Assembly (NCBI GenBank): GCA_002309655.1
Contig: DBXM01000016.1
Span: forward strand, 72,771-136,770
DNA from: Mageeibacillus sp. UBA1212
Lineage (GTDB): Bacteria > Bacillota > Clostridia > UBA1212
Length of the DNA: 64,000 nt
Reading direction: 5' to 3'
How positions within the stretch are numbered: the stretch's first letter is position 1; every line of letters starts with the position of its first letter. Shown here piece after piece: positions 1 through 64,000 of this stretch. The notes under the pieces are model-generated. The model was given only the letters and a program-made list of their open reading frames with translations, made no database searches and was not told the DNA's origin. The position numbers were made by a program, and so were the translations under genes.

Positions 1-929
1 TTTTCGTCGTAGCCGATCTCGCCCGTGATTTCGATTCTGTGGCAGTCGGCGCGGTTTGTGATCGCTTTGATGCCGTTGGTGATCGCGCGCACAGAAAGGT
101 CCTCCGACCCTGAGACGTCGTATTTTACCGTCTCGTACCTGATCGCGTTGATCGGCACGAAGTCGGTGAGCAGCCTGCCGTCGTCGGTGATTTCGCCCAT
201 GACCACGCCTGTGTCGCCCGGTTCGTCGAAGCTTCTCGGGCAGAGCACGCCGCTGGAAACAACGGTGCCTTTTCGTGAATAAGAATGCGAGCTGCCGATC
301 GCGCAAAGGTCGAACCCGCACTCGTCAAGAACGTCCTTCGGTATCGGGTTGTAGTTCGACCTCGAGTCGTCGGTGACGACTGTTCCGTGCATAACGAGAA
401 CGTTAATAAAGCTCGGTGAAAGCCTGGGCGTCTTGCCGTCGCGGCTGATGAAAAGCGACTCCCTCGAAAAATGCCCCTCAAACGCGGCGCCGTAGAACCT
501 GATTCCGCGCCTTCCGGTCTCCCTTCCCGCGCTGAAAAGGTAGTCCCTGTCCGCCGCGCCGCGGATCTTGTCGTTGAACTCGACGAAAGTCACCTTTTTG
601 TCGGGAAAAATGAACACGTTCTGCGGCCAGTCGTAAATCTTGTACGGCGAGTCGACGGTCATCGGGTCGTGGTTCCCGGGCGCAATAATAACAGCCGTCC
701 TGTCAAGGGCGGCGAAGCTCGAGATCACGTAATTCACGGTCTCCGGGTCCGGGGAGCGCTTGTCGAAAAGGTCTCCCGGGACGAGAAGGTAGTCTATTGT
801 GTAGCGGCGGCACAGTTTCAGTGCCTCTTCGAAAGCGTGGCGCTGTTCACGTCTCCTGGCGTTGCAGTCGATCGCGAAGTCAGAGTCGAGATGCGCGTCG
901 CTCATTATCATAAACGAAATGTTCTTCAT
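1..929 (-). CDS. Calcineurin-like metallophosphoesterase, SbcD/YhaO-type DNA-repair exonuclease family. Partial: the C-terminus runs past the window start.
   Basis: Hand translation of the minus strand from the ATG at 929 gives MKNISFMIMSDAHLDSDFAIDCNARRREQRHAFEEALKLCRRYTIDYLLVPGDLFD..., with the phosphoesterase motifs D-x-H, GDxxD and GNHD. An AGGAA ribosome-binding site sits upstream. The frame stays open to the window edge. The track ORFs 125..481 and 471..971 are wrong-frame artefacts. Confidence 0.6.
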   Translation of the reverse strand, partial: MKNISFMIMSDAHLDSDFAIDCNARRREQRHAFEEALKLCRRYTIDYLLVPGDLFDKRSPDPETVNYVISSFAALDRTAVIIAPGNHDPMTVDSPYKIYDWPQNVFIFPDKKVTFVEFNDKIRGAADRDYLFSAGRETGRRGIRFYGAAFEGHFSRESLFISRDGKTPRLSPSFINVLVMHGTVVTDDSRSNYNPIPKDVLDECGFDLCAIGSSHSYSRKGTVVSSGVLCPRSFDEPGDTGVVMGEITDDGRLLTDFVPINAIRYETVKYDVSGSEDLSVRAITNGIKAITNRADCHRIEITGEIGYDE

Positions 930-1000
930 AATCTTTTGTACCTGTTCCTCCGCGGGACCGCGCGGGAATAGTCACCGTTCACGCGAACGGTCAATCTAAA

Positions 1001-1669
1001 CTATTTTGCGGCGTCTGATTCCGGGTCAACTTCCGTGTTCTCTTCCTGGTTTACTTCCGGGTTCTCTTCCGGGTTCTCTTCCTGCCCGGCTTTCGCGGCG
1101 TCCGCAAGAACCTTCCTGTACCCGATAAGGTAGAGAACCAGCGAGACGGCCACCGACAGAATGCACACGCCGATAAGGATGTTCGCGACCGTGCGCGGAA
1201 TCTTCGTGAATATGATAAGCGCCATGATAACGCCCTCCACGACCACCGTGTTGACCTTCCCGTACCACTTCGCGCTCTGCAGCTTGTCCGTCACCAGCTT
1301 CACCTTGAGGCCGGCGAAGAACATTATCGCCTCCCTGATCACGAAAACGACCACCAGCGCGATAATCAGCTTGTACCTCGGAATAAGGCAGATGAGAAGC
1401 GCTCCCTGCGTCAGCTTGTCCGCCACCGGATCGATAAAAATGCCGAATTCCGAGACCTGGTTAAACTTTCTGGCAACCCAGCCGTCGAGAATGTCCGTCA
1501 CCGCCGAGACGGCGATCAGAATGACTGTCACGGGAACGCTTTTCAGCCCCAGATAGGCCCAGATAATGAACGGAATCAGAGCTATCCTGAAAAAGCTCAT
1601 CATGTTCGGGACCGTGAAGACCTTGTCGACGCGTAATTTCTTTTTTTCTTGAGTATCGGGTGATTTCAT
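1001..1669 (-). CDS. pgsA: CDP-diacylglycerol--glycerol-3-phosphate 3-phosphatidyltransferase (CDP-alcohol phosphatidyltransferase family)
   Basis: 222 aa and multi-pass hydrophobic. It carries the CDP-alcohol phosphatidyltransferase motif DILDGWVARKFNQVSEFGIFIDPVADK. A GGAGAG ribosome-binding site sits 6 nt before the ATG. The acidic C-terminal tail (EENPEENPEVNQEENTE) is encoded by tandem 12-mers. Confidence 0.85.
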   Translation of the reverse strand: MKSPDTQEKKKLRVDKVFTVPNMMSFFRIALIPFIIWAYLGLKSVPVTVILIAVSAVTDILDGWVARKFNQVSEFGIFIDPVADKLTQGALLICLIPRYKLIIALVVVFVIREAIMFFAGLKVKLVTDKLQSAKWYGKVNTVVVEGVIMALIIFTKIPRTVANILIGVCILSVAVSLVLYLIGYRKVLADAAKAGQEENPEENPEVNQEENTEVDPESDAAK

Positions 1670-1863
1670 GCCTGACTCTCCTTCTGTTCGACGTGTATTA
1701 TATCACACGCGCACGCTTAAAAAAAGACTTAACAGAGCGAAAACTCGCATAAATTGCAAAAAAAAACGCCGCAACGCAGCGCCGTTCACGTTCATGCCGC
1801 ACATCATGTCGCACGTATGTTGCAATCTTGTCGCCCGCTTGTCGCGCCGAGCACTTTTCTCTA

Positions 1864-1892
1864 TTGATTCGCGCGCTCTAAAATGGTACAAT
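1864..1892 (+). promoter_or_regulatory. Sigma-A-type promoter (TTGATT-17-TACAAT) for the sugar-isomerase operon
   Basis: The -35 TTGATT at 1864-1869, a 17-nt spacer and the -10 TACAAT at 1887-1892 sit about 115 nt upstream of the ATG at 2010. Confidence 0.5.
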
Positions 1893-2009
1893 CGTGAATG
1901 AAATAAAGCGCCGTTCGGTTATATTAAAACGCCTCTTTTGAGGGGCGCCGCAGACCCCGGATATTTCCGGGAAAAGCACGCGAAAGACACGGACGGCCGG
2001 GAGGTTATT

Positions 2010-2861
2010 ATGAAACATTTCCACATCGGAGCGATGGCTGACAGCTTCAGGCTTCCTGTTCGCGAAGCGCTTCTGAAGGTTAAAGAAGTCGGAGCCGAGG
2101 GCTTTCAGATCTACGCCGTAAGAGGCGAATTCTCCGCCGAGAATCTCGACAAAAACGCCCGCAGCGAATTCAAAAAGTACGTCGACAGCCTCGGCCTTAA
2201 AATTTCCGCCCTCTGCGGAGATTTCGGACACGGTTATTACGACAGAGATTACAACAAGATCCTCGTCGAGAAATCGAAGAGAGTTCTCGAGCTTGCCGCC
2301 GACCTCGACACACACGTGGTCACGACTCATATCGGCGTCGTTCCCTCCGATCCGTCCCACCCCCGCTACCAGGTGATGCACGACGGCTGCCTGGAGCTCG
2401 CGCGCGCCGCCGACTATATCGGCGTGAAGTTCGCGGTCGAAACAGGTCCCGAGACATCGCTGGTTCTCAAGAACTTCCTCGACGGCCTGAACTCGAAAGG
2501 CGTCAGCGTCAACCTCGACCCGGCCAACCTCGTTATGGTCACCGGCGACGACCCGGTGCAGGCGGTCTACAACCTGCGCGAATACATCGTTCACACCCAC
2601 GCGAAGGACGGCGTTATGCTGAACAGATGCGACCCTGAGATTATTTACGGTTTGAGACCCGCTCCGGAAGGCGGCATTCCCGCCCCGTTCGCGGAGGTTC
2701 CGCTCGGCACCGGCAGCGTCGACTTCCCGAAGTATCTCGCGGCGCTTCACGACATCGGCTTTGACGGTTTTCTCACCATCGAGCGTGAAGTCGGCGAAGA
2801 CCCGGCAAAAGACATCGCGATGGCGGTCAACTTCCTTAAAGATACCGTCGAAGCGCTTTAA
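2010..2861 (+). CDS. Sugar phosphate isomerase/epimerase family protein (xylose-isomerase-like TIM barrel)
   Basis: Begins MKHFHIGAMADSF... with a GGGAGG ribosome-binding site 7 nt upstream. The track ORF starts earlier at 1938 without a ribosome-binding site. The sequence shows the typical AP-endonuclease-2/xylose-isomerase-like TIM-barrel composition, with metal-ligand-like H/D/E positions (HTHAKDG...IERE). Confidence 0.75.
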   Translation: MKHFHIGAMADSFRLPVREALLKVKEVGAEGFQIYAVRGEFSAENLDKNARSEFKKYVDSLGLKISALCGDFGHGYYDRDYNKILVEKSKRVLELAADLDTHVVTTHIGVVPSDPSHPRYQVMHDGCLELARAADYIGVKFAVETGPETSLVLKNFLDGLNSKGVSVNLDPANLVMVTGDDPVQAVYNLREYIVHTHAKDGVMLNRCDPEIIYGLRPAPEGGIPAPFAEVPLGTGSVDFPKYLAALHDIGFDGFLTIEREVGEDPAKDIAMAVNFLKDTVEAL

Positions 2862-2899
2862 ATTTTAGTATTTGAGAGCAAAACAGAAAGGCATCAACC

Positions 2900-3976
2900 A
2901 TGAACAAACTAAAAATCGGTATAGTCGGAAACGGTGGCATCGCCCAGTGCCACGCCGAAAGCTACAAGGCGGTGGCTGACAGAGCGGAAATTTATGCGCT
3001 CTGCGACATCAACTACGAGCGCGCCCTTGCGATGGCGGCAAGGCTCGGAATTCCCGGGGAGCGCGTCTTCAACGACGTTCACGAGATGGTCAAGCTTCCG
3101 GAACTCGACGCCGTCGACGTCTGCACCTGGAACAACGGCCACGCGGAGTGCTCCATCGCCGCCCTTAACGCCGGCAAGCACGTCCTCTGCGAAAAGCCCA
3201 TGGCCATGAACGCGAAACAGGCGGCCGCGATGAAGGAGGCCGCCGACAGAAACGGCAAGCACCTGCAGATCGGCTTCGTGAGACGTTTCGGCAACGACAT
3301 CGAAGTGCTCAAGAACCTCCGCGACGACGGCTTCTTCGGTGACATCTACTACGCGAAGGTCAACTACACGCGCCGCAACGGCTGCCCCGGCGGCTGGTTC
3401 TCCGACAGTTCACGTTCGGGCGGCGGTCCGCTCATCGACCTGGGCGTTCACGTCATCGACTTCTCCAGGTACCTCATGGGCAACCACAAGCCGGTCTCCG
3501 TCTACGGCGCCACGTTCAACATGCTCAAGAACCGGCCCGACATCAGGAAGGCGGGCGGCGGCTATATGTCGAGCGACGCCGCCAACAGCGAGATCTACGA
3601 CGTGGAAGACCTTGCGACGGGAATGATCCGCTTCGACAACGGCTCGGTCATCTCGATTGACGCGGCGTTCTCACTCAACCAGCGCGAAGACCGCGGCGAC
3701 ATGGAATTCTTCGGCACGAAGGGTGGCGCCAAGATCGGCAGCGGCGTCGAGCTGTTCTCTTCTATGAGCGGCTACATGACCAACGTCGAGCTCGCCTTCC
3801 CGACCGGCTTTGACTTCATGAAGTCCTTCAACGAAGAGATTTCCCACTTCATCGACTGCATAACCGTTCCCGGCACGAAGTGCATCGCACCCGCGGAGGA
3901 CGGCATCGCGCTGATGCAGATTCTCGACGGCCTCTACGAGTCGGCTCGCACCGGGCACGAAGTGATTCTGGCTTAA
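2900..3976 (+). CDS. Gfo/Idh/MocA-family NAD(P)-dependent oxidoreductase
   Basis: The N-terminal Rossmann motif IGIVGNGGIAQCHAESY and an EKPMA motif are present, with a C-terminal alpha/beta domain. A ribosome-binding site is present. It lies 38 nt after the upstream TIM-barrel gene. Confidence 0.85.
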   Translation: MNKLKIGIVGNGGIAQCHAESYKAVADRAEIYALCDINYERALAMAARLGIPGERVFNDVHEMVKLPELDAVDVCTWNNGHAECSIAALNAGKHVLCEKPMAMNAKQAAAMKEAADRNGKHLQIGFVRRFGNDIEVLKNLRDDGFFGDIYYAKVNYTRRNGCPGGWFSDSSRSGGGPLIDLGVHVIDFSRYLMGNHKPVSVYGATFNMLKNRPDIRKAGGGYMSSDAANSEIYDVEDLATGMIRFDNGSVISIDAAFSLNQREDRGDMEFFGTKGGAKIGSGVELFSSMSGYMTNVELAFPTGFDFMKSFNEEISHFIDCITVPGTKCIAPAEDGIALMQILDGLYESARTGHEVILA

Positions 3977-4063
3977 TATTCTTTAACCGCTCCGCTTTCC
4001 ACGTGAATGCCGGGGCGGTTTTTGCGTAATTCACGTTCATTTAATTTTATAACGGAGGGTAGA

Positions 4064-4918
4064 ATGAAAACTTCTGTCAACACTTACAGCTTCGCGCGGG
4101 TCCGCAAAAGCGATGGCACGCCCCTCAACGCGGTGGAAATGTGCGACCTTGCGAAAGAACTCGGCTTCGACGCGATCGAATTCGTGGGGCTCGACGTTCC
4201 CGGCAGCTTCAACATGACTCAAATCCAGTTCGCTTATTTTATTAGAGGCTACTGCGCCGCGAAGGGGCTCGGAATTTCCGCCTACACGGTCGGCGCCGAT
4301 TTTCTCGCCCCGGGAACGGTCGAACACTTAAAACGCGAACTCGACGTTGCCTTCGCGCTCGGCGCCCCGCTGATGCGCCACGACATCGCCTACGCCTGTC
4401 CGGAGGGCCGCACCTACTTCGATCTGATTCCCGAATTCGCCGAAAAAGTCACCGAAGTTACCGAATACGCCAAAACGCTCGGCGTCAGAACGTGCACAGA
4501 AAACCACGGCTACTTCTCGCAGGATTCCGACAGAATGACCGCTCTCGTGAAAGCCGTCAACAATCCCAACTTCGGGCTTTTGGTCGACTTCGGCAACTTC
4601 ATGTGCGCCGACCAGATTTCGGTCGAAGCCGTGAAGGAGACTGCTCCCTACGCGATCCACGTTCACGCGAAGGATTTCCACTACGTCCCGAAGGAGGAGT
4701 CTGTTAATCCTCCCGCAGGCTATTTCAACACCCGCGGCGGCAACCACATCTCCGGCTGCGCGCTTGGCGACGGCGTCGTGAACGTCCGCGAATGCGTGAA
4801 TATAATGAAAAAAGCCGGCTACAGCGGCTTCATCACTTTGGAATATGAAGGGCCGTTCGGCGACCCGGTTGAAGAGATCAGGCGCGGGCTCGCATTTTTG
4901 AATAGCTGCATCGCCTGA
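4064..4918 (+). CDS. Sugar phosphate isomerase/epimerase family protein (xylose-isomerase-like TIM barrel), second copy
   Basis: Begins MKTSVNTYSFARV... with a GGAGGG ribosome-binding site. It shows TIM-barrel hallmarks (AIEFVG, HVHAKDF, ITLEYEG). It is the third gene of the operon. Confidence 0.75.
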   Translation: MKTSVNTYSFARVRKSDGTPLNAVEMCDLAKELGFDAIEFVGLDVPGSFNMTQIQFAYFIRGYCAAKGLGISAYTVGADFLAPGTVEHLKRELDVAFALGAPLMRHDIAYACPEGRTYFDLIPEFAEKVTEVTEYAKTLGVRTCTENHGYFSQDSDRMTALVKAVNNPNFGLLVDFGNFMCADQISVEAVKETAPYAIHVHAKDFHYVPKEESVNPPAGYFNTRGGNHISGCALGDGVVNVRECVNIMKKAGYSGFITLEYEGPFGDPVEEIRRGLAFLNSCIA

Positions 4919-4947
4919 CTGTAATTTTAACCTAAATATAGGGAAAC

Positions 4948-4998
4948 GGCGGCGCCGGGCCACTTAGCGTGAACAGCCCGGTGCCGCCTTCCTTTTAT
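4948..4998. terminator. Bidirectional intrinsic terminator between the convergent sugar operon and recN
   Basis: The 13-bp GC-rich stem GGCGGCGCCGGGC / GCCCGGTGCCGCC has one mismatch and is followed by TTCCTTTTAT. Confidence 0.6.
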
Positions 4999-5011
4999 CC
5001 AAAACCAAAGG

Positions 5012-6745
5012 TCACCCTTCTCTTGCCGCCCTCTCGCGCATTCGCGCAATCAGCTCAATCGAATGCGCCCTTGTCACGCCCGTTGCGTCGCCGTCGCCGT
5101 CCAGCAGCCTTCCGACCTCGCGGATCTTGCCCTCCTCATCAAGCGTCTCGGCGTCGGTCCTGACAAAGTTGTCGCCGAACGTCTTGCTGATGAAAATGTT
5201 GTTGTCGCTGATGGCCGCAATCTGGGCCAGGTGCGATACGCAGATGACCTGGTGCGAACGGCTCACGCGCATGAATTTTCCCGCAACCGCGGCCGCTGCG
5301 GCGCCGCTGATTCCCGTGTCAATCTCGTCGAATATGAGGACCGGAATTCTGTCCGCCTCCGCGAGGCAGGACTTCATCGCCAGCATAATTCTCGAAAGCT
5401 CGCCTCCAGAAGCGATCCTCGCCAGCGGTCTCGGCAGTTCGCCGGGGTTGGTGCTGATCATAAACTCCGCGGTGTCGAGTCCGTTCTTGCCGAACTGCGG
5501 CAGTTCCCTGTCGTCGAAATCCAGGCGCGTCTCGAAAACAACCTTCCCCATCTCCATGTCTGCAAGGGCGTTCATTATTCCCGTTTTAAGCTTTTCAGCC
5601 GCCTTTTCTCGAAGCGCGTGCATCCTGAGAGCCGCTTTTTTCATCAGCTTCCTAAGTTCGCTCTGTCTGGCGTTCAGCCTCGCCGCGGTCTCCTCGGAGC
5701 CTTTCAGCTTCTCAAGCCTCTCCTCAGCGTCTTCCGCGAAGCGCTTGATTTCGTCGATCGAGTCGCCGTATTTCCGCTTCAAAGCATAAATCAGGTCGAG
5801 CCGCTCCGCCACGTATCCGGCCTCTTTTTCGTCGACGTTGACGCTGTCGAAGGCGTTCCTGATCATGTCGAGGGCGTCGTCCAGAATATACGAGCACTCC
5901 CTGAGCTTTTCGAGGCATTCCCCGAAGCTCTCCGAATACTTGCCGAGCCGCGTTATGTCCGTGATCGCGTTGTCGAGCATTCCCCTCGCGCCGCCGGCGT
6001 CACCGTACGAATCGCCTCCGCCCGCAATTGCTTCAACCGCTGAAGCCAGCCCTTTCGAAATATTTTCCGCGTTGTCGATTAGTTTCTGCCGCTCCTCAAG
6101 CTGCGTGTCCTCGCCGTCTTTTAAAGAGGCGGTAAAAATCTCGTCGGTCTGAAACATCAGCAAATCGATAAGCTGCGCGCGTTTCTGCGGGTCGCCGCTG
6201 ATCTCCTCAAGTTCGGATTCGTTGCGCCTGTACTCGGAAAGCAGCGCGGAATACACGTCCGAAGCCTCTGCAAGCTCCGGTCCCGCGAACGCGTCAAGAA
6301 GCCCGATATGCGTCGACGGCGAAAGCAGCGAGTGGTTGTCGTGCTGCCCGTGAACGTCCACAAGAAGCTCCCCGAGACGCCTGAGCGTGGAAAGCGTTAC
6401 GATTCTGTCGTTGATCCTGCATGTGCCGCGGCCGCTCAGGTTGCAGCTTCTGAAAAGAATAACGGTGCCGTCCGGTTCGGGTTCGATTCCGATTTCGACA
6501 AGCGTCGGGTCGATGCGCTCCGACTCCTCCTCGGAAAGCGTGAAAACGCCGGTAATCTGGGCCTCCTCGGCGCCCTGCCTGATGCTCTCGCGCGACATTC
6601 GCTCCCCCAAAAGGAAGCAGATCGAGTCGATGATTATCGACTTTCCCGCGCCTGTCTCGCCGGTAAGGCAGTTCATACCGGGGCCGAATCCGATGGTCAG
6701 GAAGTCGATTATAGCTGTGTTTCTGATGGTCAGTGAATCGAGCAT
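5012..6745 (-). CDS. recN: DNA repair protein RecN
   Basis: A Walker A motif GETGAGKSIIIDSICFLLG is present, with a long coiled-coil middle and a C-terminal SMC signature region. The ATG at 6745 has a GGAGG ribosome-binding site. The track ORF carries a 17-aa extension that I rejected. Confidence 0.9.
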   Translation of the reverse strand: MLDSLTIRNTAIIDFLTIGFGPGMNCLTGETGAGKSIIIDSICFLLGERMSRESIRQGAEEAQITGVFTLSEEESERIDPTLVEIGIEPEPDGTVILFRSCNLSGRGTCRINDRIVTLSTLRRLGELLVDVHGQHDNHSLLSPSTHIGLLDAFAGPELAEASDVYSALLSEYRRNESELEEISGDPQKRAQLIDLLMFQTDEIFTASLKDGEDTQLEERQKLIDNAENISKGLASAVEAIAGGGDSYGDAGGARGMLDNAITDITRLGKYSESFGECLEKLRECSYILDDALDMIRNAFDSVNVDEKEAGYVAERLDLIYALKRKYGDSIDEIKRFAEDAEERLEKLKGSEETAARLNARQSELRKLMKKAALRMHALREKAAEKLKTGIMNALADMEMGKVVFETRLDFDDRELPQFGKNGLDTAEFMISTNPGELPRPLARIASGGELSRIMLAMKSCLAEADRIPVLIFDEIDTGISGAAAAAVAGKFMRVSRSHQVICVSHLAQIAAISDNNIFISKTFGDNFVRTDAETLDEEGKIREVGRLLDGDGDATGVTRAHSIELIARMRERAAREG

Positions 6746-6746
6746 G

Positions 6747-7580
6747 TCAGCCTCCGTTTCCGGACTCGCCGAACAGTTTTTCGGCGACCGCCGCATAGAA
6801 GTTCGGTGGATCGATCCTGACGATTTTTACCTTTTTATCGGCACATTCGCACACTACGCGCTCGTCCTCGCGGAGCTTCGCCGAGGTCTGGCCGTCGACG
6901 ATAAGCCGCAGTTTTTTTGCCTTCCCGGCCGGAGTAACCTTCACCGTGCTGTCGTGGTGGGCGACGATCGTTCTGCTTCCCATTTTGTGCGAGCAGATTG
7001 GCGTGACGAGAATGACGTCGTTACCGGGCGCGATGATCGGGCCGCCGGCCGAGAGTGAATAAGCGGTTGAACCGGTCTGAGTCGCAACAATAATACCGTC
7101 GCACGGATAAGTCCCCACGAAAGCGCCGTTGATTTCAACGGAAAGATGGCACACGTTGGCGTCGACCTCCCTGGTCAGCACCGCGTCGTTGACCGCGTAC
7201 CCGAAAAATCTCTTCTGCCCCTCGGAAACCACGTAGGTCGCCAGCACGCTGCGCTCCTCGATCGAATACCTGCCGTCGCAGATGCGCGAAACCGTCTCCT
7301 CAATCGAATCCGGTTCAAACTCGGTCAAGAATCCTATCGTGCCCAGGTTGAAGCCGAACACGGGAATTTCCCTCTCCACGGCGCTCGAAGCCACCCTCAG
7401 GAACGTACCGTCTCCCCCGATCGAAATAATAAGGTCGCAGTCGGCGAAAACGTCGCCGCTCATGCTGTGCTTCCCCGCGGTAACGACTTCGACGCCGTGA
7501 GCCTCGAAAAGCTCCGACAGTCTGAAATAATACGCCGCGGCGTCCTGTTTCTTTTCGTTTACACAGATTCCCACTCTCAT
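6747..7580 (-). CDS. nadK: NAD(+) kinase
   Basis: The GGDGT motif (ISIGGDGTFL), NEFG-like GFNLGTIGFL and a DGIIVATQTGSTAYSLSAGGPI motif are present. The start MRVGICVN at 7580 has a GGAGGACGG ribosome-binding site. The stop lies 1 nt from the recN start, so the two are translationally coupled. Confidence 0.85.
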   Translation of the reverse strand: MRVGICVNEKKQDAAAYYFRLSELFEAHGVEVVTAGKHSMSGDVFADCDLIISIGGDGTFLRVASSAVEREIPVFGFNLGTIGFLTEFEPDSIEETVSRICDGRYSIEERSVLATYVVSEGQKRFFGYAVNDAVLTREVDANVCHLSVEINGAFVGTYPCDGIIVATQTGSTAYSLSAGGPIIAPGNDVILVTPICSHKMGSRTIVAHHDSTVKVTPAGKAKKLRLIVDGQTSAKLREDERVVCECADKKVKIVRIDPPNFYAAVAEKLFGESGNGG

Positions 7581-7647
7581 AAGAACCGTCCTCCGTCCGC
7601 ACGTATCCGCACATGTAAAAATGCGGTTCATGCTTTTTCACAGTTCT

Positions 7648-7675
7648 ATTCTACCACGCAAAAACAGTTTCGCAA
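7648..7675 (-). promoter_or_regulatory. Sigma-A-type promoter (TTGCGA-16-TAGAAT) for nadK-recN
   Basis: On the minus strand the -35 TTGCGA (plus coordinates 7670-7675) and the -10 TAGAAT (7648-7653) are separated by a 16-nt spacer, about 60 nt upstream of the nadK ATG. Confidence 0.45.
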
Positions 7676-7745
7676 GTTTTATTTTATTTTCCAATATTTT
7701 CCAAAAATAGCGGAAAATGCGGGAAATAAAACCCCTGAAAACTGT

Positions 7746-7788
7746 TAAAAAACCGCGCCCGTCGGTTCAAGATTAAAGCGGGCGCGGC
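7746..7788 (-). terminator. Intrinsic terminator downstream of the dCMP deaminase gene
   Basis: On the minus strand CCGCGCCCG...CGGGCGCGG forms a 9-bp GC stem followed by TTTTTTAAC. Confidence 0.6.
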
Positions 7789-7807
7789 GCCTTCCCCGGC
7801 CGGAACG

Positions 7808-8296
7808 TCAGTAACCGCGTTCCCCGGTCAGCGATTCGTCGTTGACTATCCACGACTCAACAGGTATCGCTCTGTATTCGTCGGCGGTGTCTCTTATATA
7901 GACCGTGCTGATGCCGGCGTTGATGATGAGCCGCTTGCACATCGAGCACGAGCAGGAATTGGCCACGTAGTCGCCGGTTCCCGCCTCGATTCCGGTCAGG
8001 TACATCGAAGCGCCCAGCATGTCTCTTCTGGCGGCAGAAATGATCGCGTTCGCCTCGGCGTGAACGCTTCTGCACAGCTCGTAGCGCTCACCGCGCGGAA
8101 TCTTGAGCTCCTGCCTGATGCACTTCCCGAGGTCACTGCAGTTCTGGCGGCCTCTCGGAGCGCCGACGTAGCCTGTAGATACAACCTCGTCGTTCTTGAC
8201 GATGACGGCGCCGTAATGTCTTCTCAGGCACGTGCCTCTCTTTGCGACGACCTCCGCGAGGTCGAGGTAGTAATTCACTTTATCGCGTCTGTCCAT
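7808..8296 (-). CDS. Deoxycytidylate (dCMP) deaminase, cytidine/deoxycytidylate deaminase zinc-binding family
   Basis: The HAEANAI motif and a C-x-x-C zinc motif (SCSMCKRLIINAG) are present, and the size matches ComEB-type dCMP deaminases. Confidence 0.8.
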   Translation of the reverse strand: MDRRDKVNYYLDLAEVVAKRGTCLRRHYGAVIVKNDEVVSTGYVGAPRGRQNCSDLGKCIRQELKIPRGERYELCRSVHAEANAIISAARRDMLGASMYLTGIEAGTGDYVANSCSCSMCKRLIINAGISTVYIRDTADEYRAIPVESWIVNDESLTGERGY

Positions 8297-8347
8297 AAAA
8301 TCTCCCTGTGAAATTTATTAAAATGTCCTCTTTCAAAAGCACTCAAA

Positions 8348-8824
8348 TCAGCTGTCCGCAAGATTCTTAAACGTAAACTCCGGCTTCCCGCCCGCAAACA
8401 CAATGACCAGATAGTCGCCGCGCGTAATAGTTCCCGGATTCAAAGCCGTAACGCCGAAATAAGTACCGCGCTCCTGGCAGTGGGTATGGCCGAAAAGCGC
8501 GTAGCCGCAGCCCTGCGCGTAAGCTTCTATGCAGATGTCCCTTATCCCGTTCCTGACGCCGTGGCGGTGGCCGTGAGCCAGAAAAAACTTCGCGTTTCCC
8601 GCCGCGGCAATCTGTTCGGAGACGTATTCACCGGACCAGCCGTAGTCGCAATTTCCCAGCACAGCCCTTGTCTCGCATGCGCCGTCGAATATGTAATCGC
8701 GCGCATGAATGAAGTCCCCGATGCCGTCGCCCAGGAACCACACAGCGTCAGGTTTTTCCTTTAAATAGGCTTTTTCGAGGAACAACTCAGAGCCGTGAAT
8801 GTCGGAGACAACAAGAATCTTCAT
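8348..8824 (-). CDS. YfcE/MJ0936-family metallophosphoesterase (phosphodiesterase)
   Basis: The motifs MKILVVSDIHG, GDGIGD, GNCD, AHGHRH and GHTH are characteristic of the MJ0936/Vps29-type calcineurin-like family. Confidence 0.8.
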   Translation of the reverse strand: MKILVVSDIHGSELFLEKAYLKEKPDAVWFLGDGIGDFIHARDYIFDGACETRAVLGNCDYGWSGEYVSEQIAAAGNAKFFLAHGHRHGVRNGIRDICIEAYAQGCGYALFGHTHCQERGTYFGVTALNPGTITRGDYLVIVFAGGKPEFTFKNLADS

Positions 8825-10299
8825 GCCCTGCCGTCAGCCTGGATCTTAAGAAGCTTTCCGTAAGCCTCTTCCCACCTGCCGGTATCCTCGGGCGTGTAGA
8901 TCTCGATCGGGAACGAATTCCTGACGACCTCTCTCGCCTGGTCGATTCCGCTGACCTCGCCGAGAGCGATAAGCTGGCAGCAGAGGTTGCCGATAGCGGT
9001 CGCCTCAACGGGTCCCGCGTAGACGGTGCGGCCGATGGCGTTCGCGGTGAAGCGGCTGAGGATCGTGTTCTTGGTGCCGCCGCCCACGATGTTGAGCGCG
9101 GGAACCGGCTTGCCGATGATCTCCTCGAGACCTTCGATGCACTGCCTGTACTTGAGCGCGAGGCTCTCTTCGACGACGCGGATGATCTCGCCCTTCGTCT
9201 CGGGAACGCGCTGGCCGGTACGGCGGCAGTAGTCGCGAATCTTCTCAGGCATGTTGAACGGATCGAAGAAGTCCGGATGGTCGACGTCGATGACCGCAAT
9301 AAACGGTTCCGCTGCCTCCACGCCCGCGTTCATTTCCGCGTAGGAGATCTTCTCGCCCTTCTTCTCCCAGTCTCTCATGCACTCGTTGTTGATCCAGAGA
9401 CCCATAATGTTCTTGAGCAGCCTGACGTTGTTGCCGTAGCCGCCTTCGTTCGTGTAGTTGAGCTTGCGGACCGTCTCGTTGATCAGCGGCTTGTCGAGCT
9501 CGATGCCGAGCAGCGACCACGTGCCGGAGCTGAGGAACGCCGCGCCCTTTTCGACGTAAGGAACGGACATAACCGCGGAGCCCGTGTCGTGTTCAGCGAC
9601 CGCGATGACCGGGATCTCGCCGACGCCGAGCTCTTCCTGAATCTCCTTGGTGAGGCCGCCTATCTTGGTGCCGGCGGGAATTACCTCAGGCAGGAAGTCG
9701 GAACGGATACCGAGCTTCTTCAGCATGCCGCGCGCCCAGTCTCCCTTGCGCGGGTCGTACATCTGTGAAGTCGACGTGATCGTGTACTCGCAGAACTTTT
9801 TGCCGGTCAGGAAGTAGTTGAAAAGGTCGGGAATGAACAGGAACGTATCCGCCATTTCGAGGACCGGGTCGTTTTCGCACTTCATCGCGAGCAGCTGGTA
9901 GAGCGAGTTGAACTTCTGGAACGCGATTCCCGTCGTTTTGTAGATCTCCTTTGCGGGAACGATCTCGCAGGCGCGCTCGATCATTCCGTCCGTTCTGGCG
10001 TCGCGGTAGTGGACCGGGTTGCCGAGAAGCTTTCCGTTCTTGGAGAGCAGGCCGAAGTCGACGCCCCAGGTGTCGATGCCGATCGACGCGATGTCCCTGT
10101 CGCCGCCGTTGACGGTGTTGACGATTCCCCTCTTCATCTCGTGGAAAAGTCTGGGGAAATCCCACGTGAACGTGCCGTTCATCATAACCGGATCGCTGCC
10201 GAAGCGGTGCGTCTCGCGGAGAACAAGCTTGTTGCCGTCGAATTCGCCGAGGATGGATCTGCCGCTGCTGGCGCCGTAGTCAAATGCCAAAATCTTCAT
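8821..10299 (-). CDS. FGGY-family carbohydrate kinase, rhamnulokinase-like
   Basis: The N-terminus MKILAFDYGASSGRSILGEF matches rhamnulokinase/FGGY kinases. It is 492 aa. A 4-nt ATGA stop/start overlap joins it to the downstream phosphoesterase. Substrate specificity is uncertain. Confidence 0.65.
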   Translation of the reverse strand: MKILAFDYGASSGRSILGEFDGNKLVLRETHRFGSDPVMMNGTFTWDFPRLFHEMKRGIVNTVNGGDRDIASIGIDTWGVDFGLLSKNGKLLGNPVHYRDARTDGMIERACEIVPAKEIYKTTGIAFQKFNSLYQLLAMKCENDPVLEMADTFLFIPDLFNYFLTGKKFCEYTITSTSQMYDPRKGDWARGMLKKLGIRSDFLPEVIPAGTKIGGLTKEIQEELGVGEIPVIAVAEHDTGSAVMSVPYVEKGAAFLSSGTWSLLGIELDKPLINETVRKLNYTNEGGYGNNVRLLKNIMGLWINNECMRDWEKKGEKISYAEMNAGVEAAEPFIAVIDVDHPDFFDPFNMPEKIRDYCRRTGQRVPETKGEIIRVVEESLALKYRQCIEGLEEIIGKPVPALNIVGGGTKNTILSRFTANAIGRTVYAGPVEATAIGNLCCQLIALGEVSGIDQAREVVRNSFPIEIYTPEDTGRWEEAYGKLLKIQADGRA

Positions 10300-10457
10300 T
10301 TATTCTTCTTCCTTTCCTTTGTCCGGCAGCTCCTGTTCACGCCGCCTCAAAAACGGTGGCCGGCACTGCCCTTCAATTATAACTTCTTGTGTCTATTCTA
10401 AAAAATCAACGCTTTCAAGTCAAGAATTTCCGCTCTTGTTTTTGCATTCGGAAACGC

Positions 10458-12134
10458 TCAGCGCGTAGCCTCTTCGTCGTTCTTTCTGATGACGTTGCGC
10501 TTAATCTTTCCGCTGACCGTTTTGGGAAGTTCATCCACGAATTCAACTATTCGCGGGTATTTGTAGGGAGCGGTGACCTTCTTCACGTGGTCCTGGATCT
10601 CCTTTTTAAGAGCGTCAGACGGCTCGTAACCCTTTGCGAGAACGATCGTCGCCTTTACGACCTGCCCTCTCACCGGGTCGGGCGCCGCCGTTACCGCGCA
10701 CTCGACCACCGAAGGATGCGTCATAATTGCGGATTCGACCTCAAAAGGCCCGATTCTGTAGCCGGAACACTTGATAACGTCGTCGTTCCTGCCCACGAAC
10801 CAGATGTAGCCGTCGCTGTCGTACCAGGCGTTGTCGCCGGTGTGATAGTTGCCGCCTCGCCACAGCCTCTCGTTGGCCTCTTCGTCTTCGTAATATCCGA
10901 TGGTAAGTCCGGTGGGCCTGTGCTCCTTCGCGCCGACCACGACGATCTCGCCCTCTTCGCCGATGTCGCACTCGGTGCCGTCCTCGCGCATTATCTTAAT
11001 GTTGAACGACGCCGCCGGCTTTCCTGTGGAGCCCGGCCTCGGGTCGGACCAGCCGTAGTTGGCCATAATAACGACGCTCTCCGTCTGCCCGAATCCCTCG
11101 TAGATTCTGTGGCCGGTTATCTTCTGCCACGCCTCCATAACGGAAGGGTTCAGCGGCTCGCCCGCCATCGAAAAGTGCTTTACGGACGACAGGTCGAACT
11201 CCGACATGTCTTCTTTAATCATGAAGCGGTACATTGTCGCGGGCGCGCAGAAAGTCGTGACGCCGAAGTCGTGAATGACCTTCATCAGGTTCGGCGCGCG
11301 GAACTTGTCCATGTCGTAGCCCATGACGGCGGTGCCGGCGATCCACTGGCCGTAGATTTTGCCCCAGCTGAACTTCGCCCAGCCCGAGTCCGCAACGGTC
11401 AGGTGAAGGCCGTTTTCGATGACCTGCTGCCAGTATTTGGCGGTCAGAATGTGGCCCAGCGGGTAGCTCTGCACGTGCTGGACGAGCTTCGGCATTCCCG
11501 TCGTTCCCGAAGTGAAGTACATCAGCATCGGGTCGTCCGCCATCACCGCGTCTTCACCGGTAGGCCTCTCAAACACGTCGCTCTCACTTTCGTAAAGCGC
11601 TTTAAAGTCCAGCCAGCCGTCGCGTTTTTCCCCTAATTTTGCGTAAAATCTGAGTGACGGGCACTCCTCGCGCGACAGGTCGATCTGCTCGATAACGTAC
11701 GGGTCGTCGGCGCAGATGCACATGTCGATTCCGATCTTGTTGACCCTGTAGACGATGTCCTTCTTGGTGAGCTGGAACGTCGCCGGAATCGCGATAACGC
11801 CCATCTTGTGAAGCGCGGTCACCGTGAACCAGTACTCGTACCTTCGGCGCATAATAAGCAGCACGCTGTCGCCTTTTTTGAGGCCGAGGCGCTTGATTGC
11901 GTTCGCGATCTTGTTGCTCTGCTTTTTGACGTCCGTGAACGTGAACGTGTGCGACTCGCCGCTGTCGTTGCACCACACAAGCGCGCGTTTTTCCGGCTCG
12001 ACTTCAGCCCAGCCGTCGACGATGTCGAATCCGAAGTTGAAATCCTCCGGATACGAGAGCTTATAATTCGCGATGAAGTCCTCGTACGAGTCGAAGTCCA
12101 CCTTCGCGAGATATTTTTTCAGCATGTAATCCAT
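10458..12134 (-). CDS. AMP-forming acyl-CoA synthetase (medium-chain acyl-CoA ligase-like; ANL superfamily)
   Basis: The AMP-binding motif YFTSGTTGMPK, a TGD motif (YHTGDNAWYDSDGYIWFVGRNDDVIK) and a C-terminal SGKIKR motif are present. It is 558 aa. Confidence 0.8.
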   Translation of the reverse strand: MDYMLKKYLAKVDFDSYEDFIANYKLSYPEDFNFGFDIVDGWAEVEPEKRALVWCNDSGESHTFTFTDVKKQSNKIANAIKRLGLKKGDSVLLIMRRRYEYWFTVTALHKMGVIAIPATFQLTKKDIVYRVNKIGIDMCICADDPYVIEQIDLSREECPSLRFYAKLGEKRDGWLDFKALYESESDVFERPTGEDAVMADDPMLMYFTSGTTGMPKLVQHVQSYPLGHILTAKYWQQVIENGLHLTVADSGWAKFSWGKIYGQWIAGTAVMGYDMDKFRAPNLMKVIHDFGVTTFCAPATMYRFMIKEDMSEFDLSSVKHFSMAGEPLNPSVMEAWQKITGHRIYEGFGQTESVVIMANYGWSDPRPGSTGKPAASFNIKIMREDGTECDIGEEGEIVVVGAKEHRPTGLTIGYYEDEEANERLWRGGNYHTGDNAWYDSDGYIWFVGRNDDVIKCSGYRIGPFEVESAIMTHPSVVECAVTAAPDPVRGQVVKATIVLAKGYEPSDALKKEIQDHVKKVTAPYKYPRIVEFVDELPKTVSGKIKRNVIRKNDEEATR

Positions 12135-12186
12135 AAAAATCTCCTGTTTAGAGACGTTATTTCAATAATTCAAGAATTGCGGTGCG

Positions 12187-12759
12187 TCACAGCAGAATAA
12201 CGGTCAGGAACTTCGCGCCCTTCCCGCCAACCGCCGACTGCGCGTGCGGAACGGTCGGGTCGAAATAGAAGCAGTCGCCCTCCTCGAGAATGAACTCCCG
12301 CTTCCCGAACGTCACCTTCACCGTGCCCTCGAGAACGTAGTTGAACTCCTGTCCGCCGTGAGACACGCTCGCGGGCGGGTTAATCTCGGTCTCAGGCCCC
12401 ACCGTAACCACCATCGGCTCAATCTTCCTGCCGATGAATTTGTACGCGATGCTCTCGAAATCGTAGCCCTTGTACCTGTCGACCGCGATGCCGCGCCCTT
12501 TTCTGACAAGAGAGCAGTTCGTGAGCTTCGGGGAAATGCCCGTGAGGATCTCGGTGAGATCGACGCCGAACTTCGCAGCCAGCGCGTAAAGGGTGCTGAC
12601 CGGGAAGTCGACCTTCGCGTTCTCGTAGTCGAGATATTCCTGCTCGGTAATGCCGAGAAATTCGGCCATGTCCGCCGTGCTGAAACCGCAGATGTCCCGA
12701 AGGTCCGCGATTCTCGCCGCAATTTCGTTAATACCGGTATTTTCGTCCATCATCTTCAA
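12187..12759 (-). CDS. XRE-family HTH transcriptional regulator with C-terminal cupin domain (PuuR-like architecture)
   Basis: An N-terminal helix-turn-helix (IAARIADLRDICGFSTADMAEFLGITEQEYLDYENAK) is followed by a C-terminal cupin (GGQEFNYVLEGTVKVTFG...GDCFYFD..PH). Confidence 0.8.
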   Translation of the reverse strand: MKMMDENTGINEIAARIADLRDICGFSTADMAEFLGITEQEYLDYENAKVDFPVSTLYALAAKFGVDLTEILTGISPKLTNCSLVRKGRGIAVDRYKGYDFESIAYKFIGRKIEPMVVTVGPETEINPPASVSHGGQEFNYVLEGTVKVTFGKREFILEEGDCFYFDPTVPHAQSAVGGKGAKFLTVILL

Positions 12760-12770
12760 ACCTCAAGCTT

Positions 12771-14039
12771 TTAAAAACTGTCTTTAACTTCAATCTCCGC
12801 GCCTTCAAAATCGAACGTCGCGAAGTAGTCCTTCGGAGTTTCGGCGCGCCTTATAAGCTTCCACGAGCCGTCCTTTTCGAGAAGGACCTCCGCCGACCGC
12901 AGCTTTCCGTTGTAGTTGTAGCCCATCGAAAAACCGTGGGCGCCGGCGTCGTGAATCGCCACAAGGTCTCCCGGTTCGAGCTTAGGCAGGAGTCTGTTCA
13001 CCGCGAACTTGTCGTTGTTCTCGCAGAGGCCGCCGGTAACGTCGTAAAGAGTGTCGGGCGTTTCGTTTTCCTTCCCGAAGACCGTGATGTGATGGTAGCT
13101 TCCGTACATCGCCGGCCGCATCAGGTTCGCGGCGCAGGCGTCGAGCCCCGCGTATTCACGGTAAATGTGTTTCATGTGTATCACGCGCGCAACGAGAATG
13201 CCGTAGGGGCCGGTCATGTACCTGCCCAGCTCAGCCTTGATCGAAGGCATCGGCAACCCGCTCTTTTCCGCCTCTTTTTCGAAGGCCTCTTTTACGTGTT
13301 TGCCGACCGCGCGAATGTCCACCGGCTTCTCCTCAGGCCTGTACGGAATTCCGATTCCGCCCGAAAGATTGACAAACGAAATCCTGACGCCGAACCGTTC
13401 GCGAACCTCCGCCGCGAGCTCGAAAAGGATTTCCGCCAGCTTCGGCCAGTAGTCCCCGTTCTGCATGTTGCTCGCCAGAAAAGCGTGGAGTCCGAACTCC
13501 TTTACGCCCTTCTCCTTGAGAATTCCGACCGCCTCGAAGATCTGTTCGCGGGTCATTCCATATTTGGCCTCTTCGGGACTTCCCATTATCTCGCCGGAGA
13601 TCTCAAAATGGCCGCCGGGGTTGTAGCGGAGGCAGATCTTTCCGGGAATTCCGCCGTGTTTTTCGAGAAAATCAATGTGCGTGATGTCGTCGAGGTTGAT
13701 CAGCGCCCCGAGCGACCTTGCCGCCTCGAAGTCCTCAGCCGGCGTGACGTTCGACGAAAACATAATGCTCTCGCCTTCAAAACCCACCGACGCCGCCAGC
13801 AGCAGCTCCGTGTAGCTCGAACAGTCCGCGCCGCCGCCCGCTTCCCTGATCAGTTTGAGAATGTACGGGTTCGGGCAGGCCTTCACCGCGTAGTACTCCT
13901 TGAAATCGCACCACGAGAACGCTTTTTGAAGCCCGCGAAGCGCCTTCCTGATGCCCTCCGCGTCGTAAACGTAATACGGAGTACCGACCGCCGCCGCGAT
14001 TTCCTCGGCTTTAATCCTGTCAATAAAAGGTGTTTTCAT
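12771..14039 (-). CDS. lysA: PLP-dependent Orn/DAP/Arg decarboxylase family 2 protein, diaminopimelate-decarboxylase-like
   Basis: The motifs YAVKACPN (PLP lysine), GGADCSS, RPAMYGSYHHI, CENNDKF and GAHGFSMGYNYN match the diaminopimelate decarboxylase family. The exact substrate is not proven: it could be a carboxynorspermidine- or ornithine-type decarboxylase. Confidence 0.6.
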   Translation of the reverse strand: MKTPFIDRIKAEEIAAAVGTPYYVYDAEGIRKALRGLQKAFSWCDFKEYYAVKACPNPYILKLIREAGGGADCSSYTELLLAASVGFEGESIMFSSNVTPAEDFEAARSLGALINLDDITHIDFLEKHGGIPGKICLRYNPGGHFEISGEIMGSPEEAKYGMTREQIFEAVGILKEKGVKEFGLHAFLASNMQNGDYWPKLAEILFELAAEVRERFGVRISFVNLSGGIGIPYRPEEKPVDIRAVGKHVKEAFEKEAEKSGLPMPSIKAELGRYMTGPYGILVARVIHMKHIYREYAGLDACAANLMRPAMYGSYHHITVFGKENETPDTLYDVTGGLCENNDKFAVNRLLPKLEPGDLVAIHDAGAHGFSMGYNYNGKLRSAEVLLEKDGSWKLIRRAETPKDYFATFDFEGAEIEVKDSF

Positions 14040-14683
14040 AATGCCTCCGGTTCTCCGTCCGTTCCCGGTTCCGCGTCAGCCTCCGGAATCTCGTCTTCTT
14101 CCACAATGAACGAGTCGATCTCCTCCCACAACCCGGGAATGCCCTTTTTGGTCTCTGCCGAAACCTGGAACACCTTCTTTTCTGCGGGAAGTCCGAGCTC
14201 CTTCTTAATGACCGCCGCGTTTTTGGCGCACTCGGAGCGGGAAAGCTTGTCGCACTTTGTCGCAACCACGATGTAGTCGAGGCCGGCGGCAACGGTCCAG
14301 TTGTAGAGCATTTTGTCCGCCTCGCTCGGTTCGCGCCGGACGTCGATCAGAAGGAGCATGAGGTAGAGCTGCGGACGGACGTTCAGGTACTCGGTGATAA
14401 CCTTCCCCCACACATCCATCTCGCTCTTGGAGACCTTCGCGTAGCCGTAGCCCGGAAGGTCCACGAAGTGGATTTCGTTGTTTACGTCGTAAAAATTGAT
14501 GAGCCGCGTCATTCCCTGTCTCGAACCGGACCTGGCAAGATTTTTTCTGCCGAGCAACGCGTTGATGAGGGACGATTTGCCCACGTTCGACCTGCCCGCG
14601 AACGCGATCTCCAGAAAGTCGGACTCGGGAAGCTTGCCGGCGGATATGCAGGAAGTTACAAACTCCGATTTTTTAACTATCAT
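14036..14683 (-). CDS. engB: Ribosome biogenesis GTP-binding protein EngB (YihA/YsxC)
   Basis: G1 GRSNVGKSSLINAL, G3 DLPGYGY and G4 TKCDK motifs are present. The start MIVKKSEF at 14683 has a GGAGGAG ribosome-binding site. An ATGA overlap joins it to the upstream decarboxylase gene. Confidence 0.85.
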   Translation of the reverse strand: MIVKKSEFVTSCISAGKLPESDFLEIAFAGRSNVGKSSLINALLGRKNLARSGSRQGMTRLINFYDVNNEIHFVDLPGYGYAKVSKSEMDVWGKVITEYLNVRPQLYLMLLLIDVRREPSEADKMLYNWTVAAGLDYIVVATKCDKLSRSECAKNAAVIKKELGLPAEKKVFQVSAETKKGIPGLWEEIDSFIVEEDEIPEADAEPGTDGEPEAL

Positions 14684-14854
14684 CCGTGAGCTCCTCCGTT
14701 CGCGCAAAGTTCAAATAACAGGGAATGAAATCCGCTTTAAAAAGCGCGCAGCGCGCGAGCCTTTTAACGGCCCGGATTTATAAATCTGTAATGGTAACAC
14801 AGCCGGCGCGGGTTTTCAACCGGTTTGGCGGTGTTTAAAAGCGTTGTTAAAGCC

Positions 14855-16150
14855 TTATTTCGCCGGCTTCTTTTCGGGCGATTTCCTGAGCACAAGCCTT
14901 CTCGCCATGTCGAGGGCCGTGACCGCGGCGCGCATTCTGACGTTCTCGCGACCGCCTCCGAACCTGAACTCGCCCACTTCGATCTCGCCCCTGTACCAGG
15001 CCGCGATATAAACGAGCCCCTGCTCTTTGCCCTCCATGACGCCGGGTCCCGCGTTCCCGGTCACAGCGACCGAAACGTCGGTGCCGCACTTCAACGCGAC
15101 GCCCTTTGCCATGTCTGCGGCCGTCTCCGCGCTCACCGCGCCAAACGCGCCGATGGTTTCAGACGCAACGCCCAGAAGCTCTATTTTTGCCAGGTTGCTG
15201 TAGGTCACGATGCCGGCTCTCAGAACCGACGACGCGCCGGGAACCGAAGTCACAAGCTCGGCGACGAGTCCGCCTGTGCACGACTCCGCACACGAGAAGG
15301 ACAGTTCGCGCTCCTTCATTCTTCTCAGGAAATTCTGCTGAACGCTCTCGCCCCTTGTCGAAACCAGGTCCTCGCCGAACCGCTTCTTCATCAGCGAGTC
15401 GAAATTTCTGAGCGTCTTCTTGACCTCGTCCTCTTTCTCGCCGCTGCAGGAAACTCTTACCGTCACGTAGCCCTTCCCGACGTACGTAGCCACGTTCGGA
15501 TTGGTCGAACCTTCGATCTTGTCGAGCAGCCTTCTCTCAACCTCCGACTCGGGAACGCCGCAAATCGTGTAGTAGCGGGACTTGAAAACGGACTTCGACA
15601 TCGCCTTGATCATCGGCAAAAGTTCGTTGTCGAACATCGTCTGCAGCTCTCTGGGCGGGCCGGGAAGCATCGCGATCATCTTGTCAGCCTTTGCGGGCGC
15701 CATGACCTTCGGCGCGTAGTTTTTGAAAAGCATCACGCAGCCGGGAGCCGTTCCGCAGCTGTTCCCGAGAATGATCGAGTGCTCGGGAAAATCGGCCTGG
15801 CTGAGGTTGCCCGGAGCCATTTCTTTCCCTATTTTACGGAAATATTTCTCGATTTTCGCAACGGTGTCAGCGTCGCGTTTCATGCCGACTTCGAACAGAT
15901 CCGCCACCGCTTTTTTGGTGAGATCGTCCTGCGTCGGCCCGAGGCCGCCGGTCAGTATGATAATGTCAGCCCGCTCGTAAGCGTGAACGACAGCCTCCCT
16001 GACTCTTCCCGCGTCGTCGTCTATGACCGTATGGCTGTAGACGTAGATTCCCGCTTCGGGAAGCTTCGAGGAAATGTACTGGGCGTCGGTGTTCGCCACC
16101 TGCCCCATTAATAGTTCGGTTCCGACCGAAATGATTTCTGCCCTTTTCAT
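14855..16150 (-). CDS. cinA: Competence/damage-inducible protein CinA (MoCF-biosynthesis-like N-domain plus C-terminal CinA/PncC NMN-deamidase domain)
   Basis: Begins MKRAEIISVGTELLMGQVANTDAQYIS. An ILTGGLGPTQDD motif and a C-terminal CAESCTGGLVA...AGIVTYSN motif are present. Confidence 0.9.
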   Translation of the reverse strand: MKRAEIISVGTELLMGQVANTDAQYISSKLPEAGIYVYSHTVIDDDAGRVREAVVHAYERADIIILTGGLGPTQDDLTKKAVADLFEVGMKRDADTVAKIEKYFRKIGKEMAPGNLSQADFPEHSIILGNSCGTAPGCVMLFKNYAPKVMAPAKADKMIAMLPGPPRELQTMFDNELLPMIKAMSKSVFKSRYYTICGVPESEVERRLLDKIEGSTNPNVATYVGKGYVTVRVSCSGEKEDEVKKTLRNFDSLMKKRFGEDLVSTRGESVQQNFLRRMKERELSFSCAESCTGGLVAELVTSVPGASSVLRAGIVTYSNLAKIELLGVASETIGAFGAVSAETAADMAKGVALKCGTDVSVAVTGNAGPGVMEGKEQGLVYIAAWYRGEIEVGEFRFGGGRENVRMRAAVTALDMARRLVLRKSPEKKPAK

Positions 16151-16195
16151 ATTCTCCCTTTTAACCCTTTGTTTTAATTCGACGCATGCAGAGCG

Positions 16196-17887
16196 TTATT
16201 TTGCCGCAAGCGGGAATTCTTCGGGCGACGAAGCGTGTCTGAAAAGATATACCGCGTCGTCCGCGTCAAACGCGCTGTCACCGTTGTAGTCCTGTCTGTA
16301 AGTGACCCTGTACTCCTCCGGGTTGAGCAGCGATTTGATAAGTCTGTTGGCGTCACCTTCGTCCGCGTCGCCGTCACCGTCAACATCTCCCGCGACGCTC
16401 ACCGTGAAATCCGCGTTCCCGAACGAGACAACCGTTCCCGTGCCGACAAATCCGCTCCCGGGAAGGCTGTTTTCGTCCTTTGAACCGGCCACAGTCCTCA
16501 AAAATACCTCCTCGGCCGTCCCCTGCGGAACGCCGAATATATAATACTTCCCGCCGATTTCCTCGTAGGTTATCAGCGCCGAAAGCGCCTCCGAGTCCTC
16601 ACCGGGAATCAATTCCTGCGGAATCTCGATTTCGACTTCTTTCACGAACGTGTCGTTCCACGCCGAGCCTCCGGTGGGCGGTTTTGTCCGCATCGTAAGA
16701 AGCACGCTGGCGCCGAGGTCCTCCATTCCGTAAATACTCTCAGGCGCGCTTATTTCAAGCTGTCCGGAATCCGCAACGGTCGAAATTTCGTCCGTTCCGG
16801 TGTCGAGCACGAAAACGCTTCCCGCGCCGCTGAACAGAACGTACTTTCCGAGCGCCTTGATGCAGCTGTACGACTTCGGGTAGTAGGAGTAGCGCTCCGG
16901 GTCCGAGTACCACTTGTCATCGAAAACGATTCTCGCGTCAACGTTGTAGAAATCTCTCGTGGCGGCAATGTAAGGCCTGTTGCCGTCCCAGCCGGAGAAG
17001 AACCAGTAGCCGCCGGAAAAAACGAACGCTGAGTTGGCGGTGTACCAGAGCGCACCGCTGTCGTAATAGGTGTCCGGCCCGCAGTCCTCGGCCGAAAGGC
17101 AGGCGACCCAGTCCTTTTCGGTCTTCACGTGGCTCGAGTTGAAAATCTCCTCGCCGCGCAAGAAATGCTCGTGGTAGCAGTAGCCCTTCACGTTCCTGTT
17201 CGCCCACGTGAAGTCGATGTGGTACCAGTTGCCGCCCAGTTTGACGCGGTTCCAGATGTGGTCGAGGTTGTTCGACGTCACCGTGTCGTTTTCGATGCCG
17301 AGCTTGTCGAGAACGCCCTTCGCCAGCAACGTGAACGCCTGACAGACGCCCTTTTTCTCGGTTGCAAGCCCGCAGGCGTCGGCGATCGCGTAGTCAAAGT
17401 CGTAAATGTAGTGGCAGCAGAACCAGTCGTTCAGATAGAGAAGCTTCGCCTCCGCAGGCCACTCCTCTCTGATGTTCGCGACGATGGAATCCACCGCGTT
17501 AGTGTAAACTTCGATTAGGCGGGTCACGTCTCCCGGTGTACTGACTCCTTCCGCGTAACTCATTTTGAGCGTGCTAACGGTCTGCCCGGACAGCGAATAG
17601 GAATACTTCGACGCCATCAGGAAGCTGAGAGGCGCGGAGTTCCTGTACGCCTGGGCGTAATTCACAATTTCGGTCGAGCGGATCGCCAGCGCTGAAACAT
17701 CGATGTTTTTGGAATATGAAGAGAGGCCGGCGTCGAGAACTCCGGTAAACGCGGCAAGCTTCTCCGGGTCCGCGTACGTATCAATCGCGCGCGAAGTAAC
17801 CGGGACAAACCCCGCCCCGGCGCACAGCAAAAGAACCGCCGCAGTAAGCGCCGCCGCTATTCTTTTGAAACGTCCCGAAAGCCTCAT
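16196..17887 (-). CDS. Secreted transglutaminase-like (papain-fold Cys/His/Asp) protein with C-terminal type-I dockerin
   Basis: A signal peptide MRLSGRFKRIAAALTAAVLLLCAGA is present. The transglutaminase core is GVCQAFTLL...HIWNRVKLGGNWYHIDFTW. The C-terminus carries two Ca-binding dockerin repeats, DVDGDGDADEGDANRLIKSLL and DYNGDSAFDADDAVYLFRHA. Confidence 0.65.
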   Translation of the reverse strand: MRLSGRFKRIAAALTAAVLLLCAGAGFVPVTSRAIDTYADPEKLAAFTGVLDAGLSSYSKNIDVSALAIRSTEIVNYAQAYRNSAPLSFLMASKYSYSLSGQTVSTLKMSYAEGVSTPGDVTRLIEVYTNAVDSIVANIREEWPAEAKLLYLNDWFCCHYIYDFDYAIADACGLATEKKGVCQAFTLLAKGVLDKLGIENDTVTSNNLDHIWNRVKLGGNWYHIDFTWANRNVKGYCYHEHFLRGEEIFNSSHVKTEKDWVACLSAEDCGPDTYYDSGALWYTANSAFVFSGGYWFFSGWDGNRPYIAATRDFYNVDARIVFDDKWYSDPERYSYYPKSYSCIKALGKYVLFSGAGSVFVLDTGTDEISTVADSGQLEISAPESIYGMEDLGASVLLTMRTKPPTGGSAWNDTFVKEVEIEIPQELIPGEDSEALSALITYEEIGGKYYIFGVPQGTAEEVFLRTVAGSKDENSLPGSGFVGTGTVVSFGNADFTVSVAGDVDGDGDADEGDANRLIKSLLNPEEYRVTYRQDYNGDSAFDADDAVYLFRHASSPEEFPLAAK

Positions 17888-18118
17888 AAGTCACTCCAAA
17901 ACCGGTTTTTTTGTCTTGCGTAAAGCGGTTGCCCGCGCGCGGAAGTTCTGTAAACGAGCCGCTTCCCGCCGCAAAAACTCTATCATATAGATTTTACTTT
18001 TTTGGCGCGGTAAAGTCAACGGGGACGGACCGTTTTTAAGCAGTTTTTACATGTTTTTTGGTCAGCTTTTTGCGGGCGTTTTCCGTTCTTAATTTGCGTT
18101 TGTTTTTGCCCGTTTCTG

Positions 18119-18147
18119 TTGACTGCCGCGACGCAAAATAATATAAT
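18119..18147 (+). promoter_or_regulatory. Sigma-A-type promoter (TTGACT-17-TATAAT)
   Basis: The -35 TTGACT at 18119-18124, a 17-nt spacer and the -10 TATAAT at 18142-18147 sit 50 nt upstream of the ATG at 18197. Confidence 0.55.
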
Positions 18148-18196
18148 TCATTCAATCGGATAATCCGCAAACTTCAAAACCGGAGGCGCTTCTGAA

Positions 18197-19030
18197 ATGA
18201 GCCGGAAAACAAACACAAGCTACGTTTCTTCAAAAGATACTGTTCCGCTTATTCCATCCGCGGAGATAACTCAGGCGGCGGTGGAGGCGGGAAAAATGAT
18301 ACTCGCCGCTGACGGCGTTCGCGACAAGCACGTGACCGCCAAGGAAGGCACCGCGAATTTTGTGACCGGCTACGACCTCAAGATCCAAAATTATCTCGAG
18401 GAGCGGCTCGCGCTTATCCTTCCCGGGGCAACATTTCTGGCCGAGGAAGGCGGGGATGACCTCGCAAAGCCCTCAGACGGCTTTACGTTCGTGATCGACC
18501 CGATCGACGGCACCGCCAATTTCATCCGCGGGCTTCGTAACTCGAGCGTGTCGGTCGGTCTCCTCTACGGCGGGAATCCGGTCTTCGGGTGCGTCGTGCT
18601 CCCCTACACCGGCGAGACGTTCACGGCAGAGAAAGGCCGCGGCGCTTTTGTCAACGGAAAGCCGATTAAGGTGTCGGAAAGACGCCTCAAAGACTCGATT
18701 GTTCTGTTTGGAACTTCCCCTTATTATAGGGAAGAACTCGGTGCCGCCACTGTTGAGACGCTTGGCAGTTTTTTTATGAACTGCCAGGACTTGAGGAGAC
18801 TCGGTTCGGCGGCGCAGGACCTTGTGCTGACCGCCTGCGGTAGAGGCGACGCCTTTTTCGAGCTGAGGCTGTCGCCGTGGGATATAGCCGCCGGCGCGCT
18901 GATACTTGAAGAGGCCGGCGGCGTCATTACCGACATCGAAGGCCGGCCGCTTCCGTTCGACAGGAAGACGTCCGTTCTTTGCGGCAACCCGGTCAACCAC
19001 CGGGAAATTCTGGAACTTCTGAATAAGTGA
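18197..19030 (+). CDS. Inositol monophosphatase family protein (SuhB/IMPase-like)
   Basis: The IMPase motifs FVIDPIDGTANFIRG and WDIAAGALILEEAGG are present. It is 277 aa. Confidence 0.85.
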   Translation: MSRKTNTSYVSSKDTVPLIPSAEITQAAVEAGKMILAADGVRDKHVTAKEGTANFVTGYDLKIQNYLEERLALILPGATFLAEEGGDDLAKPSDGFTFVIDPIDGTANFIRGLRNSSVSVGLLYGGNPVFGCVVLPYTGETFTAEKGRGAFVNGKPIKVSERRLKDSIVLFGTSPYYREELGAATVETLGSFFMNCQDLRRLGSAAQDLVLTACGRGDAFFELRLSPWDIAAGALILEEAGGVITDIEGRPLPFDRKTSVLCGNPVNHREILELLNK

Positions 19031-19057
19031 AGCTTTGAATTGTTTTAAGGAGATACC

Positions 19058-19861
19058 ATGGGCTCAAGAATCAAACTGATGACTTCCAACGTGTGGGCCG
19101 ACGTTTTCGGGAACCCCGTTCACCCGCGCGACAAGCTGCTCGCCGAACTCGTTCGCGAAGAGGCTCCGGACGTGCTTTTCCTGCAGGAGATGCACCCGAA
19201 CTGGCACGCGGGCAACCTGAAGCCGCTTCTCAAGGCGCTTGGCTACGCCGAGTCGCTGCCGGCGCTTCCCGAAGGTCAGGCGCTCAACTACACGCCTCTC
19301 TTTTACAAGGAGTCCCGCCTCCGCGAGCTCTCGAACGGCTTTCTGCTCTACGACGGCCTCAACGACTACGCCTCGAAGTCCGTCTCTTACGCCGAGTTCG
19401 AAATAATCCGCTCGAAAATCCGCTTCGCGGCCGCCTCAACGCACATGTATTTCGCGCAGAACGCCGAGGGCGAGAAGGCGAGAATGTCAAACGCAGCGCA
19501 GCTGGCGGATATTTCCCGGAAATTCCCTTCCGGCACGCCCTTTTTCTGCGGCGGCGACTTCAACTGCAGCGTGAATTCCCTTCCGTTCTACGAGCTCAAC
19601 AGCAGAGGCATCTGCTGCGCCTCCCTCGCGGCGAAAAAGAAAACGAACTTCATCAGAACCGACCACAAATATCCCGTTTACGACAAGGAATCGCACAGAT
19701 ACACGCCGGCGGAACTCACGCTTGAGCCCAACTGCGAGTCGATCGACCACATCGTTTTCCGCGGACCTACTGATATTCTTTCATACAAAGTCGTCACGGA
19801 CGAACGCGCGCGCATCCTGAGCGACCACTGCCCCGTTGTAATTACCGCGGCCATCGGTTAA
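19058..19861 (+). CDS. Endonuclease/exonuclease/phosphatase (EEP) family protein
   Basis: An N-terminal MTSNVW...LFLQE motif and the C-terminal SDHCPV motif typical of the EEP fold are present. Confidence 0.75.
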   Translation: MGSRIKLMTSNVWADVFGNPVHPRDKLLAELVREEAPDVLFLQEMHPNWHAGNLKPLLKALGYAESLPALPEGQALNYTPLFYKESRLRELSNGFLLYDGLNDYASKSVSYAEFEIIRSKIRFAAASTHMYFAQNAEGEKARMSNAAQLADISRKFPSGTPFFCGGDFNCSVNSLPFYELNSRGICCASLAAKKKTNFIRTDHKYPVYDKESHRYTPAELTLEPNCESIDHIVFRGPTDILSYKVVTDERARILSDHCPVVITAAIG

Positions 19862-19906
19862 AATATACGCACACAGACCTCATAACAAAACCGGAGGAAA
19901 ATTAAT

Positions 19907-20800
19907 ATGTTATACGGCAAAAAAATCAATCTTTCCGAAGACGGACGCACCTTCATGGTGCCCTACATTCTTGAAAAAAGCCCGGAAATGCCTCTCTCCG
20001 TGAAGCGTCCCGCGATGGTCGTGATTCCCGGCGGCGGCTATCAGGCGCTTTCAGACCGTGAGGCCGAGCCGATTGCGATCGCGTATTCCGCCCAGGGCTT
20101 TCAGACCTTCGTGGTCAGGTATTCCGTCGGACAGTACGCGTCGTTCCCGAATCCGCTGGTCGATCTTATGCGCGCGATGAAGATTGTTCGCGACAACGCC
20201 GAGGAATGGTGTATCGACCCGGACGCGATTTCTGTCGTGGGTTTCAGCGCCGGCGGACACCTCACCGCCTCCCTGGGAGTCTACTGGAACGACCCGGAAA
20301 TTCTCGAAAAGGCGGGCGTTAAGGCCGAAGAGGCCAAACCCAACGCGCTCGTGCTCTGCTACCCGGTTATCACCGCGGGAAGGCGCACCGACGAACCGGG
20401 AACCATCGCCACCGCCATGCAGGGGCACGAAGGCGAACCGGACATCAAAGAGAAGCTGTCCCTCGAAAAGCACGTCGGTTCCCACACGCCGCCCTGCTTC
20501 ATTGCCCACACGTACTTTGACCAGTGCGTTCCCGTCGAGAACTCCCTCGACTTCGCGCAGGCCCTCGCCGAGAACGACATCCCCTTCGAGCTCCACATAA
20601 CCCAGGACGGCGTTCACGGTCTCGCCCTCGGCGACCACCAGACCTCGATCGGCCCCTACCTCAACAACGGGGAATTCTCGCCCTGGGTCAAGAAATCCGC
20701 CGACTGGCTGAGAAGGCTCTTCGCTTACGAAGGCCCCGACGACTTCAAATACCCCTCCGCGGTCACCAGACGCAGGCATACTAACGCTTTTGTTTATTAA
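19907..20800 (+). CDS. Alpha/beta-hydrolase esterase (acetyl-esterase / BD-FAE-like)
   Basis: The G-x-S-x-G nucleophile elbow GFSAGGHL, an oxyanion-region VVIPGGGY and a downstream His (DGVHGL) are present. Confidence 0.75.
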   Translation: MLYGKKINLSEDGRTFMVPYILEKSPEMPLSVKRPAMVVIPGGGYQALSDREAEPIAIAYSAQGFQTFVVRYSVGQYASFPNPLVDLMRAMKIVRDNAEEWCIDPDAISVVGFSAGGHLTASLGVYWNDPEILEKAGVKAEEAKPNALVLCYPVITAGRRTDEPGTIATAMQGHEGEPDIKEKLSLEKHVGSHTPPCFIAHTYFDQCVPVENSLDFAQALAENDIPFELHITQDGVHGLALGDHQTSIGPYLNNGEFSPWVKKSADWLRRLFAYEGPDDFKYPSAVTRRRHTNAFVY

Positions 20801-20803
20801 TAT

Positions 20804-20860
20804 AAGCGGCGGGCGCCGTCTGAATGCATTTATTTGCGTTTACGGCGCCCGCTTCTTAAT
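20804..20860 (+). terminator. Intrinsic terminator after the suhB-EEP-esterase unit
   Basis: AAGCGGCGGGCGCCG...CGGCGCCCGCTTC forms a GC-rich stem with one bulge, followed by TTCTTAATT. Confidence 0.5.
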
Positions 20861-20952
20861 TAGGCGTATGTTTTCCTGTCAAAGGCTTTAGTGCCCGCAA
20901 AGGGGCTTAAAAATGCTACAGCGGCTTTTTAGCGCATATTATTAAGAACAGA

Positions 20953-20985
20953 ACCGGACGGCCTCAATTTAAGAAGCCGTCCGGT
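20953..20985. terminator. Bidirectional hairpin terminator downstream of mgtE
   Basis: The perfect 10-bp stem ACCGGACGGC / GCCGTCCGGT has a 13-nt loop. T-rich runs follow on both strands. Confidence 0.55.
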
Positions 20986-21022
20986 CCGCATTTTATTATG
21001 ATTGTTCAACACTTTACAGTGA

Positions 21023-22552
21023 TTAGCTGCCGAACCCCATGATCTGGATGAGCAGCACCCAGCACAGCCCGTAGTACGTCACGACAGCCACGAGGTCGTT
21101 CATTGAAGTGATCAACGGCCCTGACGCGACCGCCGGGTCGACCTTCAGTTTCTTGAAGATCAAAGGCACCAGCGTACCGACCGCGCTCGCAATCAGCATC
21201 GCGCACACGAGCGCAATTCCCGAACAGCCCGATACAGCGAACGAAAACGCCCAGGTCTGCTTCTTGAGGAAGTGGAGGTAAAGGCCCAGCGCCACGAACG
21301 AAAGCGACCCTATAATCAGGCCGTTCGTCATGCCAACTCGTACCTCCTTAAAGAACAGCTTCAGCTTCTTCTTGAAGTCGAGGTTTTCGTCGGTCAGCAC
21401 CCTGATGGTGACGGCCAGCGACTGAGTTCCCGAGTTACCGGCCATGTCCAAAATCAGCGACTGGAAGGCCATAACGATCGGCAGCGTCGAGACGACCTTC
21501 TCGAACGAGCCGACGACGGTCGAAATCACGAGGCCGAGGCCGAGCAGCACGAACAGCCACGGAAGCCTCTTCCCGAGACTCGCCTTGAGCGGTTCGTTCA
21601 GGTCCTCCTCCGCGGTCAGACCTGCGAACTTTACGTAGTCTTCGGTGAGCTCGTCGCCTACGACTTCCACAATGCTCTGCGACGTGATGACGCCTATAAT
21701 TCTGTTGTTGTTGTCGAGAACAGGAATCGAGTTCTCTGAGTAGTCGCGGAGCTTTTCGATACAGTCGTCGATTTCCTCAATACCGTAAACGTACGGGAAC
21801 GAAGTCGTCGTAATGTCCTCGAGGGGCGTTCCGTTCCTCGCAATGATGAGTTCCTTCAAATCGATAGCGCCGCAGAAAAGTCCGTCGTCGTCCACCACGT
21901 AAAGCGTCGAAATGTTGTCGTTCTTTTCGGCCTGCTCGATCAGCTCGTTCATCGCCTCTTTGACCGACAGCTTGTCGTTGATGACAATGAAGTTCGTCGT
22001 CATCTTGCTGCCTATCTGGTCGTCGTCGAACGAAGCGATCAAAGCGATGTCGTTCCTCTGCTCGTCGTCGATCAAATCAATGAGCAGGATCCGCTTCTCC
22101 TTTTCGATCTCGCGAAGGATCTCGACCGCGATATCGGTGTCCATACAGGAGAGGATCTTCGCGGCTTTGGCGACGTCCATCTCGCACAGGTAACCGGCCA
22201 CCGTGTCGCTCTCCGCGTACTCGAAAATGCCGGACAGCATGTCCGTGTCAAGAATGCGGTAGATCTTCCTCCTCTCGGCGTTGCTCAGCTGTTCGAGAAC
22301 GTCGGCGAGGTCGTTTTCGTGGTACGACTCCAGTTCGTCCTTGAGTACGCGCGGCGCGAGATTTCCCCTGATTTTAGCGATAATTTCGCTGGCGTAATCC
22401 GGCTTCTGCGCGTGTTCGGTCTCGATTGCAGGCTCGCGGTCTTCCGAATCGGTCTCCAGCAGTTCCGCGATTTCCTTCGAATCCTCGGACTCCTCGTAAT
22501 GCTCCGACGTGGGAAGACCTCTCTCTTCCTTGATTTCATTCTGCATAATCAA
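21023..22552 (-). CDS. mgtE: Magnesium transporter MgtE (N-terminal MgtE_N domain, CBS pair and C-terminal transmembrane domain)
   Basis: It is 509 aa. The acidic N-terminal domain and CBS-like middle are followed by a C-terminal hydrophobic MgtE domain (VGMTNGLIIGSLSFVALGLY...GTLVPLIFKKLKVDPAVASGPLITSMNDLVAV). Confidence 0.85.
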   Translation of the reverse strand: MIMQNEIKEERGLPTSEHYEESEDSKEIAELLETDSEDREPAIETEHAQKPDYASEIIAKIRGNLAPRVLKDELESYHENDLADVLEQLSNAERRKIYRILDTDMLSGIFEYAESDTVAGYLCEMDVAKAAKILSCMDTDIAVEILREIEKEKRILLIDLIDDEQRNDIALIASFDDDQIGSKMTTNFIVINDKLSVKEAMNELIEQAEKNDNISTLYVVDDDGLFCGAIDLKELIIARNGTPLEDITTTSFPYVYGIEEIDDCIEKLRDYSENSIPVLDNNNRIIGVITSQSIVEVVGDELTEDYVKFAGLTAEEDLNEPLKASLGKRLPWLFVLLGLGLVISTVVGSFEKVVSTLPIVMAFQSLILDMAGNSGTQSLAVTIRVLTDENLDFKKKLKLFFKEVRVGMTNGLIIGSLSFVALGLYLHFLKKQTWAFSFAVSGCSGIALVCAMLIASAVGTLVPLIFKKLKVDPAVASGPLITSMNDLVAVVTYYGLCWVLLIQIMGFGS

Positions 22553-22970
22553 CCACCTCCATTTCCTTCAGATAGAAAATGAAACAACAATTTGGAACGT
22601 TGCGCAGCCAAATGACTACCGGTCCCGGCGCTTTTGAGACGCAAAAAACAAAACATCCGCAATTCAATCTGATGAAAACCGGACGTTTTGCAGTCTGCCG
22701 TACATCGAAGCGCGCCTTCAGTTATGCCGGTGCCTTTAAATCAGTGCGCAGGGCGTGTCTTCTTTGACGAATTTCCGCCATTCATAAATGATAACGTGCC
22801 GGAATCGCCTCTGAAATGCCGACCGCGCGCCTCTTCAAAGGGGCATAAATGGTCGTCGATAGTCGTCTTACTGCTACTTCGTCCGCAACTGTCACATTCT
22901 TCCACCCTGCTCACCGTCCTTTCTATGAAAATATATGTGTTACTATAATACTTTTGAATCCTTAAATCAA
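22553..22970 (-). promoter_or_regulatory. mgtE promoter (TTGATT-17-TATAGT at plus coordinates 22942-22970) plus a leader of about 380 nt; candidate Mg2+ (M-box/ykoK) riboswitch
   Basis: The near-consensus promoter was read on the minus strand. The unusually long untranslated leader contains GGTGAG and ATCGAC segments reminiscent of the M-box. The identification is by context only: M-box riboswitches commonly precede mgtE in Firmicutes. Confidence 0.3.
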
Positions 22971-23053
22971 GCGTTTTTCAGGCGCGAAAACGTCAGAAAC
23001 CGCCTTAAATCTGCTTTAATTCTGCCGAAAGCGCCGCCAATCGTAACTAAACG

Positions 23054-25114
23054 TCACTTTTTGATCATCGCGGGCATCTTTTTGCCTTCCTTGTACGCCT
23101 CCACGTAGCTCTTCAGCATTCTGTAGTAGAGGTCGCCGTGGCCGCCTTCCATCGGCTCGATGTCGCGGCTGTATTCCTGGTTGAAATTGTCGGTGAAAAT
23201 GTAGCCCACGCCGTCCACCTTGTAGAGCTGCGCGCACCACTCGTTCCACCAGGTAACCGTGACGATCTTTGGGTGAATCTCAAAAGCGGTCTCCCACTGC
23301 TTCCTGAAGAACTTTCCGCCGTCCCTGCCGTGGGCCGTGGGCAGCGACATGTAAGTTTCCTGGGTCGCGATGTCGCAGCAGACGTGTTCCGGCGCGCCGT
23401 TCTTGTCGTACGATACCGTCTTGCTGTTGTCGATCTCGAGATACGACCACTGGCCTTCCGACGCCTTCCCGCGCAGTCCGTACATTCCCCGCACGGTCCA
23501 TTTATCGTACGTCTCCACCTCCGGGTCGTAGGTCCACTTCATGATGAACGGCTTCCCGTCCCAGTACACGAAGCAGTCCTTCCACTTCTCGACCGCCATA
23601 AAGTGCTCGTCCATATACTCGAACATGTTCTCGCTGCCCATCCAAAACACCACGTACGGAGTGCCTTTACCCTCCGCCCGCATCTCCATTATCGTGTCCA
23701 GAAGAGGAACAATCGACGACCCGATGTAGGAATTCCACGGCTCGGAGCCCGGCTTGTACCCCGGCGCTGTCGCGTAGGTCAGGTCGATTATGATGAAGTC
23801 GACGCCCGCCTCGTAAATGAGAGCCATGTTGTTCCTGATCGCGTTCTTGTCGTTGCTTCTGTAATAGCCCTGCGCCGGCTTCCCCCAGTAGTGAAAGCGC
23901 GTCACCTGGTTTTGCGTCTCGCCGGTCTTCTTGTTGACAAACCCTTCTTCGGGCGTGAAGTTGTACTCCTTCAAAAGCCTCGACACGTCCACCACGTCGC
24001 TGTCCTTAAGGGGCGTCGTTCCCTGCCCGTTGATCGCGTTGAACCAGACCGTGTAGCAGATCGAAACAATATCCTTTTTGTCGGTAATGTCGAGCCCGAG
24101 CTTGTTGTCCCCCACCGGGACCGCCTTGATTTCAGTTTCCACTTTTTTTACCCCTTTCGAGTAACCGTAAATCTTCATGTTGTCAATCGCGACGCAGCCG
24201 AGGTGCGAAAACACCGACATGTACTCGCCCTCGAAAAGCTCCGGGTCGATCTCGGCGTCGAGCACCTTCTTGCCATTTGCATTCTCTGCGACCGCCCTGC
24301 CGTTCTTCGTGTCGATGCTCAGCTTAAGATACAGCGAGCCGTTCAGAAACAGGCTGATCTCCTTGTCGGCGAGCGCGTCGCCCACGCAGATTATGTCTAT
24401 GTGAACGGGCGCTTTTAAAACATCCTTGTTAAGTGTCGAGCTCGCGTTGCCCTCCGGCCACTTCCAGTTGTCCGGGGTGGCGCAAAAAATGTTCACGCGG
24501 CCGTTCTGCGCGTTGAGCGCCAGGTAGAGGCCGTCCGACGGCGAATCCGCGATGGTTCCCACGTTTTTCTTGTAAAGGCCGAAGAACGGAGCCATCCACG
24601 CGCCGCTTCCCGACGAAGTTATCTCGCAGTCCATCGAAATCTGAACGCCTTTATAAGTTCCGTCGAAAAGCGGACTCACCGGCGCCCAGGTCGTCCACCC
24701 TCCGTTGTTCGCGGGATTTTCCGGGTCGCCGCTGTAGGGAACGTAAAGCTTCCCGCCTACGATTCCCACCGCGTCCTCGCTCCGTGCCACCGCTTCTTCG
24801 CCGCAGGTCACGTCCCCGTCCTCAAAGTCCGCCTCGAATATCACCTCGAGTCCCTGCTCGTCGCCCTTCACCGGCGTCCCGATTTTGGCGTCGTCGAACG
24901 CGTTCGTGAACGACTCGTTGCTCACAGTTTCGTAATTGACGATTCCCTCGTTGAACCGCTTCCCGCCGCTGTCTGGAGTCGCGTTTTCTCCCTGATTGTT
25001 TCCGTTGCCGGGGCCCCCGCTGTTTCTGTCGCAGCCGCTCATTATTGCGCCCGCCGCCAGCACCGAGGCTAACGCGACACATAAAATAACTTGGAAAAAT
25101 CTTCTTTTTTTCAT
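23054..25114 (-). CDS. Lipoprotein: putative glycoside hydrolase with N-terminal lectin/CBM-like domain and C-terminal TIM-barrel-like domain (family unresolved)
   Basis: A lipoprotein signal MKKRRFFQVILCVALASVLAAGAIMSGC has a lipobox. It is 686 aa. The C-terminal part has aromatic-rich, glycosidase-like strings (FIIIDLTY, TVTWWNEW). No confident family assignment was possible from sequence alone. Confidence 0.35.
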   Translation of the reverse strand: MKKRRFFQVILCVALASVLAAGAIMSGCDRNSGGPGNGNNQGENATPDSGGKRFNEGIVNYETVSNESFTNAFDDAKIGTPVKGDEQGLEVIFEADFEDGDVTCGEEAVARSEDAVGIVGGKLYVPYSGDPENPANNGGWTTWAPVSPLFDGTYKGVQISMDCEITSSGSGAWMAPFFGLYKKNVGTIADSPSDGLYLALNAQNGRVNIFCATPDNWKWPEGNASSTLNKDVLKAPVHIDIICVGDALADKEISLFLNGSLYLKLSIDTKNGRAVAENANGKKVLDAEIDPELFEGEYMSVFSHLGCVAIDNMKIYGYSKGVKKVETEIKAVPVGDNKLGLDITDKKDIVSICYTVWFNAINGQGTTPLKDSDVVDVSRLLKEYNFTPEEGFVNKKTGETQNQVTRFHYWGKPAQGYYRSNDKNAIRNNMALIYEAGVDFIIIDLTYATAPGYKPGSEPWNSYIGSSIVPLLDTIMEMRAEGKGTPYVVFWMGSENMFEYMDEHFMAVEKWKDCFVYWDGKPFIMKWTYDPEVETYDKWTVRGMYGLRGKASEGQWSYLEIDNSKTVSYDKNGAPEHVCCDIATQETYMSLPTAHGRDGGKFFRKQWETAFEIHPKIVTVTWWNEWCAQLYKVDGVGYIFTDNFNQEYSRDIEPMEGGHGDLYYRMLKSYVEAYKEGKKMPAMIKK

Positions 25115-25277
25115 TTCAAAAACTTCCCGGGTGATTGTTTGATTCAGAAATGGCTCAGCGCCGTCTGTCTGCGGTTATTATACGATTGCGCTTTGTTTTT
25201 TGCAAGCGTAAACACAGGGTCGGGTGTGTGTCTCCGGATCTTTTTCCGCTGCCGCCCCGCCTGCGCGAAAAAGTATC

Positions 25278-25306
25278 TTGAATTCGGCTTTCTTATGCGG
25301 TATAAT
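25278..25306 (+). promoter_or_regulatory. Near-consensus sigma-A promoter (TTGAAT-17-TATAAT) driving tRNA-Leu
   Basis: The -35 TTGAAT at 25278-25283, a 17-nt spacer and the -10 TATAAT at 25301-25306 sit 24 nt upstream of the mature tRNA 5' end. Confidence 0.6.
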
Positions 25307-25330
25307 AATCACCGCCGCGAAAATTCATTT

Positions 25331-25413
25331 GCCGATGTGGCGGAATTGGCAGACGCACCGCACTCAAAATGCGGCGAGAAATCGTACCGGTTCGAGTCCG
25401 GTCATCGGCACCA
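25331..25413 (+). tRNA. tRNA-Leu (anticodon CAA), class II with long variable arm, CCA encoded
   Basis: The sequence GCCGATGTGGCGGAATTGGCAGACGCACCGCACTCAAAATGCGGCGAGAAATCGTACCGGTTCGAGTCCGGTCATCGGCACCA folds as a cloverleaf. The 7-bp acceptor stem is GCCGATG/CATCGGC. The anticodon loop is CUCAAAA, giving anticodon CAA. A long variable arm and the T-loop GGTTCGAGTCC are present. Confidence 0.9.
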
Positions 25414-25419
25414 TTTGAG

Positions 25420-25454
25420 GATTCCCGTTATGCAGTTGACGGGAATCTTTTTTT
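25420..25454 (+). terminator. Intrinsic terminator immediately after tRNA-Leu
   Basis: GATTCCCGT-TATGCAGTTG-ACGGGAATC forms a 9-bp stem followed by TTTTTTT. Confidence 0.75.
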
Positions 25455-25579
25455 ATGTATAGATTTGTATGTGCCGGTTTGTATGTGCCGGCGGTTCATT
25501 CCCGCTTCATTTTTCGCTGTTCGTAACTTGAAACGCTTCGTTATTCGGAGTATAATCTTGCTTAGCGGAGGTGCAAAAT

Positions 25580-26656
25580 ATGAAAAAACGAATTTTATTC
25601 CTTATTCTCGCACTTGTTATGACTGTTGCCTGCAGCTGTGCCGCTCCGTCGGAACCCGGCGAAACACCCATAAAAACACCCGGCAAAACGAAGGCAACCG
25701 ATACACCCGAACCGGAGGCGACCCCATTTATGTACGAAAACGCAAAAAGTTACGAACTGATTCCCGACCCGACTTTTCAACGCGGCATGGCTCTTCTCAG
25801 TCAGAAAGACCACGCACACGGCGACCGGGTTGAGGTATTGGCAAAACACAGTTTCTACGGAAACGAACCTCGCGCGACCCGCTGGTCTCTCTGCCAGTGG
25901 GATTCGGGCCCCTGCCTTGTCGAGAATCTGATCGAATCCGACCCGAGCACGATCACCGACGGCAAGTCGAGAATGTTCAAGTACGAACCGTCCACCAACA
26001 CGATGACGTTCTGGCTCGACACATCTGCCTACTACCGGGGCAAGCCCGCGGTGCTCGGCGACTACTGGCCTCACCTCCTGATCGAAACCAGCGACTACAG
26101 CTACAGCTCGAAAGACCCGGACGAACAGCTTTTCTTCCGCTGCGACTCCGACGCGATAATCATTTCCTTCGACATCAAGCTTGACAAGTACTCGATCACT
26201 CCGATTGAAGGCGACTGGGTCGAAGCTGCGCAGTTCCTGCTCTACGTCTACGTCAAGGGCATCAAAACGAACGACTTCTGCTGGTTCGGCCTCCAGCTTT
26301 TCGACAACCGCTACGACCTTAGCGACAACTACATCGGCTACGACGGCGGCAAGGCGGACGCGTCCGGCGCAATGATCTTCTCGATCGGCTCCAAATACGT
26401 CTACGAGAACAGCCACAGAACCCTTTACAAGAACGGCGTTCCCGACGCCGGCGGCGACTGGGTCCACGTGTCAATCGACATCAAGCCCTTCCTCGAGCAG
26501 ATGTTCGAGCACGGCAAAAGCGAAAAATACTTTAAGGCGAAAAGCCTCAGCGAGCTCATCATCAACGGCATGAACCTCGGCTGGGAAACCATCGCCACCT
26601 TCGACCACCAGATGGAGATGCGCAACCTGAGCGTCAAATCCTACAGGACCGAATAA
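25580..26656 (+). CDS. Lipoprotein of unknown function
   Basis: The ATG at 25580 lies 6 nt after a GGAGGTG ribosome-binding site. The lipobox signal is MKKRILFLILALVMTVACSC. It is 358 aa, Trp/Tyr-rich and beta-rich, with no recognisable catalytic motif. Confidence 0.5.
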   Translation: MKKRILFLILALVMTVACSCAAPSEPGETPIKTPGKTKATDTPEPEATPFMYENAKSYELIPDPTFQRGMALLSQKDHAHGDRVEVLAKHSFYGNEPRATRWSLCQWDSGPCLVENLIESDPSTITDGKSRMFKYEPSTNTMTFWLDTSAYYRGKPAVLGDYWPHLLIETSDYSYSSKDPDEQLFFRCDSDAIIISFDIKLDKYSITPIEGDWVEAAQFLLYVYVKGIKTNDFCWFGLQLFDNRYDLSDNYIGYDGGKADASGAMIFSIGSKYVYENSHRTLYKNGVPDAGGDWVHVSIDIKPFLEQMFEHGKSEKYFKAKSLSELIINGMNLGWETIATFDHQMEMRNLSVKSYRTE

Positions 26657-26683
26657 TTCTTTGGACTTAAATTTATAGGGAGG

Positions 26684-26733
26684 GCCCGCGGCGCGTTGAT
26701 CAGCTGATTTCAAGCGACGCGGGCTTCTTTTTA
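26684..26733 (+). terminator. Two-tier hairpin terminator after the lipoprotein gene
   Basis: The outer stem GCCCGCG / CGCGGGC encloses an inner palindrome ATCAGCTGAT and is followed by TTCTTTTTA. Confidence 0.45.
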
Positions 26734-27114
26734 TCATTCCTTTTGTACCTTGCCGCTGTCCCCGTCCTTTTCGGTCGCGAACGACACGTCGCCGGAGCCG
26801 CTGTTGTCGGTCTTTTTTTCCGCCTTTTTGGCTCCGTCCCGCTTCCCTGCGCTGAACAGCGACCGCGCGGAATACGGATTTTTGTTCGTGTTCGGCGGCG
26901 TGTCCTCACTCTCCGGCAGCAGCGAAAGTATGAATGTCACAATGAACGCATGAACGAACCATAGCAAAAGAGGTATGAACACTATCCACAGCGGAAACCT
27001 AAACACAAAATACAGGATAAGGAGTATCAGGAACACCGGGATCCAGGCGCACCTGACCGCAAGATTGAACAAAAAGCTTATCCAGAACCCCGCGCTAAAA
27101 ATCTTTCTCTTCAT
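26734..27114 (-). CDS. Small integral membrane protein (two transmembrane helices) with K/D/E-rich C-terminal tail, unknown function
   Basis: The ATG at 27114 has a GGAGGG ribosome-binding site. It begins MKRKIFSAGFWISFLFNLAV...IPVFLILLILYFVFRFPLWIVFIPLLLWFVHAF. The longer track ORF (171 aa) lacks a ribosome-binding site. Confidence 0.45.
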   Translation of the reverse strand: MKRKIFSAGFWISFLFNLAVRCAWIPVFLILLILYFVFRFPLWIVFIPLLLWFVHAFIVTFILSLLPESEDTPPNTNKNPYSARSLFSAGKRDGAKKAEKKTDNSGSGDVSFATEKDGDSGKVQKE

Positions 27115-27365
27115 GGCGTCCCTCCGTTCCTTTGATTTCAAAGCTATTTTACACCAAACCGCCCGGTTCTTCAATCTCCCGCTTAACTCAAACCGTTTGA
27201 TATTTGCGCTCTTTGAGAAATCCTCTAAAAATCCCAAAATAAAGCCCAAAAATCCGTCTCGTGGTTGTCTTTAATAAGACGAAATGGTACAATTAGCATT
27301 GCAAAAAAGCAGAATTAACGAATCCGTAAGAGTCGGAAATTTCACCCTTCAGGAGGTTTTATAAA

Positions 27366-28121
27366 ATGATTATTCGGTTTTTGGGCACAGGCGCGGCGGA
27401 CTGGAAAGGCGTCCCCGAGTCGTTCCCCGGATACAGGTATTTTTCATCGGCCCTAATCGACGGAACGCTCCTCATCGACCCGGGTCCGGACGTTTTCGCC
27501 TCCGCAGAAAGGTACGGAATCGATCTCTCGGGAATCAAATTCATCATAAACACCCACAGCCACGGCGACCACTTTTCACGCGAAACGCTCGACCGGCTGA
27601 CAAGTGCGGGCGCAGTGTTTATTCCCCTAAAAGAAGGTGGATTTGCATCGCTCTGCAATCACAAAGTACTCGCTTTGAAAGGCAATCACGGCACCTGCCC
27701 CGACTGCGTTCATTTTCTGATCGGCAGCGGCGACAGGGTTCTCTACTACGCGCTCGACGGCGCCTGGCTTCTCTACGAGGAAGTCGAAGCCATCAAAAAC
27801 GCCCGCGCTCTCGTCGCTACCACCCCTGCTTCCGCGAACGCTCAAGGCAATAATCCGACGAGTTCCTCCGGACCGCGCAAACCGGTCGACATGATCGTTC
27901 TCGACGCGACCATCGGCGACGTTCCCGGAGATTACCGGATTTTCGAACACAACAATCTGAATATGGACCGCGAGATAAGGCAGACGCTTCTCCCATATAT
28001 CGACAGGTTCGTTATCAGCCACATGGCGCTAACGCTTCACAGGCCGCACAACGAGCTCTCCGAGGCAATGGCCGCGGAAGGCTTCACGACCGCATGCGAC
28101 GGAATGACTCTTGAAATATAA
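27366..28121 (+). CDS. MBL-fold metallo-hydrolase
   Basis: The HxHxDH motif (INTHSHGDHF), an N-terminal GTGAAD motif and downstream His/Asp ligands are present. An AGGAGG ribosome-binding site sits upstream. Confidence 0.75.
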   Translation: MIIRFLGTGAADWKGVPESFPGYRYFSSALIDGTLLIDPGPDVFASAERYGIDLSGIKFIINTHSHGDHFSRETLDRLTSAGAVFIPLKEGGFASLCNHKVLALKGNHGTCPDCVHFLIGSGDRVLYYALDGAWLLYEEVEAIKNARALVATTPASANAQGNNPTSSSGPRKPVDMIVLDATIGDVPGDYRIFEHNNLNMDREIRQTLLPYIDRFVISHMALTLHRPHNELSEAMAAEGFTTACDGMTLEI

Positions 28122-28148
28122 ACTACACCCCCCTGCAGGAGTATAAAA

Positions 28149-30173
28149 ATGACTAAACTCAGCCAGATCAAGCTTAAAATAGGCTGCGCGGATTTCGGCG
28201 GCCTAAACCCACTTCCCGACGTTCGCCCGACTTTCCCGGATCCCGAACGCGACTGGTCCGACCGGAACGTCTCTCTTCTTGACGAAGATGACGGTCTTTT
28301 TACCGACTACGGCGACCACCCCGGCGCCTTCCCGTACCGTCTTCAGGACCTCTACGACAGATCGACGCAGAAAAGATCCGTCGATGCCGTCGTTCTCGAG
28401 AACTCGCGTCTGAAAGCGGTTTTTATACCGTCTCTCGGAGGCAAGCTCTGGTCCCTTTTCGACAAGCGCGCCAAGCGTGAACTTCTTTACCGCAACAGCC
28501 TGATCCGCCCCTGCAACCTCGCCATCAGGAACGCCTGGACTGCCGGCGGCATCGAATGGAATTTCGGCTTCCGCGGCCACAGCCCGCAGACCTGTTCCAC
28601 CGTTCACACCGCCGTAACCGCGCTCTCCGACGGCACACCCGTTCTCCGCTTTTACTGGTTTGAACGTGTCCGCTGCTGCGTCGTCCAGATGGACATCTTC
28701 CTTCCTGAACGCTCCGAGCTGCTTTATGTCCGCACAAGAATCACCAACCCGAACGCGGAAGTCGTTCCCGTCTACTGGTGGTCTAACATCGCCGTTCCCC
28801 AGAACGAAGGCGACCGCGTTATAGTGCCGGCCGACGACGTCTACACCTCGAAAGGTCCCGACATCGCGAAATACCCGATCAGCGACTTCAGAGGTCTCGA
28901 CATGACCTACCCCTTGAACTGCATCATCGCCAAGGACTTTTTCTGGAAAACGCTGGAAAACAAGCCCCGCTACATCGCGCAGGTAGGAAAAGACGGCTAC
29001 GGTCTTCTGGAAACGTCCACTTCCCGCCTCTTGGGCCGCAAGCTGTTTGTCTGGGGCAACTCTAACGGCGGACGCAACTGGATGAACTATCTTACCGCCG
29101 ACAACGAGGACGGCAGCTACGACGAAATTCAGTGCGGTCTCGCCCACACCCAGTACGAATGCATCCCGATGCCTCCCCACACTGTCTGGGAATGGCTCGA
29201 ATCATACGGTTCAATCACCGCCGACCCGGAGAAAACTCATGGCAACTGGAACGACGCCCGCGCCGAAGTGGAACGCTGCCTTACCAGGAAGATTACACCG
29301 CAGAAGATCGAGGAACTTCTCGAAGCGACCCGTCCGATGGCAAAATCGCCAGCCGAAAAGGTCATCATCCGCGGCGACGGCTGGGGTGCCCTCGAACTTC
29401 TCCGCCTTGAAAAAGCCGGAGCCGCGCTTGGCCTTATGTGCCCGCACCTCGATTTCGGTCCCGCTTCTGACGAACAAAGCGCCTGGGTGTCGCTTCTCAC
29501 CGAAGGCACCGTCGGCGAACACGATCCACTCGAGGCCCCTGCCTCATATATGTACCAGATTTCCTGGACCGTAATGCTCGAAAAGGCAATCGACGGCAAA
29601 GACTCAAGCAACTGGTACGCGCACTACCTTCTTGGAACTATCCGCCTCTACGAAGGCCGCATTCAGGAAGCGCGCAGGCTTCTCGACTGGTCCAACATGC
29701 TCGCGCCTAATCCGTGGGCGACTTACTGCCTCGCAGTCCTCTCCGAGAAAACCGGCGACAGAGAAAAAGCCGCCGAATACGCTCTCAACGCATACCGCAG
29801 ACATTCCGGAGGTGGCTCTTCTTCTCTGGCTGCCGAGTGCATCCGGATGCTTCGCAGCGCGAAAAAGAATGAACAGCTCGTCTCGTTCTACCGCTCTCTG
29901 CCGGTATCTCTGAAACGAAGCAGCCGCCTCAAACTCTACTGCGCTTTTGCCGAACTCGATCTCGGCCACATTGAAGCCGCCGAAACGCTTCTCTTCGGCC
30001 CCGACGGAAATACTGTTCTTGTTGTTCCCGACATCCGCGAAGGCGAAGAATCCGTGACACGCCTCTGGTTCCTTATTCAGGAGAAAAAAGGCGTCCCCCG
30101 CGACAGCATCGCGGAGCCCCCACAGAATCTCGACTTCCGCGTCGCCGCCCGCTCCTCCGAGCTCACAGACTGA
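28149..30173 (+). CDS. Large cytoplasmic protein of unknown function (recalled as DUF5107-like; N-terminal beta-rich domain plus C-terminal TPR/alpha-solenoid-like region)
   Basis: It is 674 aa with no signal peptide. The N-terminal region is W/Y-rich (NAWTAGGIEWNFG, YWWSNIAVPQNEGDRVIVP). The C-terminal 250 aa is helical-repeat-like. The DUF5107 label is from memory only. Confidence 0.35.
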   Translation: MTKLSQIKLKIGCADFGGLNPLPDVRPTFPDPERDWSDRNVSLLDEDDGLFTDYGDHPGAFPYRLQDLYDRSTQKRSVDAVVLENSRLKAVFIPSLGGKLWSLFDKRAKRELLYRNSLIRPCNLAIRNAWTAGGIEWNFGFRGHSPQTCSTVHTAVTALSDGTPVLRFYWFERVRCCVVQMDIFLPERSELLYVRTRITNPNAEVVPVYWWSNIAVPQNEGDRVIVPADDVYTSKGPDIAKYPISDFRGLDMTYPLNCIIAKDFFWKTLENKPRYIAQVGKDGYGLLETSTSRLLGRKLFVWGNSNGGRNWMNYLTADNEDGSYDEIQCGLAHTQYECIPMPPHTVWEWLESYGSITADPEKTHGNWNDARAEVERCLTRKITPQKIEELLEATRPMAKSPAEKVIIRGDGWGALELLRLEKAGAALGLMCPHLDFGPASDEQSAWVSLLTEGTVGEHDPLEAPASYMYQISWTVMLEKAIDGKDSSNWYAHYLLGTIRLYEGRIQEARRLLDWSNMLAPNPWATYCLAVLSEKTGDREKAAEYALNAYRRHSGGGSSSLAAECIRMLRSAKKNEQLVSFYRSLPVSLKRSSRLKLYCAFAELDLGHIEAAETLLFGPDGNTVLVVPDIREGEESVTRLWFLIQEKKGVPRDSIAEPPQNLDFRVAARSSELTD

Positions 30174-30185
30174 CTGTCATTCACG

Positions 30186-30228
30186 CCGCCTTTTCCCTGA
30201 TTCCAGCGGAAAAGGCGGCTTTCTTTTT
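30186..30228 (+). terminator. Intrinsic terminator after the DUF5107-like gene
   Basis: GCCGCCTTTTCC...GGAAAAGGCGGC forms a stem followed by TTTCTTTTT. Confidence 0.65.
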
Positions 30229-30411
30229 AACATGGCCGCAACGCGTGCGACATATAATATCTACGAGAAAATCCGCAACAGACAGACAAAATCCGCCGCA
30301 CGAAAACGGACAACTCCCGGCACACATGAAATAGCCGGCGAAGTGTATTCCACTCTCGAATAAGCGGCGGATCAACGTCTCAGACGTATTGTTTATATAT
30401 TAAAATAATTG

Positions 30412-31857
30412 TCAGATTACAGGCTCCTCAACAGCCAGATTGGTTATCTTATAGAACCCGCCTTCTCTCAAAGCGCTTTCCTTTATTGCGAGCTTTACAG
30501 GCTTCTCGCCTTCAAAAACGCCGGCGCAGACTTCGTATTCGCCCTTGGGCAGATCTCTCAGATCAAGATCGACGGTAAACTCCTGTTTTTCTCCCGATTC
30601 AAGCCTCCTCAGGTCGCCCTCAACCGGAATGATCTTTTTAAACCCGTTTCCGCTCACGCACACCTTGATATCGAATTTCCAGTAAGGCCTCGCCCATCCG
30701 CGGTTCTCAAAGCAGAGCGTCAACGCGTTGTGTGCGGTCGCGTAAGCCTTCGAAGGCGCGACAGCGTAAGGTACGAACAGCCAGTACCCCAGTCTGTTCG
30801 CGCAGTATTCCGTCAGATACCTTTCGTTTTTCAGCCAGGAATCCGGATATCCGTGGAATCCCGCAAACGTGGCTTTCGAGTTCTTAAGCGCCTCAATAAT
30901 GGTGAATCCGTCTCTGTAGTAGCAGTCGTAATACGGCCTGACATACGTATAGTGCGCGAATTCGATTACGCTTGGCGCGTATTTCGCCAGCCTCTGAAAC
31001 GCCCACGGCGCACGCATCGTGTCATACCCCATGTCCGTTGCATAGCCGTCGCAGCATATGGAGTCGTCCTGCAGCCCCAGACCGTGGCTCTCGCAGAAGC
31101 GGAGCATATCCTCCACTTCTTCCTGCCCATGCACCATGCGCCCTATAATGTGGTCGTCGTTCGCGACAACGAACTTATCCGGGAAGTATTTGAGGTGCAG
31201 AAGGAAGTGCTTTTTGACTGTCTCAAGCGGGTATATAACTCCGTCGCCTTCGACCGTATGTCCCTCACCCCAGGTTCCGTAAGTGCCGACGTCGATGAGT
31301 TCGACTCTCGGGTCGGAGTTGTATTTTTTGCCGAGTTCGGCCATGAAAAGCTCAAGTCTTTCCAGAAAATACGGATCTCCGTAGTCAGGCTGTATCGAGC
31401 GGCCTTCCGGTCTGTAGCACACGGCGCCCTTTTCGAAAACGTACCTGGGAGTCGCGAATTCCATTGCCGGACTCGATTCGTATGCGCACGCCCTTAAAGA
31501 GAATGTGTATCCGCGTTTCGACCACCTGTCCATGATCTCGTCAAGAAACCCGAAATCATAAACGCCTTCCTCTTTTTCCACGTCCGCCCAGTCAAACCTG
31601 AGATAAAGGTGATTCATCGCCGGAAACGTGTCGATAAAGTCCTCCGATAGATTCCTGTCCCGGTACGCTCCCGCTCTGAAACCGTTGTCGATATAGTGCC
31701 AGAACCACCCCTTATGCGGGTTTTTAAGCACCGTCTTGTCGTCCTCAAGCGGCCTCAGATCGATAAACCCCGCCCTCTCGGGAACGACGTCGAACATTCC
31801 CCGCTCCGTCTGACTCTCCATCGGCCTTGTCTGTTTTCTCTCGTTAATAAAAGCCAT
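30412..31857 (-). CDS. Putative cytoplasmic glycoside hydrolase (GH42-related TIM barrel; recalled as DUF4874/DUF4832-like)
   Basis: It is 481 aa with no signal peptide. Motifs NPHKGWFWHY, TYGTWGEGH and YPDSW are present. Aromatic-rich barrel strands resemble GH42/GH35-clan enzymes. The family assignment is from memory and not certain. Confidence 0.35.
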   Translation of the reverse strand: MAFINERKQTRPMESQTERGMFDVVPERAGFIDLRPLEDDKTVLKNPHKGWFWHYIDNGFRAGAYRDRNLSEDFIDTFPAMNHLYLRFDWADVEKEEGVYDFGFLDEIMDRWSKRGYTFSLRACAYESSPAMEFATPRYVFEKGAVCYRPEGRSIQPDYGDPYFLERLELFMAELGKKYNSDPRVELIDVGTYGTWGEGHTVEGDGVIYPLETVKKHFLLHLKYFPDKFVVANDDHIIGRMVHGQEEVEDMLRFCESHGLGLQDDSICCDGYATDMGYDTMRAPWAFQRLAKYAPSVIEFAHYTYVRPYYDCYYRDGFTIIEALKNSKATFAGFHGYPDSWLKNERYLTEYCANRLGYWLFVPYAVAPSKAYATAHNALTLCFENRGWARPYWKFDIKVCVSGNGFKKIIPVEGDLRRLESGEKQEFTVDLDLRDLPKGEYEVCAGVFEGEKPVKLAIKESALREGGFYKITNLAVEEPVI

Positions 31858-31902
31858 AATATCCTCCGAAAACCGTAGTCTAAGCCTGCATTTTCCCTAT
31901 AT

Positions 31903-33645
31903 TTATTCTCTGCTGTCCTTCACAACGACCTTCACTTCAAAACTTCTCTCTCCGCACACCGTCACCTTGACGGTAACCTCACCCGGCGCAACGGGAATAA
32001 CCACTCCTCTGTCGCTCACTTTCGCTATTTTTGTATCGGACGACTCGAACGTCACGGGGAACTTTTTGACGCTGATAAGCTCGTTCTCGTTGAAAATCTC
32101 TCCCCACGTCTTGTCCGAAAACGTGATCAATCCGCGGATCTGCGGCCTGTGGTTATTCGCGAGATCGACTTCGTACAGTTCTTTTACCGGCCTGAAATCC
32201 ACTACCGTTTTATTGTAGTCGTCCATCGGCTCGTCCTGATAGTCCAGAACATACACGTAGAAGAACGACTCAAAGCCCTTGTATTTGACCTTAACGACCG
32301 TGAACCCCGGCTTCCCGAGAAGCTGCATCTCGTTCTTCGAAAACGCCAGCATCGTTTTGTCGTACCCGTAAAACTTAATGTTCTTGGTGTCCTCGATTGC
32401 ATGCCCTCCGAGCGCAGAGTCAAACCAGATTATCGAGACGTCAGAGTACTGAGTTGACAGGTATCTCTCGACAATGCGGGTCGTCGCGGAAATCGCAATC
32501 GGTTTGCTTGTATCGATTTCCCTGAAATAGTCGTCTTTAATAACGCTCCGGTCGCTGTCCGGCGAGAATACAGGCGCACCTTCATAAGTTTCGATGTCGA
32601 TTTCCTGAACCGCGGTCGCCCACTTGCCCCAGTTTCCCGACGCACCGTCGCTGAAAGCGTATCCCACAAAAAGCTTGTCTTTAAACTGAATATGCCCGTC
32701 CGGCCTTTTGGCGATTCCCATATTATGGCAATACGCGTAAAGGTCCTTTCTTACAAAATCAGTCTGGTAGAAGCTAATTCCGTCTTCGGATTCGTAAACC
32801 GCGATGCCGCTCTCCGCCGAGAATCTCTTCTGCGTCATAAACGCCATGAACTTTCCGGTGTCTTCGGAATAGACCATGTCCGACGAGTCCTGGGAATCGT
32901 GTTTCGTCACCGCAACGCCCCTGTACTGAAGCCTCGCGGGCCAGTCCTCGGCGGTGTCGCTGGTCGAAACCCTTGTATAGTTTCCCTCCGGGCACGCCCA
33001 GGTATAATACATGTAAAGCGTGTCGCCGACAACCACAAAGCTCGGCTCGCCCGCTCCGTACTGCAGGTCGTGCTCGTCATAGTAAATGATCGGTGCGGGG
33101 TCTCCTCCCCATCCCTCGCCGTTCCATTTTTCGTAGGGGCCGAACGCGTTCTTAGACCTCGCGACGAAGACGTTATTGTTAACTCCCCCGCGAAGCCCTT
33201 CTATCGTCGAGGTGTATCCGAGGTAGTAGTACCCGCCGAAATAAACGACTCCGGGATCGCAACAAGAATACTTGTCCATTGAATTCGGGTTCGGCACAAG
33301 AACGACCCGCTCGTCCCCGAAATCAAATCCGTTGTCGGAATGCCTGACCGATATCCAGTCCCACTCTCCGAGCGACCCGTTTGTCGAGAACCATGCGTCG
33401 CAAGAACCGTCAGCGTAGTAAATGATCGAAGGTCCGTATCTGTAGCCTCCCGATCCGACCGGCGGCGTATATATTATTTCCGGTTCACCGGCGGCAGTCA
33501 CTTTAAGATGCACGTCAGGATCCGCTTCGATAGCAGGAAGTTCATCGTCGAACAGCGGTATCACGTTTCCGCGCACGCATCCAGACGCCGCAAAGACCGC
33601 GCCCGCCGCAAGCAATAATATCAAAACCGGAATTATTTTTTTCAT
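31903..33645 (-). CDS. Lipoprotein: GH43-like five-bladed beta-propeller glycosidase with C-terminal Big_2 (bacterial Ig-like) domain
   Basis: The lipobox signal is MKKIIPVLILLLAAGAVFAASGC. Propeller-blade motifs DPGVVYFGGYYYLGYT and EPSFVVVGDTLYMYYTW are present. The C-terminal VTFESSDTKIAKVSDRGVVIPVAPGEVTVKV matches Big_2. Confidence 0.45.
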   Translation of the reverse strand: MKKIIPVLILLLAAGAVFAASGCVRGNVIPLFDDELPAIEADPDVHLKVTAAGEPEIIYTPPVGSGGYRYGPSIIYYADGSCDAWFSTNGSLGEWDWISVRHSDNGFDFGDERVVLVPNPNSMDKYSCCDPGVVYFGGYYYLGYTSTIEGLRGGVNNNVFVARSKNAFGPYEKWNGEGWGGDPAPIIYYDEHDLQYGAGEPSFVVVGDTLYMYYTWACPEGNYTRVSTSDTAEDWPARLQYRGVAVTKHDSQDSSDMVYSEDTGKFMAFMTQKRFSAESGIAVYESEDGISFYQTDFVRKDLYAYCHNMGIAKRPDGHIQFKDKLFVGYAFSDGASGNWGKWATAVQEIDIETYEGAPVFSPDSDRSVIKDDYFREIDTSKPIAISATTRIVERYLSTQYSDVSIIWFDSALGGHAIEDTKNIKFYGYDKTMLAFSKNEMQLLGKPGFTVVKVKYKGFESFFYVYVLDYQDEPMDDYNKTVVDFRPVKELYEVDLANNHRPQIRGLITFSDKTWGEIFNENELISVKKFPVTFESSDTKIAKVSDRGVVIPVAPGEVTVKVTVCGERSFEVKVVVKDSRE

Positions 33646-33786
33646 AACGCCTCTCAGCCAGCCGTATTTTTCACCGCTAATTATACTCTAAGAAGCCGTC
33701 GAAAACAAGAGCGCGCGTACCTCTCACACCCCCAATCTTTCAAATAAAATGCACCGCCCGAACCAGCATTAATACCAATCCTTTCT

Positions 33787-34800
33787 TTACCCGCTCTCAT
33801 ACTGGTAGGAATGCTGGTAGAACGACACTTCAACAGTAATTCCGCACCTTACCATACACTCGTTCGATATTCTAAGCAGTTTTTCCGCATTCTCAAGCCC
33901 GCTCAGATTGTCCGGCAGAATCAGAATCATCTTTTTTGATTTGATTTCCTTCTTTGTAACCGTCACGCCGTCGCACTCGCCCTCCTCAAAAGCCGCCAGC
34001 TTTTCGGCCATGTTCAGCACTTTTCTCAAAAGCTCTCTCTCCGAAGCGTACGAAGGCGCAGTTGCGTCGACAGAGTAAAGCATCGTGGCAACCCCGGTTT
34101 TCCTGTCGATAATGTCAATCACGGGAAAGAACGATGGGAGATTGGAACTGTATATTTCTTCAAGAACCCGCCCGCGTTTCAGCGAAGGCAGCTCCCACAC
34201 ATTTATCTCGTCAACCGTATACCTTGAGCATCCTCCGTAAAGCCACCCGTTCCCTTTCAGGCAGAAAAACGCCCTTACCCCCGCGCCTTCTCCGAATATT
34301 ACAGGGAAAACGTAATCGCTTCTCGTATACACCTTGACCGTGAATTCATTTCCGTTTTCGTAGAACTCGCTTCCCGCCAGCGATACGATCTCCGCCTTGA
34401 ACGGAAGGCCCGATTTCACTCTTTCTTTTTCGAGCTCTTCGGCAAGAACCCCCTGCATCACCGCAGTCCATGCGCCAGATTCGATCTTCGAAAACGCCAC
34501 CGACGCCAGCTCATTCGCGATCTTCCCCGACATTCCGTCCTCGGGAAGGCAGTCCATCGCCTTTCTCCTTACGTTTTCTTTCAGCGACTCAAGTCCACTC
34601 TTATAGAAGATGCACGAATCGCAAGCAAGCTTCTCGGAGGCAGTCAGCACCGCGTTCGCCGTCATATAATAGAGGCAGAAATACTGTATCATCCCGATAA
34701 GAAAGAATACCGTAAAGGAGAAAAATACCGAAGTTATCGCCCCCTCGATGCTTATAGAACCGCCGGAACTGCGCACGCCCTCTTCTTTAATATGACGCAT
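33787..34800 (-). CDS. TadE/TadG-like pseudopilin-family protein with class-III (prepilin-like) N-terminus and large C-terminal domain
   Basis: The ATG at 34800 has a GGAAGGTGAG ribosome-binding site. The N-terminus MRHIKEEGVRSSGG-SISIEGAITSVFFSFTVFFLIGMI matches the TadE signature G-S-x-x-x-E-x-A followed by a hydrophobic helix, with Glu at +5 after Gly. It is 337 aa. The start overlaps the upstream gene's stop by 14 nt. Confidence 0.5.
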   Translation of the reverse strand: MRHIKEEGVRSSGGSISIEGAITSVFFSFTVFFLIGMIQYFCLYYMTANAVLTASEKLACDSCIFYKSGLESLKENVRRKAMDCLPEDGMSGKIANELASVAFSKIESGAWTAVMQGVLAEELEKERVKSGLPFKAEIVSLAGSEFYENGNEFTVKVYTRSDYVFPVIFGEGAGVRAFFCLKGNGWLYGGCSRYTVDEINVWELPSLKRGRVLEEIYSSNLPSFFPVIDIIDRKTGVATMLYSVDATAPSYASERELLRKVLNMAEKLAAFEEGECDGVTVTKKEIKSKKMILILPDNLSGLENAEKLLRISNECMVRCGITVEVSFYQHSYQYESG

Positions 34801-36868
34801 CCGCACTCACCTTCCAATCGTACCTTCTTCTGAACAGTCTGTCCGTCATCAAAAACGTTTTGACCTTCATAGTGCATTCGGCGGAAACGCTCGCGGCAAA
34901 ATCTTCGATTTCCTTGTACATGCCGTTGTCCTTCCAGTAATTGAGTTCAATTATGTCCTGGATGCGCCCGAGTTTTGTCTCCAAGGGAACCGTCAGCAGC
35001 AGGATCCTCAGATATTCACTGTATGACATTGCAGAGAGGTTTGTGCTTTCACCCCTTCCGGAACCGGTTGAATCACCGCTCCCTGAGTTCCCGCCGTTTT
35101 CGCCGATAGCGCTTCCGGCCTCACCGAGAACACCCTCTATCGACACCTTCCAGTCCTTCTCTCTTTTAATCAGAGGAACCTTTTTGCCTCCGTGCAGATC
35201 CGCGATGTCCATTCCTGTCTCCAGAAAAGCCCATGACAGCACTATCGCTGCGGTTACCGGAGCCTCCCCGCATGAAATCTCTTCGACTGCTTCCGATTTT
35301 TCCTCGCTCGACATAATGTGAAGCACGTTCAATCCAAGCCTCAGCGAAAACAGTTCCGCGTATGCCGCGAGCATATTCTCGTCATCCGTTCTGCCACCGA
35401 AAAGCACATACTCTATCTCGCCGTTTAAAAGGTGCGCATTCGAGTCCTTGACCTCCGAGGTATTCTTCATGTAGGTCGCAATATAGTCGTCGATATAGTA
35501 CCACTCCATGCAGCCTGTGAGCGCGTCCTCCAGCCTTTTCGCAAAGCCCGCGTACCCTTCCAGCGAAGTCGAGAATTTCAGTTTCTCGGCCACCCATGTA
35601 ATGCTGCGCCAGATCTTTTCAAAAGACCAGTCTTCACCTTCTTTCGAAGGCAGCTCTTCATAAATGTCGGGATCGATCTCGGAGTTAGCCGCGGGAAGAA
35701 AATGAAGGAAATCCGACGCCGCGTCGACCGCAGTTTGATAAAGGCTCTCCTGAGAAGATGACGCAGCGGTCTGTTCGTAGTTGTTCTGCTCCACTTTGAG
35801 ATAGTTTCTGTATGCGTTTCCCGCGGCATCTATAACCGCGTATATTTCCCCCAGAACCACCGGATTACCGGCCGCGATCGTCTGCTCAAGCTCGTATTCC
35901 GCCGCCGTGGCCTTCTGAAGACTGTAGTAATTCTTCCCGAGCTTATCCGCGACGATAGAATAGTCACCGTTTTCGCCGAGTTTTTTTCGCCTTTCCTTTA
36001 TCTTTTTGATGATTTCATCCGCGGACTCCTCTCCGTCATCCGAGGTCCTCGCCTCGCTCTCCGCTTTGCTCAGAAGCTTCCCCGCCTCCCTCGTTAGTTC
36101 GATAATATCCTCCGTAATGTCAAGCGCCTGTCTGTTGTTCTCCGAAAAAATCACCGCCCCCATCAGAAAAGTCTTGACCGCGTTCTTCAGCAATTCCGCA
36201 GCCCTTTCGTCATAGATCTCCAGTTCGGCAGGAACCGCCTGCGTCACCTTTTTTATCTCGGCATCCAGATTTTTCGCAAATATCGTGTCGAAAAAGCCGT
36301 TGACGCCGCCGGCGACCGCACCGTAAACGCCGTTAAGCGCAAGCTCAAGGTCCTTCCTCTTTCCTTCAATCTCCTCGATTATGTTGTCCGCCCGGTTTAT
36401 ATAGGTATAAGCGCTGACTTTCCGCCCCGCTCCGACCATTGCCTGCACCTTCTCCACAATCGAAACCGCCGCGTTCCCCCATGATTTGTATTTCATAAGG
36501 TCCCTGATCTCTTCACGAAGCACGTCCTTGTCGGCAAGCGAATCCCCGTAGCTGATTTCAAATCCGGTCACCTCCCTTTCGGGAATGAAAAACATATCGT
36601 AATCGCCGCGCGCGAAAAGTCCCGTCATTCCCTGATTTCTGCTCTCCCGTGTTATCTCGTAGAACCGGTTCGAAAGCTCGTCTTCTTTGGTGATATCGAC
36701 GAAGTACAGACCGTAATTCGCTTCGAGCCGCCTGTCGAACTGGGCAAGCACCGACGCGCACGCAAAATCCGCGACTCTCTCTGAAATCCTTCTCTGAAAC
36801 GCGACGGCGAGAATGTCCTGAAACGCGAAATTCAGCAGAATCACAGAAGCGGTTATTATGCACATCAT
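34787..36868 (-). CDS. Large membrane-anchored protein of unknown function, middle gene of the pseudopilin-like operon. The start is ambiguous: ATG at 36868, or TTG at 36931.
   Basis: It is 694-714 aa with an N-terminal hydrophobic helix (MMCIITASVILLNFAF). The body is a long alpha-helical, E/K-rich domain with a Gly/Ser-rich linker (GENGGNSGSGDSTGSGRGES). No catalytic motif was recognised. It sits between two TadE-like genes and is translationally coupled to both. Confidence 0.4.
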   Translation of the reverse strand: MMCIITASVILLNFAFQDILAVAFQRRISERVADFACASVLAQFDRRLEANYGLYFVDITKEDELSNRFYEITRESRNQGMTGLFARGDYDMFFIPEREVTGFEISYGDSLADKDVLREEIRDLMKYKSWGNAAVSIVEKVQAMVGAGRKVSAYTYINRADNIIEEIEGKRKDLELALNGVYGAVAGGVNGFFDTIFAKNLDAEIKKVTQAVPAELEIYDERAAELLKNAVKTFLMGAVIFSENNRQALDITEDIIELTREAGKLLSKAESEARTSDDGEESADEIIKKIKERRKKLGENGDYSIVADKLGKNYYSLQKATAAEYELEQTIAAGNPVVLGEIYAVIDAAGNAYRNYLKVEQNNYEQTAASSSQESLYQTAVDAASDFLHFLPAANSEIDPDIYEELPSKEGEDWSFEKIWRSITWVAEKLKFSTSLEGYAGFAKRLEDALTGCMEWYYIDDYIATYMKNTSEVKDSNAHLLNGEIEYVLFGGRTDDENMLAAYAELFSLRLGLNVLHIMSSEEKSEAVEEISCGEAPVTAAIVLSWAFLETGMDIADLHGGKKVPLIKREKDWKVSIEGVLGEAGSAIGENGGNSGSGDSTGSGRGESTNLSAMSYSEYLRILLLTVPLETKLGRIQDIIELNYWKDNGMYKEIEDFAASVSAECTMKVKTFLMTDRLFRRRYDWKVSADASY

Positions 36869-36884
36869 CGGCGTCACCGATCCG

Positions 36885-37148
36885 CTATTCCTCCCCGAAA
36901 AGCATTTCAAAAATATCACCCCCTGCGTCAAAAACCGAGCTTACGGCTCTGTGAACGTCCGCGTATTCCGGATTACTCTCTACTTCCTTTTCTGAATACC
37001 TGACCGCGCCGGCAAAAACGTTAACGTAGGCGCCGATCAATATCGCAACAAAAATCAGTACCAGCGGAACAACTACGGCCGCCTCCGTAGTCAGACTCCC
37101 TTTGTCGCCCTTAAAGAACCTTTTCCCCTGGATTTTACCGTTTCGCAT
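36885..37148 (-). CDS. TadE-like (Flp-pilus assembly TadE/TadG N-terminal domain) small pseudopilin
   Basis: The ATG at 37148 has a GGGGGGTGGTGAGG ribosome-binding site. The 87-aa sequence MRNGKIQGKRFFKGDKG-SLTTEAAVVVPLVLIFVAILIGAYV matches the TadE N-terminal signature RGSAAVEFALVLP. The track ORF's 5' extension to 37265 lacks a ribosome-binding site and overlaps the repeat array. Confidence 0.6.
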   Translation of the reverse strand: MRNGKIQGKRFFKGDKGSLTTEAAVVVPLVLIFVAILIGAYVNVFAGAVRYSEKEVESNPEYADVHRAVSSVFDAGGDIFEMLFGEE

Positions 37149-37215
37149 CCTCACCACCCCCCTTTGGTGCAATACGATTATACCCGATCCTTTGCGCGAA
37201 TGAAAGTCTGCACTG

Positions 37216-37302
37216 TTCGTCACATTTCGACAGAATTCGTCGTATTTCGACTTATTTCGTCGCAATACGTCACTTTTCGTCAGTTTTCGACAAATTTCGA
37301 CG
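37216..37302 (+). repeat. Nine tandem heptamers in exact 10-bp register, each 0-2 mismatches from TTCGACA (reverse complement of the Spo0A 0A box TGTCGAA); candidate response-regulator binding array
   Basis: The heptamers start at 37216, 37226, 37236, 37246, 37256, 37266, 37276, 37286 and 37296. In order they read TTCGTCA, TTCGACA, TTCGTCG, TTCGACT, TTCGTCG, TACGTCA, TTCGTCA, TTCGACA, TTCGACG. Two copies match the 0A box exactly and most have one mismatch. The array lies 68-154 bp upstream of the TadE-like start at 37148. Confidence 0.6.
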
Positions 37303-37455
37303 TAAAATCCGAGAATTTCTCAAAATGCGGCATGTTAAAAGAACGAATAAACTCCAAGCTCGCCCCTCAATAATAGCTCGCCAAAAAACACTTTTTTAAA
37401 CAAAAAAGACACCCCAAAGGGTGCCCTCTTCGCGTTGTATTCATTATTCAAACGG

Positions 37456-38196
37456 TCAAGCGGCTCTATTAACCAGCCTGCTGATCAGAAACAGAATCCC
37501 GTAAACCAGAGGCTGATGCAGCATGTAAATCAGCAGCGAATGCCTCCCCACGAACGAGAAAAACCGGATGACCGGATTCCTGTCGTTCACTTTTTTAAAA
37601 AGAGTAACCTTGTTTTTGTAAAGCGTTTTTCCGCCCGCGACGCCGATCATAAAGTAACCGAGATGCGGGAAAATCGGGAAATAATCGCCGGCCGCAAATC
37701 CTTTAGCAGTCAGCCCCAGCGGGAACAGATACGGGTTCGATACCTTGAACGTCGTAAACCAAATTCCAAGCGCCACAAAGCAAACGCCGAGCCCCAGAAT
37801 CACGGGCCACGGCAGCTTCCTGTATAATCCGTACGTGAGCATGCAGAAGGCCAGAAGGTGGAGCACGCCGAACCAGATGTGAAGACTCCTGTCAAATAGC
37901 AGACACGTGACCAGGGTAATTATCATAGCGCAGACCGCCACGACAACGCCCCTGATTATATGATGATGTCCGAGAGTCACGCAGACGCCGGAAAGCACCA
38001 CGAAAAGAATCCCGCCGTACGTTTGGATCCAGTCAAACCACGCCGGCGTCTCGAAATAGAACCCGAAAAGCTCTCTGATGTCGAAAATCGCGTGAACAAT
38101 CACGACCCCGATTATGCATAGCCCCCTAAACGCGTCAAGTTCCCAGATCCGCTTTGTATTCTTTTTCTTAAAAAGTCCGGTAAAAAACTCTTTCAT
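37456..38196 (-). CDS. Polytopic membrane protein, DUF1624/acyltransferase-3-like (HGSNAT-type N-terminal motif)
   Basis: It is 246 aa with 7-8 predicted transmembrane helices. The motif WELDAFRGLCIIGVVIVH matches the conserved LDxxRG motif of the DUF1624 / heparan-alpha-glucosaminide N-acetyltransferase-like family. Confidence 0.45.
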   Translation of the reverse strand: MKEFFTGLFKKKNTKRIWELDAFRGLCIIGVVIVHAIFDIRELFGFYFETPAWFDWIQTYGGILFVVLSGVCVTLGHHHIIRGVVVAVCAMIITLVTCLLFDRSLHIWFGVLHLLAFCMLTYGLYRKLPWPVILGLGVCFVALGIWFTTFKVSNPYLFPLGLTAKGFAAGDYFPIFPHLGYFMIGVAGGKTLYKNKVTLFKKVNDRNPVIRFFSFVGRHSLLIYMLHQPLVYGILFLISRLVNRAA

Positions 38197-38208
38197 AAAA
38201 ACACAAAC

Positions 38209-39114
38209 CTACGGCGTCACAGTCTCGATTTTCGCCCTGTTCTCGAAAACGCTGCCGCTTAGAATAATGTCTCCGTACCCGGGTGCGCGAATGACGCCCT
38301 TTGCCGGATTCTTGACGGAATCAATGACCGTTGTAACGTCAGCGTCGACTTCCGAATACTCGAAGCTCAGGTCGCAAGCGTACATCTCGCAGTTTATCAG
38401 CATCAGTTTTTTGCAGTAGCAAAGAGGCTGCGTACCGCTGATTTTGCAATTGATCAGCGTCAGGCCTTCGGAATACCACCCGAGGTACTCCCCGTTAAGA
38501 ACCGAATCCTTCACCGTAACATTCTTTGAGTGCCAGAACGCGTCCTTCGTGTTCAGCTCGCAGTTCGAAATCCCGGCGTTTTTGACATACTGGAACGAGT
38601 ACTTCCCCGCCAGCACGGAATCAGTAAGCGTCAGATTTTCGGTCTTCAGGAACGGATACTCCGAAGTGATCCGCGACTCCTTCACGGTCACCCTTTTGTT
38701 AAGCCAGCCGAACTCTGAGGATACTATCGTTGAGCCTGCAACGTCGACGTCCCGGCATTCACGGACTGCCTTGACCCCGTTCAACACAGAATTAACAATT
38801 TTGATGTTCTTCGCGTACCAGAGCGCCGCACGCGCCGTCTCCGTCATTTCCGAGTTCTCAATAACTGTATTCTCGGTATGCCAGAGCGGGTATCTAAGTC
38901 TGAAAAGACATCCTTCCACTTTGATTCCGCGGGTCTCCTTAAGAGCGGATTCCCCGTCTTCCTCACCCTCAAACCGGCAGCCGGAAACAACGGTATTCGA
39001 AATCCCGTAAAGCGCCCTTTCCTCAGAGAAAACACGTCCTGACACGGTTTCGCAATCCGCTTCAACGTTCCTATTATTTTTGTCCGGCAAATGCGAGCCG
39101 TAAATATCTTTCAT
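38209..39114 (-). CDS. Right-handed parallel beta-helix repeat protein (DUF3737-like)
   Basis: The ATG at 39114 has an AAGGT ribosome-binding site. It is 301 aa with repeating 22-aa beta-helix rungs (NxxIxNSVLNG..., VTVKDSVLNGEY, LTLINCKISG, LMLINCEMYA). Confidence 0.45.
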   Translation of the reverse strand: MKDIYGSHLPDKNNRNVEADCETVSGRVFSEERALYGISNTVVSGCRFEGEEDGESALKETRGIKVEGCLFRLRYPLWHTENTVIENSEMTETARAALWYAKNIKIVNSVLNGVKAVRECRDVDVAGSTIVSSEFGWLNKRVTVKESRITSEYPFLKTENLTLTDSVLAGKYSFQYVKNAGISNCELNTKDAFWHSKNVTVKDSVLNGEYLGWYSEGLTLINCKISGTQPLCYCKKLMLINCEMYACDLSFEYSEVDADVTTVIDSVKNPAKGVIRAPGYGDIILSGSVFENRAKIETVTP

Positions 39115-39341
39115 TGTAAAACCTTCGATCAAGACGGATAGTCAAAAGCGCAGTTCCGCCTCCCGCAAACATATACGGAAGAGCGCCAGCCGCCCGGGGA
39201 GACTAACGCCCGCAAAGAGCGCACTTCTCCCCAATCACATTAAAACGGTCTGCGCTTAATCATTCCCCATAATCGGTCCGTCGACAAGCAGTAAAAACGC
39301 ACCGTCGACGCAAACCGGTTACAATACAACGAATTAAAAAA

Positions 39342-40718
39342 TTATTTAACGCCGTTCTTGTCAGTCGAACCGAACTCGGCACCGCTGAGCGACTCTCCGA
39401 GGAACTTGCCGATTTCAAACGACTTAAGCTTCTCGTTCTGCATCTTCTCAGCGCCCGGACCGTATGCCCAAACGTTTACCTTGTTCGACGTGTGAGCAAT
39501 CGTCGTAAACCTGTAAGGAAGCGTATCCCAGTCGACGTCGGGGTTCTTGCTCTGCGCAATCTTCTCGGCCTCGTACAGGCAGTGAAGCTTCGCGTTCGTG
39601 AGGCACCACTCTTCCTGCGCGATATACTGGTTGGTCTTCTCGTTCTTCTTTATATAGGCGTCAGCCTCTTCCTTGGGAAGAATGCCGCCTGTCTCGTGGT
39701 CGGCGGTAACGACGATCAGCGTATCCTTGTTCTCGTACGCGTAGCGGACACCGATTTCAACCGCCTGGTCGAACGAGGTCATATGTCTCGTGAGCTCCAT
39801 CATATCGCAGTTGTGAGCGACTTCGTCGAGCGCACCGCCTTCAACAATCAGGAAGAATCCTTTATCGTTCTTGGAGAGCATCTTGATGGCCTGTTCGGTC
39901 ATCTCGGGAAGCGAAGGATGCGTATCTGCGTCTTCGAACCAGTAGTCGTCGGTCATGGTGGCAATGAGCCTGCCCTCGCCGTTAAACGAAAGCACGTCCT
40001 CCCACTTCGTGACCCAGGTGACATTGTTGTCCGTGAGCTTCTGCGCATAGCTCGGATCGTTTTCCATCAGAAGGTCGTACATCGCCTTGCCGCCGCCCAT
40101 AATGAAGTCGGCAACGCTCGTATCTATCTGAAGCGCCGCAATATTGGATTCGTCGTTTCTGTTCTTGGCGTGAACCGAGAACGTGGCCGGAGTTGCGTCA
40201 ACGATGCTCTCGGTAGTGATGATGCCAGCAGACTTTCCGAGCGACTTCGCAAGTTCTGTCATATTCATGACTTCCTCGCCCTTGTTGTTAAGGCCGATCT
40301 GCTTTCTCTTGCCCTTGTAACCGCAGGCGAGAGCCGTGCCTCCGGAAGCGCTGTCAGGCTCACCCTCTGTGCAGGTCGTGTTAACGATCCCCGTGTAAGG
40401 AAGGTACTCTATAACGAGTTTTCCGTCGTAGCGGCCGCCGGTTATCGCGTCGGTAGCCGGAACGTGGTTCTGTCCCATACCGTCTCCGATATAAAGAATG
40501 ACGTTCTTGCAGTCCTTGAACTCAGTCGAAGCCAGCGCGGCAAGAATCTCTTCCATCGGCGTGACAGGCTCTTCGGTCGGCTCTTCAGTGGGAGCTTCTG
40601 TGGCCTCAGGCGCCGCCGTGACGTCAGGCGTAGGTGTAGTCGTGCAGGCAGCCGCGAAAATCATAATTCCCGCCAGCATTGCCGCAAAAATCACTTTGAG
40701 TAACTTCTTAAAATTCAT
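39342..40718 (-). CDS. Alkaline phosphatase (PhoA family) lipoprotein
   Basis: The ATG at 40718 has a GGAGGA ribosome-binding site. The lipobox is LAGIMIFAAAC. A Pro/Thr/Glu-rich linker follows. The PhoA motifs DGMG, the active-site DSASGGTA and a VTADHETGG motif are present. Confidence 0.85.
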   Translation of the reverse strand: MNFKKLLKVIFAAMLAGIMIFAAACTTTPTPDVTAAPEATEAPTEEPTEEPVTPMEEILAALASTEFKDCKNVILYIGDGMGQNHVPATDAITGGRYDGKLVIEYLPYTGIVNTTCTEGEPDSASGGTALACGYKGKRKQIGLNNKGEEVMNMTELAKSLGKSAGIITTESIVDATPATFSVHAKNRNDESNIAALQIDTSVADFIMGGGKAMYDLLMENDPSYAQKLTDNNVTWVTKWEDVLSFNGEGRLIATMTDDYWFEDADTHPSLPEMTEQAIKMLSKNDKGFFLIVEGGALDEVAHNCDMMELTRHMTSFDQAVEIGVRYAYENKDTLIVVTADHETGGILPKEEADAYIKKNEKTNQYIAQEEWCLTNAKLHCLYEAEKIAQSKNPDVDWDTLPYRFTTIAHTSNKVNVWAYGPGAEKMQNEKLKSFEIGKFLGESLSGAEFGSTDKNGVK

Positions 40719-40838
40719 CTTAATCCTCCGGATTATCTTATTCACGCAAAGTCCGCAGCTTCGCGCTTCAAAGATTATTATACTCCGCCTTCCGCCGGAA
40801 ATTCACTGACGTCAGGCGGCTTGAAATCAACAAATCTG

Positions 40839-42464
40839 TTAGCGCGTAATCTGCTGCTCGACGAGGCTCTTTCCGCAGTAAATCTCCCTGAGTCTGGGCT
40901 TTTCGATCTTTCCGGTGGGATTTCTCGGCACGCTTGCGAAAATGATCTTCTTCGGTCTCTTGTACCTGGGCATACCCTCGCAGAAGAACATGACCTCGTC
41001 CTCCGTCAGCGTCATTCCCGGTTTGACCTCAATAATGGCCGCCGCAATCTCGCCGAGCCTGTTGTCGGGGAGTCCGATAACCGCCACGTCTTTGATCTTG
41101 TCGTTGCAGCGCAGATAGTCCTCGATCTGCACCGGGTAGAGGTTCTCGCCGCCGCTGATAATGACGTCCTTTTTCCTGTCGACCAGGAATATGAACCCGT
41201 CCTCGTCAACTTTTGCCATGTCTCCGGTATACAGCCAGCCGTCCTTTAAAACCTCATCCGTCGCCTCGGGGTTCTTGTAGTAGCACTTCATGACGCCGGG
41301 ACCCCTTACAAGAAGCTCTCCGACCTCGCCCGTTTTAACGTCGTCCCCGTTCGTATCTACAACGCGCGTCTGCCAGAGATAACCGGCTTTTCCGATTGCT
41401 CCAACCTTGTGAATATTCTCGACGCCGAGGTGCACGCATCCCGGTCCGATAGACTCGCTGAGTCCGTAGTTGGTGTCGTACTGATGGTTCGGGAAAACCT
41501 TTTTCCAGTTTCTAATAAGACTCGGCGGAACCGGCTGCGCACCGACGTGCATAAGCCTCCAGCAGCTGAGATCGTAGTCTTCAAGCTTTATATCTCCGCG
41601 CTCAAGCGAGTCAAGAATGTCCTGCACCCACGGCACCAGAAGCCACACAATCGTCGCTCTCTCGTCGGAAACGGTCTGAAGAATCCACTCCGGCCGCACG
41701 CCTTTAAGCAGAACGGCTTTACCGCCTGTCATAAGACTCCCGAACCAGTGCATTTTCGCGCCCGTGTGATACAGCGGCGGGATGCACAGGAACACGTCGT
41801 TCTTCGTCTGTCCATGATGGTTCTGCTCCGTTCTGCAAGAGCTCAAAAGCGCCGCGTGCGAATGAAGAATCGCTTTCGGGAATCCGGTCGTTCCGGACGA
41901 GAAGTAAATGGCGGCATTGTCGTCTTCGTTAAGATCAACGGCCGGCGCGACAGACGAGCAGTACGTTATCATCCTGCTGAAACTGTCCGCAAACTCCGGC
42001 ACCTCGCTTCCCACAAAGAAGAAATGCTTGATCGCCTGAAGCTTGTCCAGAACCTCCGTCACGCGCCCTGTAAATTCGGGTCCGAAAACCATATAAGTTG
42101 AATCGGAAAGGTTGACGCAGTAGCTGATCTCATCCTGCGTATAGCGGTAATTCATCGGAACCGCAAGCGCGCCCGTTTTAAGAATACCGAAATAAATGGG
42201 CAACCAATCGATGCAGTTCATCAAAAGAATCGCGACCTTGTCGCCCTTCTTTATGCCCCTTGTAAGAAGCAGATTCGCGAAGCGGTTTGCCTTAACGTCA
42301 AATTCTCTCCAGGTAATGCTTCTCCTGTACTTTTCTCCCGGACTCGACTCGATAAGACTGTACTCGCGCCAGCTCTTCGGCTGCGCCTGCGGGTTGATCT
42401 CAACCAGCGCCACATCGTCGGGAAACACTTTCGCATTCCTCTCAAGAAAATCCATTATAACCAT
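40839..42464 (-). CDS. AMP-binding acyl-CoA synthetase / fatty-acid-CoA ligase (ANL superfamily)
   Basis: The AMP-binding motif YFSSGTTGFPKA, an A8 TGD motif YTGDMAKVDEDGFIFLVDRKKDVIISGGENLYP and a C-terminal GKIEK motif are present. The start MVIMDFLERN at 42464 is favoured; the track's 48-aa N-terminal extension is unlikely. Confidence 0.8.
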   Translation of the reverse strand: MVIMDFLERNAKVFPDDVALVEINPQAQPKSWREYSLIESSPGEKYRRSITWREFDVKANRFANLLLTRGIKKGDKVAILLMNCIDWLPIYFGILKTGALAVPMNYRYTQDEISYCVNLSDSTYMVFGPEFTGRVTEVLDKLQAIKHFFFVGSEVPEFADSFSRMITYCSSVAPAVDLNEDDNAAIYFSSGTTGFPKAILHSHAALLSSCRTEQNHHGQTKNDVFLCIPPLYHTGAKMHWFGSLMTGGKAVLLKGVRPEWILQTVSDERATIVWLLVPWVQDILDSLERGDIKLEDYDLSCWRLMHVGAQPVPPSLIRNWKKVFPNHQYDTNYGLSESIGPGCVHLGVENIHKVGAIGKAGYLWQTRVVDTNGDDVKTGEVGELLVRGPGVMKCYYKNPEATDEVLKDGWLYTGDMAKVDEDGFIFLVDRKKDVIISGGENLYPVQIEDYLRCNDKIKDVAVIGLPDNRLGEIAAAIIEVKPGMTLTEDEVMFFCEGMPRYKRPKKIIFASVPRNPTGKIEKPRLREIYCGKSLVEQQITR

Positions 42465-42658
42465 AAAAACCTCTTTCCGAAAACCGAAAAAGATAAAAGT
42501 CGGCGGTTTTCGCGTAATTAACCGATAGATAGAATTGTATTTTAAGAAGCCCTCCGTGTCAAGTATTTTGTCGAAAAACAGCCGCTTTGTGCCGCCCTGC
42601 GACGTCAAAAAACAACCGTAAAGACCTTCCCGGCAAGCCTCCGTCCCTCATTATTCAA

Positions 42659-43129
42659 TCATCCGTAATACACGCTCTCCTCAAGCTCATCCTCGTCGTA
42701 ATCCTCTCCCTCCGGCTCGTATTTGATTCCCTTGATCTTCCCGCCGAACATCATGAACATTTCCGGCAGTCTGAACAGTTCACAGTACTTCTTTATTTTC
42801 TCCGGCGGAAGACTCTCAAAGAATTCGCTGTCGTCAGGCGCCAGCGCCACAAAAAACGTCCCGGCTATAATGTCCTGAAGGTTTCCATCACTGTCATACA
42901 GCCCTCTGTTTAAAGGCATTCCGAGCAGTTTTCCCTCCTCGTTGCATATAATGGTCGCATCGTCGTCAAACGGCATGATCGACTCAATCAGTCCGTCCAC
43001 GACCTCCTGCATTGCCTCCAGCGTCTGGTCTATCATTACCGTCTCCGGGGTCTTTCCCGGTTTCACAACCAAAACCTCGATTTTCTTCACGCCGATGTTA
43101 GGCGCTTCTTTAACCTTCTCTGTTTGCAT
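42659..43129 (-). CDS. DUF3846-like small acidic protein
   Basis: It is 156 aa. The pattern V(V/I)KPGKTPE...GLIE....D.ATIICNEEGKLLGMPLNRG matches my memory of the DUF3846 family, which is often carried on Firmicutes conjugative elements or phages. Confidence 0.4.
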   Translation of the reverse strand: MQTEKVKEAPNIGVKKIEVLVVKPGKTPETVMIDQTLEAMQEVVDGLIESIMPFDDDATIICNEEGKLLGMPLNRGLYDSDGNLQDIIAGTFFVALAPDDSEFFESLPPEKIKKYCELFRLPEMFMMFGGKIKGIKYEPEGEDYDEDELEESVYYG

Positions 43130-43225
43130 AAGTTACACCTCCGCATAAAAAAGGAGCGGCAACCCGAAAGCTCCGCTCCCAAATACACCTGTCCCCCGCG
43201 GAACAGGCTCACATTAATATAATTA

Positions 43226-44755
43226 TCAGAAAACAATCTGCCTGTTTTCTTTCGCACAACCCGCTTCAGTCACGTCCTTCATGTTCGTCAGCGGCTGAAG
43301 CCCGTTCCCGTAAACGCAGTTCTCCGCAAGCGGCGGAAAATCCGGATTTCCGGTTCCCAGCATCAGATTGCCGTAGAAGAATCTGATGCCGTCCGATTTA
43401 AGCGCCGGCTCCCCTTTAAACGAGAAACCTGCATGTCCTCTTACCGACCTTTTCTCTCCCCTCTTCATGTCAAAAACATGCTCGATATAACCGTCTTCCG
43501 ACAAAAGCTTCACAGAGAAACATATGTCAGTCTTGGCAGTAACCGTGATCCTGTAGCTGTCCCCGTAGGGAATCTCGCCCGAAAACGAAATTACAAGCGA
43601 CTCCGTCGTAAGCTCCGCATCCCCGCCGATCGTGACAATGATGTTCCTGTCTTCGTCTGTCAGGAAGAAATTCTCAAAGAGTGAGGAAATGCCTTCTGCG
43701 CCCCTCATCGTGCAGCACCAGAAAGCCTCGCTGAGTCCGCCTCCGCTAGGTTTTAAAAACACTGTCTCAGGTCCCGTGGTGGTATCCGTCCCGAAGCCTC
43801 CGTTCGACCTCTGCGCATAGCAGAAAGCGTTGTAATAGATTCTCTGTGCAAGCTTAAGGTACCGCGGATCCTCTGTAGCCCTGTAGAGCGAGAACGCCGC
43901 CATAAGCGAGTCGGTGATCGCGCAGGGCTCCGTCCACGTATCAAACCGCCCGAACCAGTTGAAATTCGCGTAGTTCTCCGTCATTCCCTCTTTAAGGTAA
44001 AGATCGAAAATCCGCTCCGCGGCGTCAAGATAACTCCTGTCGTCAGTCTTTTCGTACAGCCTCAGAATTCCGCGCACCGCGCTTAAAGTGGCGTGCGTCT
44101 GCATGTGCGAGGTTACGAAATCGATGCCGGTAAATACGCCAATCATCTCATCCAGAAGCGCCTTGACCTCTTCTCCGCCGAAAAGCGAATAGTATTGCGC
44201 GAGTCCGTCCAGGCACATGAAAGCGCATCCTATATCGGTTGAAGTGACCCACGCTCCAATCTGCCCGGTGATGTTTCCGCCGTACGAGCCGCCTTTTCCG
44301 CGCCGCGCCGGGTCCACAGGATAGTCGTCGTAATACCCTCTCGCGGGAAGATACAGCCTCTCGACAATATTCTTAACCGTCTCCGCAGCCTCTTCGCTCC
44401 CGGTTTTCAGGTAGTACTCCATCAACCCGCGTATCAGCCAGTTGTGCCCCGAGAACTGCTGCTCGTCGAAGGCACCGTTCGGCAGGATTCTCCCAAGGTA
44501 ACCTCTTGCGTTCAGATGCGACCGGATTCCGTCGATGATTTCATCAAGATAAGCAGGCCTCGTTCCAAGGGCTTTCCAGTTTGACACGAGCGCAAGAATC
44601 GTTCTTCCCTCCCAGTCGCCGGGCCACCCCTGATGGTCTTGCGTGTAAATCGCGACCGGTCTGTAGATATATGAACACATCCTCGCCGAATTCAGGAGCG
44701 CCCTCTCCTTAAGTTCGCCTCTCACTACGGGTAATTCCTTGATTCTTCTGAGCAT
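43226..44755 (-). CDS. GH127/DUF1680-like glycoside hydrolase (beta-L-arabinofuranosidase-like (alpha/alpha)6 barrel)
   Basis: The ATG at 44755 has a GGAGGT ribosome-binding site. It is about 509 aa and cytoplasmic. A vicinal Cys pair in FWCCTMRGAEG resembles the Cys-Cys Zn/nucleophile motif of GH127 HypBA1. A W/Y-rich helical-barrel N-terminus is present. Confidence 0.45.
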   Translation of the reverse strand: MLRRIKELPVVRGELKERALLNSARMCSYIYRPVAIYTQDHQGWPGDWEGRTILALVSNWKALGTRPAYLDEIIDGIRSHLNARGYLGRILPNGAFDEQQFSGHNWLIRGLMEYYLKTGSEEAAETVKNIVERLYLPARGYYDDYPVDPARRGKGGSYGGNITGQIGAWVTSTDIGCAFMCLDGLAQYYSLFGGEEVKALLDEMIGVFTGIDFVTSHMQTHATLSAVRGILRLYEKTDDRSYLDAAERIFDLYLKEGMTENYANFNWFGRFDTWTEPCAITDSLMAAFSLYRATEDPRYLKLAQRIYYNAFCYAQRSNGGFGTDTTTGPETVFLKPSGGGLSEAFWCCTMRGAEGISSLFENFFLTDEDRNIIVTIGGDAELTTESLVISFSGEIPYGDSYRITVTAKTDICFSVKLLSEDGYIEHVFDMKRGEKRSVRGHAGFSFKGEPALKSDGIRFFYGNLMLGTGNPDFPPLAENCVYGNGLQPLTNMKDVTEAGCAKENRQIVF

Positions 44756-45001
44756 ATAAACCTCCAAAAAGCATTCTGGTAAAAGAGAAATGTCTCAAAA
44801 AGCATTTATAAACCGCTGTCCGCCGTTCCGGAACAGAATTCTATCCGCCGATATTATAATCCATACGCCTGCGAAAAACAATAAACGAATTCCCTTCCCT
44901 CCTGTTGTGCGGTCAAATACACAAGGCGGACACGTTCCCGAAACCCAACCGGGCATTTCAAGAACATGCCGCCCCGCGCTCAGGCAGTTTAACCGTTCAA
45001 G

Positions 45002-46816
45002 TTAAGCAGCCGCTCTCTCCTTTTTGACCTTTCTGACGATAAGGATACCAGAAGTCACCGCAATCGCGGCAAGACTGATGATTCCCAGAACGATTTCCGG
45101 TACGCTGAGGGCTTTGACTCCGGTTGCCGGCTGTTCCTCAACGGACGTCTTTCTTGCCGTGTACCAGACCGTCAGGTGCTTGTCCCCGTCAAGAACGTCG
45201 CCCTTGGGTTCGTCGCCTGTCGTTTTCTCCAGCCTATCGTAGCCATCAATTTCAAGAAGAGTCTTTCCGGTGCAATCGTATGAGGAATTGTGCTCGGCCG
45301 TCTGGGTCGAATCCTCCGAGAGCATCTTCTCCGTCTCGAGCTCCCTATAAGAGACAGTGATCACGTTATCGTACGCGTAGTGAAAATTGATATTCTTGTC
45401 GCAGTCCAGAAGCCCAACCACCGCATCGCCGTCTGCCGCGCTGTAGTAATACGAGGTGTTTTCAGTTTCGATCTCGTCGATTTTCGTCTCGGTGCGGTCG
45501 TAGTCCGACAGATTCTCGCCAGTCGTAATCACTTCGGTATGGATGATCTCGCCTGTATACTTGTCGCGGTAGTTGACCACGATTTTGTGCGTGTAGCCGT
45601 ACGTGATGTCGATCAGAACGTCGCCGTCGATTGCATCCGCCGTAAGATTTCCGCCGTAAACCGCTCCGAACACGTACTCGCCGTCTTCACCTTCAACAGA
45701 GTATTTGTACTCGACACCGCCGAATTCGACCGCTTTGTTGTCGTCGAGCTGGCTGCGGCAGTCGTACGGTGCGAGATGCTCGACGTCAAGGCTGTAAGAG
45801 TCTTTGATCTCAAGAATTTCGCTTTCCGCGTATTTGTACTTGTCCAGGAACCTGACGGTAACCTTGTCATAGTAACCGTAGTAGGCGTTCACGATAACGT
45901 CGCCGTCCATAACTCCGGACAGTTTTTCCTCATTCTCGCACCGTCCGAGGCTAAGCTTGAAGGCGTGCCCGTCCTTGTCGATCTGCTGAACGAGCTTATC
46001 TCTCCTGTCGTATTCCGAGTTGTGTTCGATCTTGAGATCCGTGTAGGCCTCTTTAATGACCGCGCCGTCGTATTTCGAGAGATAGTTGAGCGTCAGAGTC
46101 TCGTAGTAGCCGTAATAAATGTTGACCGTAACGTTTTCAGAAATGTTGCCTACCAGACCCGCCTCGTTGTCGCAGCTTCCGAGCGACAGAAGGTAAGTAT
46201 GTCCGCCTGCGAAAATGCTCTCGAGCAGCTTGTCGCTGTAGTCGTACGCTTCACCGTTTTCGATCTCGTCCACAATGAAACTGTCTTTGATCTTCTCGCC
46301 TGTGTACTTGTCAAGATAGTTGACCGTGATTCCGAACCCGTAACCGTAATAAAGATCGATCACTTTGTCTGCGTCAAGCGTTCCGGAAACCGGGTCGCTG
46401 TTGCCCGCCTGAATTCCCGCCAGTGTGGCAGCCTCGTCGTAGTGATACTTTGAAAGATCAGGACTTACACTGCCGAGATCCTCGAAAATGAAATTGTACG
46501 TTTGGCCGGCGTTTCCTATCGCGGAAATATCGTACGCGGAATTGTGTTCCAGCACGCCGCTGTCCTTGCCGCCGAACAAAAGGAATCCTTTCACGGGATC
46601 GTCCTGCTTAATTATCGACATAAGCCTGGCTCTCGGACCCGCGTTCTCACTGCCACCGCCCGAACTGCCTGCCGAACCGGTATCGCTGATCTTAATTTCG
46701 TCAGCGCCGGTTCTGCTGTATAAAGGTCCGCCGCCCGACAGCATATTCGCGCCGCAGCCTGCAAATACCGCCAGCGCCAAAAACGCCAAAACAACCGAAA
46801 TAATAAACTTTTTCAT
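45002..46816 (-). CDS. Cell-surface lipoprotein with five MucBP-like repeats and a C-terminal transmembrane anchor (putative adhesin)
   Basis: The lipobox signal is MKKFIISVVLAFLALAVFAGC. Five repeats of about 80 aa have the form V(N/T)(Y/F)(L/R)DKYTGE.I....YY.GY. The C-terminal helix LSVPEIVLGIISLAAIAVTSGILIV is followed by a basic tail RKVKKERAAA. No LPXTG motif is present. Confidence 0.55.
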   Translation of the reverse strand: MKKFIISVVLAFLALAVFAGCGANMLSGGGPLYSRTGADEIKISDTGSAGSSGGGSENAGPRARLMSIIKQDDPVKGFLLFGGKDSGVLEHNSAYDISAIGNAGQTYNFIFEDLGSVSPDLSKYHYDEAATLAGIQAGNSDPVSGTLDADKVIDLYYGYGFGITVNYLDKYTGEKIKDSFIVDEIENGEAYDYSDKLLESIFAGGHTYLLSLGSCDNEAGLVGNISENVTVNIYYGYYETLTLNYLSKYDGAVIKEAYTDLKIEHNSEYDRRDKLVQQIDKDGHAFKLSLGRCENEEKLSGVMDGDVIVNAYYGYYDKVTVRFLDKYKYAESEILEIKDSYSLDVEHLAPYDCRSQLDDNKAVEFGGVEYKYSVEGEDGEYVFGAVYGGNLTADAIDGDVLIDITYGYTHKIVVNYRDKYTGEIIHTEVITTGENLSDYDRTETKIDEIETENTSYYYSAADGDAVVGLLDCDKNINFHYAYDNVITVSYRELETEKMLSEDSTQTAEHNSSYDCTGKTLLEIDGYDRLEKTTGDEPKGDVLDGDKHLTVWYTARKTSVEEQPATGVKALSVPEIVLGIISLAAIAVTSGILIVRKVKKERAAA

Positions 46817-46836
46817 ACCTTTCCTCTACCTCCGTA

Positions 46837-49530
46837 TTATGAAGAATGTTCCGCGCTGATAACTTCTCTGTGAAGTTCAGCGCCCGTGTATTTGTCCCTG
46901 TAGACAACCGTAATTGTGTGAAAATATCCGTATGTGACGTCCGTCTCGATATCGGAGTCCCCCGCGATTCCCGAAAGCGGAGCGCCGTAGACGCCGCCCA
47001 CCTGCAAATCTTCTTTAGTATAGTAGTAGCCGATGCCCTCCGACGTGATCTTCGAGAATTCCACCAGAATGTCCGAACAGTCGTACCCCTCTCCCGGAGT
47101 GAGAATGAACGTCAGCGAATCTTTAATCCGCTTTTTCTCACCTTGAGCGTACAGATATTTATCGTAAAAGTTGACCGTAAGCCTCGGGTATCTGATATTC
47201 CTGAACAATACCGTCCTGCTGCTTCCCGGCGCAAGGGTCACAGTTGCCGACAAAGAAACAGTCGTTTCACCGTCCAGAGTGACCTCTGTTTTATCAAACC
47301 TTTGGCAGTTTCCCGTTATCTCGCGCACCGTCCATTCGCCAGCGGGAAGCCCTTCGACCGCAATCGTGTTCAGCGTCTCGCCGCCATTGGAACTCACGTT
47401 CAGTCTGACCTCGATTTTGCCTTCAACTAGGGAATAATTATTCCTGTTAAGAGTTACGTCGCCCTCCGCGGTACCCGCAACCTGCAAGCCGTCCTGAACG
47501 ATTGTTCCCTCGCAGGATATGAAGATCCTTACCGGTGAACCGTTCACGCCGCCGGCGATCTCGAAATACGTATCCGAAAAGTCGTTTCCCGTCGCGATTT
47601 TGCCGACTTCCAGAACGGTATTCACGGTTTTTAAGTTGTCGAATCTCGCAGTCGCGGGCGCACCAGGATTTCGCGTAACCGCCACAGTAAGACTGTCGGA
47701 AGGCGCCGAATAATCCTCTCCCGCGTATGTCGCATTGAACCTTGTAAGATCACCGGCGAGAATTTCCCTGACCTGCCAGTTTCCCTCGGGAAGACCCGAT
47801 ATTTTAATCCGCCTCAGAGCTCTTTGATCGCTGCCCGTTATATTGTCCGTTGCGACAGTCACGAAATCCGGCCTTACCGTATTGAACCCGATCTCGATTC
47901 TTTTAAGACCTGCGGGACCCAGTGCGTAATAGACCGCGTCTTCAACGAATCCGCCGCTTGCGTCAACGGTGAATTTTATGTTTCCGTTAAGGCTGTCAGC
48001 GCCGCTCACCTCAAAGAACGTGACCGAATAGTCTCCGCCCTCGGCATACTTCAATATGTCGAGTTCACCCGTAAAAACGGTGTTTACGACCGTTATTTCT
48101 CTGCCCGTATCCGCGACGGTAAAAGCGTACCGCCCTGCGGCATCAGGTTGAAGAACGGTATTACCCACTTTTACAGTGCCTGTTCTGTATCCGAGCCCTG
48201 AATTCTCCTCCGTCAGATAATAAGTGCCCGGTCTCAGCCTCAGATTCGCCTTTCCGTCTGCGCCGGTTACCAAAGTGTACGTTTCGCCCCCGGAAGCAGA
48301 CTCGATTACGAAAACAAAGCCTGCCTTCGACGCGTTTCCCGAAGAAGCACCGTCAACCGTTACGGATTTAGACACGCTGACAAGCGGCGCCTCCGACACC
48401 TGGTACCGGAGACCCACGCCTCCCGCTTTGAGCTGGTCTGTAACGTATCTCGCTGCGGTCGCTCCGTACGACTCAATTCGCGGCATGCTGTCGAGGTTCT
48501 CGATACCCATCCACCCTTTGGAAGTATATACGGACGAAGGCAGATTCTGGAAAAGCGCCGCGATTCCCATCGAGAGAAACTCGCCGCTGACTTTCGCCTT
48601 GAGGTCAGCCTCTTCGCTCCTGAACAAAACATTGACGTTGTCAGCGTTGCTCGTGAAATTATACCTGCCCGTGATCATCGCTGCCGATATTTCAGTCGCC
48701 GTAAGCGCCATCGCGTAGCCGCTCCTCAGCTGAACCGTCACCACAGGCTCGTACTCGAACACCCAAGGCACGCACGAAGTGTGGAGCATGTCGTCTCCCC
48801 TAATCGCGCTCACCATGCCGAGGCCCCACTCCGCGCCTGTTTTCGTCGCGCCGTTCAGCGTAAACGTCAGGTTCGAAAGTATGCCCTCGACCGTTCCGTC
48901 ACATGCCTCCGCCGCCAGCTCAATCAGTTTGTTCGACGTCTCCGCACCTGTAAAGAACGCATACGCGCCTGAAGCGTTCCCGCCGAAATTCGGGATGTCA
49001 GGCACCTCGTTATCTCCCGTGAAGCCGTAGTTCTGGCCGTTAAAGCAGATCGACGAAAGCTCCGCGTAAGTTCCTTGTTTAAAGAATTCGGACGCCTGCA
49101 TGCTGCCGTTCCTGTACTCTTCGAAATGGTCTCTGTACCACTGTTTGTCTCTTACGGTCAGGAAGAAGTTCGACGCCTGATAATTCGCGGCCGCAAGGCC
49201 CGCGCCGTGGTTTGCGTCCTTATATAGATAGAACGAGTTTCCGAACTTGTAGTAGTCTCTCGACAGCTTCTGCGTCCCGAGCTGCGCGTCAAAGTCCTGC
49301 TCCGCAGACGAGTGCGACAGCGAATCCGATTTTCCCACGTACACCGACACCTTCCACATACAGTATACGTTCATGTAGCTTCCGTTCCCCGTAGCGCCTC
49401 CGATTACCGCCCCCTCGTCGCTTATAAGGTCGTTTTCGTCTGTAATGGCTCTGGTTCTCCCCGCGGGAATCGAGAAGAACGCCGCGACAACAAGAATCGC
49501 AACCGTGGCAATTATGAATAAATTCCTGTT
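46837..49530 (-). CDS. Large secreted surface protein (about 898 aa) with Cna-B/prealbumin-like Ig-fold domains and C-terminal MucBP-like repeats; putative adhesin
   Basis: A TTG start at 49530 lies 6 nt after the AGGGGTGAG ribosome-binding site. It gives the signal peptide (M)NRNLFIIATVAILVVAAFFSIPAGRTRA. The track's upstream ATG at 49629 lacks a ribosome-binding site. Repeated beta-sandwich segments are present (GTYYLTEENSGLGYRTGTVKV). The last 150 aa repeat the same YDKYxxA / YRDKYTGAE motif seen in the downstream gene. Confidence 0.5.
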   Translation of the reverse strand, partial: NRNLFIIATVAILVVAAFFSIPAGRTRAITDENDLISDEGAVIGGATGNGSYMNVYCMWKVSVYVGKSDSLSHSSAEQDFDAQLGTQKLSRDYYKFGNSFYLYKDANHGAGLAAANYQASNFFLTVRDKQWYRDHFEEYRNGSMQASEFFKQGTYAELSSICFNGQNYGFTGDNEVPDIPNFGGNASGAYAFFTGAETSNKLIELAAEACDGTVEGILSNLTFTLNGATKTGAEWGLGMVSAIRGDDMLHTSCVPWVFEYEPVVTVQLRSGYAMALTATEISAAMITGRYNFTSNADNVNVLFRSEEADLKAKVSGEFLSMGIAALFQNLPSSVYTSKGWMGIENLDSMPRIESYGATAARYVTDQLKAGGVGLRYQVSEAPLVSVSKSVTVDGASSGNASKAGFVFVIESASGGETYTLVTGADGKANLRLRPGTYYLTEENSGLGYRTGTVKVGNTVLQPDAAGRYAFTVADTGREITVVNTVFTGELDILKYAEGGDYSVTFFEVSGADSLNGNIKFTVDASGGFVEDAVYYALGPAGLKRIEIGFNTVRPDFVTVATDNITGSDQRALRRIKISGLPEGNWQVREILAGDLTRFNATYAGEDYSAPSDSLTVAVTRNPGAPATARFDNLKTVNTVLEVGKIATGNDFSDTYFEIAGGVNGSPVRIFISCEGTIVQDGLQVAGTAEGDVTLNRNNYSLVEGKIEVRLNVSSNGGETLNTIAVEGLPAGEWTVREITGNCQRFDKTEVTLDGETTVSLSATVTLAPGSSRTVLFRNIRYPRLTVNFYDKYLYAQGEKKRIKDSLTFILTPGEGYDCSDILVEFSKITSEGIGYYYTKEDLQVGGVYGAPLSGIAGDSDIETDVTYGYFHTITVVYRDKYTGAELHREVISAEHSS

Positions 49531-49641
49531 CAAATCAATCTCACCCCTGTAAGAAAATAAAAAAGAGCAGCGAAAATAACTTCTCTGCTCCTCTGCCCGC
49601 CGCGATGCGTATAAATCATGCGGCATCAATTAATTACCGTG

Positions 49642-50292
49642 TCAGGCCGTCTTCCTGAACCCGTCTTTTGAAAGCGACGGAAGATAGCTCTCCAGCTTTT
49701 CCGCTCTTGCCTCCTCGACGGCATTGAGAGCCTCTTCAAGGTCCTCCGGACAGCAGATTCTCGACGGTCTTGCGTTAAAATCAAGAATCTTCTCCGCGCC
49801 TTTTACGTAGCACGTTCCGAACAGGCACACGTACCCTCCGACGTCGCTGTCAATGACCGTCACGCAGTCCTCGACCCTGGCGTACTGTCTGATTACGGAA
49901 TTGCCGCCGACCGACGCCTCGTCTCTCAGCTGCGCAAAATCCCTGATCTCGCACATTCCGAAAGCCCTCGAATTGTCGCGCATGGTCACCGTAGGAACGC
50001 TTATCCGCTCGATTCCGCGCACCCACGCGTTCTCCGAGACATAGGCCCGGCCGAAGACCGCAGCCCCTTTTCCGACCCAGCAGTTACCCTCCTGCGACAG
50101 ATTCCACTCTCCTTCAATCAATCCGCCGGTCTCGCCGCGTTTTACGATCAGCCCGGGATACTTGTCCCTGCCTATCGAATTGCCCTTAACCGGCCTCAAA
50201 ACAAAACTCTTCACCGCAACTATTCTGTAAAGCGTTCTGCCGAACAGTTGAACGGGTTCGTTTTCAATTATTCTGTATTTCATTTCCGACAT
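49642..50292 (-). CDS. Hexapeptide-repeat (left-handed beta-helix) protein of unknown function, paralog A
   Basis: It is 216 aa. The N-terminal 60 aa read MSEMKYRIIENEPVQLFGRTLYRIVAVKSF, followed by [IV]-x-G-x-A-x hexad repeats. It shares its architecture and N-terminal motif with the adjacent gene. Confidence 0.45.
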   Translation of the reverse strand: MSEMKYRIIENEPVQLFGRTLYRIVAVKSFVLRPVKGNSIGRDKYPGLIVKRGETGGLIEGEWNLSQEGNCWVGKGAAVFGRAYVSENAWVRGIERISVPTVTMRDNSRAFGMCEIRDFAQLRDEASVGGNSVIRQYARVEDCVTVIDSDVGGYVCLFGTCYVKGAEKILDFNARPSRICCPEDLEEALNAVEEARAEKLESYLPSLSKDGFRKTA

Positions 50293-50340
50293 TACCGTTA
50301 ATTCCTCCGTACCGGACGCGCATGTATACGCGCCCGCATT

Positions 50341-51063
50341 TTATACTGCGACGGGATTCGCGCTTCCGCACAGAACCCCTTTGTTTACCCGCTTGCAGCC
50401 GTCAAGAACGTACTCTCCCATTACGACCGCGTCGCCCGAAACGATGCAAAGATCTTTTACGACCGCGTTGTTCTTGACGAAAGCGCATCCTTTGACTGCC
50501 GCCGCACCGCCGACTCTCGCGTGATCCGAGACTCTCGCAAAACCGGTCACGACCGAGTTGCCTCCTATCTCCGCATACCCCTTGATTACCGCTCTGTTCA
50601 TTATCTTCGCGTTGCCGCTGATTCTGGCCCGCTGAAGTATTTTCGCGCTATGCTTAATCTGGGAGCATCCGCACACCAGGCTGTTGCCTCCAATCTCGAG
50701 AATGTCGCCGGTTTCCGCGTTTTTTCTTCCGTTTACCTTCACCGGAAAATCGAGAACGTCCGCCCTCGGGTTCCGTCCGCACGTGCCTTCCACGACCGCG
50801 TTGTCGCATACCGAAGCGCTTCCATGTACCAGCGCGTAGCCGAGCACCTTTGAGTTTCCGCTCACGACCGCGTTTTCCATAACGACCGCGTTGTTGTAAA
50901 TCCAGCAGTCGCCTTCATGAGAAAGATTCGTCTCGTTCTCCACATACCCGCCGAATTCGCCCTCGCAGACGTCGGAAAAACTCCTGAGCGCTCTTATTTT
51001 ATACACCCGTTTGCCGTAAACCTCGCCTTCTCCGTTTCCGGTCAGAATCTCGTATTTTTTCAC
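50341..51063 (-). CDS. Hexapeptide-repeat (left-handed beta-helix) protein of unknown function, paralog B (GTG start)
   Basis: It is 240 aa. The N-terminus reads (M)KKYEILTGNGEGEVYGKRVYKIRALRSF. It is followed by 12 or more consecutive hexads (ISGNAK IMNRAV IKGYAE IGGNSV VTGFAR VSDHAR VGGAAA VKGCAF ...). The GTG start follows a GGGGGTGGGAG ribosome-binding site. Confidence 0.45.
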   Translation of the reverse strand: MKKYEILTGNGEGEVYGKRVYKIRALRSFSDVCEGEFGGYVENETNLSHEGDCWIYNNAVVMENAVVSGNSKVLGYALVHGSASVCDNAVVEGTCGRNPRADVLDFPVKVNGRKNAETGDILEIGGNSLVCGCSQIKHSAKILQRARISGNAKIMNRAVIKGYAEIGGNSVVTGFARVSDHARVGGAAAVKGCAFVKNNAVVKDLCIVSGDAVVMGEYVLDGCKRVNKGVLCGSANPVAV

Positions 51064-51416
51064 ACTCCCACCCCCTTTAAATTGTCTTAAAATTTATAAA
51101 TAGTAATTCTGAAATGGTATTGCCCGCCGCGGGTCCGGTCTTTTGGAATGCGCGTTTTCAAGCTTCCCGCGCACCCCAACTTCCCTCCGGAAGCCGTCCG
51201 TTAAAGGACGGAATCTGAAATAACATCGCAGATCACAGCTTTTCCGCACACGTTCCCCAAGGTGTCCCGTATTCTCACTCTCCGCCGGAAGCATGCGCAA
51301 TGCGCGCCCCCGGTTTCCTAAAGGCTCCGGCTACCTGCGATATTACTCAGAAGGCAATACCCTGATGTTCTGTTTTCAAAGTCCGCAATCCGCCGCTCAA
51401 CTATTAATAAGAGCGG

Positions 51417-52163
51417 TCAGTTTCTCCCGATGTCCGACCTGCCGCTGGCGAATACCGCCGCATCCACAGACAGCGCTCCGAGTTCGTCGACAATCAGCTC
51501 CGCGCACTCCCTGAGAGTCGCGCCTGTCGTCAGAATGTCGTCAATTAAAAGAATCTTTCTCCCCGCGACTTTTTCACGGTTGCCGTCGCCGTTAACTCTG
51601 AACTTCCCTGAAGCGTTTGAGCTTCTCTGGACAAATCCGAGCCGGCTCTGCTTCTGCCTCCCGGAGTCCGCCTCAAGGAGCCTCAGCGTCTCGATTCCGC
51701 TCAGTTTTGAAATCTCCGCCGTCATTTCGTGGCATTGGTCAAAACCTCTCTTTCTGAAACGGTCCCTGCTGACGGGAACGTACGAGATATATGAATACTC
51801 CCGGAACCACGCGCCGAACGATTCATAGAGCAGCTTGCCGAAGCGTTTTCCCATCCATACTTCCCCTTTAAACTTGTAACGCGTAAAAGCCTCTTTAAGC
51901 GCCCCCGAATAACGTCCGTAGCAGTACAGTTTCCCGAACGGATAGATATCTCCCGGGTGTTCGTTCGGCATTGTATACCGGACGACGTCTTTGGCGCACT
52001 TCGGGCATATGACCGGCCCGCGTACGGAATTCCCGTCAACCGCTGAAGTTCTTTTCGAAGTCCCTTCCGTAGCGGTGCTTCCGCCGCAGATGACGCAAAT
52101 CTCGGGAAATAACAGCTCATCAAAAAAAGTTGTAATTCCGTAGAATACTTTTCTTTTATTCAT
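51417..52163 (-). CDS. comFC: ComF-family phosphoribosyltransferase-domain protein (ComFC-like)
   Basis: An N-terminal double C-x-x-C zinc finger (CVICGG...CPKCAK) and a C-terminal PRTase motif KILLIDDILTTGATL are present. The start at ATG 52163 is favoured over the track's GTG-initiated 30-aa extension. No comFA helicase gene is adjacent. Confidence 0.7.
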   Translation of the reverse strand: MNKRKVFYGITTFFDELLFPEICVICGGSTATEGTSKRTSAVDGNSVRGPVICPKCAKDVVRYTMPNEHPGDIYPFGKLYCYGRYSGALKEAFTRYKFKGEVWMGKRFGKLLYESFGAWFREYSYISYVPVSRDRFRKRGFDQCHEMTAEISKLSGIETLRLLEADSGRQKQSRLGFVQRSSNASGKFRVNGDGNREKVAGRKILLIDDILTTGATLRECAELIVDELGALSVDAAVFASGRSDIGRN

Positions 52164-52245
52164 TGTTCTTCGCGGCGGCGCGAACCCCTCTTCCCGGACA
52201 GATTCAGGCAAAACAGAAATATCCGGCTTTGTTCCGGCGGGAATG

Positions 52246-52593
52246 TCATTCACCGGAAGCCGCCTTGAGCTCTTCGGCTTTAACGAGCGTCAGTTCGGGA
52301 ACGCTTTCCGCACCCGGGGCGGCGGATTCATCGGACTTGGGCGCCTGCGGCCGGTAGCCGTCGGTCAGTTCGGAAGCGTTGATGTGCTTCATGTACTTGG
52401 CGAGCACAAGGAACTCGGGTCTCGTAAGAGTGATTCCCTTTCTCATGCTGGTGCGCTCGGGGCTCCACTCTCTGATGTCGAGCTTCGGACCTGAGTCGTT
52501 CCACTTGACAATGTTGACCTCGCGGGTCCAACCGTTGCCTCGGTCACTGAGTACGCAAATGTGTTTTACAATTTCATATTTTACTTCTGCCAT
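52246..52593 (-). CDS. YdbC-like / PC4-like ssDNA-binding family small protein
   Basis: The ATG at 52593 has a GGAGGT ribosome-binding site. It is 115 aa. The sequence MAEVKYEIVKHICVLSDRGNGWTREVNIVKWNDSGPKLDIREWSPE matches the bacterial YdbC (PC4-fold) family pattern. The C-terminus is acidic and low-complexity. Confidence 0.45.
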   Translation of the reverse strand: MAEVKYEIVKHICVLSDRGNGWTREVNIVKWNDSGPKLDIREWSPERTSMRKGITLTRPEFLVLAKYMKHINASELTDGYRPQAPKSDESAAPGAESVPELTLVKAEELKAASGE

Positions 52594-52626
52594 CGTTGTT
52601 ACCTCCTTTTTCGTTGGCGTACACGA

Positions 52627-52654
52627 ATTATACCTGTTCACAAACGGTTTTGCA
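52627..52654 (-). promoter_or_regulatory. Sigma-A-type promoter (TTGCAA-16-TATAAT) for the ydbC-like gene
   Basis: On the minus strand the -35 TTGCAA (plus coordinates 52649-52654) and the -10 TATAAT (52627-52632) sit about 30 nt upstream of the ribosome-binding site and ATG. Confidence 0.5.
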
Positions 52655-52949
52655 AACAGAAAAATATTTCCCGATTTGACGGGATTTTATGGAAAATATT
52701 TGTGAATTTCGTGAATTTTCGCAGTTCGCGAATGTTTGGGATTCCGCATTTTCCAACGTTTGAAAACCCGGAAAATACAAAGAAAACGGTTCCCGCGCCG
52801 TTAAAGCGGCACGAAAACCGTTGAATACCTGTGGTATCTTTTTAGGATTCTATTTCCCGGAAACCGGTGGATTTTCCACCATCGAAGCACCGTTGCGGCG
52901 TATTTTCCGGAACACGACTTTTTTGGAAAATATTTTTCTTCAAAAATTT

Positions 52950-54575
52950 TCAGTTGATTCCGCCGAAATTGTCGAGCATGAAGTCGTACGAATCGACGAG
53001 CGCGTCGAAGCTGGCTTTGATGATGTCGCCCGAAACGCCGACGGTACACCACTTGTTCGTGCCGTCCGAGGATTCTACGACGACGCGGACCACGGAGGCG
53101 GTGGCAAGGGTGGATTCGAGAACGCGTACCTTATAGTCGACAAGGTGCATGCGACCGATCACCGGGTAGAAGCTCGTTAGCGCTTTTCTTAAAGCCTTGT
53201 CGAGCGCGTCGACCGGACCGATTCCGTTTGCGGCGGTAATCTCTTCCCTGCCGTCGACCGTGACGTCGACGATCGCGCTTGCCGTGGGAATCTGCGGAGT
53301 TCCCGGTTCCTGCTCAATCTGCTTTGCGGCGTATTTTTCACCGGCGTCGTTGTCGAAAACGACCACCTTGTAAGTGTTCAAAATGAACCAGGAACGCCTG
53401 ATGCCGAGCAGCTCCTTGACGAGCATTTCAAAGGACGCGTCGGCACCTTCGAACCTGTACCCTTCAAGCTCAAGTTCCTTTATTTTATCAATAATAAGCG
53501 CGGCGCTGTCGGCGTCGCAGCCCAGTTTCGGGAGCAGCTCGCCGACCTTCGCGATGACCGCCGCCCTGCCGGACTGTTCGGAGAGCATGATTCTTCGAGA
53601 ATTTCCGACTGCCTCGGGGGGCACGTGCTCGTAGGAAGAGCTGTTCTTGCGTACCGCATCGATGTGGACGCCGGCCTTGTGGCTGAATGCGTTTCTGCCT
53701 ACGTATGGGGAAAAATCCCACATTTTGGTGTTGGAGATCTCGCAAGCCCGCTGCGCGAAAGAATACAATTTGCCAAGGTCGGGAATGCAGTCGCAGCCCA
53801 GCTTCAGAGTGAGGTTCGGAACCACCGTGAAGAGGTTTGCGTTGCCGCAGCGTTCACCCCAGCCGTTGACCGCGACCTGCGCCATGAATGCGCCGGCAAG
53901 AACCGCTTCGACAGTCGCGTAGTCGGCGGCGCCGGAGTCGTTGTGGGCGTGGATACCGAATTTTCCTTCGATTTCCGGCATTTCCCGCAGCGTTTCGTCG
54001 ATTATCTCGCGCTGGCGGTAAGGCAGAACGCCGCCGTTGGTGTCGCACAGAACCACGCACTCCGCGCCGGCACCCAAAGCGGTCCTCAGACAGTCGAGCG
54101 CGTATTCACGGTTCTCCGAAAAGCCGTCGAAATAGTGTTCCGCGTCGAAAAACACCTTTTTCCCGCACAAAACAAGCCGCGAGACGGTCTTTTCGATCAT
54201 CGAGAGATTCTCGCCCTCCGTGACGCCCAGAATCTCGCGCGCCTGGAACGACGACGCCTTCCCGAAAACGGTGACATACTCGGTTCCCGCCTCAAGAAGC
54301 GCCTTCAGCATCGGAGATTTGTCCGCATCCTCGTAGGGTTTCAGAGTTGACCCGAACGCGACCGGCTTTGCGTGGACCGGGCGGATGTTAGCGAGCTCTT
54401 TGTAGAACGCGTCGTCCTTGGGCGAGCCGCCGGCCAGACCGCATTCTATGAAGTCGACTCCGAGGTTGTCAAGCTCGTTGAAAAGCCTGATCCTGTCCGC
54501 GACGGTGAGCGATATTCCAACGCACTGGGAGCCCTCTCTCAGAGTGGTATCGTAAATTACAACGTGTCTTTTCAT
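52950..54575 (-). CDS. cimA: LeuA-family 2-alkylmalate synthase, long form with C-terminal regulatory (LeuA_dimer) domain; likely (R)-citramalate synthase
   Basis: It is 541 aa. The HMGL-like TIM-barrel motif YDTTLREGSQ is followed by a C-terminal LeuA allosteric domain. It co-occurs with a second, canonical leuA (60284..61789) and lies directly downstream of ilvBN. That fits the citramalate route to 2-oxobutanoate. Distinguishing cimA from a leuA isoform needs biochemistry or phylogeny. Confidence 0.55.
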   Translation of the reverse strand: MKRHVVIYDTTLREGSQCVGISLTVADRIRLFNELDNLGVDFIECGLAGGSPKDDAFYKELANIRPVHAKPVAFGSTLKPYEDADKSPMLKALLEAGTEYVTVFGKASSFQAREILGVTEGENLSMIEKTVSRLVLCGKKVFFDAEHYFDGFSENREYALDCLRTALGAGAECVVLCDTNGGVLPYRQREIIDETLREMPEIEGKFGIHAHNDSGAADYATVEAVLAGAFMAQVAVNGWGERCGNANLFTVVPNLTLKLGCDCIPDLGKLYSFAQRACEISNTKMWDFSPYVGRNAFSHKAGVHIDAVRKNSSSYEHVPPEAVGNSRRIMLSEQSGRAAVIAKVGELLPKLGCDADSAALIIDKIKELELEGYRFEGADASFEMLVKELLGIRRSWFILNTYKVVVFDNDAGEKYAAKQIEQEPGTPQIPTASAIVDVTVDGREEITAANGIGPVDALDKALRKALTSFYPVIGRMHLVDYKVRVLESTLATASVVRVVVESSDGTNKWCTVGVSGDIIKASFDALVDSYDFMLDNFGGIN

Positions 54576-54593
54576 GCAAAACCCCTGAACTTT

Positions 54594-55157
54594 TCAGCCC
54601 TTGTAGATCGAATCCGCGCCTCTACCGAGCGCGACGACGCCCGTTCTCGCCAGCTCGATAATACCGAACTTCGAGAGCATTTTGATGACGGCCTCGGCCT
54701 TGTCGTCCTGCCCGGTGATCTCGCAGATGACCGAGTCGGGCTGGAGGTCGATGATCCTGCCCCTGAAAATGTTGACGATCTCGATGATCTCGCTTCTGGT
54801 CGACGAGTCCGCGTTCACTTTGATGACGATGAGCTCGCGGGAAATGAGCGAGGTCTCCTCGAGAACGACCACGTTGCTGACGCAGGGAAGCTTTTTGAGC
54901 TGCGCGACAAGCTGCGCGACCTGGCTGTTCGTGGCGTGAATTTCGACGGTGATGCGCGAGAACTGCGGTTTTTCGGTGGTTCCGACGGCGAGGCTGTCGA
55001 TGTTGAAGCCCCTTCTGCTGAAAAGGTTCGTCACTTTGGCGAGAACGCCGGCCACGTTGTCGACGACGATTGAGACCGTTCTTTTGGACACGGTCTCCTC
55101 CGCAGCGGCGCGGTTTTCGGGTTGGATCTTTTCTGTTGAGACGTCTGTTTTTTTCAT
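54594..55157 (-). CDS. ilvN: Acetolactate synthase small (regulatory) subunit
   Basis: The ATG at 55157 has an AGGAG ribosome-binding site. It is 187 aa with an ACT domain (TVSIVVDNVAGVLAKVTNLFSRRGFNIDSLAVG) followed by the C-terminal IlvN fold. The track ORF (334 aa) is an unsupported 5' extension. Confidence 0.85.
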   Translation of the reverse strand: MKKTDVSTEKIQPENRAAAEETVSKRTVSIVVDNVAGVLAKVTNLFSRRGFNIDSLAVGTTEKPQFSRITVEIHATNSQVAQLVAQLKKLPCVSNVVVLEETSLISRELIVIKVNADSSTRSEIIEIVNIFRGRIIDLQPDSVICEITGQDDKAEAVIKMLSKFGIIELARTGVVALGRGADSIYKG

Positions 55158-55270
55158 TACTTTTCTCCTGTTTTTAGGGAATTTCTCCCGGGCTTTGCCG
55201 CTACTGTTTCGTGAATGCGACGCGCCGCGGAAGCCCGCTGAAATCAAGGGTGCAACAAGTATAAGAGCTT

Positions 55271-56908
55271 TTAGAATTTCATGCGGTAGTCGATAACGCA
55301 CGACTTTTTGCCGTTCGCGAACGCTTCGAGCGCCTTCTTGAACTCCTCCGGACCGCAGACGGTGAAGCCTGAAAGTCCGTACGCCGCCGCTACTCTTCTG
55401 AAGTCGGGAACGGCTTTCCTCGCGTCTGTTGCGATGTACCGGCCGCCGAATTCGTTCTTCTGGATGTCGCGAACCATTCCCAGCGAAGAGTTGTTGAGCA
55501 CCACGACGAGAATTTTGATCCCGTTCTCGCGCAGCGTGGAAAGCTCCGTGAGGTCCATTCTGAAAGAGCCGTCGCCTGTAAAAAGAACCGCGCGGCACTC
55601 ATTCCCGCTCTCTCCGGAAGCCAGCGAAGCCCCGATTGCAGCCCCGAGCCCGAAGCCCATCGTCCCGAAGCCGCCGCTCGTAACAAACCTGCCCGGCTTC
55701 ACGAACGGATAGAACCTCGCCGCCGCCATCTGGTGAAGCCCCACATCCGTGACCACGAACGCGTCGCTTCCCAAAGTCTCCGCCACAGACTCGAAAACGT
55801 CCTTCTTCAGCCTGCGTCCGGTCTCGCCCACCGGGTCGCTACAAGTTCCCGCACCGCCAAGAACAGTCTCGCTTTTCTTGACCCACAAAGAGCGCCTCGT
55901 TTTAACGTGCGGCAGCAGCCTTGCGAGAATCTCCTTCGCGTCCCCTACCGCCGAAACGGTCGCCGTGACGTTCTTGTTGACCTCGGAGGCGTCGCTGTCG
56001 ATGTGGAGAATCGTTCTGCCGCCTGACAGGCTCTCGTGGGTTCTGTTGCTGAAACGCATTCCGACGCAGATTACCGTGTCGGCCTCTTTCAAAAGCTGCG
56101 CGGTAACCGGCGAACCGTACTTTCCCGCCATTCCGAACGAAAGCGGATTGCCGTCGGGAAGCGCCCCGCACGCCATCAAAGTAGTCGCAACCGGGATTTT
56201 CGCTTTTTCCGCGAGCTTCGAAAGTTCGTCCCACGCGCCTGAAATTCTGACGCCGCCGCCTGCGATAATAAAAGGCTTTTCGGCCGCGTTTATCGCCTCC
56301 GCCAGCGCTTCAATAGTCTCTTCGGAGGGATTTCCGGGTTCGGGACTGCGCATCTCGGAGCCGTCCGGGTCTTCCTGGCACCTTACCGGCTTGTAGTTCC
56401 TGCCGAAATCGTATTCAAGAATGTCCCGCGGCACGTCAACCAGCGTGGGGCCGGGCCGCCCCTTCATTGCGAGCAGAACCGCCTTTCTGACGGTGCTCTC
56501 AAGCTTTTCGGGACTTCTGACGGTCCAGTTGTACTTTGTGATCGGGAGCGTGATTCCCGCAATGTCGGCCTCCTGGAAGCTGTCCGTGCCGATCTCGTCG
56601 AGGTTCACGTTGGCGGTTATAAAAAGAACGGGCACACTGTCGGCAAAGGCGGTCGCGATGCCGGTAACGAGATTCGTCGCACCCGGGCCCGAAGTCGCAA
56701 TGCAGACTCCGAGTTTTCCCGAAGCGCGCGCGTAGCCGTCCGCCGCGTGTGCCGCCCCCTGTTCGTGGGCCGTTCTTATGTGTCTTATCTGTCTGCGGTG
56801 CCTGTAGAGGGCGTCGTAAAGAGGCATGACGGCGCTTCCGGGGTAGCCGAAACAGACTTTCACTCCGGATTCGATCAGTATTCTGACTATCAGGTCGCTG
56901 CCTCTCAT
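55271..56908 (-). CDS. ilvB: Acetolactate synthase large subunit (biosynthetic, TPP- and FAD-binding)
   Basis: It is 545 aa. The N-terminus MRGSDLIVRILIESGVKVCFGYPGSAVMPLYDAL gives the TPP-enzyme N-domain. The central FAD domain and the C-terminal TPP motif GDGSFRMDLTEL...VVVLNN are present. Confidence 0.9.
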   Translation of the reverse strand: MRGSDLIVRILIESGVKVCFGYPGSAVMPLYDALYRHRRQIRHIRTAHEQGAAHAADGYARASGKLGVCIATSGPGATNLVTGIATAFADSVPVLFITANVNLDEIGTDSFQEADIAGITLPITKYNWTVRSPEKLESTVRKAVLLAMKGRPGPTLVDVPRDILEYDFGRNYKPVRCQEDPDGSEMRSPEPGNPSEETIEALAEAINAAEKPFIIAGGGVRISGAWDELSKLAEKAKIPVATTLMACGALPDGNPLSFGMAGKYGSPVTAQLLKEADTVICVGMRFSNRTHESLSGGRTILHIDSDASEVNKNVTATVSAVGDAKEILARLLPHVKTRRSLWVKKSETVLGGAGTCSDPVGETGRRLKKDVFESVAETLGSDAFVVTDVGLHQMAAARFYPFVKPGRFVTSGGFGTMGFGLGAAIGASLASGESGNECRAVLFTGDGSFRMDLTELSTLRENGIKILVVVLNNSSLGMVRDIQKNEFGGRYIATDARKAVPDFRRVAAAYGLSGFTVCGPEEFKKALEAFANGKKSCVIDYRMKF

Positions 56909-56936
56909 TTCAGTTTTTTCCTTGTTTTAGGGCATT

Positions 56937-58046
56937 TCAGCCCTCGTTTGTATCATCTCCGGCAGAAGACGCCGGTTCGTTTTCAGGTTCGTTTTCAGGT
57001 TCGTTTTTTTGTTCGATTACGGTTTTTTTCTCTGAACTTCCCTCTTTGAGAAGCCTTCTGACTCGCCTGACCGCCCACAGCCCGCCCAGAACGACGACCG
57101 TAGCGATAAGCACGTAGATGTATACGTTTTTGACGACCGTGTAGGCTTTCAGCTTGCGGGTCTCCTTTTCGGTCAGTTCGACTTTGTAGTGAATGTCGTT
57201 GCCGGCCGCAGCCATGTCCTCGGTGTATTTAAGCTCCGCGGCAGTGAACTGCGACTCGTACTGCATCATCTTTTCGCCGGCGTCGTTGAAATAGTAGTAG
57301 ACGATCTGGAGGTAGCGCGGAAGAAGGTTCTTGTCGGCTCCCGCATAAGTTATAGAAGTCTCCGTGCCGTCTCCGGTCGCGTAAAATCTCACAATCGCGG
57401 AAATGTTCTTCCTGTACTCGCTGTAGTCGACTTTCGGGCCGGTCACGTGCAGAACGATATCCGTCTTGTTCACGAATCCGTCTGCCTCCATCGCCTTCAG
57501 ATTTTCGTTGACGGAGCCCGCGTTGTAGCGGCCCCGGGGCACCATCAGGTCTACGTTGACCGCAACAGGGGTAAACCGAACCTCCTCGGCGGCGGCGAAT
57601 TCAGTGAAGTCTTCAAGCATCTTTTCGTTGAACCGTTCGTTGATTTCCTTGTCGCACGCGTATTCCGCGTAGATTTCGTCATAGGTCACGCGGTAGTTGT
57701 ACGCCTCAAGCGTGAACGTGTCGCCCGCCTTCAGAGTGCCGTGCGAGCCGCCGGAAATGTCAGTCACCTTGTAAGTGTAACGGTAGCCCTTCACGCTCAT
57801 CTCGACGCCGAGATAGTCGCGTTTTTCGTTGAACGGAGCGGCTGAAACGGGCTTGTAACCCAGATCGGAGTAGTTTTTGCGAAGGTAGGAACTCACAAAA
57901 GGCTTGTTGAGAACAACTCCGACCGGCGTCACCGCGCCTTCAAGAAGAATGCACGCCAAAGCCGCGACCACGACAGCGTAAATGACGATAATCACCGCAA
58001 TCTGTACCTTATTCCCTGTTGAAACCTTTGAACCGGTGCCCTTCAT
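56937..58046 (-). CDS. Bitopic or double-anchored membrane protein of unknown function with acidic NEPENEPENEP C-terminal tail
   Basis: It is 369 aa. There is an N-terminal transmembrane helix (VQIAVIIVIYAVVVAALACILL) and a second helix near the C-terminus (IYVLIATVVVLGGLWAV), followed by EQKNEPENEPENEPASSAGDDTNEG. An AAGGTGG ribosome-binding site is present. It is cotranscribed upstream of ilvB (28-nt gap). Confidence 0.4.
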   Translation of the reverse strand: MKGTGSKVSTGNKVQIAVIIVIYAVVVAALACILLEGAVTPVGVVLNKPFVSSYLRKNYSDLGYKPVSAAPFNEKRDYLGVEMSVKGYRYTYKVTDISGGSHGTLKAGDTFTLEAYNYRVTYDEIYAEYACDKEINERFNEKMLEDFTEFAAAEEVRFTPVAVNVDLMVPRGRYNAGSVNENLKAMEADGFVNKTDIVLHVTGPKVDYSEYRKNISAIVRFYATGDGTETSITYAGADKNLLPRYLQIVYYYFNDAGEKMMQYESQFTAAELKYTEDMAAAGNDIHYKVELTEKETRKLKAYTVVKNVYIYVLIATVVVLGGLWAVRRVRRLLKEGSSEKKTVIEQKNEPENEPENEPASSAGDDTNEG

Positions 58047-58118
58047 AAAACCACCTTGAAAAATATATTACTGCGTCGTATTGCGGAAAAGTAAACACTT
58101 ACGACTTTAGTATACTAT

Positions 58119-58150
58119 GTCGACCCGCGTGTATCGACACGCGGGTCGAC
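58119..58150. repeat. Perfect 14-bp-arm GC-rich palindrome GTCGACCCGCGTGT-ATCG-ACACGCGGGTCGAC
   Basis: It lies 29 nt downstream of the pgk-tpiA stop and about 70 nt upstream of the next gene's start. No flanking U-tract is present on either strand. SalI-type GTCGAC sites sit at both ends. Confidence 0.7.
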
Positions 58151-58178
58151 AATCATTTAATCAGTGTTCACTAACAAA

Positions 58179-60128
58179 TCAGCTGTTGCAGATGACCGTG
58201 AAGTCCGGCACCTTCAGGCTGGCGCCGCCGACAAGACCGCCGTCGATGTCCTCCATCGCGAACAGGCCCGCTGCGTTCTTGGCGTTGCAGCTGCCGCCGT
58301 ACTGGATTGTGATCACGGAGGATACGTTCGGGCCGTAGAGCTTCTTGACGGTCTCGCGGATCGACTTGCAGACTTCCTGAGCCTGGTCGTCGGTAGCGGT
58401 AAGGCCGGTTCCGATTGCCCAGATCGGCTCGTAGGCGATGATGATGCCTGCGGCCTGGTAGTCGCGGACGCCGTTCAGAGCATACTCGACCTGGTAGGCA
58501 ACGAGCTCGTTGGTGACTCCGGCAAGTCTCTGATCCTTCGACTCGCCGACGCAGACGATCGGAGTGATGCCGAACTTGAGGGCCTGCTTGACCTTCAGGT
58601 TGACGGACTCGTCTGTCTCGTTGTAGTACTGACGTCTCTCGGAGTGGCCGATGATGACGTACTCGACGCCGAGGTCCTTGAGCATTTCAGCCGAAATTTC
58701 GCCGGTGTAGGCACCCTTGTCGTGGTAGTCCATATTCTGAGCCGCGATCTTGATGTGGGTGCCCTTTGCGGCTTCGAGCGCCGCGGGAATCGCAACGTAC
58801 GGAACCGCGCAGATAACGTCGTTCTTGCAGCCCTTTGTAGCCTCGGCGAGTTCCTTAATGAAGGCCGCCGCCTGGCTCGGAGTCTTGTTCATCTTCCAGT
58901 TGCCTGCCGCAACTATCTTTCTGTCCTTGTTTTCGAGGCAGGAGATTCCGGGAAGGTCGCGTCCTTCGAGGAATTCGAGGGAAGCGCCGCCGCCCGTGGA
59001 GATGTGGGTGATGGAATCCGCGAAGCCGAGCTGTTCGACAGCAGCCGCACTGTCTCCGCCGCCTACGATTGTTGTGGCCTCAGCCGCGGCAAGCGCCTGC
59101 GCGACAGCGATAGTTCCCTTTGCGAGGATCGGGTTCTCGAAAACGCCCATAGGTCCGTTCCATACGACCGTCTTCGCGTTTCTGATCTCTTCCGCGAAGA
59201 GCTCGCGGGTTGCGGGTCCGATGTCGCAGCCCATTCTGTCGGCGGGCATTTCGGTCGACTTGCAGACGAGCGTCTCAACCGGCGCGTCGATCGGGTTCGG
59301 GAACTCGGGAATCGTGACAGCGTCTACCGGGAGAAGCAGCTTCTTGCCGAGGGCTTCGGCTTTTTCGAGCATCTCTCTGCAGAAGTCGATTTTGGTCGGG
59401 TCGACCAGCGAGGTGCCGATGGAGTAGCCCTGCGCGTTAAGGAAGGTGTAAGCCATGCCGCCGCCGATGATGAGCGTGTCGCACTTTTCGAGAAGGCTGG
59501 AGATGACCGAGAGCTTGTCGGCAACCTTCGCGCCGCCGAGAATGGCCACGAACGGGTGCTCCGGGTTGTTGACCGCGTTTCCGAGGAAGGCGATTTCCTT
59601 CTCGATAAGGAAGCCTGAAACCGCGGGCAGATAGTCGGCGATGCCGGCCGTCGTTGCGTGAGCGCGGTGGGCTGTTCCGAACGCGTCGTTAACGTAGAGC
59701 TCGGCCATGGAAGCGAGTTCCTTCGCGAATTCGGGGTTGTTTTTCTCCTCTTCCTTGTGGAATCTCGCGTTTTCGAGCATCATGATCTCACCGGGTTTGA
59801 GGGCCGCGGCTTTCGCCTTCGCGTCAGGTCCGATAACGTCGGTAGCCTGGATAACCTCTCTGCCGAGGAGCTCTCCGAGACGCTTCGAAGCGGGTGCCAT
59901 CGAGTACTTCATGTTGAACTCGCCCTTCGGTCTGCCCAGGTGGGAGACGAGAATGACGGCCGCGTTCTTCTCGAGAAGGTACTTGATCGTGGGCACGGCG
60001 CCGACGATTCTCTTGTCGTCGGAAATGTTTCCTTCGCTGTCAAACGGGACGTTGAAGTCGACTCTGACGATCACTTTTTTGCCGGCGCAGTCGACGTCGG
60101 CAATTGTCTTTTTGCAATAATAGGCCAT
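58179..60128 (-). CDS. pgk/tpiA: Bifunctional phosphoglycerate kinase / triosephosphate isomerase fusion protein
   Basis: The ATG at 60128 has an AAAGGAGAG ribosome-binding site. The N-terminal 400 aa are PGK ([21 protein letters not shown]). The C-terminal 250 aa are TIM ([26 protein letters not shown]). The reading frame is continuous, with no internal stop. Confidence 0.85.
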
Positions 60129-60283
60129 AATAAGGACTCTCCTTTGCATGTATTTTATACGTTTTTATATTAGCACACCGCTTCCGTGTTTTCAAGAATC
60201 AAACCTTCGGCGGCGGCACGTATTCAGAAATTATCACTGTGAACGTTTGCGTAAAAAGCATTTACTCAGCGTTCACTTTGCGT

Positions 60284-61789
60284 TCACTCCTCCAACGCGT
60301 TCAGTGCGTTCAGGTACGCGAGAATGCTCGCCTCGAAAATGTTCACGCTGACGCCGTAGCCCTTCACGGTTTTGTCGCCCACCGAGAGCTTCACGCTGAC
60401 GGCGCCCTGCGCGTCCGCTCCGCCCGTTACCGACTCGATCACATAGTCGAGAAGCTTCGCGTCCTTCTTGAGAGCGTCGTTTATCGCGTTGTAGGCGGCG
60501 TCGATCGGTCCCTCTCCGGCCGCGAAACCGTCGAGGTATGTCTCGCCCTTCCTGCATATTCTGATGTTGCAGGTGTTGCTGAGAATGTTGCCGGAGTTGA
60601 TGACGTACTTGTCGAGCCGGTAGATTTCGGGAACGCCCAGCACCTCGCTCCTGACGATCGCCTCGATGTCGCGGTCGCCGACGGTCTTTTTAGTCTCCGC
60701 CAGCAGCTTGAACTTTTCGAAAACGGTGTCGAGCTGCTCCTTGTCGAGTCCGCCGATTCCCAGCTCGGAAATGCGGTCCTCCAGAGCGTGTCTTCCGGAA
60801 TGCTTGCCGAGAATGATTCGCTCCGACGTGGCGCCCACATCCTCCGGGTGGAAAATCTCGTAGGTGCGGCGGTCCTTCATCATTCCGTGCTGGTGGATTC
60901 CCGCCTCGTGGGCGAACGCGTTCTTGCCGACCACCGCCTTGTTGGCCTGGACCTTGCAGCCTGTCAGCATCACCAGCTTGCGGCTGGCGGGAACGAGCAT
61001 CTTCGGGTTCGCGCCCGTGTCGGCATCGTAGATCTCCGGCCTCATTTTGAGCGCCATCACGACCTCCTCAACAGCCGCGTTTCCGGCCCGCTCGCCTATT
61101 CCATTCACGGTGACGTCGACTCTGTCGGCGCCGGCTTTTATCGCGGCAAGGGTGTTGGCGGTGGCGAGGCCCAAGTCGTTGTGGCAGTGAACCGACAGCT
61201 TCCATGGGTTGGCGCTTTTCAGCTCTGATTTCATGAACCTCACAAGGTCTTCGATCTCATCCGGCTGTGCGATGCCCACGGTGTCGGCCATGTTCACGAC
61301 CGAGGCGCCGTTGGAAAGCGCCGTCTGAAGCACTTTGGCGAGGAAGTTCCTGTCTGACCTGGTGGCGTCCTCCGCCGAAAATTCGATGTCCGGGCAGAGT
61401 GTCTTCGCGTAGGAGACCGTCGCGGCCACCCTTTCCACAACCTGTTCGCGGGTCATTCCGAGTTTGGTCTCGAGGTGAAGGTCCGAAGTTGCGATAAAAA
61501 TGTGAAGCAGAGGCTTTTCAGCGTTTTTGAGCGCGTTCCAGGCGATTTCCGCGTCCTTTTCGGTGCAGCGGCAAAGCGAGGCAACCGTGACGCCCTTGAG
61601 CTCGTCCGCAACCGCCTTCACGCTCGCGAAGTCGCCCTGAGAGCACGCGGCAAAGCCCGCCTCGATGACGTCGACGCCCAACTCAGCAAGGACTCTCGCC
61701 ATCGACAGCTTTTCCGTCAGATTCATCGAAAAGCCCGGCGCCTGTTCGCCGTCCCTCAGCGTGGAATCAAAAAGCTCAATTCTTCTCAT
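60284..61789 (-). CDS. leuA: 2-isopropylmalate synthase (short-form LeuA)
   Basis: The ATG at 61789 has a GGTGA ribosome-binding site. [39 protein letters not shown] and the C-terminal LeuA dimerisation domain are present. It is 501 aa. Confidence 0.85.
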
Positions 61790-61831
61790 TTTTTCACCGC
61801 CCTTCACTTCCCAATGTGTGCGTGCGCTTCC

Positions 61832-63118
61832 TCAGAACTTGAACGCGTCGCGAAGCTCCTTAACCTCGTCGTCGGAAATTTTCACAAGCTTCCCGATGCC
61901 GCAGGTGTCCAGAATCGCCTTCGCGCTGTACTCCATAACTTCCAGCTTGTCGAACGCGTTCAGCAGGCTAGCGCCTGTCACCAGCACGCATTCGTTCTCC
62001 AGCAGAACGATCGGCGTCATGTGCGAAATCGTCTCGCTGACAAGCGCGTGGTTCATGAAGCTCACGCCGAACGGCAGCTTTTTGACGTCGCGCAGCATTA
62101 TGTACGATTCGGGAATGGTTCTCGAGTCGAACTCGGCGTCGCTGACCGCGAAGGCCATAATGTGCGGAGAGTGCGCGATAATGATCGAGTTGATCTCCGG
62201 GTGGTCGTCGTAAATGCGCTTGTGGAGCAGCACCGAACGCGAGGGCGTCTTGCCCTGCTCGCACCAGTTGCCGTGAATCTTGACGATGTCCTCGGGCTCG
62301 ATGTACTTTCTGTCCTTGTCGTAGGGCGTGATGATGAACGTGCCGTCCGAAAGCCTCTGCGAGAACGTTCCCTGTGTGCTTGTGAACAGCTGCTGCCTGT
62401 ACGCGCGGGTGATGAACTTCACCATGTCGCGGCGGGCGGCCTTCTCCTCGGAAGTGATGTTCCTGTTGACGAACTCGTCCATTCTCGCGTGCTGCTTCTC
62501 CTTCGAGAGCGCAATCTGCTCGTCGGTTAGCGCGCTGATTTTGCCGACCTTAACGGCCTCGATTTGAAGTCTCGCGCAGAAATCAAACGTCTCGAACGCC
62601 TTGAAAGCGCCGAAAATGCTTGTCGAACCGACGAAAACGCCGTGATTTTCCAGCATGACCACGTTGTGGCCCTCGCCGAACTTGGCCGCGATCTTCTTGC
62701 TGAGACCGATGCTGCCGGGAACGTCGTAGAGCGCGAAATCCACCGACCCGCAGATCTGGGCGACGTTGGGAACGAGCCTTGTCTCCGGCTTCTTCCTGAC
62801 GATGCTGAAAGCCACAAGTGCCGGCGGGTGCGCGTGCAGAACTGCTCTCAAATCCGGCCGCGTCTCGTAGATCCTCTTGTGGACCGGGAATTCACTGGAC
62901 GGCTTGTGGTTGCCGATAACGGTGCCGTCAGGCGTGACTCTGACGATGTCGTCCCTGGTGAGCGCGCCCTTGTCGACAGAACCCGGCGTAATCCAGATGT
63001 CGCCGTTGTCGTCCAGAATCGAGAGGTTGCCTCCGCTCGTTGTAGTCATACCGTAAGAATAAATTCTCTCCATCATCATGACCAGCTGGTCAGCGGGGTG
63101 AAGCATTGAAAAGTCCAT
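61832..63118 (-). CDS. Protein with two tandem class II aldolase/adducin N-terminal domains (fuculose-phosphate aldolase / ribulose-5-P 4-epimerase family)
   Basis: The ATG at 63118 has an AAGGA ribosome-binding site. It is 428 aa. Each half carries the class II aldolase pattern (GGNLSI...ITPSG; HxH Zn ligands HAHPPALV / IIAHSPHIMAF). The track's 105-aa N-terminal extension was rejected. Confidence 0.6.
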   Translation of the reverse strand: MDFSMLHPADQLVMMMERIYSYGMTTTSGGNLSILDDNGDIWITPGSVDKGALTRDDIVRVTPDGTVIGNHKPSSEFPVHKRIYETRPDLRAVLHAHPPALVAFSIVRKKPETRLVPNVAQICGSVDFALYDVPGSIGLSKKIAAKFGEGHNVVMLENHGVFVGSTSIFGAFKAFETFDFCARLQIEAVKVGKISALTDEQIALSKEKQHARMDEFVNRNITSEEKAARRDMVKFITRAYRQQLFTSTQGTFSQRLSDGTFIITPYDKDRKYIEPEDIVKIHGNWCEQGKTPSRSVLLHKRIYDDHPEINSIIIAHSPHIMAFAVSDAEFDSRTIPESYIMLRDVKKLPFGVSFMNHALVSETISHMTPIVLLENECVLVTGASLLNAFDKLEVMEYSAKAILDTCGIGKLVKISDDEVKELRDAFKF

Positions 63119-63177
63119 AGTTAAATCCTTTCGAATGTGAAATGTGGAATGAATCACGGCCGCGCCGCGATTTCCTG

Positions 63178-64000
63178 TCAGTTCGTGTCGACTCCAGCCA
63201 GCGCCGGATCGGTGGGATCGTAGCAGGCCGCCTCGGGAATTTCCGCCGGCTTCTCGGAATCGGTGCCCCTCGGGTTGCCGTCGACGATTTCGAGCGTGGT
63301 GCCTTCCGGACAGTTCGTGTAGATCCAGTAGATGTTGCCGGTCTGCATTCTGAGACAGCCGCCGGAGGAGTTCTCGCCGATCGTGTTGTAGTAGTGGGAG
63401 AGAATCGAATTCACGCGCTTCTCGGAGTAGCATGGGCCGTGCAGGAACACGCCTGAGGCGTACTGAATGCCGAACTGCGCGTGGCAGTAGGTGCTGAAGG
63501 TCTTCCAGCGCATCTTCTCGCCGAGAGTGAACGTGCCGACCGGAGTTTTGGCGGGCGTCGAACCGCTGGCGGAGTTGATCGTTCTCACCGGAACCGTGTA
63601 GTAACCGTCGGAGTCGGCGGCGTAGACCGTCATCGTGTGGGAGCCCTTCTCGAAGTAGATGTAGTACGGGAAGCCGTCCCTCACCTTTCTCGCGTCGGTT
63701 TTTTCGACCGCTTTCGAGGAGTAAATGAACCCGCGCAGGCCGTTCGGGCCGCTCAGTTTTGCGTAGCCGGTAGAACTCGCGTTGACCTTCAGTTTTCCGC
63801 CCTCGAAGGAAGCGGACATGACGCCGCGCGTGTCGATTGTCCAGCCGGAGGTGTCACCGAAATCGAACGTGTACTCCTGCCCTGGAATTACGTAGAAGTT
63901 CCTGTACGCGTCGAGGTCCAAGAACGTGTCCCTGTAGGGCGTCGGTTCGGGGTCTGGCGTGGGAGTGGGAGTTTCGGTGGGAATCTCCGTAGGCGCCGCA
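63178..64000 (-). CDS. L,D-transpeptidase (YkuD) catalytic-domain protein. Partial: the N-terminus lies beyond the window end.
   Basis: The C-terminal catalytic motif HGPCYSEKRVNSILSHYYNTIGENSSGGCLRMQ (His...Cys) is present. Upstream in frame is a Pro/Thr linker (TEIPTETPTPTPDPEPTPY). No stop codon occurs before the window edge. Confidence 0.7.
   Translation of the reverse strand, partial: AAPTEIPTETPTPTPDPEPTPYRDTFLDLDAYRNFYVIPGQEYTFDFGDTSGWTIDTRGVMSASFEGGKLKVNASSTGYAKLSGPNGLRGFIYSSKAVEKTDARKVRDGFPYYIYFEKGSHTMTVYAADSDGYYTVPVRTINSASGSTPAKTPVGTFTLGEKMRWKTFSTYCHAQFGIQYASGVFLHGPCYSEKRVNSILSHYYNTIGENSSGGCLRMQTGNIYWIYTNCPEGTTLEIVDGNPRGTDSEKPAEIPEAACYDPTDPALAGVDTN

What the first reader, a model, noticed from the sequence alone, without database searches (positions are those of the whole stretch)
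1864..4998. TIM-barrel / Gfo-Idh-MocA dehydrogenase / TIM-barrel operon: candidate 3-keto-sugar (C-glycoside or anhydrosugar) catabolic module
Three cotranscribed genes sit behind a TTGATT-17-TACAAT promoter and ahead of a shared terminator: a xylose-isomerase-like TIM barrel, a Gfo/Idh/MocA NAD(P) oxidoreductase, and a second xylose-isomerase-like TIM barrel. This trio is the known signature of pathways that oxidise a sugar at C3 and then act on the 3-keto product with a metal-dependent TIM-barrel enzyme. Examples are gut C-glycoside deglycosidases (DgpA oxidoreductase plus DgpB/C), levoglucosan dehydrogenase LgdA with LgdB isomerase-like enzymes, and 3-ketoglucoside routes. No transporter or regulator is adjacent, so the substrate cannot be inferred. 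In a glycan-degrading gut or rumen Clostridium this is worth testing.
Basis: inference. Interest (0 to 1): 0.5.

Follow-up and report, generated by a model that had tools for sequence, protein, structure and literature searches.

The report
DgpA-like dehydrogenase with two TIM barrels
Three adjacent genes in a rumen-type Clostridia genome encode a sugar 3-dehydrogenase related to the gut enzyme DgpA and two metal-dependent barrel enzymes. They most likely cleave or reshape a sugar through a 3-keto intermediate, but the family is uncharacterised and its substrate cannot be read from the sequence.

Summary
Three + strand genes lie at 2010-2861 (TIM1), 2900-3976 (GFO) and 4064-4918 (TIM2). TIM1 and TIM2 are PF01261 barrels and GFO is a Gfo/Idh/MocA oxidoreductase. 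A promoter-like site precedes them and is conserved in an ortholog. A strong hairpin shared with convergent recN follows them.

GFO's nearest solved relatives are the glycoside 3''-dehydrogenases DgpA1 and DgpA (213 and 209 bits). The next hit scores 110 bits and inositol dehydrogenases score 60-79. Four DgpA sugar-pocket residues are invariant in the family.

TIM2 keeps the three mutationally tested residues of the C-glycoside eliminase DgpC (Y11, H143, E301). TIM1 lacks the histidine. Neither barrel belongs to any characterised eliminase, hydratase, LgdB or IolE family. No DgpB-type small subunit is present, so a C-glycoside enzyme is unlikely.

The linkage recurs across Clostridia, often with a divergent AraC regulator. 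It is loose: GFO often stands alone and TIM1-TIM2 pairs occur without it. Surroundings are frequently housekeeping genes.

Best reading (about 0.45): a cytoplasmic oxidise, eliminate, hydrate, reduce module. Main rival: keto-sugar isomerisation or epimerisation. Moderate interest.

The parts
1864..1892 (+). Promoter-like site TTGATT-17-TACAAT with TG extension
   Evidence: Found by the pattern scan. The same architecture, TTGTAA-17-TACAAT with TG, sits at the equivalent position in ortholog L002. Not tested experimentally.
1893..2009 (+). Putative 5' untranslated leader ending in RBS GGGAGG (1999-2004)
   Evidence: Read from the sequence. No Rfam family matches 1500-5200 at E<=1.
2010..2861 (+). 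TIM1: xylose-isomerase-like TIM barrel, 283 aa. Metal-site candidates are E144, D170, H197 and E258. The strand-5 motif is E144-T145-G146, with no histidine.
2900..3976 (+). GFO: Gfo/Idh/MocA NAD(P) oxidoreductase, 358 aa, DgpA-like. K99, R158, D180 and H184 match DgpA K100, R159, D182 and H186.
   Evidence: Pfam. PDB phmmer gives DgpA1 6.5e-62 and DgpA 1.6e-60, with the next hit at 1e-30. 37-38% identity to DgpA/DgpA1, and the pocket residues are invariant in 81 family members.
3985..4023 (+). GC-rich hairpin followed by UUUUU in the GFO-TIM2 gap; a possible internal terminator or attenuator
   Evidence: RNA fold -24.6 kcal/mol, z -2.06, 6 of 200 shuffles as good. The pattern scan did not call it. 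The gap is absent in L082, where GFO and TIM2 abut.
4064..4918 (+). TIM2: xylose-isomerase-like TIM barrel, 284 aa. Metal-site candidates are E146, D175, H201 and E260. Carries Y8, an E146-N147-H148 motif and E262.
   Evidence: PF01261 E 2.9e-32. AF2 model pLDDT 96.2. Invariant residues from alignment A2. Best solved relative is Art22 (profile E 6.5e-29, 22% identity). Residue matches to DgpC/DfgA.
4936..4998 (.). Strong hairpin between convergent TIM2 and recN; a likely bidirectional terminator
   Evidence: RNA fold -41.2 kcal/mol, z -4.71, 0 of 200 shuffles as good, followed by UUCCUUUUAUCC. recN is at 5012-6796 on the minus strand.

Best explanation
The three genes most likely encode a cytoplasmic module that handles a pyranoside through a 3-keto intermediate, following the known oxidise, eliminate, hydrate, reduce scheme.

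Step 1 (inferred from homology): GFO, a DgpA-like NAD enzyme, oxidises the C3 hydroxyl of a glucosyl-type unit.

Step 2 (inferred from conserved residues): TIM2 binds the 3-keto sugar on its divalent metal. H148 removes the C2 proton and the aglycone or leaving group is expelled. The product is 2-hydroxy-3-keto-glycal.

Step 3 (inferred only from linkage and fold): TIM1, a second metal barrel without that histidine, hydrates or rearranges the enone to a 3-keto sugar.

Step 4 (inferred by analogy with DgpA, which uses 3-oxo-glucose as hydride acceptor): GFO reduces the 3-keto sugar back. The net reaction is then a cofactor-neutral 'hydrolysis'.

An O-linked or similarly labile substrate is more likely than a C-glycoside, because the second subunit that known C-glycoside enzymes need is missing. 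The substrate is unknown. The assignment of which barrel does which step is tentative.
For: - GFO's nearest solved relatives are DgpA1 and DgpA at 213 and 209 bits, about twice any other hit (4gqa 110, LGDH 104, inositol dehydrogenases 60-79).
- DgpA sugar-pocket residues K100, R159, D182 and H186 (PMC9939296) are invariant in 81 family members.
- In the NJ tree rooted on DgpA, DgpA1 branches outside the whole GFO family. Linkage to TIM1 and TIM2 is scattered across the tree, which suggests it is ancestral.
- TIM2 residues Y8, E146-x-H148 and E262 align with DgpC Y11, E141-x-H143 and E301, and with DfgA E-I-H. All are invariant in 36 TIM2 homologs. The DgpC residues were validated by mutation. 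H143 is the proposed C2 base, and AtOGE has the same ligand-x-His arrangement (H132, H134).
- Both barrels give confident TIM-barrel models with full E-D-H-E metal sites.
- Published systems use exactly one or two Gfo enzymes plus two PF01261-type or equivalent enzymes for this chemistry.
- In relatives the only recurrent neighbour is an AraC/cupin regulator typical of sugar operons (21 of 138 neighbouring ORFs in 32 loci). Human-gut versions add a GH109-like NAD enzyme.
Against: - TIM2's closest characterised relative, Art22, is deposited as an isomerase and has Tyr in place of H148.
- TIM1's structural neighbours include many epimerases.
- Linkage is loose. 39 of 80 GFO loci have no barrel nearby. 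Of 44 TIM1 loci, only 11 have this GFO adjacent, while 26 have TIM2.
- No transporter or glycosidase co-occurs. Surroundings are often housekeeping genes.
- High sequence conservation (TIM1 family mean column identity 67%) looks more like a core function than a substrate-specialised one.
- The DgpC E141/H143 match rests partly on alignment by eye, because HMMER's own path there is shifted by three residues.
Confidence: 0.45

Rival explanations
1. Keto-sugar or cyclitol interconversion. GFO oxidises a free sugar, glycoside or inositol. One or both barrels epimerise or isomerise the keto intermediate, as YcjR, IolI/IolO or Art22 do. GFO then reduces it, converting one stereoisomer into another without breaking a glycosidic bond.
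For: - TIM2's best characterised relative is the 'isomerase' Art22 (profile E 6.5e-29).
- TIM1 lacks the eliminase histidine.
- The best NCBIfam profiles are IolG for GFO (154 bits) and IolE for both barrels.
- Housekeeping surroundings and high conservation fit a general metabolic conversion.
Against: - All NCBIfam scores are far below cutoffs: 154 against 355 for IolG, and 25-32 against 290 for IolE.
- GFO is much closer to DgpA than to any inositol dehydrogenase (213 against at most 79 bits).
- TIM2 keeps the E-x-H, Tyr and second Glu of the eliminases. Art22, the isomerase, has lost the His.
- No iolB/C/D/J genes lie within 10 kb.
Confidence: 0.25
2. A core or housekeeping role unrelated to nutrient glycosides. 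Examples are repair or recycling of an oxidised sugar metabolite, or a step in making a cell-envelope or compatible-solute sugar. On this reading the three genes are linked only because they share an intermediate.
For: - In this lineage the trio sits between a CDP-alcohol phosphatidyltransferase and recN/NAD kinase with conserved synteny.
- A common human-gut species has TIM1-TIM2 between RNase Y/YmdB and ClpC/McsB.
- An Acutalibacteraceae clade has GFO alone among tRNA-dihydrouridine synthase-like and DtxR/MntR-like genes, both labelled by eye from the printed sequences.
- No transporter is linked.
- Sequence conservation is strong.
Against: - About half of the barrel-linked loci carry a divergent AraC/cupin regulator, the hallmark of inducible sugar catabolism.
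- The genes are absent from many contexts and are shuffled, duplicated or lost (L051, L076), which is unlike essential genes.
- No biosynthetic partner such as a glycosyltransferase, aminotransferase or nucleotidyltransferase recurs.
Confidence: 0.15
3. A C-glycoside deglycosidase system like DgpABC, DfgABE or CarABC, acting on puerarin-type plant C-glucosides.
For: - GFO is a DgpA homolog.
- TIM2 keeps DgpC Y11, H143 and E301. E301 matters specifically for C-glycoside cleavage.
Against: - No DgpB/DfgB/CarC-type small subunit gene lies in or beside the trio. None appears among the 25 most frequent neighbour families, which are all the tool lists, in 32 related loci.
- C-C cleavage is reported to need aglycone contacts supplied partly by that subunit (PMC10628242).
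- TIM2 is 284 aa against 324-337 for DgpC and is only remotely similar to it.
- GFO is 37-38% identical to DgpA and lacks W166.
Confidence: 0.05
4. A levoglucosan or other anhydrosugar pathway of the LgdA/LgdB1/LgdB2/LgdC type.
For: - The enzyme classes and reaction logic are the same (PMC7676230).
- GFO hits the levoglucosan dehydrogenase model at E 9e-41 and LGDH 6a3f at 104 bits.
Against: - The score is 140 bits against a 650-bit cutoff, half the score to DgpA.
- There is no ABC transporter or binding protein and no second Gfo (LgdC), both typical of lgd loci.
- The habitat is anaerobic gut or rumen rather than soil.
- Homology to LgdB1/B2 could not be tested.
Confidence: 0.03

Closest known systems
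DgpA / DgpA1 (glycoside 3''-dehydrogenases of gut strains PUE and W974-1; PDB 7xr9, 9m3d) with DgpB-DgpC
   Same: GFO is a full-length homolog at 37-38% identity and 209-213 bits. It shares the EKP lysine, R159, D182 and H186 of the glucose pocket. TIM2 shares Y11, E141-x-H143 and E299-x-E301 of DgpC.
   Different: The GFO family forms a separate clade and lacks W166; it has W77 and V127 where DgpA has P and Q. No DgpB subunit is present. The barrels are shorter and only remotely related to DgpC. There is a second barrel (TIM1) with no counterpart in DgpABC.
DfgCD-type O-glucosidase of Catenibacillus scindens / Eubacterium cellulosolvens (listed as a two-gene cluster in PMC8398226; that it is a Gfo oxidoreductase plus a TIM barrel is from memory)
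   Same: On that from-memory composition, both pair a Gfo enzyme with a subunit-less PF01261 barrel. Both come from a gut Firmicute and are cytoplasmic.
   Different: DfgCD homologs are reported as scarce in human-gut MAGs, whereas this family is very abundant.
Levoglucosan pathway LgdA/LgdB1/LgdB2/LgdC (Bacillus smithii; PMC7676230)
   Same: The scheme is oxidation at C3, TIM-barrel beta-eliminase, Mn-dependent TIM-barrel hydratase, then reduction. Barrel sizes are similar (about 275-325 aa).
   Different: The Lgd system has two Gfo enzymes and an ABC transporter. GFO scores 140 bits against a 650-bit cutoff for LgdA. The substrate there is an anhydrosugar from an aerobic niche.
Agrobacterium tumefaciens GlycDH / AtOGE (8BVK) / AtHYD (8RO4) / Gfo (PMC10628242)
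Alistipes/Bacteroides AL1-3 / BT2156-2160 alternative glycan-cleavage cluster (bioRxiv 10.1101/2024.03.25.586180)
   Same: Net hydrolysis runs through a 3-keto intermediate with tightly bound, recycled NAD. AL1/BT1 is a TIM-barrel 3-keto-beta-glucoside 1,2-lyase.
Art22 (PDB 8z1i, 9koj; deposited as 'isomerase')
   Same: It is the closest characterised relative of TIM2 (profile E 6.5e-29, TM 0.8, 22% identity). It shares the N-terminal Y-S motif, metal ligands and E-x-E.
   Different: It has E-N-Y instead of E-N-H. I could find no paper on its reaction. Its link to aurantinin, whose major form carries a 3'-keto sugar (PMC8302727), is my recollection and was not checked.
YcjS/YcjR (E. coli 3-keto-D-glucoside route; PDB 6wn6)
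   Same: It pairs a Gfo 3-dehydrogenase with a PF01261 barrel acting on a 3-keto-glycoside.

Membership tests
C-glycoside deglycosidase systems (DgpABC / DfgABE / CarABC) | C3-oxidising enzyme homologous to DgpA (or FAD-type CarA) | tested here: met
   GFO against DgpA1 and DgpA gives 6.5e-62 and 1.6e-60 over the full length. K100, R159, D182 and H186 are conserved. It is a homolog in a separate clade at 37-38% identity, not an ortholog.
C-glycoside deglycosidase systems (DgpABC / DfgABE / CarABC) | Alpha subunit of the DgpC/DfgA/CarB barrel family with catalytic His and aglycone-binding elements | tested here: inconclusive
   TIM2 keeps the equivalents of Y11, E141-x-H143 and E301. Similarity is remote: single-sequence E about 1e-4, and profile E about 1e-9 to 1e-10 with only partial coverage. 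TIM2 is 40-50 residues shorter.
C-glycoside deglycosidase systems (DgpABC / DfgABE / CarABC) | Small beta subunit (DgpB/DfgB/CarC) encoded beside the alpha subunit | tested here: not met
   There is no ORF of that kind between 1669 and 5012. No recurrent small ORF family appears among the neighbours of 32 related loci. The rest of the genome could not be searched.
Levoglucosan pathway (LgdA/B1/B2/C) | LgdA equivalog (NCBIfam NF052479, cutoff 650 bits) | tested here: not met
   139.8 bits, covering only model positions 1-286 of 386.
Levoglucosan pathway (LgdA/B1/B2/C) | Barrels homologous to LgdB1 (eliminase) and LgdB2 (hydratase) | not testable with these tools
   No LgdB sequences, structures or models were reachable. 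No such name appeared in the NCBIfam or PDB outputs.
Levoglucosan pathway (LgdA/B1/B2/C) | Second Gfo enzyme (LgdC) and an ABC transporter in the locus | tested here: not met
   Neither lies within 10 kb. ABC permease domains occur in only 2 of 138 neighbouring ORFs in relatives.
Bacteroides/Alistipes BT2156-2160 / AL1-5 cluster | BT_2158 and BT_2159 family 3-dehydrogenases (cutoffs 750 and 650 bits) | tested here: not met
   40.1 and 44.8 bits.
Bacteroides/Alistipes BT2156-2160 / AL1-5 cluster | DUF1080 lyase/hydratase and secretion signals | tested here: not met
   Only PF01261 and Gfo domains are present. The N-termini MKHFHIGAM, MNKLKIGIV and MKTSVNTYS show no signal peptide by inspection.
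Agrobacterium GlycDH/AtOGE/AtHYD | Barrels specifically related to AtOGE or AtHYD | tested here: inconclusive
myo-Inositol catabolism (IolG/IolE/IolI) | IolG equivalog (TIGR04380, cutoff 355) and IolE equivalog (TIGR04379, cutoff 290) | tested here: not met
   154 bits for GFO; 25.4 and 31.7 bits for TIM1 and TIM2. Solved inositol dehydrogenases score 60-79 bits against 213 for DgpA1.
myo-Inositol catabolism (IolG/IolE/IolI) | Companion genes iolB, iolC, iolD, iolJ and iolA | tested here: not met
   None is among the called genes within 10 kb or among the recurrent neighbours.
YcjQRS 3-keto-glycoside epimerisation route | YcjR-type 4-epimerase barrel | tested here: inconclusive

The most novel reading that the evidence does not exclude
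TIM1, GFO and TIM2 form a self-sufficient, cytoplasmic, cofactor-recycling 'non-hydrolytic glycosidase' of Gram-positive gut and rumen Clostridia. It would be a third, independent enzyme set for the oxidise, eliminate, hydrate, reduce route. TIM2 would be a single-subunit relative of the C-glycoside eliminases. The family would be among the most abundant of its kind in ruminant and human gut metagenomes.
Probability: 0.35. Interest if true: 0.6.

Novelty: new variant of a known kind. Interest (0 to 1): 0.4.

Why it matters
Glycoside cleavage through 3-keto intermediates has only recently been recognised as a widespread alternative to glycoside hydrolases. It acts on drugs and plant glycosides that ordinary glycosidases cannot touch. 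So far it has been worked out mainly in Bacteroides, Agrobacterium, Bacillus smithii and a few C-glycoside-degrading isolates.

The family seen here carries only generic names in the databases. It has thousands of 90%-identity clusters in gut, rumen and digester metagenomes. It would extend the pathway to the dominant uncultured Oscillospirales and Acutalibacteraceae-type Clostridia. It would also supply a compact three-protein system for biocatalysis.

If the barrels instead turn out to be isomerases, the finding is an ordinary uncharacterised sugar-conversion module.

Tried and rejected
- **Named families.** I looked for membership in NCBIfam. Nothing reaches a cutoff, which rejects IolG/IolE, LgdA, BT_2158/2159 and UlaE-type assignments.
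- **Gene neighbourhood.** A census of neighbours was meant to reveal the substrate. Only an AraC/cupin regulator recurs, with no transporter or glycosidase, so there is no substrate clue.
- **Source names and cluster members**. Only generic labels appear, and all are MAGs.
- **Art22 literature**. No paper describing the Art22 reaction was found.
- **Riboswitch in the leader**. No match.
- **DgpB-like subunit.** None is adjacent. I had no DgpB sequence with which to scan the rest of the window.


Full report
**What is there**

The region holds three co-directional genes. Their starts were refined against homologs. TIM1 runs 2010-2861 (283 aa). GFO runs 2900-3976 (358 aa). TIM2 runs 4064-4918 (284 aa).

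Pfam gives PF01261 (xylose-isomerase-like TIM barrel) for TIM1 and TIM2. It gives the three Gfo/Idh/MocA domains for GFO. Each gene has a Shine-Dalgarno-like sequence.

The promoter-like site TTGATT-17-TACAAT (1864-1892) has a TG extension. An equivalent TTGTAA-17-TACAAT site sits upstream of the 83%-identical ortholog in a yak-rumen Clostridia MAG (L002).

Downstream, a very stable hairpin at 4936-4998 separates TIM2 from convergent recN (-41.2 kcal/mol, z -4.7).

Two refinements apply. First, the 87-nt gap between GFO and TIM2 contains a GC-rich hairpin followed by five U (3985-4023, z -2.06). TIM2 may be partly uncoupled from the first two genes. Second, no Rfam family matches the leader or the gaps.

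The same contig is on record from Logan sample SRR5324825. Near relatives are all uncultured Clostridia from ruminant and other guts.

**The oxidoreductase**

Against all solved structures, GFO hits DgpA1 of strain W974-1 (9m3d, 213 bits) and DgpA of strain PUE (7xr9, 209 bits) over its whole length. The next hit scores 110 bits. Levoglucosan dehydrogenase scores 104, and inositol dehydrogenases score 60-79.

Identity to DgpA and DgpA1 is 37-38%. The glucose-pocket residues shown by structure and mutation in DgpA are K100, R159, D182 and H186 (PMC9939296). Here they correspond to K99, R158, D180 and H184, and they are invariant in 81 family members. W166 is missing and E264 is variable.

No NCBIfam equivalog cutoff is met. 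The scores are IolG 154 of 355, levoglucosan dehydrogenase 140 of 650, and BT_2158/2159 40-45 of 650-750.

That condition is not fulfilled. GFO belongs to a large uncharacterised group whose nearest solved relatives are the DgpA enzymes.

**The two barrels**

Both give confident AlphaFold models (pLDDT 94.6 and 96.2). Both have the full Glu-Asp-His-Glu metal site among their invariant residues. They are homologous to each other at 21% identity.

Neither belongs to a named family.

- **TIM2.** Its best is Art22, deposited as an 'isomerase' (profile E 6.5e-29). Next come the uncharacterised 4ovx, then IolE, DgpC/DfgA, UlaE and AsbF, all near E 1e-8 to 1e-10.

**Residue-level comparison**

This comparison is more informative than the fold searches.

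- TIM2 Y8 aligns with DgpC Y11.
- TIM2 E260 and E262 align with DgpC E299 and E301.
- TIM2 E146-N147-H148 aligns with E-I-H of DfgA in HMMER's own alignment.
- By direct inspection, TIM2 GVRTCTENHGY matches DgpC GVKVGIEVHNP, which puts E146-x-H148 opposite DgpC E141-V-H143. HMMER's path in that weak segment is shifted by three residues, so this last match is partly my reading.

Y11, H143 and E301 are the DgpC residues whose mutation impairs cleavage. H143 is the proposed base that removes the C2 proton. The unrelated O-glycoside eliminase AtOGE has the same ligand-x-His arrangement (H132, H134).

All these TIM2 residues are invariant in 36 homologs. Art22 has Tyr in place of the His. TIM1 has E144-T145-G146 at this place.

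TIM2 therefore carries an eliminase or dehydratase-type active site, and TIM1 does not. From my own knowledge, the same Glu-x-His arrangement serves the enolising dehydratase AsbF. The motif thus points to C-H abstraction next to a ketone rather than to glycosides specifically.

**Linkage in other genomes**

I surveyed 80 genome loci carrying GFO homologs of 48-83% identity.

| Arrangement beside GFO | Loci |
|---|---|
| TIM1 and TIM2 | 15 |
| TIM1 only | 15 |
| Neither | 39 |
| Contig end too close to tell | 11 |

The usual order is TIM1-GFO-TIM2. In an NJ tree rooted on DgpA, DgpA1 branches outside the whole family, and barrel linkage is scattered across the tree. The association therefore looks ancestral and repeatedly lost. 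One Acutalibacteraceae clade has GFO alone among what I read as housekeeping-type genes (my labels, not Pfam-checked).

I also took a TIM1-centred sample of metagenome contigs. Of 44 loci with at least 2.5 kb on both sides, 26 have TIM2 adjacent, 11 have this GFO, 10 have a more distant Gfo (33-36% identity) and 23 have none. This sample is redundant, because about ten loci come from one human-gut species.

The barrels are thus at least as tightly tied to each other as to GFO.

A Pfam census covered 138 neighbouring ORFs in 32 barrel-linked loci. It finds only one recurrent neighbour, a usually divergent AraC/cupin regulator (21 ORFs). There are also a few extra barrels, Gfo genes and GH109-like genes, and almost no transporters.

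In this window's lineage the trio sits between a CDP-alcohol phosphatidyltransferase and recN, NAD kinase and dCMP deaminase, with conserved synteny. In a common human-gut species the TIM1-TIM2 pair lies between RNase Y/YmdB and ClpC/McsB. Context therefore gives no substrate, and it looks more 'core' than a typical inducible sugar locus.

**How it most likely works**

Published systems share one logic. A dehydrogenase makes the 3-keto sugar. A metal enzyme eliminates the substituent at C1 to give 2-hydroxy-3-keto-glycal. A second enzyme hydrates it. A Gfo enzyme reduces 3-keto-glucose to glucose.

This holds for levoglucosan (LgdA/B1/B2/C; PMC7676230). It holds for Agrobacterium GlycDH/AtOGE/AtHYD/Gfo (PMC10628242). 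It holds for Alistipes/Bacteroides AL/BT1-3 (bioRxiv 10.1101/2024.03.25.586180). DgpA itself oxidises puerarin using 3-oxo-glucose as hydride acceptor (bioRxiv 10.1101/816074).

The trio supplies one DgpA-like enzyme, one barrel with an eliminase-type site and one further metal barrel. That is the minimum needed for a cofactor-neutral cycle.

I therefore favour this reading at about 0.45. TIM2 would be the eliminase and TIM1 the hydratase, or an enone-processing enzyme. The substrate would be O-linked or similarly labile rather than a C-glycoside, because the second subunit that known C-glycoside enzymes use is absent.

Every catalytic step here is inferred. Only homology, conserved residues and gene linkage are shown.

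**Rivals**

- **Keto-sugar or cyclitol isomerisation or epimerisation (about 0.25).** It rests on Art22 being an isomerase, on TIM1 lacking the His, on epimerase-rich structural neighbours, and on the weak IolG/IolE profile hits.
- **A core or repair-type role (about 0.15).** It rests on the housekeeping surroundings and the high conservation.
- **C-glycoside cleavage (about 0.05).** It is disfavoured by the failed membership tests listed in the membership section.
- **Levoglucosan catabolism (about 0.03).** It is likewise disfavoured by those tests.

**Comparison and novelty**

The module works like the known 3-keto-glycoside pathways but is a member of none of them.

- The dehydrogenase is a distinct clade related to DgpA.
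- Both barrels are families without a characterised member.
- The composition differs from each described system. It has two subunit-less barrels, one Gfo enzyme, often an AraC regulator, and is cytoplasmic and Gram-positive.

I rate it a new variant of a known kind. All database names for the three families are generic. The families are very abundant in gut and rumen metagenomes.

Interest is moderate at 0.4. A specialist would not be surprised by the chemistry. A biochemical assignment would still annotate thousands of genes in poorly understood gut Clostridia.

Noticed in passing
window 3985-4023: A GC-rich hairpin followed by UUUUU lies inside the operon, between GFO and TIM2. It is a possible internal terminator or attenuator. 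In relative L082 the two genes abut, so the spacer is specific to this lineage.
   Followed up: partly
L002 3440-3560: In the 83%-identical ortholog the GFO-TIM2 gap is 267 nt. It contains two to three tandem copies of a unit of about 44 nt (gatatttgaaac..gatgcctgatccacgcgg).
   Followed up: no
L118, L127, L130, L131, L136 and others (about 4995-6710 in each): A common human-gut species carries a TIM1-TIM2 pair with no Gfo gene within 5 kb. The pair sits between RNase Y, YmdB, a GNAT and an SNF-family transporter on one side and ClpC/McsB on the other.
   Followed up: partly
L005-L032 (GFO at about 8001-9065): In one Acutalibacteraceae clade, GFO homologs of 57-62% identity stand alone. They lie between a 230-aa protein I did not identify and a 177-aa hydrophobic (probably membrane) protein, near tRNA-dihydrouridine synthase-like and DtxR/MntR-like genes. 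None of these labels was checked against Pfam.
   Followed up: partly
L085-L087 9054-10843: Two tandem TIM2-like paralogs (31% and 46% identity) lie without any Gfo gene next to uxaC and a KDPG-type aldolase. This suggests TIM2-family enzymes also serve hexuronate-type routes.
   Followed up: no
L076 2687-6233 and L051 5362-9041: The barrels are amplified locally. L076 has three tandem TIM1 paralogs upstream of GFO. L051 has TIM1-TIM2-TIM1-GFO.
   Followed up: no
L088-L090 (about 11114-12337 in L088): Human-gut versions of the trio are flanked by two AraC/cupin regulators and a convergent GH109-like NAD-dependent enzyme (PF21252). An aldose epimerase and a GH2-like gene lie nearby.
   Followed up: no
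window 28000-52000: G+C drops to 0.50-0.53, against 0.55-0.58 in the flanks, and GC skew is strongly negative (-0.12 to -0.22). The stretch holds large genes with little or no Pfam signal: DUF5702 (34787-36931), a weak CDI-toxin-like hit (33787-34800), 580-aa and 604-aa proteins with no domain, and a 898-930-aa protein with a faint SpaA hit (46837-49629). It may be a surface-protein or accessory region.
   Followed up: no
window 18197-19030, 28149-31857 and 43226-44767: Scattered carbohydrate-related genes lie elsewhere in the window: an inositol-monophosphatase-family gene, DUF5107 and DUF4832/GH42-like genes, and a GH127-like beta-L-arabinofuranosidase. None is linked to the trio.
   Followed up: no
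window 8821-10299 (minus strand): An FGGY-family sugar kinase (492 aa) lies 4 kb downstream of the trio among housekeeping genes. The synteny is conserved in relatives L082 and L083. Its substrate is unknown.
   Followed up: no

Follow-up and report, generated by a model that had tools for sequence, protein, structure and literature searches.

An operon of three prepilin-like genes in Clostridia as a candidate minor-pilin set for a Tad-type filament

Prepilin-like genes that lie apart from any pilus machine raise the question of what their products do and which machine could serve them. Such an operon is present in the 64-kb stretch of DNA analyzed here (the window), for which the preliminary description had reported three coupled minus-strand genes with TadE/TadG-type N-termini and no machine in cis.

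Three overlapping genes for prepilin-like proteins

Three overlapping minus-strand open reading frames, designated A, B and C, were verified in the window sequence (Table 1). Since A overlaps B by 26 nt (with the B start at 36910) and B overlaps C by 14 nt, the genes are translationally coupled, as had been proposed. The limits given earlier for A and C stand, but the start of B, placed at 36868, is probably the TTG at 36910, with which the start of B in relatives (M[KRH]C[FL]...) aligns. Translation of A starts from an ATG preceded by the Shine-Dalgarno sequence GGGGGTGG. The neighbors are indeed unrelated: a lipoprotein that matches Big_2 and, weakly, GH130/GH43 (Pfam) on one side and an HGSNAT-type acyltransferase on the other. 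A comparison of the window with its relative L005 gave dN/dS values of 0.22 for A, 0.054 for B and 0.039 for C, and of 0.026-0.13 for the genes adjoining the trio. Purifying selection on the trio is strong in the window's clade although it has no machine in cis, and we therefore conclude that it is functional in this state.

Table 1 Positions of the operon, its domains and its upstream elements in the window
Feature	Position	Strand	Basis
Array of nine tandem 10-bp units (wr-TGWCGAAA) plus a degenerate unit (agTGCAGAC)	37215..37304	-	pattern search
Putative -10 hexamer TATAAT of the operon promoter	37177..37182	-	read from sequence; kept in L005, L006, L035
Gene A, small TadE-like, Flp-sized prepilin-like protein, 87 aa	36885..37148	-	ORF, motif, hhalign
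Gene B, large TadG-like protein, ~707 aa	34787..36910	-	DUF5702 match, start by relatives
DUF5702 region of B, residues 462-681	35527..34868	-	
Gene C, modular TadE-type pilin-like protein, 337 aa	33787..34800	-	motif, Pfam, model
PF21111 domain of C, residues ~198-330	34209..33811	-	

All three proteins have prepilin-type N-termini with a Gly and a helix in common. With the cleavage site marked by a slash, the cleavage region of A reads GDKG/SLTTEAAVVVPLVLIF and its leader MRNGKIQGKRFFKGDKG/SLTTE(+5)AAVVVPLVLIF, of the class Gly/Ser-x-x-x-Glu5; the cleavage region of C reads SSGG/SISIEGAITSVFF, with the leader ...SSGG/SISIE(+5)GA. The N-terminus of B is LKCFSGRNSG/SVTPM(+5)MCIITASVILLNF, in which Met replaces Glu at +5, and Glu5 is missing from B in all relatives and in the distant homologous locus L132. 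Thus, A and C are the two TadE/TadG-signature proteins of the preliminary description, but the third protein is prepilin-like as well, with Met at +5. Tip complexes have a cap subunit that lacks Glu5 (PMC10191384), a rule with which B is consistent. Among 36 diverse members of the C family, Glu+5 is present in all 36, Gly-1 in 32, Ser+1 in 30 and Pro+11 in 27. The N-terminal signature of A and C is real and beyond chance. Recognition by the TadE HMM (PF07811) held for 24 of the 36 C homologues (best E=2.6e-9), but not for the window's own proteins, as A stayed under the threshold (10.9 bits, E=0.53) and C gave no match. NCBIfam had no model for the window proteins.

The C-terminus of A has a conserved motif, P[DE]Y..[VIM]HR...F[DA]xGG, and A aligns with the N-terminus of the 238-aa TadE-like product of the first gene of L132 (hhalign probability 93%, 33 columns). 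Its exact sequence is present in rumen MAGs, where it is always labeled 'hypothetical protein'. B had been considered devoid of recognizable domains, which proved to be wrong: it matches DUF5702/PF18960 (E=2.6e-36 to 2.7e-36) and shares full-length homology with the DUF5702 protein of L132, which has 811 aa (hhalign probability 99.8%, E=4e-28, 640 columns). B is predicted to be mostly helical; its structure model (pLDDT 33) was unusable, and no match to TadG-type families (PF13400, vWA) was found in it.

The model of C shows an N-terminal helix (residues 18-69, 52 residues) followed by a small beta-sheet, a pilin-like arrangement, although this half was modeled at low confidence. The C-terminal domain of C (CDI_toxin_EC869_like) has the CdiA-CT EC869/YPIII nuclease fold and is clearly homologous to these domains. 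The catalytic tetrad is Glu177/Asp198/Ser209/Lys211 (PMC9086364). This tetrad is not kept in window C, which has Met in place of Ser and Tyr in place of Lys. In the C family as a whole, neither the Asp nor the Lys position is conserved, and the two are anti-correlated. Judged by these residues, the domain is a catalytically degenerate restriction-endonuclease-type fold.

The pilus machine and the distribution of the module

Pfam scans of most large ORFs in the 64 kb, leaving out three long metabolic-looking ones at 52950-60149, detected no T2SSE, T2SSF or Peptidase_A24, and tblastn of the 64 kb with the TadZ-like, ATPase, TadB/C-like, DUF4320 and A24 peptidase proteins of relatives gave a best E of 0.14. 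This confirmed the absence from the window of genes for a pilus ATPase, a platform and a prepilin peptidase. In near-identical strains, no Tad machine was present within ~5 kb past the upper edge of the window. With no cognate machine in the window, a machine for the trio could only act in trans.

In the nearest outgroup MAGs (L001-L004 and L008), a Tad-type machine is encoded 4.5 kb upstream of the trio. It comprises a CbiA/ParA-type (TadZ-like) ATPase, a T2SSE ATPase with the TadA family as its best NCBIfam match, two TadB/C-like membrane proteins, DUF4320 and a pilin-like gene. In the window and in L005, the five-gene machine block of these MAGs is replaced by DUF3846, GH127-like and surface-protein genes. 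Because the outgroup cluster has two pilin-like genes of its own, DUF4320 and a gene of 161-171 aa, the trio may not be the only minor-pilin set.

The order small/TadE-like, DUF5702, TadE plus PF21111 recurs in L001-L005, L008, L130, L132, L134 and L135, and L136 and L137 keep the pair of DUF5702 and C-type genes. In unrelated Clostridia the module or its core pair stands alone (L132, on a 4.3-Mb chromosome, L134, L136 and L137, as well as L135, for which the downstream side only is covered), and no T2SSE gene lies within 7-10 kb of it in these loci, the distant ones with sufficient flanks, again on the downstream side only for L135. The link to Tad therefore rests on one lineage and on the neighbor of the module in L130, where a 207-aa Peptidase_A24 without a methyltransferase domain (TadV-like) follows directly. 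Other genes near the distant homologues encode CoatF and PrkA (L130), a SpoIIAB-like kinase, PrkA and DUF444 (L135), and PBP5/S11 carboxypeptidases (L132 and L137). The earlier view of the trio as an oddity undescribed in Clostridia did not hold, since the same module or its core stands alone in L132, L134, L136 and L137, the C family includes at least 1,367 clusters at 50% identity, the outgroup has its machine nearby, and the Kil Tip clusters of Myxococcus offer a precedent (PMC12075869). The gene set is common in Clostridia, yet it has never been studied.

A repeat array upstream of the operon

The dense array of response-regulator-type sites noticed earlier upstream of A was found again, and its units are Spo0A-box-like: each of the nine contains the heptamer TGTCGAA or TGACGAA, and the 0A box is TGTCGAA (PMC3485338, PMC2731898). 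A two-unit pattern gave seven overlapping matches in the array and none elsewhere in the window (expected 0.87). When 29 units from the window, L005 and L035 were pooled, core positions were kept in 22-29 of the 29, and the 2-bp spacers varied freely. Arrays of 9-11 units are present in L005, L006 and L035 as well. The trio has no such array upstream in L001-L004, L130, L132 and L134, indicating that the array was added to the regulation recently and does not belong to the module itself, and a metagenome scan revealed no second operon with such an array among the matches listed. Some 23 bp separate the last degenerate repeat from the TATAAT hexamer, which is followed after ~28 bp by the A start; a simple consensus promoter scan missed the hexamer because there is no good -35 hexamer. 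The poor -35, as read from the sequence, is compatible with an activator-dependent promoter. The sporulation link suggested in the preliminary description has the 0A-box-like array as its sole basis. This array is confined to the window's clade. No spoIVB-spo0A follows recN in the window.

Proposed role and comparison with known systems

The best explanation, to which we assign a probability of about 0.6, is that the operon encodes a TadE/F/G-like minor-pilin (tip/priming) complex of a Tad/Flp-type (type IVc) filament in a rumen member of the Clostridia, with its machine in trans, in support of the initial assignment as a TadE/TadG-like pseudopilin set. A, B and C would be made as prepilins, inserted into the membrane via the N-terminal hydrophobic helix and cleaved after the conserved Gly by a short TadV-type prepilin peptidase. 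Their helices would bundle, with Glu5 on A and C and none on B, which would resemble a capping subunit. On a TadA/TadB/TadC motor, the trimer would prime the polymerization of a Flp-like major pilin, and it would end up at the distal tip, where the pilus may present, as its functional end, the large helical DUF5702 body of B together with the domain grafted on C; this end could bind to a surface, to another cell or possibly to DNA. The genes for the motor, platform, peptidase and major pilin would lie elsewhere in the genome, and transcription in the window's clade would probably require a response regulator that binds the 9-11 helically phased matches to the Spo0A box.

It is unlikely that the set serves a T4aP PilB/PilC machine or a ComG competence pseudopilus instead, with C binding DNA for uptake through its nuclease-fold domain. 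All type IV filaments share class III signal peptides, and the peptidases that process prepilins are promiscuous (PMC12075869), most trio contexts have no Tad machine nearby, and the fold of C could still bind DNA despite its lost catalytic residues; the window has comFC-like and PC4/YdbC-like genes, and transformation of Micrococcus is reported to be mediated by Flp/Tad pili (PMC4322843). However, the trio has TadE-type features (Pro+11, PF07811 in 24 of 36) and not ComG- or PilA-type ones, the peptidase adjoining it in L130 is of the short TadV type, and the only machine found near it is TadZ/TadA/TadBC-like. Moreover, ComFC is widespread in non-competent bacteria. Slightly less probable is a loss of the Tad machine in the window's clade, with the trio kept for a machine-independent purpose, such as that of surface or envelope proteins anchored in the membrane. 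The replaced five-gene block, the 64 kb without a machine and the stand-alone trios of many Clostridia fit such a loss, but whole proteins are under strong purifying selection, and the invariant prepilin motif (Gly-1, Glu+5) makes sense only with peptidase processing and incorporation into a filament; in addition, split tad loci are common, as with the separately located tadV of Bifidobacterium. The Tip clusters of Myxococcus are likewise dispersed (PMC12075869).

We give a little less credit again to a sporulation or stationary-phase envelope apparatus, turned on directly by Spo0A~P when sporulation begins, in place of a vegetative adhesion pilus. The match of 9-11 phased TGWCGAA units to the 0A box (PMC3485338, PMC2731898), the array in four loci of the clade with its constrained core and free spacer, and the weak association of distant homologues (L130, L132, L135, L137) with sporulation-associated genes speak for it; the absence of the array from other trio-bearing lineages, marking a recent add-on, of spoIVB-spo0A after the window recN, and of a second array-bearing operon among the matches listed in the metagenome scan speak against it. 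Finally, C could be a DNase toxin, the Tad tip carrying a CdiA-CT-type effector into neighboring cells in a Gram-positive analogue of CDI. The homology of its C-terminal domain to the EC869/YPIII DNases and the contact killing by Tad-like Kil pili through tip complexes (PMC12075869) led to this idea, which is very improbable and largely refuted by the lost tetrad (PMC9086364), the absence of a candidate immunity gene after C in any locus (next genes include a glycosidase-like lipoprotein, an A24 peptidase and gyrB) and the strong purifying selection on a domain that is not polymorphic. PADLOC gave no match either.

The proposed tip complex served in trans has its closest counterpart in the Kil Tip clusters of Myxococcus xanthus, three-gene minor-pilin sets (KilL/KilM/KilN, being TadE-, TadF- and TadG-like, each with a prepilin cleavage site), several of which lie apart from the machine genes, like the window trio (PMC12075869). 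The Tip proteins form a heterotrimer with bundled helices, in which the largest subunit exposes a distal domain, and the complex primes polymerization and sets pilus specificity (PMC12075869). However, there is no detectable sequence homology, and the Tip proteins are reported to be restricted to Myxococcota by sequence (PMC12075869); the window's host belongs to the monoderm Clostridia, its large subunit is DUF5702 and one subunit has a degenerate CdiA-CT fold. Furthermore, killing and a T3SS-like partner are features of Kil to which nothing at the window trio points. TadE, TadF and TadG of Aggregatibacter, Caulobacter and Pseudomonas (PF07811; PMC10191384) likewise have the class III leader with Gly-1, Glu+5 and Pro ~+11, and their loci combine small pseudopilins with a large membrane-anchored protein; the short TadV-type peptidase is matched in L130 and the TadZ/TadA/TadB/TadC-type machine in the nearest outgroup. 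In contrast to tad loci, the window genes are not contiguous with a machine, their proteins fail to reach the TadE HMM threshold, no TadG-type family matches B, and a restriction-endonuclease-fold domain is grafted on C, which is unreported for TadE/F.

Pilins of modular build that carry grafted domains have been described (PMC10191384). PilB (vWA) and PilC (lectin) of the Streptococcus sanguinis T4aP combine a pilin with a C-terminal graft, as in C (PMC10191384, PMC12075869), and are part of a tip-located heterotrimer in a monoderm bacterium, but that filament is T4aP and not Tad, and its grafts are adhesive and not of a nuclease fold. Compared with the Zn-dependent DNases CdiA-CT EC869(o11)/TA271 and YPIII (PDB 4G6U, 4ZQU; PF21111), C has Ser209 and Lys211 replaced, and its domain is fused to a prepilin module and not to the end of a two-partner-secretion CdiA filament, is conserved and not polymorphic, and has no CdiI-like immunity gene with it. 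Finally, the Spo0A promoters abrB and spoIIG have the heptamers TGTCGAA/TGACGAA in direct repeats 10 bp apart, as in the window (PMC3485338, PMC2731898). These promoters and that of the window operon have a good -10 and a poor -35 downstream of the boxes, with 9-11 consecutive boxes, putative sites by sequence match, in the window array versus 2-5 at abrB and spoIIG. We take the tandem 10-bp geometry of the window array to match that of abrB.

Trio genes and their prepilin-type N-termini

The three genes of the trio, A, B and C, are ORFs arranged head to tail on the minus strand. In relatives the B gene starts with ATG (M[KRH]C[FL]...), and orthologue alignment places TTG 36910 of the window at the same position; with this start, B has about 707 residues and its gene shares 26 nt with the end of A. 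The B and C genes overlap by 14 nt. The motif 'FDAGGD', conserved at the C-terminus of A, and the Shine-Dalgarno sequence of B (GGGGGTGAT) are dual-coded: at 36885-36931, the same bases encode the A motif VFDAGGD[IV][FY] and the ribosome-binding site and start codon of B. The conservation of A may partly stem from translational coupling and not from protein function. A longer A starting at TTG 37265 (126 aa) was rejected, as it would cross the repeat array and the -10 element and relatives use ATG.

Features of the trio and its promoter region in the window
Feature	Position	Strand	Description
Gene A	37148..36885	minus	87 aa; ATG start, preceded by the Shine-Dalgarno sequence GGGGGGTGG
Gene B	36910..34787	minus	about 707 aa; TTG start, taken from orthologue alignment
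Gene C	34800..33787	minus	337 aa; ORF
Array of 0A-box-like repeats	37215..37304		nine units wr-TGWCGAAA and one degenerate; exact 10-bp period, unit TGWCGAAA plus 2-bp spacer
Putative -10 element (TATAAT)	37182..37177		follows the array; no good -35

Each of the three proteins has at its N-terminus a hydrophobic helix, preceded by a Gly and a short charged leader. A (...GDKG/SLTTEAAVVVPLVLIF; G/SLTTE) and C (...SSGG/SISIEGAITSVFF; G/SISIE) possess class III signal peptides, and B (...RNSG/SVTPMMCIITASVILLNF) has the Gly and the helix, with Met instead of Glu at +5. The TadE-type class III N-termini noticed in the preliminary description were thus confirmed, with Gly at -1, the helix, and Glu at +5 in A and C.

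Selection was estimated by the Nei-Gojobori method between the window and L005, a locus of the same clade. The dN/dS ratios were 0.22 for A, 0.054 for B and 0.039 for C, compared with 0.026-0.13 for eleven neighbouring genes, all of them approximate since dS was high (0.85-2.0). Purifying selection on the trio is unambiguous and acts without a neighbouring machine. With its low ratio, the C domain is not polymorphic, and the prepilin motif is invariant.

Domains and families of the trio proteins

The middle protein had been described as having no recognisable domain. This does not hold: B matches DUF5702 (PF18960) with 125 bits and E=2.6e-36 over residues 462-681 of the 707-aa form (gathering score 26 bits), and PF18960 is present in every B orthologue. 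Using hhalign, we found full-length homology (probability 99.8%, E=4e-28) between B and the DUF5702 protein of L132, a locus from a distant clostridium, whereas the match of A to the TadE-like protein of L132 was confined to the leader and helix. The predicted structure of B, based on a 3-sequence alignment, was unusable (pLDDT 33). NCBIfam and PADLOC gave no informative match for the trio, and literature searches for DUF5702, DUF4320, PF18960 and PF14208 found no paper.

A could also be a Flp-like major pilin, which its mature length of about 70 aa would fit; however, the first gene of the module in distant relatives encodes a TadE-like protein of 217-238 aa. Against the TadE model (PF07811), A scored 10.9 bits (E=0.53), under the gathering score of 22.9 bits, and C of the window had no match, but 24 of 36 full-length C homologues matched TadE at E<=0.01 (best E=2.6e-9). 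The proposed TadE assignment fails at the Pfam level for the window's own proteins and stands for most of these C homologues.

The C-terminal part of C (residues 220-302) matches PF21111, CDI_toxin_EC869_like, with 28.5 bits (cutoff 27). For this domain, phmmer against PDB chains returned 4zqu_A (E=2e-4) and, more weakly, 4g6u_A. In the AlphaFold model of C (mean pLDDT 60.7; mostly about 65-89 in the C-terminal domain), the N-terminal half is modelled at low confidence as pilin-like, with a helix at residues 18-69 (52 residues), more helices and a three-stranded sheet. Foldseek found significant matches of the model only to 4g6u_A (E=4e-7) and 4zqu_A (E=9e-7). The similarity of C to the CdiA-CT EC869-like toxin domain thus holds in both fold and sequence.

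A word-indexed homologue search gave 12 matches for C and 2 for B, and a 7-sequence profile of B returned only two close relatives in such a search; the broader B family came into view through Pfam and hhalign alone. An exhaustive search with an HMM built from the C alignment yielded 1,367 clusters (50% identity) at E<=1e-3 and 579 at E<=1e-10, with protein lengths mostly of 260-430 aa. Among the 36 C-family members analysed, Glu at +5 was found in 36, Gly at -1 in 32, Ser at +1 in 30 and Pro at +11 in 27, and PF21111 was matched by 35. On the basis of these motifs and domain matches, we conclude that C comes from a large family in which TadE-type prepilins carry a grafted CdiA-CT fold.

The active site of the CdiA-CT toxin consists of Glu177, Asp198, Ser209 and Lys211 (PMC9086364). 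In the HMMER alignment, from which three of the four positions were assigned, Asp198 corresponds to D229 of C, which is kept and invariant in the subfamily; Ser209 corresponds to Met240, also invariant there; and Lys211 corresponds to Tyr242, a position with Y/L/V/A among orthologues. Across the C family (n=36), the Asp position is occupied by D in 16 members, A in 10 and S in 7, and the Lys position by K in 15, R in 5 and other residues in 16. The two are anti-correlated: members with Asp have no Lys, and members with Lys have no Asp. The corresponding motifs (alignment A5; window residues 229 and 242) are 'PVID ... x-S-x-D' in the former and 'PVI[AS] ... IKS-x-D' in the latter. This pattern points to two functional subtypes or to a pair of positions that compensate each other. 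The invariant residues of the family are W202, R209, G210, L221, S243 and P296. As the catalytic positions are not kept, the domain is not a canonical PD-(D/E)xK nuclease; a role in binding or structure is more likely.

Tad machine genes and the repeat array around the trio

No Tad ATPase, platform, Flp pilin or TadV peptidase gene was found in the 64-kb window. Pfam detected no machine families on most large ORFs (the three long ORFs left out of the scan, at 52950-60149, are citramalate synthase-, acetolactate synthase- and PGK-TIM fusion-like), and the best hit in tblastn of machine components had E=0.14, which bears out the earlier statement that the window encodes no pilus machine. Past the upper edge of the window, near-identical strains could be followed for 4.5-5.3 kb, and no Tad genes lay there. 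Just past this edge, strain L138 has an IS110 transposase and a GH3 gene (3078-4256) and strain L139 has YkuD and Na/Pi cotransporter genes (4216-5304); this difference points to a strain-level rearrangement.

The closest relatives were all uncultured rumen Clostridia MAGs (from cattle, buffalo and goat rumen samples), and their trio proteins are annotated as 'hypothetical protein', except for P0012 ('pilus assembly protein'). The layout of the window is common to L005 (82% identity in B), L006 (97%) and L035. The outgroup loci L001/L008, L002/L007 and L003/L004 (35-54% identity) share synteny with the window on both trio flanks, and in L001-L004 and L008 an extra block lies immediately upstream of the genes for the AMP-binding protein, alkaline phosphatase and HGSNAT. 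The block encodes a CbiA/ParA-type (TadZ/CpaE-like) ATPase, a T2SSE ATPase of 432 aa that NCBIfam matches best to the TadA family, two membrane proteins resembling TadB/TadC (311 and 289 aa), a pilin-like DUF4320 protein and a further pilin-like protein of 161-171 aa. Therefore, in the outgroup lineage a Tad-type machine lies 4.5 kb upstream of the trio.

Window positions 42659-51063 correspond to positions 1-5300 of L001, L002, L003 and L008, where the Tad block abuts the AMP-binding gene. The window and L005 have at the block position genes for a DUF3846 protein, a GH127-like protein, a 604-aa lipoprotein-like protein, a 930-aa SpaA-domain surface protein and two hexapeptide-repeat-like proteins; here, one surface-structure gene set took another's place. 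A small synteny difference also marks the clade: a DUF3737 (beta-helix) gene separates the alkaline phosphatase gene from the HGSNAT gene (38209-39132 in the window; likewise in L005 and L006) and is missing from L001-L004 and L008, while L134, a distant locus, has it beside an alkaline phosphatase gene without an HGSNAT gene. At 51417-52641, the window has an overlapping gene pair for a ComFC-like phosphoribosyltransferase-domain protein (278 aa) and a PC4/YdbC-like protein with an ssDNA-binding fold (131 aa), both competence-associated families.

The orphan arrangement had been regarded as exceptional, but standing alone is the norm for the module, and dispersed tip clusters have been published. 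On the 4.34-Mb chromosome of L132 (GCA_942493145.1), the module comprises a TadE-like protein of 238 aa, a DUF5702 protein of 811 aa and a C-type protein of 368 aa, with no T2SSE gene within 10 kb. No machine was found within 7-10 kb of the module in L132, L134, L136 and L137; L136 and L137 have the DUF5702 and C-type core without a clear first gene. At L135 there was no T2SSE gene in about 6 kb downstream, its upstream flank being 260 bp only. In L130, a 207-aa Peptidase_A24 protein of the TadV type (no methyltransferase domain) is encoded directly after the module; TadV of T4cP is likewise a peptidase without a methylation domain (PMC10191384). Genes for a B12-binding radical-SAM protein (DUF4080) and a PBP5/S11 carboxypeptidase recur beside the module (L132 3757-6780; L136 5905-7557; L137 4653-7388), and L137 adds genes for a polysaccharide deacetylase and an HGSNAT acyltransferase. 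Such a repeated association with cell-wall-related genes might reflect a functional link to the module.

The array lies between the HGSNAT terminator hairpin and gene A and stops just upstream of the -35 position, a placement that agrees with promoters of the Spo0A regulon, where 0A boxes (TGNCGAA) lie at the -35 region or upstream of it. A two-unit pattern had 7 overlapping matches at the array and 0 elsewhere in the window (0.87 expected). L005 has 11 units (9524-9650), and L035 and L006 have nine each; when the units of the window, L005 and L035 are pooled (29 in all), each of the seven core positions is kept in 22-29 of them and the two spacer positions vary freely. The 7+3-bp head-to-tail spacing is that of the tandem boxes at abrB. 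A PhoP/PhoB pho box, tied to the nearby alkaline phosphatase, was rejected, as a pho box is TT(A/T/C)ACA at 11 bp and the heptamer and 10-bp period fit the 0A box. The '0A box' of Spo0A is the heptamer TGTCGAA or TGACGAA (PMC3485338, PMC2731898). The array is far denser than known Spo0A promoters; with 9-11 phased repeats, it would be an unusually extreme array for a response regulator, and it is a convenient test case for cooperative Spo0A binding.

No array was found upstream of the trio in L001-L004, L130, L132 and L134, and the trio promoter of L134 is a plain TTGACG-17-TATACT. We conclude that the array does not belong to the module and was acquired as a regulatory element by this clade alone. 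Among the matches listed in a metagenome scan for three consecutive units, most were unrelated 10-bp tandem repeats; one was a further trio locus (L035), and in none did a similar array precede a sporulation gene or an operon of the Tad machine. The human-gut contigs L052 (3188-3213) and L063 (2977-3002) have three consecutive 0A-box-like units, and about 8 kb away a T2SSE-family ATPase gene (L052 11038-11925; L063 10809-11819), its product 28-29% identical to the L008 ATPase. In Bacillus and many Clostridia, recN is followed by spoIVB-spo0A; this pair is not there after the NAD kinase-recN pair of the window (5012-7631), where sugar isomerase and oxidoreductase genes lie on the opposite strand.

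The trio as a candidate pilus tip complex

The analysis established how the genes are built and arranged, their motifs and domain homologies, the breadth of the family, the synteny, the selection and the lack of a machine in cis. Since the trio maps onto type IV filament tip models, our reading is that A, B and C most likely make up the complex that primes a Tad-type pilus or forms its tip, the motor genes lying at another place in the genome (probability roughly 0.6). A, B and C would be processed by a prepilin peptidase, form a trimer and take their place at the tip; the machine would act in trans, with Spo0A~P as the candidate regulator.

It is unlikely that the trio uses another type IV machine or that C serves as a DNA receptor, the machine beside the trio in the outgroup being of the Tad type. 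Loss of the machine, leaving a trio with a machine-independent role, would agree with the replaced block but seems to us quite unlikely, continued purifying selection on the trio speaking against it. A sporulation-specific apparatus, which the 0A-box-like repeats could bring to mind, is improbable, the array being specific to one clade. That C is a pilus-borne DNase toxin is very improbable: its fold is that of such a toxin, but catalytic residues are missing, C is strongly conserved, no cognate immunity gene follows it (the genes downstream are unrelated and vary between loci), and its N-terminus is a prepilin module, not a CdiA/TPS, Rhs or similar delivery context.

The tip-complex reading can be extended into a bolder scenario, which we consider unlikely as a whole. 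It would posit a widespread, undescribed type of Clostridia Tad tip, with a DUF5702 cap and a modular pilin whose inactivated CdiA-CT DNase fold is re-used as a receptor for a ligand, possibly DNA. In the rumen lineage, this tip would have become separated from its motor and come under the direct control of Spo0A~P, acting with high cooperativity through 9-11 phased 0A boxes; only when cells enter stationary phase or sporulation would the tip be exchanged into the pilus, or the pilus be assembled.

Tad/Flp pili serve as major organelles of adhesion and colonisation; to our knowledge, they are almost unstudied in Clostridia, including gut and rumen fibre degraders. The conserved 'hypothetical protein' module is probably the tip complex of such pili in Clostridia, which would give DUF5702 a role. 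In C, a nuclease fold of contact-dependent inhibition has been domesticated as a grafted pilin domain. New is the make-up of the module, in which DUF5702 is a putative TadG-like cap and a pilin bears a domesticated CdiA-CT fold; new are also the widespread Clostridia module, on which we found no literature, and the extreme 0A-box-like array of the window's clade. The dispersal of tip clusters, by contrast, has published precedent.

In T4cP, TadE/F take the tip role, and modular pilins bear grafted domains (PMC10191384). The Kil system of Myxococcus uses heterotrimers of TadE/F/G-like proteins from four three-gene clusters, three of them newly identified outside the kil cluster; these heterotrimers prime polymerisation and set function, and their authors proposed TadEFG as Tad tips in general (PMC12075869). 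If confirmed, our reading would carry this recently proposed model of an 'interchangeable TadEFG tip' beyond Myxococcus into monoderm anaerobes and offer a handle on what Clostridia Tad pili bind. Set against the Kil tip scheme, A would be the small Glu5 pilin, C the Glu5 modular pilin and B the large Glu5-less cap.

What the first reader, a model, noticed from the sequence alone, without database searches (positions are those of the whole stretch)
37216..37302. Nine phased TTCGACA-like heptamers (reverse complement of Spo0A 0A box TGTCGAA) at exact 10-bp spacing upstream of the pseudopilin operon
This was read directly from the sequence. Nine heptamers at 37216, 37226, ... 37296 read TTCGTCA, TTCGACA, TTCGTCG, TTCGACT, TTCGTCG, TACGTCA, TTCGTCA, TTCGACA and TTCGACG. 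Two are perfect 0A boxes and most have one mismatch, all on the same DNA face. Spo0A C-domains bind head-to-tail on direct-repeat 0A boxes separated by 3 bp, a 10-bp period. OmpR/PhoB-type regulators also bind direct repeats near helical periodicity. An array of nine is unusually dense. It sits 68-154 bp upstream of the TadE-like start codon. The six-frame track translates this repeat as a spurious 69-aa ORF (37164..37373).
Basis: partly seen in the sequence, partly recalled or inferred. Interest (0 to 1): 0.72.

Follow-up and report, generated by a model that had tools for sequence, protein, structure and literature searches.

The report
Phased Spo0A-box array before pilus operon
A 90-bp stretch of nine evenly spaced copies of the binding motif of Spo0A, the sporulation master regulator, sits just upstream of a promoter for pilus-accessory genes in a rumen Ruminococcus-like bacterium. 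It is probably an unusually large docking platform for Spo0A, but binding has not been shown.

Summary
Nine units lie at an exact 10-bp period (37216-37305). On the gene strand (-) they read nTGWCGAAAw, which fits the Spo0A 0A box TGNCGAA. Eight in-phase core hits were seen; no shuffle gave more than 3.

The array lies between the upstream gene's intrinsic terminator and a promoter with a perfect TATAAT and no -35. A conserved degenerate tenth box (TGCAGAC) sits where the -35 would be. The operon encodes a TadE-like protein, a DUF5702 protein and a third TadE-type protein.

A sister rumen species (MAG RUG13779, 'Ruminococcus sp.') has the array in the same place and phase. It carries 9 or 11 reshuffled units in two strains that are 97.4% identical. 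Across 29 units, G2, C4 and G5, the bases Spo0A contacts, are almost invariant.

More distant relatives with the same gene order have neither array nor promoter, so the element is lineage-specific.

A blind metagenome scan for the phased motif also found a three-box cluster directly upstream of a genuine spo0A gene.

Best reading (about 0.6): a cooperative Spo0A~P activation platform, larger than any described. Not shown: spo0A in this genome, binding, or the transcription start. Rivals are another regulator or a largely neutral minisatellite.

The parts
37216..37305 (-). Nine head-to-tail 10-bp units, nTGWCGAAAw on the - strand. The 7-mer boxes are at 37302-37296 down to 37222-37216, about -132 to -46 from the inferred start site.
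   Evidence: position weights
37203..37213 (-). Conserved GTGCAGACTTT. It contains a degenerate tenth box, TGCAGAC (37212-37206, about -42 to -36), in phase with the array and lying where a -35 element would be.
   Evidence: Invariant in the window, L004, L003 and L005 although the spacer around it diverged
37177..37182 (-). Perfect -10 hexamer TATAAT. The hexamer 17 nt upstream is TTTCAT (2 of 6 matches to TTGACA), so there is no usable -35.
   Evidence: TATAATCG invariant in four sequences; same 20-nt distance from GTGCAGACTTT in all. The start site near 37170 is inferred, not mapped.
37151..37164 (-). Ribosome-binding region (AGGGGGGTGGTGAGG) ahead of the ATG at 37148
37400..37433 (-). Intrinsic terminator hairpin plus U-run of the upstream acyltransferase gene (HGSNAT_cat, 37456-38196). 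It marks the upstream limit of the regulatory region.
   Evidence: -22.4 kcal/mol, z = -4.6; the equivalent hairpin directly abuts the array in L003 and L005
36885..37148 (-). First gene: 87-aa TadE-like protein with the prepilin-type N-terminus G-SLTT-E followed by a hydrophobic helix
   Evidence: TadE E = 0.53 here; orthologs in L126 and L127 hit TadE at E = 0.0026 and 0.0016
34787..36865 (-). Second gene: 692-aa DUF5702 protein
33787..34800 (-). Third gene: 337-aa protein with a TadE-type N-terminus (G-SISI-E) and a C-terminal CDI_toxin_EC869-like (restriction-endonuclease-like) domain. NCBI names an ortholog 'pilus assembly protein'.

Best explanation
The array is a homotypic cluster of Spo0A binding sites (0A boxes). 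It serves as the activator platform of a sigma-A-type promoter that has a perfect -10 and no -35.

Proposed mechanism (inferred): phosphorylated Spo0A dimers bind head-to-tail to the near-consensus distal boxes. They then spread cooperatively along one DNA face through up to ten in-phase positions. This loads the two weak, conserved promoter-proximal boxes, TGACGAAC at about -52/-46 and TGCAGAC at about -42/-36. From there Spo0A contacts sigma-A region 4 and substitutes for the missing -35, as it does at the B. subtilis spoIIG promoter.

The result would be Spo0A~P-dependent expression of a TadE-like/DUF5702/TadE-type operon encoding accessory proteins of a Tad-type pilus. This would happen when the cell leaves exponential growth.

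Shown here: the anatomy, the fit to the motif, conservation of the contact bases and of the promoter geometry, and the lineage-specific origin. Inferred: the identity of the binding protein, the sign of regulation, and the transcription start.
For: (1) Motif. The 29 units from three lineages give n-T(22)-G(28)-W(T11/A18)-C(28)-G(29)-A(27)-A(26)-A(24)-W. This fits TGNCGAA with A/T flanks. Spo0A makes base-specific contacts to G2, C4 and G5, and C. difficile Spo0A has the same specificity as the B. subtilis protein (PMC3485338).

(2) Spacing. Known Spo0A sites include pairs of boxes separated by 3 bp and four consecutive boxes at the phi29 origins (PMC2731898). The phi29 left end reads ttctcct/atcgaca/tccgtcg/ctcggca in 10-bp phase.

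(3) Promoter. The array ends next to TATAAT with no -35. The proximal GTGCAGACTTT-20 nt-TATAAT geometry is invariant while the spacer sequence diverged.

(4) Selection. Two strains that are 97.4% identical in the flanks have 9 and 11 reshuffled units that still keep the core, the phase and the proximal end. In the window's species the array is identical in 3 assemblies and has one substitution, at a variable position, in a 98.4%-identical fourth.

(5) Positive control. A blind metagenome scan for three phased GWCGAAA units returned L069. There the three boxes lie about 110-140 bp upstream of a gene with Response_reg plus Spo0A_C domains (E = 1.4e-40), and its best PDB match is the Spo0A-DNA complex 1LQ1. 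spo0A is a known autoregulated Spo0A target.

(6) Taxon. The closest named genome is the rumen MAG RUG13779, 'Ruminococcus sp.'. R. albus 7 and R. bromii both encode Spo0A (PMC3533761; PMC5814915).

(7) Other Firmicute-like metagenome promoters carry 3-5 phased boxes in the same orientation and on roughly the same helical face relative to a -10 element. These were picked by eye, so they are weak evidence.
Against: No spo0A or other sporulation gene lies in the 64-kb window. recN is not followed by spoIVB-spo0A as it is in many Firmicutes (own knowledge of that synteny). Presence of Spo0A in this genome is therefore only inferred from the genus.

The array is absent upstream of the same operon in relatives at 44-54% protein identity, so it is not an ancestral part of the operon's control.

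Unit number and order change between closely related strains, as in a minisatellite.

A 10-bp satellite could resemble a 6-specified-base motif by chance at roughly 0.5% per motif considered. Most metagenome hits to the pattern were plain satellites.

The orientation of boxes at known Spo0A-activated promoters could not be checked. The start site is not mapped.
Confidence: 0.6

Rival explanations
1. The array binds a different regulator that recognises direct repeats. Candidates are an OmpR/PhoB- or NarL-type response regulator, a ribbon-helix-helix protein that coats repeat arrays, or a Spo0A paralog. That regulator would control this operon specifically in this lineage.
For: The array and promoter are lineage-specific. 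No second site was seen in the window. This fits a dedicated local regulator as well as it fits a global one. Position 3 prefers A (18 of 29 units), whereas the B. subtilis high-affinity box has T.
Against: No regulator gene lies in or next to the operon. The invariant positions match the Spo0A contact bases exactly. An unrelated instance of the phased motif sits upstream of a spo0A gene. OmpR/PhoB-type sites usually repeat at about 11 bp (own knowledge).
Confidence: 0.13
2. The array is essentially a 10-bp minisatellite that arose by slippage next to a newly formed promoter. Any effect would be structural: phased A-tracts bending the DNA, or an UP-element-like or spacer function. Copy-number change would tune expression without a sequence-specific binding protein.
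For: Copy number and unit order differ between strains that are 97.4% identical. Distant relatives lack the array. Each unit carries an A3-4 tract in helical phase. 10-mer satellites with similar units are common in metagenomes.
Against: The units are too diverged for efficient slippage (68% matches). Variation is concentrated at positions 0, 1, 3 and 9. The three contact positions carry only 2 of 57 deviations, which neutral decay does not predict. The array is stable across four assemblies of the window's species. The proximal degenerate box is conserved.
Confidence: 0.2
3. The array is a phase-variation switch for a surface structure. Frequent gain or loss of 10-bp units would turn the pilus-accessory operon on and off within a population.
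For: The operon encodes pilus-related proteins, and unit number differs between strains.
Against: Changes in whole 10-bp units keep both the helical phase and the distance of the proximal boxes to the -10, so they would not switch the promoter off. The imperfect units disfavour high-frequency slippage. No variation was seen among four assemblies of the window's species.
Confidence: 0.05

Closest known systems
Spo0A-activated sigma-A promoters of B. subtilis (spoIIG; also spoIIE)
   Same: 0A boxes lie upstream of and overlapping the -35 region of a promoter that sigma-A alone cannot use well. Stronger distal boxes help load weak promoter-proximal boxes. Activation works by contact with sigma. 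These points come from paper titles listed (Baldus 1994; Schyns 1997) and from my own knowledge.
   Different: Those promoters have about 2-4 boxes in two separated sites. Here there are 9-11 contiguous boxes at exactly 10.0 bp plus a degenerate tenth. The target is a Tad-pilus accessory operon, not a sporulation gene. The host is an uncultured rumen Ruminococcus.
Consecutive 0A boxes at the replication origins and the A2c promoter of phage phi29/Nf
   Same: Head-to-tail boxes separated by 3 bp, and up to four consecutive imperfect boxes, footprinted by Spo0A (PMC2731898). The 10-bp phase is visible in the phi29 left end.
   Different: At most four boxes. The function there is repression of transcription and replication, not promoter activation.
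spo0A autoregulatory boxes
   Same: A three-box 10-bp cluster of the same GWCGAAA units lies upstream of a metagenomic spo0A gene (L069). C. difficile Spo0A binds its own upstream region with high affinity.
   Different: Three boxes, in the opposite orientation relative to the downstream spo0A gene.
Bacterial VNTR / minisatellite promoter repeats
   Same: Tandem units with no spacer; copy number differs between strains (9 vs 11).
   Different: Units are heterogeneous. Substitutions avoid the protein-contact positions. The proximal end and the phase are fixed relative to the -10.

Membership tests
Spo0A binding-site cluster (0A boxes) | Sequence fits TGNCGAA, with G2, C4 and G5 (the contacted bases) conserved | tested here: met
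   28/29, 28/29 and 29/29 units respectively; the contact bases are taken from PMC3485338
Spo0A binding-site cluster (0A boxes) | Tandem head-to-tail boxes separated by 3 bp (10-bp period) | tested here: met
   Exact 10-bp spacing in the window, L003 and L005; precedent in phi29/Nf
Spo0A binding-site cluster (0A boxes) | The host genome encodes Spo0A | not testable with these tools
   No Spo0A homolog in the window or in the orthologous loci held. Only genus-level literature is available.
Spo0A binding-site cluster (0A boxes) | Bound by Spo0A~P, with Spo0A-dependent expression | not testable with these tools
   Needs EMSA, footprinting, ChIP or a reporter assay
Spo0A binding-site cluster (0A boxes) | Placed so as to act on a promoter | tested here: met
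   The array ends 33 nt (degenerate box: 23 nt) upstream of a conserved TATAAT that has no -35. The start site is inferred.
Spo0A binding-site cluster (0A boxes) | Conserved upstream of orthologous genes | tested here: inconclusive
   Present with the same phase and position in the sister species. Absent in relatives at 44-54% protein identity.
Slippage-type VNTR / minisatellite | Near-identical tandem units | tested here: not met
   68% matches; 11 distinct 7-mer cores among 29 units
Slippage-type VNTR / minisatellite | Copy-number polymorphism between strains | tested here: met
   9 vs 11 units in L003 and L005, which are 97.4% identical. No variation in four assemblies of the window's species.
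CtsR operator | Direct heptads (A/G)GTCAAA-NAN-(A/G)GTCAAA (consensus from my own knowledge) | tested here: not met
   The units have an invariant CG, and 18 of 29 read GACGAAA
Plasmid/phage iterons or partition (centromere) repeat arrays | Adjacent replication or partition genes, or a mobile-element context | tested here: not met
   Chromosomal, syntenic context with metabolic and pilus genes. No flanking terminal repeats.

The most novel reading that the evidence does not exclude
The array is a recently evolved platform of about 100 bp on which 10-12 Spo0A~P protomers polymerise head-to-tail along one DNA face, effectively a response-regulator filament. It would give a very sensitive, switch-like link between Spo0A and Tad-pilus accessory genes in rumen ruminococci. 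Gain and loss of whole 10-bp units between strains would act as an evolvable setter of the activation threshold. If the host does not sporulate, this would be an example of what a retained Spo0A does in 'asporogenous' Clostridia.
Probability: 0.25. Interest if true: 0.7.

Novelty: new variant of a known kind. Interest (0 to 1): 0.5.

Why it matters
Spo0A regulons are known in detail only for Bacillus and a few clostridia. What Spo0A controls in the abundant gut and rumen Oscillospiraceae/Ruminococcus is largely unknown, and several of these keep spo0A without known sporulation.

A promoter with 9-11 contiguous in-phase 0A boxes has more than twice the largest run mentioned in the papers read here (four, at the phi29 origins). 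It would give:
- a clean natural substrate for studying cooperative, possibly filament-like, binding of a response regulator;
- a candidate direct link between the entry-to-stationary-phase regulator and a Tad-type pilus;
- a small case study of how a new promoter and a site cluster arise and turn over within a genus.

If the array turns out to be a neutral satellite, the lesson is cautionary: short-motif resemblance in repeats can mislead.

Tried and rejected
- **Coding repeat:** rejected. A 10-bp period and the 9 vs 11 unit difference would shift the frame.
- **Structured RNA or DNA:** the array has no significant fold (z = -0.72), lies downstream of a terminator, and gave no Rfam hit.
- **Mobile element or iterons:** no terminal repeats and no rep/par genes.
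- **CtsR, LexA (Cheo box), CRP-like, DnaA and PurR motifs:** compared by eye with consensus sequences from memory. None fits the invariant GNCGAAA core.
- **Alternative sigma factors:** sigma-H, E, F, G, K and 54 consensus elements were not found around the TATAAT. This was read by eye using consensus sequences from memory.
- **More distant orthologs through DUF5702:** the full-length search gave only 2 hits and a domain-only query gave none. The third protein gave the useful distant relatives.
- **Genome-collection scan:** returned a single locus, RUG13779.
- **Viral scan:** gave five short perfect repeats of no clear relevance.
- **tblastn with remembered AbrB, SigH, SpoIIAB, SigF and SpoVT sequences:** found no further canonical Spo0A targets next to the arrays.
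- **Structure model of the 337-aa protein:** too poor to use (pLDDT 61.5), so no fold search was run.
- **Papers on spoIIG box positions:** the two looked up by id (PMC205050, PMC179438) are not held, so the comparison of box orientation and position with spoIIG rests on memory.

Full report
**1. The observation**

The nine heptamers are in the sequence exactly as listed, at 37216, 37226 ... 37296. Tandem Repeats Finder and the repeat finder both report the 10-bp array. Eight hits to the core TTCGWC lie in one 10-bp phase. In 300 dinucleotide-preserving shuffles of the window the maximum was 3, reached once, and usually 2. No other such cluster exists in the 64 kb.

**2. Local anatomy**

All genes here are on the - strand, where the units read nTGWCGAAAw. 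Reading 5' to 3' on that strand:
- the end of an HGSNAT-type acyltransferase gene (37456-38196);
- its intrinsic terminator, hairpin 37433-37400 plus a U-run (-22.4 kcal/mol, z = -4.6);
- about 95 nt of unique sequence;
- the nine units (37305-37216);
- a conserved GTGCAGACTTT (37213-37203) that contains an in-phase degenerate box, TGCAGAC;
- 20 nt of spacer;
- a perfect TATAAT (37182-37177);
- a Shine-Dalgarno region and the ATG at 37148.

The hexamer 17 nt upstream of the -10 is TTTCAT, so there is no usable -35. If transcription starts near 37170 (inferred), the boxes occupy -132 to -46 and the degenerate box -42 to -36. The array itself has no significant secondary structure. There is no Rfam hit and no sign of a mobile element.

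**3. What the promoter drives**

The operon encodes three proteins:
- an 87-aa protein with a prepilin-type N-terminus (G-SLTT-E plus a hydrophobic helix);
- a 692-aa DUF5702 protein;
- a 337-aa protein with the same kind of N-terminus (G-SISI-E) and a C-terminal CDI_toxin_EC869-like domain.

The TadE match of the small protein is marginal here (E = 0.53). It is better in orthologs (E = 0.0016-0.0026).

In more distant relatives (L126, L127, L129) the same three genes lie downstream of a T2SSE-type ATPase, two membrane proteins and a DUF4320 protein. This is a Tad-like pilus locus, interrupted by the same AMP-binding, alkaline phosphatase and acyltransferase genes. NCBI names one ortholog of the third protein 'pilus assembly protein'.

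**4. Comparative evidence**

*Window species.* The intergenic region is identical in two other assemblies (L001, L002). A fourth assembly, 98.4% identical overall (L004), has the same nine units with one substitution at a variable position.

*Sister species.* Its DUF5702 protein is 82% identical. It includes the rumen MAG RUG13779, labelled 'uncultured Ruminococcus sp.'. This species has the array in the same place. The terminator hairpin lies directly upstream, and GTGCAGACTTT-20 nt-TATAAT lies downstream. Two strains that are 97.4% identical in the flanks carry 9 units (L003, identical to L022) and 11 units (L005), with the order of unit variants reshuffled.

*Pattern of conservation.* Pooling 29 units gives n-T22-G28-W(T11/A18)-C28-G29-A27-A26-A24-W. 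Variation is concentrated at positions 0, 1, 3 and 9. G2, C4 and G5 carry 2 of the 57 deviations.

*Distant relatives.* Relatives at 44-54% identity for the third protein keep the gene order. Their intergenic region is only 70-110 bp, with a terminator hairpin followed directly by the ribosome-binding site. They have no array and no TATAAT.

*Conclusion.* The array and its promoter are a lineage-specific innovation. The distal part turns over by gain, loss and shuffling of whole units. The core, the phase and the two promoter-proximal boxes are held fixed.

**5. Who binds it?**

The motif fits the Spo0A 0A box. The core is TGTCGAA (classically TGNCGAA) flanked by A/T. Spo0A contacts G2, C4 and G5, and mutation of any of these lowers binding about tenfold. 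C. difficile Spo0A shares this specificity (PMC3485338).

Known Spo0A sites include pairs of boxes separated by 3 bp and four consecutive boxes at the phi29 origins (PMC2731898). The phi29 left end shows four imperfect boxes in 10-bp phase. Which four the authors meant is my reading.

A blind scan of metagenome contigs for three phased GWCGAAA units returned mostly plain satellites. One hit, L069, is different. Its three boxes lie about 110-140 bp upstream of a gene with Response_reg plus Spo0A_C domains (E = 1.4e-40). The recognition region ERAIRHAIEVAW is identical to that of B. subtilis, and the best PDB match is the Spo0A-DNA complex 1LQ1. spo0A is a known direct Spo0A target. With about 120 hits and one spo0A gene per Firmicute genome, such a hit is unlikely by chance, roughly 0.04 or less by my rough estimate.

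A few other Firmicute-like contigs show 3-5 phased boxes in the same orientation and on about the same helical face relative to a -10 element. I chose these by eye, so they are weak evidence.

**6. What is missing**

No spo0A or other sporulation gene is in the window. The scans that could have tested the whole genome were already used. Spo0A in this organism is therefore inferred only from the genus: R. albus 7 and R. bromii encode it. Binding, the sign of regulation and the start site are untested.

The box geometry at spoIIG is from memory. The two papers I looked up for it are not held. The titles support only the general logic, namely weak boxes loaded after phosphorylation and contact with sigma.

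**7. Mechanism proposed**

Spo0A~P dimers nucleate on the near-consensus distal boxes. They spread cooperatively in 10-bp register to the weak proximal boxes. There Spo0A replaces the missing -35 by contacting sigma-A. With ten positions on one face, the platform should be very sensitive and steep in its response.

The main alternative is a minisatellite with at most a structural role. It is weakened by four observations:
- the units are heterogeneous;
- substitutions avoid the contact bases;
- the proximal box is conserved;
- the array is stable within the window's species.

It is kept alive by the strain-level changes in copy number, the recent origin of the array, and the non-negligible chance that a 10-bp satellite resembles some known motif. 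A different direct-repeat-binding regulator cannot be excluded.

**8. Verdict**

The Spo0A interpretation is partly supported (about 0.6). If it is right, this is a new variant of a known kind: a Spo0A-dependent promoter with an unprecedented number of contiguous in-phase boxes, controlling pilus-accessory genes in an uncultured rumen Ruminococcus lineage. Interest is moderate (0.5). Two simple tests would settle it: a search for Spo0A_C in the complete genome, and a gel shift or footprint.

Noticed in passing
L069:143-913 (-) and L069:1028-1054: A metagenome contig found only through the DNA pattern encodes a full Spo0A (Response_reg + Spo0A_C). Three phased GWCGAAA boxes lie about 110-140 bp upstream of its start codon, in the opposite orientation to the gene.
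   Followed up: yes
L014 (reverse-complement coordinates 381-900): A rumen metagenome contig has a complex repeat region: 40-bp repeats, two blocks (6 + 4) of heterogeneous GWCGAAA 10-bp units, and 3-4 copies of ATATCCAATTTTATGCAAAAT. These are followed by TTGACA-17-TATAGT and an AAA_14/DUF4143 ATPase gene. It may be a second locus using the same motif in a rumen Firmicute.
   Followed up: partly
window 33787-34800 (-): The third operon protein combines a TadE-type prepilin N-terminus with a C-terminal CDI_toxin_EC869-like (restriction-endonuclease-fold) domain, an odd pairing for a pilus protein. The AlphaFold model was too poor (pLDDT 61.5) to take further.
   Followed up: partly
L126, L127, L129 (1-7600) versus window 37456-42608: In relatives, a Tad-type ATPase/membrane-protein/DUF4320 gene set and the TadE-like/DUF5702 operon are separated by AMP-binding, alkaline phosphatase and acyltransferase genes. 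In the window's lineage the ATPase genes are no longer adjacent, and a DUF3737 gene has been added.
   Followed up: partly
window 5012-7631 (-): The recN and NAD kinase genes overlap, with no argR between them. recN is followed by convergent sugar-metabolism genes rather than the spoIVB-spo0A pair found there in many Firmicutes (that synteny is from my own knowledge).
   Followed up: no
window 58179-60149 (-): A fused phosphoglycerate kinase/triosephosphate isomerase gene (NCBIfam NF010569, 969 bits).
   Followed up: no
window 56974-57007, 1019-1082 and 25464-25491: Other short tandem repeats: a perfect 12-bp unit x2.8, a 12-bp unit x5.3 (78% matches), and a perfect 14-bp unit x2 about 50 nt downstream of tRNA-Leu(CAA) at 25331-25413. 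None was examined.
   Followed up: no
window, whole: The perfect heptamer TTCGACA/TGTCGAA occurs 24 times against 13.9 +/- 3.7 expected (0 of 100 shuffles reached 24). Most copies lie inside genes, so codon usage is the likely cause (my guess).
   Followed up: partly
L102:7944-7980, L110:484-520, L015:6006-6052, L039:1611-1637, L103:1683-1709: Firmicute-like metagenome contigs carry 3-5 phased TGTCGAAA/TGACGAAA boxes just upstream of -10-like hexamers, on about the same helical face as in the window. The downstream genes are a secreted protein, an unknown protein, a ParB-HTH protein and a small XRE-type regulator.
   Followed up: partly
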